A stretch of 32,113 bases of DNA. Source: a virus. Taxonomy: Duplodnaviria > Caudoviricetes. How positions within the stretch are numbered: position 1 is the first letter of the stretch; each line of letters starts with the position of its first letter. Made by a program: the position numbers and the translations under genes. Shown piece after piece: positions 1-32,113 of the stretch. The stretch is taken from IMG/VR virus record IMGVR_UViG_3300022697_000100, positions 1 to 32,113 of that record; one strand, 5' to 3'. Below the pieces are notes generated by a model, which made no database searches, was not told where the DNA came from, and was given only the letters and a program-made list of their open reading frames with translations.

Positions 1-35
1 TTTTCATATCTATCCTCTCTCTAGTTAATCTGGGG

Positions 36-203
36 TTATTTATCGTCTACTATTATTTTTTCTAGATGACCCAAAAAATCAATCAGCATGGCGTTATCTG
101 TGGATTTCCGTCCCAGCTGATTTATCATGTGCAGAATTTCTTCTCGACTGAAACATATTCGCTTCGTGTCGCCGCCCTCTATTGTTGAATATTTGACTTT
201 CAT
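36..203 (-). CDS. small hypothetical phage protein (55 aa, MKVKYSTIEGG...IIVDDK)
   Basis: Translated by hand; ATG preceded by AGAGAGGATAGAT RBS; fills the gap below the ORF-track size cutoff. Another ORF starts at 7 and runs off the left edge with the same RBS. Confidence 0.7.
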   Translation of the reverse strand: MKVKYSTIEGGDTKRICFSREEILHMINQLGRKSTDNAMLIDFLGHLEKIIVDDK

Positions 204-222
204 ATCTATCCTCTCTTGTGGG

Positions 223-471
223 TTAGCACAGTTTAATTAATTTCATAATACCTCGCCCTTTTAGGCCTTTCCTGCTGATGAATTTCCCCGTTCCCGGCCA
301 AAAGTCGATCATTCCGTTACGGCCCTCTACGATCAAGTGAGCGCCACCGTTTTTAGATACATAAGAGATTTCTCGTTTATCTAAAATTGGTAATGCGTTA
401 TCACGATTGTTGCCACGCCTTAATTTACTGTCTTCGGTCATCTCTCGGAATACTTTGCCCATGTCACCCAT
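223..471 (-). CDS. hypothetical phage protein (82 aa)
   Basis: ORF with GGAGG RBS; NGGAHLIV and IDFWPGTG motifs resemble a common small phage family. Confidence 0.8.
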   Translation of the reverse strand: MGDMGKVFREMTEDSKLRRGNNRDNALPILDKREISYVSKNGGAHLIVEGRNGMIDFWPGTGKFISRKGLKGRGIMKLIKLC

Positions 472-500
472 ATCTATCCTCCTATGTTAAACATCATTAA

Positions 501-1115
501 TTAATCTACGAATTTCACCAACCTATTTTCTGTAAAATGTCCTTCTCTTCCATGCACTCCTGCTGAAATTATTCTTAGAAACTGCCTGTTAATATCTTTT
601 TTAACAGGAATGCTTTCATGCGGGGTGAGTATCCCTATCTCATGCACCTCTCCTGATTTCATAAAATGGGCCTCAGAATATGGGTAGTTTCTTGAAAGGT
701 GGCCGATATCGCCGTCTTCACTAGTATCCTCATGTTCCGCATCCCACAAAGCACAGCTGTCATCTAAATTATTGGCTAACAAAATGCCCACGTCCGCATC
801 TAATGTTACTTGGTGGCTTTTACCCCACCCACCACCACCCCATACATAAGTTTTGTTTGGTATGCGCCCAACTTCGGTATGCAATGCTCGTTTTGTTTTC
901 GCCCTATCCCCGCGATGCGGTAATCCTTTTTTCACTAAAGACTCGTCTATTGTTAAATATCCAATATCGCCGCGCTTGAAATAGCATGATTCTATAATTT
1001 CTTCATAACCATCTCTATATTCGACCGGCACAGATGCCGGGTCGCCTTGTATATATGGCATCATCAGGCACCGGATTCCAGTGAACTGTGGTAAAGTTAT
1101 TTTGCTAATTTGCAT
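501..1115 (-). CDS. putative 2OG-Fe(II) dioxygenase-like (DSBH) protein
   Basis: HxE (LHTE), distal His (TPHES) and RxxxR-like strand (RQFLR) in the order expected for the DSBH fold; AGGAG RBS. Confidence 0.55.
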   Translation of the reverse strand: MQISKITLPQFTGIRCLMMPYIQGDPASVPVEYRDGYEEIIESCYFKRGDIGYLTIDESLVKKGLPHRGDRAKTKRALHTEVGRIPNKTYVWGGGGWGKSHQVTLDADVGILLANNLDDSCALWDAEHEDTSEDGDIGHLSRNYPYSEAHFMKSGEVHEIGILTPHESIPVKKDINRQFLRIISAGVHGREGHFTENRLVKFVD

Positions 1116-1142
1116 ATTCTCTCTCCTATTGTTGGTTAAACA

Positions 1143-2639
1143 TCATTGCGCCCTTTTCGGGGCTTGGGAATTCTTTATATTTAAGTGTTTTATATAACTC
1201 ATCGTTTCGTATGACGGAGATAGTGACCTTACATTACTATGATGGTTTGGCCATACTCCATATCGCTCCTTATATTTATGTGCTGACCATCCATCCTTGA
1301 ATGACCGTGATTCTGCGTAGCCTTTCAGCTCTGCGTAAAATTTCCTTTTTTGTTCTGTAGAGTGTTTTTTATTTAGCTTCTTTTTTACCTTACCGTTGTC
1401 TTGAATGCGAACCAATTTACCATTAACGTATTCTATTCCTGGCTCAGGTGTTGGCGTAAACCCACACTTAGGACACGTCCGGCTACCTTCTTTTTTAGCT
1501 CCACATATATGCCCGTTTTTATCTCTTGCAGAACATTGCGCCGGTTCTTTTTTCTCATACTCTGCTCTTTGAGATATAGGCTTATCACCCTTGTCTAATT
1601 CGTCCGTAGTTTCGTCAGTATTAAAACCGAGTTGCGCTCTATTCCCCGCCATATCTATAATTGTGCAAAATTCCTTTCCAGGATAAGAACGAATCCCCCG
1701 CCCCCAAAATTGAATGTGCCTAATCAGTGATTTAGTGGGAGCTGCGAAGATTAGTTTTGTGCAATTCGGTAAATCTATTCCTATAGATAATTTAAAGACG
1801 CTCGACAGTACTTGCAGCTCCCCCGCTTTGAACATGTCAATAATCCCGCCCTTCATGTACATCTTTTGTACGGGTGTTTTATAGTCGACGTGATACGCCT
1901 TCACGCCTCGAGCAACCAGCCGGTCAACGATATTGATACTGTCTGCACAATTAATAGCCGATATCATCGTTTGGTCGTTTGGGCATATTTCAAAAAATTG
2001 GTCGACTACTTCACCAACCCTTTTGGCGGTTACTTCTCCAAGCTGCTTTTGGTTGTACTCACCTGCGACGATACCAACCGCCTCGAGGTCTGGCGCGCTT
2101 GGCTCCCAAATATCACTTGGCGTTAATCTACCCAATTCAATTAGATTCGATGTGCTTGGCCCTTTAATGATGGTTTCGTAATATCCCGCCTTACCAAGCC
2201 CCTTGGACCACGGCGTTGCAGATAATCCCGCGAATAGAACATTGTTGTACGTCTCCATTAATCGTTTGTCATACGCCCTTAGAACGTGAGCTTCATCCCG
2301 AATGATTAAATCTACATCAGGTAAGCGAGGCAGCTTTTCTATGCTCTGCACGCTGGCAACTAATATTTCCGGATTACTATCACCGCGTCGACCCTGCTGA
2401 ATAATTGCCACACGTGAACCAAGTTTCGAGAATGATTGTGCCGCTTGTTCACACAAGGCTATTTTGTCGCAGAGGAAAAGCACCTTTTTGTTCTTCTTAA
2501 TGGCGGATCGAAATATCATATTAGATATGAACGTTTTCCCACCACCGCAAGGAAGCTGAATCATTGGCCGCCTTACCCCTTGCCGGTAGGCTTCTCGAGT
2601 ATCCTCAACAACCTTTTCCTGATATTCATACGGCTTCAT
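1143..2639 (-). CDS. SF2 DNA helicase (YejH/RadD-like) with C-terminal Cys4 zinc finger
   Basis: Q motif PYEYQ, Walker A PCGGGKT, DEAH, SAT, IQFWGRGIR; C-terminal CxxC pairs. Start placed at the ATGA overlap with the upstream stop (2636-2639). Confidence 0.92.
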   Translation of the reverse strand: MKPYEYQEKVVEDTREAYRQGVRRPMIQLPCGGGKTFISNMIFRSAIKKNKKVLFLCDKIALCEQAAQSFSKLGSRVAIIQQGRRGDSNPEILVASVQSIEKLPRLPDVDLIIRDEAHVLRAYDKRLMETYNNVLFAGLSATPWSKGLGKAGYYETIIKGPSTSNLIELGRLTPSDIWEPSAPDLEAVGIVAGEYNQKQLGEVTAKRVGEVVDQFFEICPNDQTMISAINCADSINIVDRLVARGVKAYHVDYKTPVQKMYMKGGIIDMFKAGELQVLSSVFKLSIGIDLPNCTKLIFAAPTKSLIRHIQFWGRGIRSYPGKEFCTIIDMAGNRAQLGFNTDETTDELDKGDKPISQRAEYEKKEPAQCSARDKNGHICGAKKEGSRTCPKCGFTPTPEPGIEYVNGKLVRIQDNGKVKKKLNKKHSTEQKRKFYAELKGYAESRSFKDGWSAHKYKERYGVWPNHHSNVRSLSPSYETMSYIKHLNIKNSQAPKRAQ

Positions 2640-2995
2640 CGTAGTATTTTCCTCATCGTCCAATATTTGGCCCACTCTGATTTCGTTTTCTGTCCCTCTT
2701 GCGCCTCAAAAATGGCAATGTATATCTTGGCTTGCCCTTGTTCCTCTGCTCGTTTCTTGTCCGAATAGATCCTTTTTTGCTCAGGTGTGGCATCGGGCCA
2801 CAATCCCTGTGATTCCATAGCGGCTTTGATTTCGTAAAATTCACATCCTGATAGGCAATACACCAGCATCTTGCCGTCTCGGTCCGTGATACGCATCGAG
2901 GGGGACTTATCGTCATGGGCCACGCATTTCACCATCCAGCTCGTTTCGCTCTTACTGTGCGTTCCCAGTGCTTGGGCTATCTCATACGGTGTCAT
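2636..2995 (-). CDS. stand-alone primase-type CHC2 zinc-binding domain protein (no TOPRIM domain)
   Basis: CVAHDDKSPSM...YCLSGC matches the DnaG/P4-type zinc ribbon; only 119 aa. Confidence 0.85.
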   Translation of the reverse strand: MTPYEIAQALGTHSKSETSWMVKCVAHDDKSPSMRITDRDGKMLVYCLSGCEFYEIKAAMESQGLWPDATPEQKRIYSDKKRAEEQGQAKIYIAIFEAQEGQKTKSEWAKYWTMRKILR

Positions 2996-3036
2996 TTTAT
3001 CGGCTCTATTTTACGTGCACTAATCAACATGGTCAT
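2992..3036 (-). CDS. 14-aa leader peptide MTMLISARKIEPIK, coupled to the Zn-finger gene
   Basis: Strong GAGGAG RBS 8 nt upstream; TGA overlaps the ATG of 2995 (ATGA); the downstream gene lacks its own obvious SD. Confidence 0.6.
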   Translation of the reverse strand: MTMLISARKIEPIK

Positions 3037-3060
3037 TTTCTGATCTCCTCTTTTTTTTAA

Positions 3061-3380
3061 GCAAACGTCCGCTAGGGGTGGTAAGCCATTGATCTATAGG
3101 GTAACTATTCCTACCCCACATGCTGACTATCCCGAATGCCAATATCGCTTATGAATTAACCGCAATACCTACATCGCTCATAGAGTCACAGTTCAATCCA
3201 CAGTGGCCTAGTTGCAACGTCCTTTTATTGGCGGACGTTCCCACCCGTGTAACCACTGCTTATGCCATATACCCTGTGCAAGTTATGGCCAGCCTTCTGG
3301 TGGAATGTTGACCAGCGCTGTGTGTTTTCTTGTCGGCAGCCCATGCAGGCTCACTGTTAACGCAGACAGAACGCACAGAA
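3061..3380 (-). ncRNA. putative large structured RNA or ssDNA element upstream of replication genes
   Basis: No convincing ORF; dense nested inverted repeats (e.g. 3064-3072/3231-3239, 3201-3206/3253-3258, 3264-3269/3284-3289, 3318-3326/3370-3378), several extended by G-U pairs on the minus strand. Confidence 0.55.
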
Positions 3381-3406
3381 ATATGTGAGATTTTTTCATT
3401 AGGAAG

Positions 3407-3435
3407 TTACTACAAGGAAGGTTTTGCGTTATAAT
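3407..3435 (+). promoter_or_regulatory. sigma70-like promoter for an antisense RNA
   Basis: TTACTA-17 bp-TATAAT (perfect -10, weak -35). Confidence 0.5.
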
Positions 3436-3441
3436 TTCTGT

Positions 3442-3543
3442 AACGCGGTGGCCCTGAGTAGCCTTCGAGTCAGTGAGGTGTTAGAGCCTGCACTGGCAAT
3501 CTAATCTTAAGCCGCCCGCTAACTTTTAGCAAGCGGCTTTTTT
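3442..3543 (+). ncRNA. putative ~100-nt antisense sRNA (three stem-loops)
   Basis: Lies between a TATAAT promoter and a + strand terminator; internal hairpins GGC/GCC and CAGTG-AGGT-gttaga-GCCT-g-CACTG. Confidence 0.55.
3509..3543 (+). terminator. intrinsic terminator
   Basis: AAGCCGC-cc-GCTAA-ctt-TTAGC-aa-GCGGCTT ending in a T6 tract. Confidence 0.75.
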
Positions 3544-3791
3544 ATTGCTTTCTTACTCAAAATCTTCACCTCATTTAGTACAGCCGTTCTTACCTCTTTA
3601 AGGTAGGCTAATTCACTGGATTGCATGGCAATATCACGATCAATTCTAATTACCTTCTCCTTGATGAGGTTTAGGCGGCTCAGATGTAAACTAACAGCAT
3701 TAATCTCAAGATCCTTCTCGTGAAGAGCAGTTTCGTACTGTTCCGGCGGTATCTTTCTAAGTTCTTTTATAAGTTTGGCTTCTTTTTTCAT
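3519..3791 (-). CDS. hypothetical coiled-coil protein (90 aa)
   Basis: AAGGAG RBS before ATG at 3791; heptad-like helical sequence. Confidence 0.75.
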   Translation of the reverse strand: MKKEAKLIKELRKIPPEQYETALHEKDLEINAVSLHLSRLNLIKEKVIRIDRDIAMQSSELAYLKEVRTAVLNEVKILSKKAIKKPLAKS

Positions 3792-3807
3792 AAATAACTC
3801 CTTCACT

Positions 3808-3836
3808 AGAGGGCTTGCTGAGAAATCACAAGCCCG
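3808..3836. repeat. hairpin-forming repeat, copy 1 (AGAGGGCTTGC..AATCACAAGCCCG)
   Basis: Near-identical to 4920-4945; GGGCTTG/CAAGCCC stem just upstream of a minus-strand RBS. Confidence 0.85.
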
Positions 3837-3839
3837 TTT

Positions 3840-4088
3840 TTATTTCGGTATATTTGGCGTTTCATCTTCCTTCAATACATCCGGGTAGTTTAATGCTAGC
3901 CATGCAATACATAGGCGCTGAAAGTTTTCTTTGCTGATCCCATTGTCGTTTTTAACAATGACATCTAACATTCCAGGCCCGCTATCAGCAAACTCTATCC
4001 CAGACTGATCACCGACTCCTTTAAGATAATGATCATCGTCGATAATATAGAAAAGTGTTTCGCTGTCGAGTTCTACAATGTCACCCAC
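3840..4088 (-). CDS. hypothetical protein (MGDIVELD..., 82 aa)
   Basis: GTG start 2 nt after the upstream stop; the longer track ORF overlaps 4091..4306. Confidence 0.6.
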   Translation of the reverse strand: MGDIVELDSETLFYIIDDDHYLKGVGDQSGIEFADSGPGMLDVIVKNDNGISKENFQRLCIAWLALNYPDVLKEDETPNIPK

Positions 4089-4090
4089 CG

Positions 4091-4306
4091 CTAATGGTAA
4101 TTTTTTGGAATAATAAAGCTTGCTCGTTGTGGTGTGGCATCTGGCGAGCAATAAAAATATAGCGGCCACCATCTACCAAAGCAGCGTAAAGGAATTCTGA
4201 AACAGACATAGCCCCAGCGTTTAGTAGAGATGTTCACAGCCCAATGCATTGCATTTCGGCCATATATGGTTATGTTTAATATGTTTATGTGGCCGTCTAA
4301 ATCCAT
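4091..4306 (-). CDS. Trp/aromatic-rich hypothetical phage protein (71 aa)
   Basis: ORF with AGGA RBS; NAMHWAVNI..RWGYVCFR..WWPLYFY sequence looks conserved-like. Confidence 0.7.
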   Translation of the reverse strand: MDLDGHINILNITIYGRNAMHWAVNISTKRWGYVCFRIPLRCFGRWWPLYFYCSPDATPQRASFIIPKNYH

Positions 4307-4324
4307 ATTTTCATCCTAAAAGAT

Positions 4325-4352
4325 TTGAATTACATCAGGGAAATGCTAAAAT
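4325..4352 (+). promoter_or_regulatory. sigma70-like promoter (extended -10)
   Basis: TTGAAT-16 bp-TAAAAT with TGn. Confidence 0.55.
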
Positions 4353-4357
4353 AGGAG

Positions 4358-4467
4358 GGTGTTGCTGAAGTGATTGTTCCCGTTTAACATTTCGCAAGAT
4401 GTCGGTAAAACATCGTTGCAACTCAATAATTATAGGCGCTTGGATTAAAACTTCAAGCGCCTTTTTT
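4358..4467 (+). ncRNA. putative ~110-nt antisense sRNA
   Basis: Intergenic, between promoter and terminator; long imperfect hairpin GTTGC...GCAAC. Confidence 0.5.
4434..4467 (+). terminator. intrinsic terminator
   Basis: AGGCGCTTG/CAAGCGCCT stem ending in a T6 tract on +. Confidence 0.75.
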
Positions 4468-4468
4468 A

Positions 4469-4660
4469 TTATATGAGGTGCTTGGGATCTATCCCGGAAC
4501 ACTCAAAACAAACCATCGGCCCGTCGCCAAGTGGCGACATACAATATAGCTCGTAATCAACTTTTTTCTTACAACCCATACAAGTATATTCGTCGATATA
4601 ATCATCGGCTAATTTTTCAATTCTAGAACTCATCAATTCTACTGGGTCTGGTATATACAC
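4469..4660 (-). CDS. small CxxC-CxxC zinc-finger protein
   Basis: CMGC and CFEC; GTG start with AAGGGG RBS. Confidence 0.75.
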   Translation of the reverse strand: MYIPDPVELMSSRIEKLADDYIDEYTCMGCKKKVDYELYCMSPLGDGPMVCFECSGIDPKHLI

Positions 4661-4704
4661 TTTATTCCCCTTTTCGGTTATTAAGACAGCCCCTGGTTAG
4701 GGGG

Positions 4705-4902
4705 TTATTGCCACTTAAATTTATCACCCAGCTCAAGACGTCTCTGTTTAAATCCCTCGTAATACGCTAGATCTTCCGCACAGTCATTAGGATCACCCGT
4801 GTCAGGATAAGCGCGATTATAGACACCGTTCCCTGCGTCTTTTCGGCCTTCATCTCGATACCCTGCCATAATGTTACTCCACCATTTATCTGTATCGTCC
4901 AT
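4705..4902 (-). CDS. hypothetical protein
   Basis: ORF with GAGGA RBS; exact start uncertain (4902 or 4911). Confidence 0.7.
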   Translation of the reverse strand: MDDTDKWWSNIMAGYRDEGRKDAGNGVYNRAYPDTGDPNDCAEDLAYYEGFKQRRLELGDKFKWQ

Positions 4903-4919
4903 TTTATTCATCCTCAATC

Positions 4920-4945
4920 AGAGGGCTTGCCGAATCACAAGCCCG
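4920..4945. repeat. hairpin-forming repeat, copy 2
   Basis: AGAGGGCTTGCcgAATCACAAGCCCG; matches 3808-3836 except in the loop. Confidence 0.85.
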
Positions 4946-4987
4946 GTTTGGTGGTGGAAGGCCGGATACTCTCCATTGGTTAGTAGG

Positions 4988-5191
4988 CTATGTGCCTTCG
5001 TAATACTGCTGCTCTTCTTCGGTTAATTCCTTGCTGTAAATATAATGCTCTATGTCCTGTTGTTTAAAAACCGATATTCCACTATATATACGGACATAAA
5101 CTTCGTACGTGTTATCTCCCCAGCATTTAACGACAACGCCAATCTGATCATTATTAACAATTACTATATTTCCGAATGTAAATTTACTCAT
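4988..5191 (-). CDS. small beta-barrel (SH3/KOW-like) hypothetical protein
   Basis: MSKFTFGNIVIV..IGVVVK pattern; GGAGAGGG RBS. Confidence 0.65.
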   Translation of the reverse strand: MSKFTFGNIVIVNNDQIGVVVKCWGDNTYEVYVRIYSGISVFKQQDIEHYIYSKELTEEEQQYYEGT

Positions 5192-5636
5192 ATACCCTCT
5201 CCTTCCGCCAATTCTTATAATCAGCGGGGTTGAAATTAATACTACTTTCACACGATAGTTTGAATGCCGCCCTAAAGTGCATCGCCGATCTAAATGCATG
5301 TAGCTCCATGTCAGGTGTTATTTTATCAATCTTTCCCACCCAGAACTTGCGGCTTCGTTTCTTCCCGTCATCTACCCATGGCGCTTGATATACGACGCTG
5401 CGGGTATCTCTGCGCTTGTCGTGCTCAATGCTGCGGTAAACACGTACAGATTTCATTTCCGTAGCACCCAAAGAAATTAACATTTGATCACGCCAATGCT
5501 TAGCGGCCACAAGAGACTTGATTTTATTCCCCCACTGCTTATGCGCAAAGGTACGGCTAAACTCGCTCTTGTTGCGCACTATGCGAACCTGGTATTCGTA
5601 TTTATTGGGTTCGGTTATGTGTCTGTGCTCAGCCAT
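5184..5636 (-). CDS. AP2-like DNA-binding domain protein
   Basis: YQVRIVRN..FSRTF..AAKHWRD, plus a second similar unit; AAGGAG RBS. Confidence 0.6.
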   Translation of the reverse strand: MAEHRHITEPNKYEYQVRIVRNKSEFSRTFAHKQWGNKIKSLVAAKHWRDQMLISLGATEMKSVRVYRSIEHDKRRDTRSVVYQAPWVDDGKKRSRKFWVGKIDKITPDMELHAFRSAMHFRAAFKLSCESSINFNPADYKNWRKERVYE

Positions 5637-5799
5637 TTTCAATCTCCTTAATTTGCTCTAATGCGTCTTTTTTGCTTGCCGCTGTTCCAGCTAATCCGTT
5701 GCGGCCGTCGTGGTCATCGTGCCAGAAATCGTAATCGTAGCCCCTATATGGTACAGGTTTTGGGGCATATTCTATGTGCCAGCCGGCTGGTGGTTTCAT
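5629..5799 (-). CDS. small hypothetical phage protein (56 aa, MKPPAGWHIEYAPKP...YDFWHDDHDG)
   Basis: Hand-translated; ATGA-coupled to the upstream gene. Confidence 0.75.
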   Translation of the reverse strand: MKPPAGWHIEYAPKPVPYRGYDYDFWHDDHDGRNGLAGTAASKKDALEQIKEIENG

Positions 5800-5993
5800 G
5801 GTTTATTTTTACTCTCAAAGCTACCCGGTAAAATAGCCTTATCTCTAAATACAGTCGAAACAGGCATTTTGTCGTGGCGAGCTTTAGTAGTGAATTTACA
5901 ATCAGGATAAGTAGAGCAACCGAAGAAGTCGCCATACTTACCCTTTTTGCGTATTAGTTCTGCTTTACACTTTGGGCATTGGTCGGTAGCCAT
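5796..5993 (-). CDS. topoisomerase-I-type C4 zinc finger protein (stand-alone)
   Basis: CPKC..LIRKKGKYGDFFGCSTYPDC matches zf-C4_Topoisom. Confidence 0.85.
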   Translation of the reverse strand: MATDQCPKCKAELIRKKGKYGDFFGCSTYPDCKFTTKARHDKMPVSTVFRDKAILPGSFESKNKP

Positions 5994-6130
5994 TATTGAT
6001 CGTATTTAAAATATTCAGGATCATATCCCTTGTTTTTTATAAATAGTTCTATCTCATTTATTGAGTCAAACGATCCATAGTACTGCCAACATTCAGCGCA
6101 ATGTGACCATGCATACAATTTTATCTTCAT
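5993..6130 (-). CDS. small hypothetical protein (45 aa)
   Basis: Hand-translated MKIKLYAWSHCAECW...; GAGGGGG RBS; TAATG coupling. Confidence 0.65.
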   Translation of the reverse strand: MKIKLYAWSHCAECWQYYGSFDSINEIELFIKNKGYDPEYFKYDQ

Positions 6131-6154
6131 TCTTCCCCCTCTAGGCGTAAGCTG

Positions 6155-7003
6155 TTAAGTGGTACTTCGGTCAACGTTTGGATTTAATGCCACGGCATCC
6201 TTTGCTACCGCCGACCATTCGTTGCTTTTAAGTTTGGCTACTTCCTTCGTGGTAAAAATACCGCCGCTTGTTGGCGCGAGCTTAATAGATACCGCTTCCT
6301 TATTAGTTAACGAATAGTATGCTTCTGCTGCTGCCAAATAATCACCATCCGCCAGTCTATCTTTAACTTCCTCAATAACTTCCTTATGTCGATAACAGGC
6401 CATACCGTATTTAATCCCGATAGCCTTCCCTTCATCCAATATGCTCTGTATGTATTCTCTTTGTCCGGATGTTTGAGCATCGTCATCTTCATTATCGATG
6501 CATAAATTAAATATCATTTTAATTAGATATCTTTGCCCATACGATGTAGTTGAAGCGGTAGCATGTATGGTCGTTTTATTTACTTTTCCCATTATCCCGG
6601 CCTGATCCAAAGGCAGATCAAAATGATATTTCTTTACATGCCCTTTCTCATGCATAACATCGCAGATAATCCGTATATAGCTATCCATTAGGGCTTCTTC
6701 AGTGCCAAACGAAAGAGAAAACCCATGCATTGTATACACTGGGGTAACTTGCTCATTAATAGCCCCCAGATCCGCATACATGCTGCCTGTCTGCTTATTC
6801 TCCTTAGTCTTGATGATTTTAGGCATCTCTGATTGAGCGAGCCTCATAGCCTTGTTGTAAGCTTGCTCCGCTTCAGATTTCATTATCCGTTCTTGAAGAT
6901 CCATCAGCTTGGTCAATGCGTCAGGATCAGCCCCTTTTTCTACAGCAGACTCCAATATAGAAAATACATTAAAGTCTTTCACTGTTTGTATTTCGTTTTC
7001 CAT
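6155..7003 (-). CDS. erf: ERF-superfamily single-strand annealing protein
   Basis: YADL..I..V.P....HGFS segment and ASTTSYGQRY (GSxxTYxxRY-like) motif. Confidence 0.85.
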   Translation of the reverse strand: MENEIQTVKDFNVFSILESAVEKGADPDALTKLMDLQERIMKSEAEQAYNKAMRLAQSEMPKIIKTKENKQTGSMYADLGAINEQVTPVYTMHGFSLSFGTEEALMDSYIRIICDVMHEKGHVKKYHFDLPLDQAGIMGKVNKTTIHATASTTSYGQRYLIKMIFNLCIDNEDDDAQTSGQREYIQSILDEGKAIGIKYGMACYRHKEVIEEVKDRLADGDYLAAAEAYYSLTNKEAVSIKLAPTSGGIFTTKEVAKLKSNEWSAVAKDAVALNPNVDRSTT

Positions 7004-7011
7004 AGTAGCCC

Positions 7012-8061
7012 CTAATATTTAATTGATACGTTTGAGATAATCCCTTTGGCGATAGCTATAACAACATCTTTTGCCTGTTCTTTATTTAGCCCAATAGCCA
7101 TAAAATCCTTTATGCACTGATTGTTAATTTTCGCGCAGTGACGCTTATTAGCCTCGCGCTTTTCTTGAGCTTCTTTGTCAGCTTTGGCCTGCTGCTCCAC
7201 ACGATCTTTTTCTTGCTGTACCGCTAATTCTGTATCACGTATAGCTTGCTGCTTTAGCGCTTCTTCACGTCTTTCTGCCGCTGCTTTTTCGTCAATTAAA
7301 CGCTGCTCAGCGTCCTCCTTTTCCTTTTTTTCTGTGGATATTTTGTCGGCGGCATCCTGTTCTGCTTTTACTCTAGCCTCTTCAGCGACACGTTCAGCTT
7401 CTTCCTTTGCTTCTTTGGCGGCTAGATCAACACGTTCCTGCTGCGCCCTTTCAGCGGCCTCAGCTTGTAATCTCAATAGCTCCGCCTTCTCCGCGTCTGC
7501 TTTTTCTTGCATCGAAAGAAGCCCGGACAATTTGAGAACAACTTCGTCCTTTCTCATTCGGGCCATTTCTTCCATTTCCATTAGGGTGTCGTCTATGGGG
7601 AATTTGAAGGCGGTGGCGAGCAGTGATCTAATGTCAGCTGCGGACATGTCGCCAACTGATATTGCTATAATCCCGCCCTTGAAAGGATCGATATCGTTGA
7701 CGCGCTTTAGAATGAAGTCTTTGCGTTTTTTTTCGTCGGCTTCCCATTTAGTTAAAGGCGAGCGAATATCTTCTTCTAGGGCGTCCAGGTAATCCCGTGC
7801 GCGCTTCCCTTCAGCGTCGGCTATTTTTGGTTGCCGCTTTAGGTCTGTTACATATTCTTTCCGTATGCCGTCAATATACGTTTTGGAGCGCTTGATTTTG
7901 TAGCACAGCGTCGCTATCTCCTTGCGGCTTTTGTCTGTACTAAGGTCCGGCACAAATGACCGGGCCTTTTCATTGATGCTCGCCAAAATCCCCGATAGCC
8001 CATCAGCCACAAATACTTCAATAGGGTTTATTTTTTCCTGCGTTATTAGTGTTTTTTCCAT
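7012..8061 (-). CDS. conserved phage coiled-coil protein (E/K/A-rich)
   Basis: N-terminal VPDLST.K.RKEIA..KI.RSKT motif and long charged coiled coil; commonly next to phage recombinases. Confidence 0.8.
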   Translation of the reverse strand: MEKTLITQEKINPIEVFVADGLSGILASINEKARSFVPDLSTDKSRKEIATLCYKIKRSKTYIDGIRKEYVTDLKRQPKIADAEGKRARDYLDALEEDIRSPLTKWEADEKKRKDFILKRVNDIDPFKGGIIAISVGDMSAADIRSLLATAFKFPIDDTLMEMEEMARMRKDEVVLKLSGLLSMQEKADAEKAELLRLQAEAAERAQQERVDLAAKEAKEEAERVAEEARVKAEQDAADKISTEKKEKEDAEQRLIDEKAAAERREEALKQQAIRDTELAVQQEKDRVEQQAKADKEAQEKREANKRHCAKINNQCIKDFMAIGLNKEQAKDVVIAIAKGIISNVSIKY

Positions 8062-8071
8062 GATTTCTCCG

Positions 8072-8284
8072 TTATCTAAGATTAATAGTCTCTTTGTAAA
8101 CCAGCTTGATAATTACATCGCTGATCGTTCGGCCTAATTTTCTGCCAAAATATGTGTAGAATCCTTTTTCGTATAAAAGAAGTGACGGGGCATAACCTAG
8201 CTTGCACATGGTTCTTTTAAGTATTTCCCGCTGATATTTAAACTGCTCAATACAAGATACTTTTCTGTCTAGTTCGATTATCAT
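8072..8284 (-). CDS. hypothetical protein
   Basis: ATGA-coupled ORF in the operon. Confidence 0.6.
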   Translation of the reverse strand: MIIELDRKVSCIEQFKYQREILKRTMCKLGYAPSLLLYEKGFYTYFGRKLGRTISDVIIKLVYKETINLR

Positions 8285-8655
8285 GACTTCTTCTCATCAT
8301 TCAGCACCATCCGCATATCTCGTGTCATAGCACACAACATCCGTCTGGACTTCTCGATTTCTTTTGGCTCCCTTTCTATCGTGATAGCGTAGAAATAATC
8401 CTCGGCATATTCGGTTAGCGTATGAGCAGCTCCATCTAGGTTGGATATGTGACCCAGCGCGGCACACACTATTTCCCATGAGTTTCCGTACGGCATTAAC
8501 GCAAGCATCCTTTTAAGGTCGGCGACCGGCTTTATGTCAGTTGAGTGCGGTAACGAATAAGGGGGTATCTCTGGCTTGGTAATTTTCGTTTTGAATCCCA
8601 TTATCAGTTTACCTAACGTAATCATCTCTGGGGGTAAGTTGTTTGCTTCTTTCAT
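8281..8655 (-). CDS. hypothetical protein, first gene of the leftward operon
   Basis: GGAG RBS before ATG at 8655; no repressor features. Confidence 0.7.
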   Translation of the reverse strand: MKEANNLPPEMITLGKLIMGFKTKITKPEIPPYSLPHSTDIKPVADLKRMLALMPYGNSWEIVCAALGHISNLDGAAHTLTEYAEDYFYAITIEREPKEIEKSRRMLCAMTRDMRMVLNDEKKS

Positions 8656-8688
8656 TTGAATCTCCGGTGTTTGTGTAGTTGATGACAA

Positions 8689-8718
8689 ATAATAGCAAGT
8701 AACTTACTGACTTGTCAA
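8689..8718 (-). promoter_or_regulatory. leftward early promoter
   Basis: TTGACA-18 bp-TATTAT with TGn. Confidence 0.75.
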
Positions 8719-8741
8719 GGCGATCACTGTAAGTTTTATAC

Positions 8742-8770
8742 TTGCATTGCAATTAATCCACTGCTATTAT
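8742..8770 (+). promoter_or_regulatory. rightward promoter
   Basis: TTGCAT-17 bp-TATTAT with TGn; predicted +1 falls at the ATG at 8778. Confidence 0.7.
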
Positions 8771-8777
8771 TGATCAC

Positions 8778-9044
8778 ATGAATAAATTATCTGAAAAACA
8801 AAGGGAAATACAGATCGCTGCTATTAATAGAGTGGTTAAATCAGTCGGCGGTAGGACAGCGCTATCTAAGGTTGTCTCTAAGAACACTGGGGAGGACTTT
8901 AAGGCGTATAGGATAGATGACTACCTTAAGCAGAGTATGCCGCCGCCTGGAGCTTGGGCGCTGTATATCGCAGCAGACAGAAGGGTTCCTTTGCATTTAT
9001 TAGATCCGCTTAACTATGACAAAAAGAAAGTGAGGCCAGTATGA
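8778..9044 (+). CDS. Cro/YdaS-like HTH regulator
   Basis: AINRVVKSVGGRTALSKVV...VPLHLLDP pattern; first gene after the divergent promoter. Confidence 0.7.
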   Translation: MNKLSEKQREIQIAAINRVVKSVGGRTALSKVVSKNTGEDFKAYRIDDYLKQSMPPPGAWALYIAADRRVPLHLLDPLNYDKKKVRPV

Positions 9045-9280
9045 CAAAGAAAAAGACAATCACAATGAGGGTGTCAGTCCATCCGATCAAAGCCAATCTC
9101 TGGAAGCAGGGTATTTTAGGTAAAATTAAGCCAGACATGTCTCTACGCCAAATCGGGGCTTTGATAGGAGAGAATAGGGCGCAGGTAATACAGCATCACT
9201 TGCAGAAAATGGTAGCCATGGGTTCAATTGATATTGTTCGCGGGCAATATATTTTTCCTAAATCAGACGGCAAGGAGTGA
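9041..9280 (+). CDS. LexA-like winged-helix DNA-binding protein without peptidase domain
   Basis: SLRQIGALIG....QVIQHHLQKMVAMGSI resembles LexA DBD helices 2-3. Confidence 0.65.
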   Translation: MTKKKTITMRVSVHPIKANLWKQGILGKIKPDMSLRQIGALIGENRAQVIQHHLQKMVAMGSIDIVRGQYIFPKSDGKE

Positions 9281-9287
9281 GGCCAGT

Positions 9288-9482
9288 ATGAGCGACACAA
9301 ATAAAAAATTAACGCTCGGTTATTTTCGAGATATCACTAAAGATTTACCAGACTCAACATTAATAACAGAAGGTGATTATGACGAGTCAAATTTAACGTC
9401 GTTTGAAAAACAGCTAGTAAGAGACGCGCAATTCGTAAAATTCATACCTACGAGGGTTTTGCAAGAATCTGAGGATGAGTAG
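9288..9482 (+). CDS. hypothetical protein
   Basis: GAGG RBS, ATG at 9288. Confidence 0.7.
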   Translation: MSDTNKKLTLGYFRDITKDLPDSTLITEGDYDESNLTSFEKQLVRDAQFVKFIPTRVLQESEDE

Positions 9483-9516
9483 CAAGGGGAATCGGGGCAA
9501 TTAGTGGAGTACAGCC

Positions 9517-9753
9517 GTGAAATCAGAAATTATTTATATAGGCGAGGCAGGAAAGGATCAGTTCGGGCATTACAGGGTAAATGTTAGATGCACAGGAAAC
9601 GAAGAAGGATGTCGGAACGAGTACACGATAGACAGGCAGGCGCTTAAATTTCAACTAACCTGCGGGCCTTGTTGCCGAGAAAGGAAAAAGCGGCCCAAGG
9701 TTGATCTTCGTGATGACTTTGAAGCAAATACTATGGCGAATATGAAATGGTAA
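9517..9753 (+). CDS. Cys-rich hypothetical protein
   Basis: GTG start with GGAG; C..C..CGPCC. Confidence 0.7.
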   Translation: MKSEIIYIGEAGKDQFGHYRVNVRCTGNEEGCRNEYTIDRQALKFQLTCGPCCRERKKRPKVDLRDDFEANTMANMKW

Positions 9754-9766
9754 AGGGGATAATACA

Positions 9767-10069
9767 ATGAATTGCTACATATGCGACATAAACAGCGGTG
9801 ACGAAAATCACTGCGAAACATGCAGGTTTGAAGTATACCCAATTCAGGAATGGATGGAGGAGGCCACTGGCGATCCAATGTGGACTGGAAGCAATATCCC
9901 GTTTTTGGAAATCAATAAGGATCACTCTAAAATGATTAGCGGGTTTATCGCTGGCGGGCAAATGCCGTTTAAATTGATAGATATAGGTGCCGGGCTTGGT
10001 TGTCTTACAAGATTGGTTAGGGCTGATGTTCCTGAATTTACGTATCTGCCATTCAAAATGGTCAAATAA
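9767..10069 (+). CDS. hypothetical protein with N-terminal CxxC-CxxC
   Basis: ORF with AGGGG RBS. Confidence 0.65.
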   Translation: MNCYICDINSGDENHCETCRFEVYPIQEWMEEATGDPMWTGSNIPFLEINKDHSKMISGFIAGGQMPFKLIDIGAGLGCLTRLVRADVPEFTYLPFKMVK

Positions 10070-10103
10070 AATGGAGTTAACCGCGGCACAAGGGAGTCAA
10101 TCA

Positions 10104-10259
10104 ATGAGTTACTTAATGTTGTGTGAGCACAAAAACACAAAAATGAAACTGACTTCTTGGGCGACATGGTGCAAAGGGCGTCATAACCAAGGATTTATTT
10201 ATAAGATGTGCTGCAAGACATGCGGCGCAATAGTGAACAAGAGAGCCGGTAAGGATTAA
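10104..10259 (+). CDS. small Zn-ribbon protein (CxH..CxxC)
   Basis: GGGAG RBS; CEHK...CKTCG. Confidence 0.6.
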   Translation: MSYLMLCEHKNTKMKLTSWATWCKGRHNQGFIYKMCCKTCGAIVNKRAGKD

Positions 10260-10280
10260 CATGTCATTCAGAATGATCTT

Positions 10281-10511
10281 ATGAAAGGAATCCTTACCCT
10301 GTTTTATGGATTCATTCTATTCTTGTTCGGAGGCGCTATATTTCAAATAATAGAGAGCAATGAAATGGAATCAAATGGTTATGACTGCAAGATAAAACAG
10401 ATAAAGACAGGGCCACTATCTCATAACATAAGTAAATTCTACTACTGCAAAAAGAACGATGAATTAGTAGTAGTAGGATTTTACGGGAGGCACTTATCTC
10501 TTTCAGAATGA
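10281..10511 (+). CDS. small membrane-anchored protein
   Basis: N-terminal hydrophobic helix; ATGA coupling at both ends; flanked by a 12-bp direct repeat. Confidence 0.7.
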   Translation: MKGILTLFYGFILFLFGGAIFQIIESNEMESNGYDCKIKQIKTGPLSHNISKFYYCKKNDELVVVGFYGRHLSLSE

Positions 10512-10912
10512 TCAAGAACGCAGGCAAGTTGGGGCCGTATGCAGAGGAGGATAGACAGGCGTTCTCAGCCTATGCAGATGGTACGGTGTTTGAGGTTGGG
10601 GATGGGAAGGAAGATCGGCAGAGGACTATCCCGCAAAACAACTCTATGTATCTGTATGAACGACGACTAGCTAATGATTTAAATGATTCCGGGCAAGAAA
10701 TAAAACGGGTAATCGAAAAGAAGTCTCAAGATGTCCCGTGGAGACAAGAATCGATACATTGCTTGATTTGGGTCCCGGTACAAGAGGCGATAATACAAGA
10801 AGTATCGTCAACAAAGCTTACTACAGTAAATATGACCAGAGTATACAACGTTGTCAGTAGAAATATGTCGCAGCTATTTGGTGTTAATACTGAATGGCCT
10901 AGTAACCGATAG
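10508..10912 (+). CDS. ninB: NinB/Orf-like recombination accessory protein
   Basis: RTIPQN motif, SSTKLT..M and C-terminal GV..WP characteristic of the NinB family. Confidence 0.7.
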   Translation: MIKNAGKLGPYAEEDRQAFSAYADGTVFEVGDGKEDRQRTIPQNNSMYLYERRLANDLNDSGQEIKRVIEKKSQDVPWRQESIHCLIWVPVQEAIIQEVSSTKLTTVNMTRVYNVVSRNMSQLFGVNTEWPSNR

Positions 10913-10921
10913 GAAATTAAA

Positions 10922-11137
10922 ATGTGGCATTATCGAGTAATAGAAACCACCAAAGGCAGCGATACATTTCTCGGAATACATGTGGTTCACTATGATGATG
11001 ATGGCTGGGTTGAGTACGTGGCAGAAAATCCGGCTAAGATTATCTGGACGGCGGCCGATGGTGACGGTAAAGAGATTCTAAAAATGATGGCGTTAGCATT
11101 CGATAAGCCCGTATTGAAAGCGAGCGATTTTGAATAG
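10922..11137 (+). CDS. conserved phage hypothetical protein
   Basis: MWHYRVI...IHVVHYDDDG...AFDKPVL pattern. Confidence 0.8.
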   Translation: MWHYRVIETTKGSDTFLGIHVVHYDDDGWVEYVAENPAKIIWTAADGDGKEILKMMALAFDKPVLKASDFE

Positions 11138-11161
11138 ATGGGTAACCGATAAGGGGATTGT

Positions 11162-11392
11162 ATGAGGTATTTTGTATTTTACTACATTTACACCGATGAA
11201 TATAACAGACAAGGCTGCGGGTTTATTCCTCTAGTTAAACCCAAAGGGTTTCCGTCGAGCAAAGAAATCAGGAAAGAAGTAAGGCATTGCGCTGTAGCTA
11301 GCGAAGTAGTTCTAACAGGATTCAACGAGTTCAAAAGCGAGCAAGACTATTTGGATTTCACGGGCAAGGCTGTTAAGGAGCTAGGGGAATGA
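11162..11392 (+). CDS. hypothetical protein
   Basis: AAGGGG RBS; operon context. Confidence 0.75.
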   Translation: MRYFVFYYIYTDEYNRQGCGFIPLVKPKGFPSSKEIRKEVRHCAVASEVVLTGFNEFKSEQDYLDFTGKAVKELGE

Positions 11393-11622
11393 GTGGCGAA
11401 ATGAGAATGAAGCGAATCGAAAGATTGCTTGATGATTTAAGATATGAGGTGGAGCGTGGGTTTATGGAAAATGAAATCGAGGAATGCATCGGCTTTGAAT
11501 TTATTGTACCTGTGAGCCGAAAAATAACGAATGGTATGATTTTATGTAGATTTGAGACCAAGCCAATAGATGCTAGGTACGCGGCACTACAACCCCGTAA
11601 ACTAAAATTAGTTAAGAAATGA
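11389..11622 (+). CDS. hypothetical protein
   Basis: ATGA-coupled ORF. Confidence 0.75.
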   Translation: MSGEMRMKRIERLLDDLRYEVERGFMENEIEECIGFEFIVPVSRKITNGMILCRFETKPIDARYAALQPRKLKLVKK

Positions 11623-11825
11623 GTAACCACAGCCAATGCAGAGTTAATTGTGGCGGGACTGATTGCCCGGTTCTCGCATACGCCATTCCTGTTTATGATT
11701 ACAAGGAATCTGCAATCATGCGTATTAAATTACAGCCATTTTTTGGAAGCTTGGTTGCAGCAGAACCTAAAACATGCCGGGTCACATTACACACAATGGT
11801 AACGACTCATAACTATGACTCATAA
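11619..11825 (+). CDS. hypothetical protein
   Basis: ATGA-coupled ORF. Confidence 0.5.
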   Translation: MSNHSQCRVNCGGTDCPVLAYAIPVYDYKESAIMRIKLQPFFGSLVAAEPKTCRVTLHTMVTTHNYDS

Positions 11826-12006
11826 AACGGACATAATCACCGCCAAGCCCGTGTATTGCCGCGACTGCGAGTTTTTCAGCTTAGAGCCACCCAGCCCAGA
11901 CTTGGGAGTGTGTTCGGAGAAGGTTGGGAGTCACCCATTTAAGTTCAAGGACGATATGAAGGTGTGTGAGACGTTTGAGGTCAAGCAAGATGAAGTCGAT
12001 TCTTAG
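11815..12006 (+). CDS. Cys-rich small protein
   Basis: CRDCEFF..GVC..C.TF motif. Confidence 0.7.
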   Translation: MTHKTDIITAKPVYCRDCEFFSLEPPSPDLGVCSEKVGSHPFKFKDDMKVCETFEVKQDEVDS

Positions 12007-12190
12007 ATCCTGGAATGGCTCGGCTATCCAAGCGTGTCTTTTCAAGCAGGGTAGTCAGTATGGTTTTTGGTTCCGTATTTTGGGCCATGGTGTTTCTATA
12101 TCTAATCAGACGCTGTTGTTTTCTGAGCGTGAAGGGATTACGAAAGTGTTACGGATATTTAATATTAAAATTAAGAGGCTAAAACCATAA
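11990..12190 (+). CDS. hypothetical protein
   Basis: FWFRI.GHG.SI..LFSEREG pattern; last rightward gene. Confidence 0.65.
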   Translation: MKSILRSWNGSAIQACLFKQGSQYGFWFRILGHGVSISNQTLLFSEREGITKVLRIFNIKIKRLKP

Positions 12191-12193
12191 GGG

Positions 12194-12496
12194 CTAGCAC
12201 CCGTCAGAACCTGGCGACACATGGCGAATACGCTCGCACTGCTTTGCAATAGAAACTTTAATATCACTAATATCTAAACCTAGATTTCCAATGCCAGCAC
12301 TGTGTATTTTCAACATATCGGCGTTAATGGCCTGCTTGGTTATCGTCCCATTAATGTCTAAGCGCATGTCGATCAAAGTATCATTTAAATTACTAAAAGA
12401 AGTTAAAGCAAATGTTGATACTATAGACATAATCGCGATAGCTAGCGACATCAAGCCAGGAATAAGGTACTTCTCGTATTTGTTTTTATTGGCCAT
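12194..12496 (-). CDS. membrane protein with coiled coil (possible holin/lysis accessory)
   Basis: One hydrophobic helix followed by heptads; TAATG-coupled to the tailspike. Confidence 0.55.
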   Translation of the reverse strand: MANKNKYEKYLIPGLMSLAIAIMSIVSTFALTSFSNLNDTLIDMRLDINGTITKQAINADMLKIHSAGIGNLGLDISDIKVSIAKQCERIRHVSPGSDGC

Positions 12497-14271
12497 TACA
12501 CTACCGTTCGACTGATTTCTGTCCACACCTGGTCAACAAACATATATAAAAATAATGTATCGCCAGCAGTCATCACGTAGTTTGCCTGACCTGAAAGTTC
12601 AATTACCCCATTGGTGTGAGTGATCGTAATGCTCCCAATGGCCTCTAAAAACAATGACTGACCTAATGTTCCGCTATCTAAATCCGTTATTGTTGTTGTG
12701 CCGTCCAACCTGTATGCGTTTGCATCACCCACATCGGGAGTTGCATCCCCTGACGTTGTTGTAAGTACCTGATTGTTTAAAATACGATTATTAGTGCTAA
12801 TGTCGCCAGTAACATCTACATTGATTTTATTGCCCGCAGGATGTCGAAACTGCACAATCCCTGCAATAGCAGAAGATCCTTCGTCCGATATTTCTAAAAT
12901 ATGATTGGTGGCAGTACTAACGTCCGTTATTAAAAACGGATTAGGATTTGTTAAATTATTCCTGTCTTGTATAGTTAAATCTTCAGCATACAAGTGTCTG
13001 TAGTGCCATTTGTTTTGTCCGGCTTCGTTGTAAGAAAAAATAGTATTAAAGTTGCCAATACCTCCTACGTCTGTAATATTTCCCTCAATTATTGTGACAA
13101 AATTACCTTGTGCGGAAGCGGTTAATAGAGACGCGCTACCATTGCTTTCAGCATAGATCGTGATATGGTTTCTATCGTCATTAATGGAGACACCTACCCC
13201 AGTATTATTTTGAGCGGTAATCATTGTTGCATGATTCGACACGCCAGCCTCTAGGTTAAAACCAATTAAAGCATTGCTGCGAGTGTCTACATTAATATAC
13301 AAACACGCATTGGCACTTACTGCCGGTTCCGCTGTTAATGATTCGTGCCGCCATCCGTCACCGCCGTTTGCTGATGTTTGTATGTCTACATATCGACCTA
13401 AATTTCCAGACCTTACTATGCCGCCGTGAGAGCCATGATTTATCGTGGCAATACGCTGCATCACTATCCTATGCCCGGTATAGACCTCTATTCCTATACC
13501 TCCATTACCTGAATCTCCATTACTGGTAAATTCTTCGTATCTGGCACCATCCCCATCGGTAATTCGTATGCCTGTGAAATTACCGTTTTTTAAGAAAGTA
13601 ACCCCAGAACGACTATCTCCTAGAATGTCCACAGCAGCATCCCATACAAGCTGTGCAGTGTGGTAATACGTGCCGCGCTCAAAGGTTAGCTTTTTAGTCC
13701 CGCCAGCCGCTTTAGCGGCATCGTAACCATTGTTAAGATAGACGCTTAAATTTGTGGTTCCTGTGCCGTCCATGATGCCGCTAATTAAGCTGGTTAGAAT
13801 ATACCTAAATGCATTCGTTGGAGGGTATTCAAAACTTTCAGGCGTAACGCCGGCCGTTACTTCTGCGGCTGTTCTTGGGTAGAAAACTAAGTGGAACCCT
13901 AAAGTTCCGTTATCTGTAGCGGTTGAGGCAAGGTCTGCTCTTAGCAGTGATACTGCCGCCGATGTTTGGTGTGCCAATATTGACCAAATAACAACACCTG
14001 CCGAGTCTTTCAAATAAATATCATATGAAATTCCGTCAGTGCCATATATTGATACCGCAACACCACCGTCGGATTCCGGTTCGCCTCTTGTATTTAAAGA
14101 TAAAGGGTTATCGTTAGCTGTTAGCCCGCCATAATCAGTGAAGGTCGTTCCATCCGCGTCATCTTGAGGTGATCCGGCTAGATTAAACGTTAATGTCCCA
14201 GCCGTTTGGGGTGCGCCTGTTAAATCCCCCCACTGTGGTTTGGGGTTGCCTAGTAATGCACTAACGGTCAT
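12496..14271 (-). CDS. tailspike / receptor-binding protein with right-handed beta-helix
   Basis: N-terminal particle-binding-like domain; Gly/Asn-rich pectate-lyase-like repeats (NGGDG, NTGVG). Confidence 0.8.
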   Translation of the reverse strand: MTVSALLGNPKPQWGDLTGAPQTAGTLTFNLAGSPQDDADGTTFTDYGGLTANDNPLSLNTRGEPESDGGVAVSIYGTDGISYDIYLKDSAGVVIWSILAHQTSAAVSLLRADLASTATDNGTLGFHLVFYPRTAAEVTAGVTPESFEYPPTNAFRYILTSLISGIMDGTGTTNLSVYLNNGYDAAKAAGGTKKLTFERGTYYHTAQLVWDAAVDILGDSRSGVTFLKNGNFTGIRITDGDGARYEEFTSNGDSGNGGIGIEVYTGHRIVMQRIATINHGSHGGIVRSGNLGRYVDIQTSANGGDGWRHESLTAEPAVSANACLYINVDTRSNALIGFNLEAGVSNHATMITAQNNTGVGVSINDDRNHITIYAESNGSASLLTASAQGNFVTIIEGNITDVGGIGNFNTIFSYNEAGQNKWHYRHLYAEDLTIQDRNNLTNPNPFLITDVSTATNHILEISDEGSSAIAGIVQFRHPAGNKINVDVTGDISTNNRILNNQVLTTTSGDATPDVGDANAYRLDGTTTITDLDSGTLGQSLFLEAIGSITITHTNGVIELSGQANYVMTAGDTLFLYMFVDQVWTEISRTVV

Positions 14272-16306
14272 CTGAGGATCCCTCTATATCATTTAAAAGT
14301 TGAGTCATTGCTTTAACGCTTTCAGGAACATTTCTGATTTTTCTTATTTTGGATAATCTAGGCGCCCATTCAGTGTCAAAAAGCATATCGCCCATTTTCA
14401 CTACGCTACGGTTAAATGCTGACTCCTCACCTGTAGCAACGGCACGTTGTATCGGGTTTGTCAGGAACCGCCTAATAGATATACCTATGCCTTTAATCTT
14501 TTCAGTGATTACATTTCTAACACCCGTCTGGCTTCCCCCTGGGCGTCCTTTTGCGGCCCTAATAAGAGCATCCTCTAAAAATAAAGCATTGGCCTGCTGT
14601 TCTTTATTTAATGCACCTAAGAATATATCTCGCTTTTGCCCGCTACCAAATAATGCTCTATGTATCTTTGCAGGGGCATTGTCTGGCGTTAACTTGTCGA
14701 TATCTAAATCTATATTTTTTAGTCTTTTTTGAGCTTCAACACGAACTATTGATCTCCATGCCGTCGGATCTTGTGCGTTAATTATTTTTTTTGTTTGCTG
14801 GATTATTGTTGGATTTGTTTCTGCTTGATCAAATACTAGGCCTGCAATTGATTTTAAATTAACATCCTTTACACCCGCTATTTTTCCTACAAGTGTTTTC
14901 TTAATCTCGTCAATTGGCTTGCTTATACTTTCAAATACTGCATTTGCTTTCTTGTACAATGGGCTTGCGCCTGTCATTTCAGCGACAAGCTTTTTTTGTA
15001 TTATCGTTAGCTGCCTTTTAACAGTGCTATCCAGTACTTTTCCAGCTGGTCCTTCAATCATATTATCTAGTTCAAACTTCACATTTTGCAGCTTCTTTAA
15101 TGGCGCCCCTTTAATAACTGTTTCGGCTTCATCCGATATAAGTCGACTTACTTTACTTAGCGATTTTTGCAGCGCCCCACCATCAGGTGCATCTTTTTGT
15201 GCTTTGTTTACTAAATCAATAATACTGCTCACATCTACATTTAGATTCTTCGCTTTTGCTTGCAGAAAGGCTTTACGGAACAGTGGCCCGCTACGTGTCT
15301 TTCTTGCCTTCTCCAAGCTGTCTATTCTTGATTTAGCAGCATCCCGCGCCCTTTGAGACCCAGTTTCAACAGACTTAGCGCTTGATATCTTCCCTAAAAA
15401 CTGATCAACAGCTGTCCCAATTTGCTTATTCTGCTTTAGCAATGCTCTGCGTGCTTTCCGAGCGGCGGCGGGTAATGATGCAATGAACGCCTGTTCTTCT
15501 ATCGCAAATGGGTCTAATGTTTTTTGTGCAGGGAATAGCTTTACGCCCGTTTTGGCCGTCGTCCTTTCAGCCTTTGAAATATCTTTGGATACTTCTGCAA
15601 TTGATGATTCTTCTGTGCGTAGTTTTTTAGCTATACGTGATCTCTGTACGCTTTCGACGACCTGGCCAATCTTCTCGCCTGCTGCACCTAACCCAGCCGA
15701 CAAAGCAACATCAGTCTTATCAAAGTCACCACCTAACGCTTCCTGGCCTGACTGTATGGCTGTTTCTGTCGCCCCTGCTGCCAATGCAGCCGCACCCACT
15801 TTTGCAGCACCTCTGATCGGTATTTGTGCTGCTTGGCCTGCTGGTGTAAACGCTGCAATAGCGGCACCACCTTGAGCTACATCCAAGGGTGATAAACCAG
15901 GCTTATTGATAACTGACTTAGCGCCATTACGGGTATTATTGGCTACAAATACACCAGGTGAATTTTCAGTAATCTTAATGTGAGGAAAAACTGAGTTTAA
16001 AATATTACCCATTTCACGTGAATCAGTTGTTACCGCTAAAGCAGCCGCTATTTTTGCAGTGTCAGCAACACTTTCACCCGAAAGAAGGCCGCCAAATCCC
16101 AATTCTGGTAAATCTTCCAGCTCTGGTTGATTTTCTGCCTGTCTTGTTTGAGTGATATCAAATTCCGGCGCTTCAGGTGGCAAATCTTCTGCTTGGTTCG
16201 CCGCTTGCCCTTGGTTGAGCGCATTACTCCACCGTCCTGTAGACTCTATAGGTTGTTCTGCGGCCTGTGGTGAAACTTGTGTAAGTGCGTCAGACCAGCG
16301 GCCCAT
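14261..16306 (-). CDS. DNA ejection protein (P22 gp16 position)
   Basis: 681-aa Ala/Gly-rich then helical basic protein; INKPGLS motif; synteny. Confidence 0.7.
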   Translation of the reverse strand: MGRWSDALTQVSPQAAEQPIESTGRWSNALNQGQAANQAEDLPPEAPEFDITQTRQAENQPELEDLPELGFGGLLSGESVADTAKIAAALAVTTDSREMGNILNSVFPHIKITENSPGVFVANNTRNGAKSVINKPGLSPLDVAQGGAAIAAFTPAGQAAQIPIRGAAKVGAAALAAGATETAIQSGQEALGGDFDKTDVALSAGLGAAGEKIGQVVESVQRSRIAKKLRTEESSIAEVSKDISKAERTTAKTGVKLFPAQKTLDPFAIEEQAFIASLPAAARKARRALLKQNKQIGTAVDQFLGKISSAKSVETGSQRARDAAKSRIDSLEKARKTRSGPLFRKAFLQAKAKNLNVDVSSIIDLVNKAQKDAPDGGALQKSLSKVSRLISDEAETVIKGAPLKKLQNVKFELDNMIEGPAGKVLDSTVKRQLTIIQKKLVAEMTGASPLYKKANAVFESISKPIDEIKKTLVGKIAGVKDVNLKSIAGLVFDQAETNPTIIQQTKKIINAQDPTAWRSIVRVEAQKRLKNIDLDIDKLTPDNAPAKIHRALFGSGQKRDIFLGALNKEQQANALFLEDALIRAAKGRPGGSQTGVRNVITEKIKGIGISIRRFLTNPIQRAVATGEESAFNRSVVKMGDMLFDTEWAPRLSKIRKIRNVPESVKAMTQLLNDIEGSSDDR

Positions 16307-17487
16307 TACTGATAACCTTCTGTTTGAAGCTGCTGTAATACCTCTTGCTCAGATAAACCTGAACCAAGCAATTCATCTCCTCTCGTCTCAGTATCATCAT
16401 CCCCGGCTGACACCCATAATGCATCCATACGTTTTGTATAGTCTTTGGTCCCCACCTGTACCCCTTCACGAAGAACTCGCCTACTAAGACGTAATGCACG
16501 GAGCTTTTTTGCTTCATACTGATCAAAAGCTGCCTGAAATCCTGTAAAATCTAAGTCCATATTAATGAATGATTTACGCAGCATTGAAAGCTCTGCTATT
16601 GCGGCTGCCGCTCCCGTTATTTCTTTACGATATGCATTGAATTCTTGTTCGACTTCATTATTTAAAAGCCTAAACCGTCTCGCTCTTTCCTTTCCTTCAG
16701 GACTACGATCAATTCCCAGTTTTTCCATTACCGATCCGGCTTTTTCTCTTATTTGTCCAAAATAGGTAAAAAACTCGGGATCAGCGAGTGCTCTAATTCT
16801 GCTTAAATTAGCCAAGGTGGTTTGTGCATTAATAACCACTTCTTGCTGCTTTCTAACAACAGGTTTTGCCAATGATTGGCGTACGTCTTGACCATCACCG
16901 CCTATTTGTATTTTGTCACCTGCTGCCGTAGTAAGGCTAATCCCTTTTTTTCTAGGCGGCTTAAATCCCTTTACCTCTTTCATCGAACCATCTTTTGCTA
17001 TTTGGATAAAGACGGGCTTCCCTTGTTCGTTGGTTCCTTGGATTGTTTTACCGTACAAAAACCCTGCCGACTTATCGCTTGATAGTGCTGTATCGCGTAT
17101 TACAGATGCGCGCTGTGGATCAAACCCACCACTAAACATTTCTCTTGTTTCTGGCTCTAAACGGGCTTTAATGGCCTCATACCCATTGGCCTGCTGTGAT
17201 TCGGGTAACTGAAGGACGGCATTCAATAATGAAGCTTCTTTCTTCAATTTAAGCTGGGTGTTTTTTAACCCACCTTCCTCGTTTATCTGCTTGAGTCTTT
17301 TAGTTGTGAGGGCAAATTTAGTCCTATTTTGTGACGCAGTTTCTGCCGCTTGAGAAAACACCTGATCTCTGCGCCGAGATTGCTGTCCCGCACCTTGGAT
17401 AGATTGGTCGTTTAATCTGTTTTGTTGGCCTGCTTGTGTTCCCTCAATAAGAGCATTTACAGGCTTTGGGAGTATTAGTTCAGCCAT
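16306..17487 (-). CDS. DNA ejection protein (P22 gp20 position)
   Basis: Helical Q/K-rich protein; synteny. Confidence 0.6.
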   Translation of the reverse strand: MAELILPKPVNALIEGTQAGQQNRLNDQSIQGAGQQSRRRDQVFSQAAETASQNRTKFALTTKRLKQINEEGGLKNTQLKLKKEASLLNAVLQLPESQQANGYEAIKARLEPETREMFSGGFDPQRASVIRDTALSSDKSAGFLYGKTIQGTNEQGKPVFIQIAKDGSMKEVKGFKPPRKKGISLTTAAGDKIQIGGDGQDVRQSLAKPVVRKQQEVVINAQTTLANLSRIRALADPEFFTYFGQIREKAGSVMEKLGIDRSPEGKERARRFRLLNNEVEQEFNAYRKEITGAAAAIAELSMLRKSFINMDLDFTGFQAAFDQYEAKKLRALRLSRRVLREGVQVGTKDYTKRMDALWVSAGDDDTETRGDELLGSGLSEQEVLQQLQTEGYQ

Positions 17488-17489
17488 TG

Positions 17490-18182
17490 TTAGCCAACCG
17501 CCGTAAGTGAGTTAATAGGGCGAAACTGTGAGGGGTTCCCGCCACCGGATCCGCCACCACCTCGACCTTTATTGAATGCATTAAGCCTAATAAATTGGTC
17601 TAGAGAATTATTAATTAAATTACCCTGATTTAAGAAATTTGTTGCCCTTGCATTACCGGCTGCTGATCTCTGATTGGAAATACCTTGATTAAATGCGCCT
17701 TGCTGTGCAATAAAATTCTGGCCCGCTGCACCACCTGCATTAACAGCATTTTGTCCCCTTCCTGATATTGCCAGCAACCTATTAATAACATTTCCTGTGG
17801 ATTGGCTGGATAGTCTTTGATTGAAACGAATTAAATCCTTGGCCTGCGCTCCCGTATTTAAGCGCCCTTGGCGTGCGGCTAGTCGGTTTATGGGCCTTTC
17901 GCCTTCTTCACGCTGCAACTGAATACCGGGATCATCTTGGATAACCGAGAAGTCGCCTTCCAGCACTCTGTTTAGCTGCTGATTCGCAAGCTGGCCAGTT
18001 TCTAGGAACGGCTGTAGATTCTGCTGAAATACGTCAAATTGACGCCTGTTTTCCTCTAGCTGTCTGTCGCCGAGGGCTATATTTTGGCTTGCCGCCGCCC
18101 CTTGAGCTTCGGCTGCTTTCTTGCTGGATTTTGAGCTAACAACAGCACTAACAACGATAGCACCTGCAACATAATAAGCCAT
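17490..18182 (-). CDS. DNA ejection/pilot protein (P22 gp7-like)
   Basis: Hydrophobic N-terminus, SSKKAAEAQ, QPFLETG, DPG motifs; Gly/Asn/Gln-rich. Confidence 0.8.
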   Translation of the reverse strand: MAYYVAGAIVVSAVVSSKSSKKAAEAQGAAASQNIALGDRQLEENRRQFDVFQQNLQPFLETGQLANQQLNRVLEGDFSVIQDDPGIQLQREEGERPINRLAARQGRLNTGAQAKDLIRFNQRLSSQSTGNVINRLLAISGRGQNAVNAGGAAGQNFIAQQGAFNQGISNQRSAAGNARATNFLNQGNLINNSLDQFIRLNAFNKGRGGGGSGGGNPSQFRPINSLTAVG

Positions 18183-18634
18183 TAGGTTACCTCCAACGAT
18201 TCAAGGTAATTTTCAGTGCTTTCAAAGGTCATTTTGCCCACCAACTTATCAATATCTGTTTCATTTTCTGGGTTTGCATGAACCGTCGTGAAAACGACAA
18301 TACTGTGCGTATAGATAGCCCTTTTTGTTCCTATTTTTGTAATCATCGTGTGCGGGGCTTCTATTTCAAAAGTGCCGTCTTCTGAATAAATTGTCATACT
18401 GCCACTAAGTAAAAAAGCTATATGCTCTGTGGCGTGGATCATCGTTGTTAGCGCCATATTAGCGGGCATCGTTATCTCACGACCATAAAGACCGGGCGCA
18501 AACCAGTGCTTATATCCCATGTCTTCTAAATGTAAGCAGTCATCTTGGGCAAGTAGGGCATTCTCTAGACTAAATATATTTCCCATTGCCTCGCCTACTG
18601 CTAATTCTGATTCTTTTTTGGCCACAACGCCCAT
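18182..18634 (-). CDS. cupin-fold protein in the tail module
   Basis: HWFAPGLYGREITMP..IH..EH..LLSG..GTKRA..TVH. Confidence 0.7.
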   Translation of the reverse strand: MGVVAKKESELAVGEAMGNIFSLENALLAQDDCLHLEDMGYKHWFAPGLYGREITMPANMALTTMIHATEHIAFLLSGSMTIYSEDGTFEIEAPHTMITKIGTKRAIYTHSIVVFTTVHANPENETDIDKLVGKMTFESTENYLESLEVT

Positions 18635-18984
18635 TAGTTAAACACTACGCCGCTTGCTGCATGAATGGTGAGTGCTGTAGCTGTGCCTGCTCTGGCTACC
18701 AAAGTATCTCCACTGCTCATATCTGGGACTGTAAAGCTCAAACGCCCATTAGCCGGTACTGTCTCGCCATTAATGAGCTTATTGGTATCATCTGCCGAAC
18801 CTGCCGATGGAACAATCCAGATTTCTAAGGTCGCCCCGGTTCCTGTCGTATTACAGACTACTGCTGATATGTTTTTAACAACACCTGCCGTCGAGGATGT
18901 AACCGCCGTGAATATCGTTTCATTGGCTGCATCATTAATTTCATTTGGTGCAAATAATTTACCGTAAGCGACTACGTTTGCCAT
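18634..18984 (-). CDS. small beta-rich virion protein
   Basis: Thr/Ala/Gly-rich beta sandwich pattern in the tail module. Confidence 0.7.
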   Translation of the reverse strand: MANVVAYGKLFAPNEINDAANETIFTAVTSSTAGVVKNISAVVCNTTGTGATLEIWIVPSAGSADDTNKLINGETVPANGRLSFTVPDMSSGDTLVARAGTATALTIHAASGVVFN

Positions 18985-19343
18985 GCTAAAGCCTCCAATT
19001 CTTGTAATCTATTTTCAATTTGATCATGGCTTATCTCTTCTATCAAAAGCGTTTCGTCTGCCGGTACGTTTGGCTGATTTACCAATAATGCCACTTCATC
19101 TATTTCATTTTTTGGTAATAAATTGTTCAGCATAGACGCCTCAAGATTCTGTATTCTGTCCAGCATTGTATCTAGCGTGTTACGTAATAGCCTGAACTCA
19201 TGCTGTAATGCTTCAAGTTCCGTGATGTCTAAACTAATTACGCTAGGCTGTACGACCGTCTCTATGTCGCGCAAAAACGCTACCGTTGCCCTACTGAAGC
19301 CTTTGGCTAAAAACTCTCTTTCCCACCCTCTAGAGGCTGCCAT
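18972..19343 (-). CDS. coiled-coil tail protein (tail-needle position)
   Basis: Heptad repeats; follows the gp10-like gene. Confidence 0.5.
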   Translation of the reverse strand: MAASRGWEREFLAKGFSRATVAFLRDIETVVQPSVISLDITELEALQHEFRLLRNTLDTMLDRIQNLEASMLNNLLPKNEIDEVALLVNQPNVPADETLLIEEISHDQIENRLQELEALAWQT

Positions 19344-20718
19344 AATAAAGCCCTATAATGTTTGTTCTTGTTGGTGCGCTTCCTGATATTCTAAATATCA
19401 TTTGATTGCGTGATCCACCTAGCCTCCGGGCTATTGCTCGACTGTTATAGCACCCTATTTTCCCCATACCGAATTGTCGTCCGGCTCGCCATACTCGGGC
19501 ATCATTCGACACCTCAAGTAAAATATCAGGATCAACTCCACCCGCTAAACCAACACCAGATTCAAAATCCATAAATAAATTAGGAATCTGCAAATACGTG
19601 CCATTATCATGGATTGGGGGGGTAATCATTTCCCACCGTAGTGGCTTTGTGTTTGCATCAAAATGGTACGTATTATCTAGCGTGTATAGCTGTCCTGTTT
19701 GGTAATCCCCTACGATGTGTTTGTCATCAAACCGAACATATGTTGATGCACGGTCTTTCTCATATTTGCCATTATTCCAATAAGCCTTTACATGCCATAC
19801 GTTTTCTTTTGCATCAAATACGAGCGATTCATTGTCTAAGTTGATTTGATAAAACTTATGGCCGCCATCTGAGTAGCTAAATGCAGTTACTGCTGATAGG
19901 TCTATATCTCGCAGCCGCTCACTGATTGATGGATCCGATATTTGTTGTGCATTATTTCCTACAGCCCGGTATATCTCTCGATCTGACCCCAACCAATAGA
20001 TCGTATTATCCATTTCAACAAGAGACCATCTAGCCCCTAATCCAAGCTCGTCGTTTACTGCCTCGGGTATCCTGACGAAAGGGAAATCACCCAAGTCACC
20101 ATTGAAGAATACCTCTATTGATCTAGACCCAAAAACCCATATTTGTTGATGTGTCGATATAACCCTAATTACATCATCGGGCCGCGCATTTGATGCGCCT
20201 GTCTCGGTTGAATCAAATGTTGTGCCGTCCAGTATTGAGGATATAAACCACTTACCTGTACCTGAATAATCATATATAAAATAACCATCTTGGTACTCTA
20301 CGTGGAATGCTGGCCCGGTGAGCGTGTTAGTTGATAAGCTACCTCCTGCCACATACGTATGCTGAGTAGTCGTGCCATTTGTTATTACTAATTGTGGACC
20401 TGACTCTCGGTCGTTTATTTTCATACCCACTAAACCAGAACCAGTAATTGTTCCAATTAAAGTAGACACCAGTGACTTTGTAATCGAATAAAGCTCTGCT
20501 CCTGATACGCAATACAAGACCCTATCTAATTCAAGAGTGCCGCGTATTGGCCCACTTCCTACCGTAATGTAATCTCGCTTTCCGCCCACTTTATGAATAA
20601 TTACCGGACTCTTGGCGTCTGGCTGCAATGTCTCAAGATACATATTCGTTAGAGACTGCGTACTTTCAGGTAATGACCTGTTTTTAAATATGCGCGTCCC
20701 TAAGTTTATCGGTGTCAT
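19330..20718 (-). CDS. tail hub / DNA stabilisation protein (P22 gp10-like)
   Basis: 462 aa beta-propeller-like; GPIRG, DGYFI, FGSRSIEVF, GHKFY, MGKIG.Y..R...RRLG. Confidence 0.88.
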   Translation of the reverse strand: MTPINLGTRIFKNRSLPESTQSLTNMYLETLQPDAKSPVIIHKVGGKRDYITVGSGPIRGTLELDRVLYCVSGAELYSITKSLVSTLIGTITGSGLVGMKINDRESGPQLVITNGTTTQHTYVAGGSLSTNTLTGPAFHVEYQDGYFIYDYSGTGKWFISSILDGTTFDSTETGASNARPDDVIRVISTHQQIWVFGSRSIEVFFNGDLGDFPFVRIPEAVNDELGLGARWSLVEMDNTIYWLGSDREIYRAVGNNAQQISDPSISERLRDIDLSAVTAFSYSDGGHKFYQINLDNESLVFDAKENVWHVKAYWNNGKYEKDRASTYVRFDDKHIVGDYQTGQLYTLDNTYHFDANTKPLRWEMITPPIHDNGTYLQIPNLFMDFESGVGLAGGVDPDILLEVSNDARVWRAGRQFGMGKIGCYNSRAIARRLGGSRNQMIFRISGSAPTRTNIIGLYYGSL

Positions 20719-21113
20719 GAGTCTGTATTGATGTTATATCCAACATTCGTGAGTATTTGCAGTCCTGGCTCTAGCTGTAATTCGCCCGGCTCATCATATT
20801 TTTGTAATATGTTTCGGTAGTATTCATCTGCGAGCTTAATAATAAATAGCCCATTTGAGTTTGGATATTCGAGCAATAATATCTTTGATAAGTTGTAGAC
20901 GACCGCATCTTCATCAGATATATCTGTTGGCACTGTGTCGGTTAATGTAACCTCTCCACGTGCTATTTCTATTCCTGAATCTAACCACCGTGACAACATT
21001 GCATTAAGGTCGGCCAATGCATCTGTAGACATGTCTGACGGCACAGTTTCCCCCGCCATCAATGCGTTGATCTTGCGTAATGATCGGCCAATTATTTGTA
21101 ACGCGGTGCTCAT
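20715..21113 (-). CDS. head-tail adaptor (P22 gp4-like)
   Basis: II..SLRKI...GE...DAL..LN.ML..W...G; A..YNL motif. Confidence 0.82.
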   Translation of the reverse strand: MSTALQIIGRSLRKINALMAGETVPSDMSTDALADLNAMLSRWLDSGIEIARGEVTLTDTVPTDISDEDAVVYNLSKILLLEYPNSNGLFIIKLADEYYRNILQKYDEPGELQLEPGLQILTNVGYNINTDS

Positions 21114-21256
21114 TCAGATTTTTCTGCTTCCTTCTGCTTTGGGTGGTATTTATTTTCGGTGATCTTCTTCCAACCATTCAGCATATCGAGTCGCGCTTCT
21201 TCAACTGCGTGCGCTATCTTCTTTCCGTGCGTTGGATGTTCTAAATATATTTGCAT
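21110..21256 (-). CDS. small conserved head-module protein (48 aa, MQIYLEHPTHGKKIA...NGW)
   Basis: Hand-translated; GAGGA RBS; ATGA coupling to the adaptor. Confidence 0.75.
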   Translation of the reverse strand: MQIYLEHPTHGKKIAHAVEEARLDMLNGWKKITENKYHPKQKEAEKSE

Positions 21257-21272
21257 TACTAGTCCTCAATTA

Positions 21273-21290
21273 GCCCCCCTTTCGGAGGGC
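21273..21290 (-). terminator. GAAA-tetraloop hairpin after the head genes (weak terminator or stabiliser)
   Basis: GCCCTCC-GAAA-GGGGGGC on minus; no good U tract. Confidence 0.45.
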
Positions 21291-21296
21291 ATTTGT

Positions 21297-21788
21297 TTAT
21301 GCGAAGGGTGTTGCTAGTGTGCCTGAACTGGCCACTAAGCCTGAGCAATTCCACACGGTTGAACTAATACACTCAAACACTACCCGTGTGCCAATTAGGC
21401 CGCCTGTGGTTGTCCCATTCATTGAGATGGTTACATCGCTTGTCGGATCGGCAAACTGACCTTCAGACACCGCTGTGGTGTCGATCATTTGCTGAATCCC
21501 GCCACCGATGAACGTGGTTGCTGCATCTGTTACAACAGAATGTGCGTTACTTGTCACCGATACTGAAACAAGAAATACGAACGTCATTCCTACAACCGGC
21601 GCTGGTAACGTGTACGCAATTCCTGCCGCACCATCCCACAAAAATACACCGCCTGATTCATCAGCTTTTAGTGTGCGTGTTGCCGCACCGCTGGCCGTTA
21701 CTTCCTTGTGTAATCCAGGGGCAATACACCCGCCACTTACATTGCTTCCTAACTGCTCGATATCTGTTCCTAATGGATGTGCTGACAT
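21297..21788 (-). CDS. putative capsid decoration protein
   Basis: Directly after the coat gene; TLPAPVVG..F.F and NGTTTGG motifs; beta-rich. Confidence 0.6.
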   Translation of the reverse strand: MSAHPLGTDIEQLGSNVSGGCIAPGLHKEVTASGAATRTLKADESGGVFLWDGAAGIAYTLPAPVVGMTFVFLVSVSVTSNAHSVVTDAATTFIGGGIQQMIDTTAVSEGQFADPTSDVTISMNGTTTGGLIGTRVVFECISSTVWNCSGLVASSGTLATPFA

Positions 21789-21799
21789 GATCTGCCTCC

Positions 21800-22987
21800 T
21801 TATCCTGTTATGCGTACAGCGAGTTGTGGACGGATCGTCTTGAATCCGTGGAGGATATCAATACGGGTCGGAATGTTATCGTTGTTGATATCATATTGAC
21901 GAACTAAACGAACACTCAAGCCATCCATCATCTCGCGGCCTGCAAAATGTACCCCTTGTGGCATTTCTAAATCAGCCGTTGCAAAAGCAAAAGCTTCTTT
22001 GTGATAAGCCAAATGTTGAGGGTATGCGGTTGATGCTGCACCTGAAAATACGATTGCATCATTATCAGCAGGCAGTGCGCTAATGTTTTGCTTTGCCCCT
22101 GTAGAACGCAAAGGCGGCTCAAAGCTCATTACCGTAGTTGTTGGAGTCGTTGCTGCGGTCACCACAAACTGCTTAAGGTGGCTGTATGCCTGCTTAGTTT
22201 CTGGGTGGACATCAAACACTGTCGCAATAGTAAAGACTGAACCTACAGTCGGTGCGGCGGTCATCCCGTCAATTACTAGAGTTGTATCACCGTCAGCAAT
22301 GGCCGTTTCGTCTACCGCACCTGCTACATCAGCACCATTAGTATGAGTGTAAATACGGTCTTGCTCATACCATGTAAGTCCTGAGTTGTGCGATATAACG
22401 CCATCAGTGTATTGCTTTGATATCGCACCCGGAGCATTAAATAAACCCGAAAACGCGTTGATCATGGTAGACATAGCAATCGAATCGAGTTGAACGCTTC
22501 GATTCTTATCTTTCGGTGCTAGTGCTTGGTTTAGTTTGGCTTTCGCCTCACCAAATGTCAGCATACTTGCGGGGGTAGTTCCTGGTGTGCCGACCTGCTG
22601 ATAAACGTCTTTGGTGACTGCTGATAGCATTGAGAATTCAATATCAGACACAAGAACCGATACAGCAGGCTCAATGATACGTGTTGAAAAGTCTTGTAGA
22701 TCCAAGGTTAATTCAGCACTGGAAAAGGTCATATCTACACCTTTCTGTGTAGATACTACCAAATCAACACTGGTTTCTGCTGTGTCTTGAGCGGCTAGTA
22801 CTTTGCCTGTGCGGACGGTGTATTCATTAGGTAAACGTATCTTTAACGTGTCCCCAATTTTCGCGCCTGTTTTTGCATACGAATCATCGTAACTGCGATT
22901 GATTGTACTGATGAATGTTAGTTTTTCGTGGAGTACCCGCTGCACTTCGCGAGTGACCGCTGTGGGCGTTAGGATTGCATTAGCCAT
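21800..22987 (-). CDS. major capsid protein (P22 gp5 family)
   Basis: MANAILT, KIGDTLKIRLP, HKEAFAFAT, RIDIL.G...RP motifs. Confidence 0.93.
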   Translation of the reverse strand: MANAILTPTAVTREVQRVLHEKLTFISTINRSYDDSYAKTGAKIGDTLKIRLPNEYTVRTGKVLAAQDTAETSVDLVVSTQKGVDMTFSSAELTLDLQDFSTRIIEPAVSVLVSDIEFSMLSAVTKDVYQQVGTPGTTPASMLTFGEAKAKLNQALAPKDKNRSVQLDSIAMSTMINAFSGLFNAPGAISKQYTDGVISHNSGLTWYEQDRIYTHTNGADVAGAVDETAIADGDTTLVIDGMTAAPTVGSVFTIATVFDVHPETKQAYSHLKQFVVTAATTPTTTVMSFEPPLRSTGAKQNISALPADNDAIVFSGAASTAYPQHLAYHKEAFAFATADLEMPQGVHFAGREMMDGLSVRLVRQYDINNDNIPTRIDILHGFKTIRPQLAVRITG

Positions 22988-22989
22988 GT

Positions 22990-23055
22990 CGGAACCTCTA
23001 TTTTAAGATAATGTTACGCATTATTAACGGTCGCGTTTATTACCGGGAGGTTCCG
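22990..23055 (-). promoter_or_regulatory. RNA structure sequestering the coat RBS
   Basis: Perfect 9-bp CGGAACCTC/GAGGTTCCG stem enclosing two hairpins. Confidence 0.6.
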
Positions 23056-23103
23056 CAGCCTCTTTTTCGGAAATGCAGGGTTTAGCGTTCCCAGAAACGT
23101 TTG

Positions 23104-23835
23104 TTAGCCGTGAACTTGCTTATTACGTCTTTTCATCCATTCGTTAATAGATAGATTATCTCCGTCTACTATCGGTACTTCTCCACCACCTATTCCATCA
23201 GGTATGGGTTCGGGGGCTTGTGTAATTGTATTAGGCTTGTCAAATCCCAGTTCAATTTTCATCATTTCCCGTTGTGCTGAATAATCATCCATTTGCGAGA
23301 TTGCGTATGCTTTCTCTGGATTCTTACCCAAGTGATAAGCGATTGCTGGACCGTTTTCTGACTCCGAAATAACATTAGCCATTGACTCACTAATCGGCAA
23401 TGTCGCGCTACGTGCTATCTCATCGTAATCATCAAACTGTGTAGCAAACTTCGCCTCTCTCGATGCAAACTCCTTAGCCTTTTTAGCGTTAACATCTGCT
23501 AAAGCACCCTCTTCTGCTTGCTTATCCCTTTCGGAGATTATCCGTTTTGCTACAACCTCGGCTCTTTGGTCTATCACCGCTTGATCGAATGAATCTTGAT
23601 CATAATCGTGATTTTCCAGCGTTGGTTCTACTTCTGGTGCGTTGTTAAATGTATCTAATTTCGTCTGAAGCTCTACATTTTGCTTCTTAACTAAATCCGC
23701 TTCTTGTATTGCTTCATACTTTTGTCGAGTAATCTTATCAATCCGTGACTGTAAATTACTCTTTTGAGCTTCCTGTGGCTCTACTTCTATTTCAGGATTA
23801 CTTTCTGTCTCAAGGACAGTTTCTTCATCTGACAT
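23104..23835 (-). CDS. scaffolding protein
   Basis: Acidic coiled coil, RIDKIT, SENGPAIAYHLGKNP, terminal basic helix; between portal and coat. Confidence 0.85.
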   Translation of the reverse strand: MSDEETVLETESNPEIEVEPQEAQKSNLQSRIDKITRQKYEAIQEADLVKKQNVELQTKLDTFNNAPEVEPTLENHDYDQDSFDQAVIDQRAEVVAKRIISERDKQAEEGALADVNAKKAKEFASREAKFATQFDDYDEIARSATLPISESMANVISESENGPAIAYHLGKNPEKAYAISQMDDYSAQREMMKIELGFDKPNTITQAPEPIPDGIGGGEVPIVDGDNLSINEWMKRRNKQVHG

Positions 23836-23846
23836 GAGTTACCTCA

Positions 23847-25790
23847 TTATTTTACCCCGGTGTTGCCGCCGGTAGCTTGTAAAAACTTTAATAAATTCTC
23901 GCGTTCTGCCTCATCTATGCCCGCTAAAGTCTCTTGTGCCTTAGCAGAGTCTAGCTCAGTTTTTGTTCGTATGCTGTCCAGTTGGGCCTGCCTTACTTGC
24001 TCTTCATACTCTATTTGAGGCTTGCTTGCCTCCGCCTGCTCTTTGGCCTGTTCTTGTTCTTCGTCATCTAAATCGCCTTCAATTAATTCTGGCGGCAAGG
24101 TCTTGCGTATTCTGCGGGCTATTTCGTCAGCTTCTGGTGTGTCTAAATTCTTCGCAACGAGATCGGCAATTGAGTCAGCTTGGTTGGGTAATGCCTGCAT
24201 GAATTGCAAGGTTGTCTCTACTGCTTCTTGGCGTCTTGTCTGGTAGCTTGGCCCCGTTGATACAGTTACGTCATACCTTCCCTTTGATAGATCATTCAAC
24301 TTAGTGCCATCATCTAGCACTTGGTTTATTTCTGCCATCTCCTCACTATCATCAGGATTTAATATCCTGACTGTCCTGGCTGTGTCGTACACTCTAGGGA
24401 TCGCATCTATTAATATTTTCCCTACGTGCCTTATTGCGATCGACAGGTTGTCGGCATACAACGCATTACCCAGATCGGATTTTTGTTGTCGCGCGAGTAT
24501 CGCTTTACCTGATTGTTCCGGCCCTGTATTACCTAAGCCCGAATCAAATAACCCAGTAGTAAATTTAATGTCATCACTGGCTATGGCTGATTCTTGCCAC
24601 ATAGATGCAGGTGGTGCAGGTGGTGGTTCGCGTGATGGCTTTCCTGCCTGTTCATCAAACTTGTAAATCAAATAGGGTAAATTGGCTTTGTTGGCTACAG
24701 CCCATTGATTCGCAGTACCTTCGATCATTTTTCCAGTAACCAACCACGGCACTCTCGGTTGTAAAGCAATCGTTTCTGCGGCTGTTGTACGCCAATAGTT
24801 ATAAAGTCGTTGAGGGTCTTTAGCGTCTCTAACTATACCCGATAGCTTTACCTCACCCTCAAGTATTGTTTCCTCGCCCAACACTGGAACTAATGGAATG
24901 TATTTACTGGGAACCTCAAAAGGTCGTTTGAGCACTTCATCGCCTGACACGATATAGCACATTACTTTATGTGTTTTTACCTGGCGTTTCTTTTTAACGC
25001 CCATTCCATCAGTAATGCCTACCTCTATTTGCTCGTCTGTCAAATAGGAAACAGTGCCGTCGTCGTACTGAACTAATGTTTTAGTAATAGGTTCTTTGAC
25101 GTAATACCGAGCAACGCGTATTTCATCCCCATACCATAAGTCGTATGTATTATCGCCACCTTCAAAACTAGTTACCTGTGCTTTTGGGTACTTTGCTTTA
25201 AATGAATCTTCAGTCATTTGTTCCGTTAAAAACGCATACTCTGCATCTTCACGGGTTATTTCTTTCGCGCTTGGGTCAAAGTAAACTGAAAATTGGTTGA
25301 GGACTCTCTTTATTGATAATTCTTGGTCAAATGTTTCGTCGCCATTGTATTGATTGCGTACCTCTATAACACCAAATCCGCACCGTATCGCACCGTCAGC
25401 AGCATTCTGATAGGCTACTTGAGCCATTGATGTGTTTTCGATATTGCGTATTAGGCCATTGAATATCTTTGCTGTTGCCTTGTCTGCGCCGTTATCGACA
25501 GGTGATACCTTTATTGCTGGCTTGTTTTGTCTTATTGCGTTCGAGACTTGCCGGATAGGTGTTTTAACGCGGTTTATTGTTAGCGCAGGACGGTCATCCT
25601 TAAGACGATCACGGTATGTTTTGTCGTCCCATTGGAACCGGCCGCCATAGGAAAACTTAACATCATCGTACATTTCCAGCCGATTGTTATTGCCTCTTTC
25701 ATGCGACAACGCAAACTTATCGCGCATTGTCTTTAGAAATAACTCTTCGTCTGATGGCTTATCTTCTGTTGGGTCGTCGTGTGCAGTCAT
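23847..25790 (-). CDS. portal protein (P22 gp1-like)
   Basis: RPALTIN, IPLVPV, VRDAKDPQRLYN, SGKAI.ARQ, G.YDV.V..GPSY.TRR. Confidence 0.93.
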   Translation of the reverse strand: MTAHDDPTEDKPSDEELFLKTMRDKFALSHERGNNNRLEMYDDVKFSYGGRFQWDDKTYRDRLKDDRPALTINRVKTPIRQVSNAIRQNKPAIKVSPVDNGADKATAKIFNGLIRNIENTSMAQVAYQNAADGAIRCGFGVIEVRNQYNGDETFDQELSIKRVLNQFSVYFDPSAKEITREDAEYAFLTEQMTEDSFKAKYPKAQVTSFEGGDNTYDLWYGDEIRVARYYVKEPITKTLVQYDDGTVSYLTDEQIEVGITDGMGVKKKRQVKTHKVMCYIVSGDEVLKRPFEVPSKYIPLVPVLGEETILEGEVKLSGIVRDAKDPQRLYNYWRTTAAETIALQPRVPWLVTGKMIEGTANQWAVANKANLPYLIYKFDEQAGKPSREPPPAPPASMWQESAIASDDIKFTTGLFDSGLGNTGPEQSGKAILARQQKSDLGNALYADNLSIAIRHVGKILIDAIPRVYDTARTVRILNPDDSEEMAEINQVLDDGTKLNDLSKGRYDVTVSTGPSYQTRRQEAVETTLQFMQALPNQADSIADLVAKNLDTPEADEIARRIRKTLPPELIEGDLDDEEQEQAKEQAEASKPQIEYEEQVRQAQLDSIRTKTELDSAKAQETLAGIDEAERENLLKFLQATGGNTGVK

Positions 25791-27283
25791 TATCCCATCC
25801 AGCCTGATACCATTGGAGTCGGTACTTTAAAGGTTAGCGCTACGGCCTCCTCACAGAACGTTAGGCAAAATGCATCCCATCTATCTGGTGATTTTAAGCC
25901 ACGAGACTTCATATCTTTTTTACTTTCCAATAGCAGCATTCCATCTCTATAACCATATTTTGTTGAACATGCCTGTGATTTAATCTCACTATCTGGTGGC
26001 AAGCTGCAAGGCGTGTCTTTAAGCCAATCACTTGCGCCTCGGTACATTCTTGCACGTTTGTTATAATTACGGCTGTCACTTAGTCTTACGCCTGTATGTA
26101 CGCCTATCACTATCTTAGCGTACTTAGTCTGCTGTAATGCGTCGTAGCAACTCACACCCGGGCCATCCAGCTCTATTATAATTGATTCAATCTCATATAC
26201 CGAGCTATCACAATAATCGACTACTTTACCGCATAGTGTAGGACCGTCTACCTGTCGCATTATTATCTGACTAAATGCTATTCGGCCTAACCTTGGAGAT
26301 ATTACGCTTTCATCGTTACCAAAATGAGCAGCATCAATACCAATAATAATCTTGCCTATTGGGGTTATTTTAGATGGTTCTGTTCGCTGTGCTGCCTCTA
26401 CCGTGTCACCGTCAATATATGCATCGCTGGTACTGGCGTTGTAATCTATGTCTACTTCTTGCGCTAAGACTACCGGGTCTAAAGTATCCTTTTGTTTTTG
26501 GTACCACGCTTCATCTTTTCTAGGGTCATCTCGCCAATGAAATGTAAATACCGGCACTTTGCCACTGTGTCGTTTTTGGTAAAATACATTGCCGTTGCCG
26601 TTTGGGGTTGAGATATACCCTACACAATTACTTGTCTGTGATAACGCTGCATCTACGTTCTTTTGCCCTGGCATAAAAGCGAACTCGTCAGCGAAATAAA
26701 TAGATGTTCTATCGCCTCGCCCTATATTGTCGCCTGCCTCGCCTGTAATGTAAGAATTAGTATCTCTAAATGAAATCCTCATGTACGGGGATTCCCACGA
26801 TACTGGCCGAAACTCTGGCGGTAATTTCTTAACGAAGAAACGCGCTTTCCAAAATAACGACTTAGGTGAATCCAGTTTATCGACTAATTCTTCTTTGCGT
26901 GACCCAAACCCAATCACAATGCCTTCGTTGAGCAGGCACAGTGTTGTTGATAGAGATACCGCCAGCCATGACAGGCCCATCTCACGAGTCTTTTCAGTAA
27001 GAAAGCTTTTGCGCTCATGCCAGCAATCTAATGTAAATTGGAGCCACTCCTTTTGCCGCTCAAATAATGTAAACGGGATAATCGATGGTAGCCCAACATC
27101 CTTGTTGCGTGGGTCAAACGTACAACCCCAGTCATTAATGAAATCTATAGGGTTTTCTTGGTAGTGCTTTTTTAGTCCTGGTAGTATTGCCGGTGTCTTG
27201 CGTATTTTTGCTAGCCGCTCGATACGCTTTCTAAACGTTTCGGCTATTAATTCGCCTTGTTCGCTAACTGATAAAGTCGCCAT
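25790..27283 (-). CDS. terL: terminase large subunit
   Basis: EKTREMGLSW (Walker A), YFADEFA (Walker B), ISTPNG, GIDAAHFGND nuclease motif, SPDRWDA. Confidence 0.93.
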   Translation of the reverse strand: MATLSVSEQGELIAETFRKRIERLAKIRKTPAILPGLKKHYQENPIDFINDWGCTFDPRNKDVGLPSIIPFTLFERQKEWLQFTLDCWHERKSFLTEKTREMGLSWLAVSLSTTLCLLNEGIVIGFGSRKEELVDKLDSPKSLFWKARFFVKKLPPEFRPVSWESPYMRISFRDTNSYITGEAGDNIGRGDRTSIYFADEFAFMPGQKNVDAALSQTSNCVGYISTPNGNGNVFYQKRHSGKVPVFTFHWRDDPRKDEAWYQKQKDTLDPVVLAQEVDIDYNASTSDAYIDGDTVEAAQRTEPSKITPIGKIIIGIDAAHFGNDESVISPRLGRIAFSQIIMRQVDGPTLCGKVVDYCDSSVYEIESIIIELDGPGVSCYDALQQTKYAKIVIGVHTGVRLSDSRNYNKRARMYRGASDWLKDTPCSLPPDSEIKSQACSTKYGYRDGMLLLESKKDMKSRGLKSPDRWDAFCLTFCEEAVALTFKVPTPMVSGWMG

Positions 27284-27668
27284 ATATTTTTGATGCTTCT
27301 TCGGCGGTTACTTCTGTACCTAGAACCGGTATTGGTTTACCATCTGGGCCTGATAATTCCTTGCGCTCATGTATCCCATGCTTACCTAAAACTAGCTTGG
27401 CGATATTGCTATTAAATGTCCCATCTAGCCCTCTATTAAGCAATTGAAGCTTTTGTAATAGGTTACATTTAGCTAATATCTCCGAAAACTCTTCCTTCCC
27501 TTCTTCGTTCGCCCAATCGTATCCGCACGTACTTGATATGCCTATAAATAAAAATAATCCCTCATGGGTTGGGAATACTTCATCCATTTCTTTATATGTG
27601 TCCATGTACGTATAAGCGTTATCTAGCCTTTCTCGGGTATATTTTGTTGGCCTGCCTGTATTGGCCAT
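27264..27668 (-). CDS. terS: terminase small subunit (gp3-packaging family)
   Basis: GRPTKY, PT.EGL..IGIS..YDW, GL.G.FN..IAKL.L, ELSGPDGKPI. Confidence 0.9.
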   Translation of the reverse strand: MANTGRPTKYTRERLDNAYTYMDTYKEMDEVFPTHEGLFLFIGISSTCGYDWANEEGKEEFSEILAKCNLLQKLQLLNRGLDGTFNSNIAKLVLGKHGIHERKELSGPDGKPIPVLGTEVTAEEASKIYGDFIS

Positions 27669-27670
27669 GA

Positions 27671-27832
27671 TTAATCAGCCTTATGTGTAATTGTGTGGTC
27701 TTTTGGCCTGAGTGGCCCATCTGCTGGCCCTTCGTACTCTATAGTCTGCTCGCCAAATATGTAAATGACCGCATTATTCGTTTCCACTTCAGGAAATACG
27801 ACTGCTGTTTCTAAGGTTGATCCCTTGGCCAT
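27671..27832 (-). CDS. small hypothetical protein (53 aa)
   Basis: Hand-translated; TAATG coupling. Confidence 0.6.
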   Translation of the reverse strand: MAKGSTLETAVVFPEVETNNAVIYIFGEQTIEYEGPADGPLRPKDHTITHKAD

Positions 27833-28017
27833 TAGTGAACCACCATTGAGCGCAGCTTATTGACTAGCTCACGTTTTGTTCTATTGGGGAATCTAGTTTT
27901 GTTGGACAGCACTAATCCGCTAGGCTTATAAATTACCTTTATGCGGGTTTCTTTCCCTACTTGTCGAGTAAGGATTCTGATGTCTCTGGCGTCCATTGGT
28001 TGGGTTGTGCAAGTCAC
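27832..28017 (-). CDS. small basic protein, possibly release-factor domain-3-like without GGQ
   Basis: DIRI..., IKVIYKPSGLV..., terminal helix ..KLR; GTGA coupling. Confidence 0.45.
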   Translation of the reverse strand: MTCTTQPMDARDIRILTRQVGKETRIKVIYKPSGLVLSNKTRFPNRTKRELVNKLRSMVVH

Positions 28018-28121
28018 TTCTTTTTGCTCTTTCCTTTCTTTGTTGATTTGTTATGTGATGATTTAACGTGACCAGTTGATTGCGCTGGCTTCGTTGGTTT
28101 GTTTGCTTTATGTACTGGCAT
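28014..28121 (-). CDS. 35-aa highly basic peptide (MPVHKANK...KERAKKK)
   Basis: AGGA RBS; first ORF after the promoter at 28139-28167. Confidence 0.55.
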   Translation of the reverse strand: MPVHKANKPTKPAQSTGHVKSSHNKSTKKGKSKKK

Positions 28122-28138
28122 TTCTATATCCTGTATTG

Positions 28139-28167
28139 ATTATAGTTTATACGACATATAATGTCAT
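28139..28167 (-). promoter_or_regulatory. sigma70-like promoter for the packaging/head operon, with overlapping palindrome
   Basis: ATGACA-17 bp-TATAAT; GACAT-ata-ATGTC at 28153-28165. Confidence 0.65.
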
Positions 28168-28230
28168 TACGGCAATAGAAGGCGTACCCTAGAAAAATGT
28201 AAGCCATATCCATGATTTGAAAATATTCAC

Positions 28231-28350
28231 TCATTCTTTGCTCCTTACCTTTTTTTCCTGCTCTTGCAAAAGTAAATCCAACGCATGAAAGTATATTGGC
28301 CAAAAGGCTACACTTAACACTAAAGTTGCTATGCATACAACAACCACCAT
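28231..28350 (-). CDS. 39-aa single-pass membrane peptide
   Basis: MVVVVCIATLVLSVAFWPIYF followed by a charged tail; TAATG coupling. Confidence 0.55.
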   Translation of the reverse strand: MVVVVCIATLVLSVAFWPIYFHALDLLLQEQEKKVRSKE

Positions 28351-28682
28351 TACGCTCTAATCTCCCGTTTCTTTGGCCTTACCCGTAAGTTTTCCCATAA
28401 TCCTTGATTGCCATTTGAAGTGAGTGTGATGTTGAGATAGTACAGGGTGTTTTCCGATAAACTTACCGTGTGGGCGATAGTGCCTAAAAACAGGAAAAAG
28501 GTTTTGTTACGAATCTTTTGGATTGAGTCATAGAGCATAGAGCCGCTAGTTACCGTGACACCTGGCACTGTTTGAATATCAAATATCACTGTTGCATTGA
28601 TCAACGAATCGTCGGTTATCTGATCCCTGACAAACAGCTCTATAGTGTTTGTATTCGATATGAACGGTATTAAGTCAGCCAT
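28350..28682 (-). CDS. Ig-like/BppU-N-like beta-sandwich protein
   Basis: Alternating beta-strand pattern (D..T...INATV.F..G..Y...I..T). Confidence 0.5.
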   Translation of the reverse strand: MADLIPFISNTNTIELFVRDQITDDSLINATVIFDIQTVPGVTVTSGSMLYDSIQKIRNKTFFLFLGTIAHTVSLSENTLYYLNITLTSNGNQGLWENLRVRPKKREIRA

Positions 28683-28929
28683 CTATTTTACCCTTGAACC
28701 TTGGTATTATGTCTTGCTCTATTCTGTATTTTACTCTAATACTCGTTTCTGATGTAAAATTAGGCATTATTTCTATTTCTGTGTCCCATCTTGCGTAGAT
28801 GTTTGGTGCTATAACGACCGGCGGAATAACGACTACCCCGATTGTATACCCTCGGGTAACTACATCTCCAACCGTTCCAATTAATGTTCCGTTACTAAAT
28901 CCCCGCGTTACAACTAGCGCGATAGACAC
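28675..28929 (-). CDS. hypothetical structural protein with duplicated VVTRG(F/Y)
   Basis: GTG start overlapping the upstream TAG; internal repeat. Confidence 0.7.
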   Translation of the reverse strand: MSIALVVTRGFSNGTLIGTVGDVVTRGYTIGVVVIPPVVIAPNIYARWDTEIEIMPNFTSETSIRVKYRIEQDIIPRFKGKIDG

Positions 28930-31679
28930 TACGTTGCTCGGGTTGCGCTGGTTGGATTAGTTGCGTCATCCAACGTGAGTGTTGCGGCTGTAGTGGCCCC
29001 ATCTATTTCACGTATTGTTGTCGTTGTTCCGGCAATAGAAAAATCAGTTAATGCTTGTTGTATCAACATCACAGCCTGAGTAAGAGTAGGGGCTGTGCCA
29101 TCTGCCGCGTAACTTTCAGTCATTTGGGTGACCAAAACTTGAACCACCTCCGCTAGAATTTCTGCTTGCATTCCGGTACTCATGCCACCTAAATCTGTTA
29201 AGCCTGCACCGGCTGTTCCTAGCGTCGAGATAATTGTATTCAAATCAACCGAATTACTGTCCATTTCTTGACGGTTTTCTACTGCTGTTGGAGCAGTTCC
29301 GGCCGCGTCTGGAACGGTGGTGTTTGCGCCATCAGTTCCACGCATATCCGTGTTGGTCGTTGTTGTTGCAACTAATGTCACATTTGCCACCGCGTCAGCA
29401 GCAGGGTCAAAATAACTGGCCGCCACTAATGTTCTTGCATCAAATTCAGCTACCGTAGGTATGTCAGCAATACCGGCTGTATGATCTGCCGTTTGAGCTG
29501 TGTGACCTGTAAGGGTTGTAACTGTGTCGGCTAGTTGTATGTCCGTTCCAGACAAATCCAGTGCGGTGGTGGGGTTCTCAACATTCGCCCAATCAATGCC
29601 CGCTCCACCCGTCGCCGTCACATCTAATTGCCGATTGGGGACTGTAGATTTGAGTGAGTTTTCAGCGAGAATATATACATTGTCAGTGGTTGCGATTGTA
29701 AATGACAAAGCCTCTTTTAGGGTTATCGTTAAACTAGACCCCACATAATCAAGCACTACGCCGATTGCTTTTTGTGTGGCCGTCGCAACATCTTCAATAA
29801 CTATTGTGCAATTATTGTATGTGTCATTATCTGCACTCCCAGCGGTTAGCGTGAAGCTTGTTTGGCTAGCAAGTGTCGCAATAGTTGTGTCAATGAGTAG
29901 CAATCTATCAGACCCACCGGCACCTGTTGTCCATGCTGCATCACCACGATCTCGTATAGCTTCAAGGCTGTCTGTTGCGGTGTTGAATGTAGCGCCTTGT
30001 ATGGCCTGCACATCACCTTCTATATCTGCAACGGCCTCAGTTACATTTCCACCTGCATCGATATATTCAAAAAACCCGTCGTGGTCTATCGTGCCGCCTG
30101 TGCAAGTTGCGGTAGTAATCACACCATTTCCGGTTACGTGGGCAATATCTCCGGCTGCCATGTTGGTTAAAGTAACGCCGCCGTGGAAGTCATAAAGATT
30201 GACAGTTGTTGCCCCCAGAGCGCCAAAATCTATTGGGACGTTTGCCGCCGCTTCAGAAAAACACTGGTGAAATGTAAACGTTCCAGCTTGTCCGACCGTA
30301 AATGTTCCGTTTAATCCACAACGCTCAAAATGGCCGTCATTGTCTAGCGTTACAGCGCCTAAGTCACACTCTTCAAACTCATAATCACCTGTTGACGTTG
30401 CAATGCCTGAAACATCTGCACCACTGAAAAATGAGCCGGTTATATCCTGGCCACCTAGAGCAAGCGTCCAATGTTGACCCACATAATTAGTGTTTGTAGC
30501 CGCTGCTGCTAAAGTAATCGTTGATCCGTTGGGTATTCCCGCTACAGTCGCTACGCCGTAGGCAACCGCTTTATTTATTGTTAATGTTGCAGAAGAAAGC
30601 CCGGTTCCTGTGATCCGTACTTGAAATAAACCAGTGTCATCCGTGTATCTTGATACAACAACTTTATCAAAAGTTTCATATGTTAATGCATTCGCCCCAT
30701 TAAGGGTGTCAATTGTGTCGTAGGTTGCGCCTACTTGATCAAAGAATTGCAACGTCAAGTCATCTGAATTACCTTGGGCTGCTGCCGTCAGTAGAAATTG
30801 TATAACTTCTGTATTTGGGTCTAGCAGGTAATCAAGGTCTAGCGTGAGTGTGCCTGCGTTGTCGTTGACGGTATAAACATCCGCGTCATCATTCGCCATA
30901 TCATCTGCGTCACCAGATGCGCCGCTGCCAGTAGTTACCGTGATAGTTGATGGTACAAAAGGTCGAGCACCGACTCCAGGGGCCGCCGCAATAGATGACA
31001 CCTGTGCTTGTGTTGCCGGGAATGTATCGCCGGCTAGCCCGGTAGTATCGTATTGTAGTTCTAGGTTATTTGCAGCCGTTGCGTCTCCGCTTATTGCGGT
31101 CATGTCTGCGGTGACTTGGTTTGTGACGTCCGTTACTGTAGCCACCGTGTCAGCAGCGGGGTCAAAATAACTGGCCGCTACAAGCGTTCGAGCATTGAAT
31201 TCTGATACCGTAGGTATATCAGCAATAAGCGCGTCAAAATCTTGTCCCCCAGCATCGGAAATAATTAATCCACCAGCGGCATCAGCGGCGGCGTTAGGAA
31301 GCGCTGTAAGCCCTAATCTAACAGCATCAAATGGGTCATAGCTTACAAGCTGTATTACACAGCCAATAACCACCATGCCCGTCACAGTGCCATGAACTGC
31401 CACTTTATCTACACCAGTAGCGAGCGCGGCGTCAGGTAAATCAAACCGGTACACGCCATTGCCAATGTGTAAAAACCCACCATCGGCATGCGCGGTTGTT
31501 AATGCGGCGAGCGTCACCTCAGTGATTGCTATTGATGCAGCGCCATCGCGCCGATACTCCAACGCCAATCCAGTCGTGTTAAATACAACGCCCGTTTCCG
31601 GGGTACCGTCGGTCGAGTCAATAATCCGCAACTCTACTGATATGTTTGTTGATGCTTTAGGGAATTGATATATGTGCAT
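28929..31679 (-). CDS. large acidic Ala/Thr/Gly/Asp-rich putative virion fibre protein (916 aa)
   Basis: Long ORF with fibre-like composition, internal ~30-aa repeat and central beta-helix-like segment. Confidence 0.75.
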   Translation of the reverse strand: MHIYQFPKASTNISVELRIIDSTDGTPETGVVFNTTGLALEYRRDGAASIAITEVTLAALTTAHADGGFLHIGNGVYRFDLPDAALATGVDKVAVHGTVTGMVVIGCVIQLVSYDPFDAVRLGLTALPNAAADAAGGLIISDAGGQDFDALIADIPTVSEFNARTLVAASYFDPAADTVATVTDVTNQVTADMTAISGDATAANNLELQYDTTGLAGDTFPATQAQVSSIAAAPGVGARPFVPSTITVTTGSGASGDADDMANDDADVYTVNDNAGTLTLDLDYLLDPNTEVIQFLLTAAAQGNSDDLTLQFFDQVGATYDTIDTLNGANALTYETFDKVVVSRYTDDTGLFQVRITGTGLSSATLTINKAVAYGVATVAGIPNGSTITLAAAATNTNYVGQHWTLALGGQDITGSFFSGADVSGIATSTGDYEFEECDLGAVTLDNDGHFERCGLNGTFTVGQAGTFTFHQCFSEAAANVPIDFGALGATTVNLYDFHGGVTLTNMAAGDIAHVTGNGVITTATCTGGTIDHDGFFEYIDAGGNVTEAVADIEGDVQAIQGATFNTATDSLEAIRDRGDAAWTTGAGGSDRLLLIDTTIATLASQTSFTLTAGSADNDTYNNCTIVIEDVATATQKAIGVVLDYVGSSLTITLKEALSFTIATTDNVYILAENSLKSTVPNRQLDVTATGGAGIDWANVENPTTALDLSGTDIQLADTVTTLTGHTAQTADHTAGIADIPTVAEFDARTLVAASYFDPAADAVANVTLVATTTTNTDMRGTDGANTTVPDAAGTAPTAVENRQEMDSNSVDLNTIISTLGTAGAGLTDLGGMSTGMQAEILAEVVQVLVTQMTESYAADGTAPTLTQAVMLIQQALTDFSIAGTTTTIREIDGATTAATLTLDDATNPTSATRAT
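29386..29472. repeat. intragenic direct repeat (second copy 31141-31227)
   Basis: Encodes IADIPTV.EF.ARTLVAASYFDPAAD.VA; offset 1755 bp, in frame. Confidence 0.9.
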
Positions 31680-32113
31680 TAGCTCATCTGCATAATCATT
31701 GGGAGTATAGTTCCACCACCACCAGCCCCAGCATCGCTATGTACGATACCGCTCATATATGGGTATGATCCATCAAGCTCTATCGTTGCGCCTGACGACC
31801 AATCTTTCCACGCGTGGCCGTAATGATTTGAATTACACGCCGTAGTCTCTTCGGTTTCGATTACTGTTTGTGACTGCAATGTTAGATCAAATGCGTCGCC
31901 GCCACTGCCAAAATCTGAACCGTGCACGTAAATATAATCGCCGTTTGCGCCGCCGGTTAATGTGGCCTGAGCGTTTGTGTTTAGCTCTTGTACGTCTGCT
32001 GCCGAATCAATATACGTTACTGTGCCATCAGCCGATAATGCTTCAAATGTTGCACTAACACCGTCTGAATAAGCGCGAGTTGTGTTGATCCTGAATCTAT
32101 CATATGTAGTTGT
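31679..32113 (-). CDS. 5'-truncated putative structural protein
   Basis: The frame of the 82-aa track ORF stays open to the window edge (..TTTYDRFRINTTRAYSDG..); ends in GAGGGGTILPMIMQMS, TAATG-coupled to the 916-aa gene. Confidence 0.75.
   Translation of the reverse strand, partial: TTTYDRFRINTTRAYSDGVSATFEALSADGTVTYIDSAADVQELNTNAQATLTGGANGDYIYVHGSDFGSGGDAFDLTLQSQTVIETEETTACNSNHYGHAWKDWSSGATIELDGSYPYMSGIVHSDAGAGGGGTILPMIMQMS

Follow-up and report, generated by a model that had tools for sequence, protein, structure and literature searches.

A possible RNA-based replication origin under antisense control upstream of an Eru1A-type helicase in a P22-like phage

A replication module with no initiator in the window

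How does a tailed phage start its replication when long non-coding DNA stands in the slot that an initiator gene and its iterons take in relatives? The question is raised by a 32,113-nt contig of a P22-like phage (IMG/VR record IMGVR_UViG_3300022697_000100), here called the window, which ends without a terminal repeat, has its right end inside an ORF and is probably incomplete. The original prediction proposed that a structured RNA tuned by an antisense RNA may prime or license replication here, and described, reading leftward, a non-coding stretch of about 500 nt, an A8 run, a strong ribosome-binding site, a 14-aa peptide, a CHC2 zinc finger with no TOPRIM or PrimPol domain and an SF2 helicase, chained by ATGA overlaps. 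These sequence elements are all present (Table 1), the overlaps lying at 2995-2992 and 2639-2636, and the non-coding stretch measures 523 nt between position 3519 and the zinc-finger start, with no SD-supported ORF of at least 45 aa. The predicted absence of an initiator or catalytic primase from the module also holds within the window: no initiator, DnaB, or AEP or TOPRIM primase was found in six frames of the 32-kb contig or by Pfam and PHROG scans of 51 ORFs, nor were the initiator gene and iterons of a lambda O/P or iteron replicon found in it. The non-coding tract contains no iteron-like repeats, and a six-frame search found no eroded initiator remnant. An Rfam scan of positions 1-12,500 returned two chance-level matches only, and C4, isrK and c4-a1b1 gave no window match above the Rfam family threshold, the control locus L002 being positive for all three.

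Table 1. Features of the locus, with positions in the window
Feature	Position	Strand	Basis or remark
SF2 helicase, Eru1A / PS-1 gp30 / Fels-1 type, 498 aa	1143..2639	-	Pfam/PHROG
Stand-alone CHC2-type zinc-binding domain with two C-terminal helices, 119 aa	2636..2995	-	Profile, fold and Atlas matches
14-aa ORF with strong SD	2992..3036	-	Sequence
SD GAGGAG	3045-3050	-	Sequence; directly after the A8 run
A8 run	3051-3058	-	Sequence
Non-coding tract ('domain B'), candidate origin/primer RNA	3059..3406	-	Position; slot of initiator gene and iterons in relatives
Predicted antisense promoter TTACTA-17-TATAAT	3407..3435	+	Weight matrix; not listed by strict promoter scan
Two-hairpin target cassette between facing -10 boxes	3435..3503	-	Folding, promoter positions
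Predicted antisense RNA, about 104 nt: two hairpins (first weak) and terminator	3442..3545	+	Start inferred from promoter
Predicted sense promoter TTGCTA-17-TAAGAT, embedded in terminator hairpin, start near 3497	3504..3532	-	Weight matrix; not listed by strict scan
Predicted antisense-RNA terminator: hairpin (arms 3509-3522, 3526-3539) and T6	3509..3543	+	Sequence; not listed by strict scan
Upstream 90-aa ORF without assigned function	3519..3791	-	Last 27 nt overlap antisense terminator; OOP/cII-like geometry
Second unit of facing promoters, three hairpins and terminator, in the same operon 0.9 kb upstream	4325..4470	.	Best-scoring pair in window

The zinc finger matches the N-terminus of the primase family phrog_6088, CHC2 (PF01807) clusters in the Atlas and, by fold, primase N-termini, and its residues C24, H27, C47 and C51 are invariant or near-invariant; it has no direct Pfam match, and a PDB fold search gave nothing at E 0.001 or better. 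As regards a DnaG-type primase, the CHC2-type zinc-binding domain is present and the TOPRIM catalytic domain absent, neither a TOPRIM nor an AEP domain following the zinc finger. The helicase contains ResIII/DEAD/Helicase_C domains (phrog_16) and, at its C-terminus, a Cys4 motif and a phage-specific domain to which the Atlas search gave no name; as regards an Eru1-type module, the Eru1A-type SF2 helicase is present and the adjacent TOPRIM primase (Eru1B) absent. The orphan zinc finger had been taken as a pointer to RNA priming, an argument that loses its force since such zinc fingers occur in 30 of 71 loci, often next to ordinary initiators, and since long tracts also accompany full TOPRIM primases (L149, L112, L162, and the named isolates PS-1 and YA3, whose tracts measure 600-700 nt). 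Stand-alone zinc fingers also occur with an O-like/DUF1376 initiator on one side and a DnaB-type helicase on the other, ahead of DUF3631 and, in L093, behind an iteron initiator; the notion that a missing TOPRIM domain implies an RNA primer was rejected.

Predicted facing promoters and folding of the tract

Two facing promoters are predicted at the upstream edge of the tract by a weight matrix of our own, built from sigma-70 weights, in which the + strand promoter ranks 11 and the - strand promoter 82 among about 64,000 positions. The latter had been overlooked in the original prediction. The + strand promoter-to-terminator unit proposed there stands in part: the hairpin with its T6 run is present and the promoter ranks high, but both are absent from the strict scan. 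Facing promoter pairs by themselves are not rare, 47 pairs in the window scoring at least 7, among which the pair at the tract ties for 4th-5th. Its -10 boxes lie 70 nt apart (76-110 nt in relatives). The region 3400-3550 folds at z -3.3, and the predicted antisense RNA at z -2.66, with 3 of 200 shuffles equally low.

The tract itself folds no better than shuffles, with z scores of -0.6 (3050-3420), -1.9 (3050-3370) and -0.95 (3040-3498) and with 10 of 60 shuffles folding equally well for 3050-3400, and the roughly 320 nt of nested stems described earlier could not be confirmed as exceeding chance.

Initiators and structured tracts in relatives

In many Eru1A-type loci a comparable cassette of two hairpins, with facing promoters on its two sides, stands ahead of the helicase operon, and behind this cassette lies either a short initiator (HTH_36, DUF1376, RepL) with iterons or a long non-coding tract, the structured tracts measuring 250-400 nt. 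Of the 34 loci in which no initiator was detected, 16 have a tract of at least 350 nt, against 4 of the 32 initiator loci (Fisher p 0.003), in a count over loci that are not phylogenetically independent and with crude ORF masking, L090 being scored initiator-less despite a PHROG 'replication protein' match; 11 of the 13 zinc-finger loci in the cassette survey belong to one clade. In the helicase tree, L162 with a tract and L121 with an initiator are sisters, and L149, L112 and L139, all tract-type, fall into a 99-supported clade with initiator-type L118, L136 and L148; since close helicases recurrently swap initiator and tract, they are not obviously their own initiators. The combination that had been proposed for the window, an initiator-less helicase module with a long structured tract and a predicted antisense/sense RNA pair, is a recurring design in this helicase family, with sizes that resemble MRB and ColE1 origins.

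The tracts, other than the G-rich ones of enterobacterial phages with this helicase, were grouped into families (alpha, beta and gamma); the structured alpha/beta family includes L128, L133, L147, L177 and others. The beta tract is a real structure: across 12 sequences 99.6% of cells are paired, and 19 of 68 pairs are changed on both sides against 9.7 when shuffled (0 of 500 shuffles), with a structure that was itself drawn from this alignment of related sequences. Both promoters stand at fixed distances: in all 18 elements the sense promoter scores within the top 2.5%, and in 15 of 18 the antisense promoter, which lies 6-7 nt off the closing stem, scores within the top 3.5%. Hairpin 1 varies in its loop and keeps its stem, a pattern expected of incompatibility loops. 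Folding no better than shuffles is also observed for the family members L147, L128 and L166. A scan of a genome collection with the cassette motif gave 120 loci, 0 of them matching the alpha/beta profiles, and a scan with the gamma motif gave 17 loci, 4 of them true, with no added member to a family of 3 distinct sequences in all; covariation counts for gamma were set aside because a chance locus, L333, had entered the alignment.

Beta covariation fits pairing in RNA or in single-stranded DNA alike, and the partner of the tracts, a primase zinc-binding domain or a full primase, is a reader of single-stranded DNA. G4, ssi and pas are signals in single-stranded DNA, and the tract might be a structured DNA origin of this kind, which transcription would only unwind and whose hairpins would be recognised by the zinc finger, the helicase and a host or phage primase. 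We regard this as improbable, in view of the UNCG/GNRA-type loops and the many G-U pairs visible on the transcribed strand of the tracts, and of a tract length and multi-branch fold that exceed those of known ssi signals. A mobile or catalytic RNA, intron-like or ribozyme, settled in the slot with no role in replication could account for so large a multi-branch fold and for the exchange of alpha and beta 3' domains behind one shared 5' block; it is very improbable, several unrelated sequence families sharing one slot with no match in Rfam, and tract presence tracking initiator absence. Likenesses to motifs of RNase P, group I/II introns and the hammerhead are not conserved across members, have no Rfam match and were rejected.

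Homology of the window tract to these families is only hinted at. Searches with nhmmer against the alpha, beta and gamma families and with the covariance model R1 were negative; with a PSSM of the alpha/beta central block, the window position behind the antisense -35 ranks 34th of about 64,000, at a negative score and for a block chosen post-alignment, and a weak anchored likeness to the alpha/beta family appears at 3408-3349. The match is one of layout: a sense promoter that aligns with those of alpha/beta tracts, a hairpin cassette, an antisense promoter, a tract in the range of 250-400 nt, an A-run, an SD and an initiator-less SF2 and zinc-finger module. Viral scans yielded no DNA of close relatives, whether run with the zinc finger (a single spurious locus), with the helicase or with A2 and A1, and neither did a genome scan with A2 or blastn of the tract against phages; a metagenome scan gave distant zinc fingers only. 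Seven helicases (48-63%) and two zinc fingers (55-72%) are known, as proteins only.

A tract that folds like shuffles and matches no family model would also suit an OOP-like arrangement, in which the + strand RNA would act on the 3' end of the 90-aa ORF upstream, and what remains would be plain spacer or a decayed gene with no relation to the tract families. According to PMC5869508, lambda OOP overlaps 52 bases of the 3' end of cII, and the predicted small RNA of the window has this geometry next to replication genes, its terminator overlapping the upstream ORF just before them and a second similar unit lying in the same operon. Such an arrangement would leave 350 nt of a compact genome unexplained and would sit poorly with the lack of any initiator remnant in six frames and with a sense promoter and anchored block that agree with the layout of the tract families, and we hold it to be quite unlikely.

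Expression control, priming and comparison with known replicons

The cassette also precedes protein initiators, in L110, L118, L119, L129, L136 and L148, and its layout has a second copy in the window; an antisense unit reserved for RNA priming, as supposed earlier, is not supported, and the cassette proves regulation at most, not priming. In class-1 loci it lies 60-100 nt ahead of the initiator genes, which makes expression control its probable default job. The whole tract might then be an antisense-controlled leader only, in which the counter-transcript switches a fold that gates how the 14-aa ORF, together with the coupled zinc finger and helicase, is translated, by the logic of CopA/Tap, repABC ctRNA or IsrK/orf45, with helicase and zinc finger forming an N15-RepA-like initiator on a DNA origin. 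The zinc-finger start has no SD of its own, the strong SD belonging to the 14-aa ORF, which is likely a translational coupler to the zinc-finger gene through the ATGA overlap and starts about 400 nt from the predicted antisense target. IsrK works through an upstream ORF and alternative folds, as outlined in PMC4825925, and the SF2 helicases of N15 and PY54, fused to primase, are presented in PMC4889955 as confirmed replicative helicases. A leader would nevertheless leave unexplained 250-400 nt of conserved, covarying structure exactly where initiator and iterons are missing, an interchangeable downstream gene and sister helicases that need an initiator, and we consider this reading possible but doubtful. 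No leader peptide was seen in the analogous tracts of relatives, and a Tap-like peptide as part of the design, as originally conceived, is not supported. The gene directly after the tract may be a helicase, a PD-(D/E)XK nuclease, phrog_18407 or a protein without assigned function, and because of this variation the tract fits better as a free-standing element than as a dedicated translational leader.

ColE1 RNA II is an R-loop primer that depends on PolI and RNase H. By prediction, the window resembles ColE1 in convergent short and long transcripts, in a terminator hairpin located at the long RNA's 5' end and in a purine/A-run at its 3' end; it differs in having no Rop and in the helicase and zinc-finger genes directly downstream. 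Kinship with ColE1, as the original prediction might suggest, found no backing, the window having no match to NC_001371 at E 0.5; short word matches of family tracts to RNA II (10-23 nt, E 0.03 or worse) were rejected. The c4 and P4 CI RNAs, CopA-Tap and repABC ctRNA are small RNAs whose variable loops are exposed and which lie beside a small ORF or replication gene, and among these, IsrK and OOP we know of none with a 250-400-nt structured domain replacing an initiator. P4 alpha is a fused primase-helicase-origin-binding protein. Fused proteins of this build are also the RepA proteins of N15 and PY54, as characterised in PMC4889955, which resemble the window in an SF2 or primase-linked helicase as core replication protein, whereas the window has no catalytic primase. 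IsrK, in the description of PMC4825925, is like the predicted antisense RNA a small RNA with exposed variable loops by a small ORF.

The Eru1 unit of Stx phages, PS-1, YA3, Fels-1 and Vibrio 1.148.O, as set out in PMC8044961, is O/P-less and has a helicase of the same SF2 family (28-34% identity); a Zn_Ribbon_Prim-DUF7146-Toprim_3 primase lies downstream in it, whereas the window has only the zinc-binding domain, upstream. By prediction, the layout and sizes of the window's region agree with those of MRB plasmids, which according to PMC3035462 have Rep-less origins of about 500 bp, an RNA I of 68 nt with two stem-loops and an RNA II at least 465 nt long, and which in the pB1067 type have an inverted repeat bordered by A and T runs, with variable loops as specificity determinants. 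The window likewise has a region of about 500 bp, Rep-less within the contig, and a predicted two-stem-loop small RNA opposite a predicted long RNA, and is unlike them in belonging to a tailed phage and in lying upstream of an SF2 helicase and zinc finger. PMC3035462, from 2010, names ColE1 and MRB plasmids as the only RNA-initiated replicons and leaves the mechanism of MRB RNA II open. The conserved RNA I core of MRB plasmids measures about 110 bp; in a plasmid collection without the pB1067 record, neither the window nor two family tracts had a match other than terminator-like or chance pieces of 24-32 nt.

We put forward, as a tentative reading that falls somewhat short of probable, that the non-coding tract is an RNA-based replication origin under antisense control. 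The transcripts, origin function, priming and role of the zinc finger that we infer may be outlined as follows. Host RNA polymerase would start near 3497 and produce an RNA of about 450 nt, whose 3' part, once folded, would remain paired with the template close to the purine-rich end and the A8 run; this hybrid would open the duplex and probably prime the leading strand, as ColE1 RNA II does. The counter-transcript would pair with the two 5' hairpins, prevent that fold and restrain initiation. The 14-aa ORF, zinc finger and SF2 helicase would be expressed by read-through; the helicase would then load onto the DNA where it has been opened, and priming of the lagging strand would depend on host primase, perhaps aided by the catalytically empty zinc finger.

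We have found antisense-controlled, RNA-started replication described only for plasmids. It can be suggested, more tentatively still, that a widespread group of tailed phages with Eru1A-type helicases has repeatedly replaced its initiator protein and iterons by a structured initiator RNA, of several unrelated families outside Rfam, behind a shared plasmid-style antisense copy-control cassette, and that the phage of the window has also lost primase catalysis, which would amount to ColE1/MRB-style RNA-initiated replication in phages. Even with a regulatory role only, the alpha/beta tracts would be covarying phage RNA structures without an Rfam match. If the proposal is true, a phage version of such replication that can trade places with protein initiators within one gene slot would provide natural swap experiments on how an RNA replaces an initiator, and would explain how replication starts in O/P-less phages with an Eru1A-type helicase, among them the Eru1-type Stx phages, Fels-1, PS-1 and YA3.

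Gene order, predicted promoters and fold at the candidate replication locus

The phage is a P22-like podovirus, with a P22-type portal, coat, scaffold and gp3-like small terminase identified in Pfam and PHROG scans; since a terminal repeat is absent and the right end runs into an open ORF, the contig is probably incomplete. The candidate replication locus is found towards the end of a long, leftward-reading operon, in which an Erf recombinase is also encoded. The gene anatomy described in the original prediction, from the A8 run and Shine-Dalgarno sequence (SD) through the 14-aa ORF to the zinc finger and helicase with two ATGA overlaps, holds, and 523 nt 5' of the zinc finger lack an SD-supported ORF of at least 45 aa. 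An initiator, DnaB, AEP or TOPRIM domain was detected in none of the 51 ORFs searched in this probably incomplete contig; in a six-frame search of the window with nine local profiles, the zinc-finger profile alone matched, those for initiator, DnaB, AEP and TOPRIM being without a match.

Coordinates of the candidate replication locus and of comparable tracts (L-numbers are phage or metagenome loci fetched for comparison)
Feature	Position	Strand	Basis
Helicase	2639-1143	-	ORF reading + Pfam/PHROG
Stand-alone zinc finger	2995-2636	-	ORF reading
14-aa ORF	3036-2992	-	ORF reading
SD	3045-3050	-	sequence reading
A8 run	3051-3058	-	sequence reading
Predicted antisense promoter	3407-3435	+	weight matrix, rank 11 of ~64,000
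Predicted facing sense promoter	3532-3504	-	weight matrix, rank 82 of ~64,000
Alpha/beta members	L128, L132, L133, L141, L146, L147, L160, L164, L166, L024, L173-L195 (not L180, L182)		
Alpha/beta examples	L177:730-1103; L147:1009-1412		
Gamma/other tracts, same cassette kind	L149:400-900; L112:4470-4920; L162:3960-4420; L139:1300-1860		

Candidate promoters were ranked by a weight-matrix scan of about 64,000 positions, with sigma-70 weights, and the facing pair ties for fourth to fifth place among the 47 pairs scoring at least 7 in the window. The predicted counter-transcript measures about 104 nt (folding z -2.66), and the predicted sense RNA about 450 nt up to the A-run. Of the promoter-terminator unit proposed for the + strand, the hairpin at 3509-3539 with its T6 tail is real; a strict consensus scan listed neither promoter nor terminator. 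The nested stems claimed for the non-coding tract fold within chance for its own sequence, and an Rfam search returned nothing at the window locus. That the locus consists of an OOP-like unit plus a spacer (PMC5869508) is improbable.

A second facing-promoter unit, the top-scoring pair of the whole window, lies at 4325-4470; it would yield a three-hairpin + strand RNA of about 110 nt with a strong terminator at its end, the - strand promoter lies inside the terminator hairpin as at the first unit, and ORFs 4306-4091 and 4172-3840 follow. Elsewhere, divergent promoters at 8689-8778, including the strongest site of the window (8689, - strand), separate the leftward operon from a rightward run of small ORFs, and neither a CI-like repressor nor an integrase was detected in the contig. 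Two related hairpins (3809-3845 and 4920-4950) occur at gene ends of the leftward operon, each just 5' of the next SD. Positions 28929-31679 and 12496-14271 encode low-complexity proteins of 916 and 591 aa, without Pfam or PHROG match and probably tail-fibre or spike-like; the gene for the former lies upstream of the terminase genes.

Helicase relatives and stand-alone zinc fingers

The window encodes an Eru1A-type helicase (PMC8044961). Among the best 80 of at least 585 confirmed viral loci (20 of 64 parts of the collection scanned), a TOPRIM primase accompanies the helicase in 52, a stand-alone zinc finger in 11 and neither in 17. Over 82 loci with at least 900 nt upstream, a set that takes in the window, the named phages and near-duplicates, initiator profiles matched 33 of the 53 with a TOPRIM primase, 1 of the 13 with a zinc finger and 4 of the remaining 16. 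L121 and L093 are examples of initiator loci that have iterons together with an AT-rich stretch. In the helicase tree the window's helicase occupies a separate long branch, outside the main zinc-finger clade, with four proteins lacking DNA context.

The zinc finger comprises a CHC2-type domain and two C-terminal helices (model pLDDT 87.7). Forms that stand alone are frequent: of the 71 metagenome loci retrieved by its alignment, 30 have an ORF that ends within 182 aa, and such forms make up Atlas clusters of up to 661 members. Among their neighbours are O-like or DUF1376 initiators together with DnaB-type helicases, as well as DUF3631 proteins and SF2 helicases. The orphan zinc finger had been read as a pointer to RNA priming, but the same domain loss occurs beside ordinary initiators, and the loss of primase catalysis therefore says nothing about RNA priming. 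Primase-less modules of initiator, stand-alone zinc finger and DnaB-type helicase are present in L011, L013, L018, L029, L032 and L034, and likewise primase-less pairs of zinc finger and DUF3631 in the satellite-like elements L002 and L031.

Structured tracts in initiator-less relatives

The zinc-finger clade carries an element of 330-490 nt 5' of the SF2 helicase and zinc finger, which accounts for 21 of 23 motif-search matches, the other two being chance. Its order is a sense promoter, a closed domain of about 75 nt with a variable-loop hairpin, an antisense promoter, a multi-stem domain of 250-400 nt, a G/A-run and an SD; the multi-stem domain has two exchangeable 3' forms, alpha and beta, behind one common 5' block. 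In elements drawn mostly from one clade, the predicted sense promoter is consistently placed in 18 of 18 and the predicted antisense promoter lies at 6-7 nt in 15 of 18, one being weak and two further off. The alpha/beta family shows strong covariation; in beta, both sides changed in 19 of 68 pairs versus 9.7 in shuffles (0 of 500 as high; slid controls 3-5), a figure that is not a p-value because the fold under test came from this very set of related sequences. Rfam gave no match for 22 alpha/beta and related loci.

Within the 5' domain, the second hairpin/loop and the linker that follows it have complementary sequences (L147:1040-1140, L166:270-370, L173, L177, L189), and by eye the two show matching changes from locus to locus, which hints at an alternative fold. 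A divergent member, L085:780-1215, lies 2.7 kb upstream of its own helicase and ends in a G-run and an A-run; similar ends were noted by eye in L154, L163, L166, L131 and beta.

Other initiator-less loci carry unrelated tracts: gamma (L149, L112, L162) and those of L139, L163, L154, L009 and the Pseudomonas phages PS-1 and YA3. L149, L112, L162 and L139 combine the tract with a full TOPRIM primase and no initiator. Folding of 11 tracts gave z of -2 or below in five and weaker values in six. Tracts of at least 350 nt occur in 16 of 34 initiator-less loci versus 4 of 32 initiator loci, after 15 near-duplicates were dropped by hand and with at least 1,200 nt upstream needed, a count whose crude ORF masking missed known tracts (L128, L112, L003, L139) and in which L090 is probably misclassified. 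Closely related helicases differ in whether a tract or an initiator accompanies them: tract-type L162 groups with initiator-type L121, and L149, L112 and L139 lie close to the initiator-type L118, L136 and L148; the gene directly after the tract differs from locus to locus.

The two-hairpin cassette, the stretch between the facing promoters, also lies 5' of DUF1376 or HTH initiators in L110, L118, L119, L129, L136 and L148, at a distance of about 540-650 nt from the helicase, where it probably reflects plasmid-style counter-transcript control of phage initiators.

Tracts of 600-700 nt lie between cro-side genes and helicase in PS-1 (L003:4372-4986; folding z -4.1), YA3 (L004:4250-4980; z -2.3) and L150-L152, in all of which the weight-matrix scan detected no facing promoter pair; the two named phages are the most tractable cases of the tract type. 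In enterobacterial phages of the Eru1 type and in others (L006:4413-4621, L171:3560-3990, L172:3200-3440, L111:4850-4950), non-coding stretches that are strongly G-rich and strand-biased lie 5' of the helicase; they are possible R-loop-prone origins.

Possible kinship of the window tract and proposed mode of initiation

The window agrees with the tract families in layout, and its tract was matched neither by their profiles nor by a covariance model. The remaining hint of sequence kinship is that its 5' half aligns colinearly when anchored on the promoters, together with a position directly behind the antisense -35 that ranks 34th of about 64,000 with the central-block PSSM, its score being negative and the position picked after the fact.

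The original observation is borne out in part, and the proposed RNA-controlled replicon draws partial support from the exchange of initiator for tract in relatives, but none from the zinc finger or the window's own fold. The cassette probably provides antisense control of whatever starts replication. We consider it evenly balanced whether the structured domain takes the place of both initiator and iterons in function; the simplest route would be that it acts as RNA, via an R-loop and primer. Leader-only control by the antisense RNA, with the helicase as initiator, is unlikely; N15 and PY54 have SF2 replicative helicases (PMC4889955), and IsrK exemplifies small-ORF coupling (PMC4825925). For the window, an origin made of ssDNA structure appears improbable and a mobile RNA very improbable. 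An antisense-controlled RNA origin, combining both parts, is our tentative reading of the window. If it holds, the locus would work like an MRB or ColE1 origin (PMC3035462), but it failed the ColE1 sequence test and had no plasmid match, and is therefore assigned to neither. A literature search covering mostly open-access main texts found no phage replicon of such design. Large RNA-motif surveys might already list these tracts. Somewhat doubtfully, phages with Eru1A helicases may repeatedly have exchanged initiator and iterons for a structured initiator RNA, the window phage among them.
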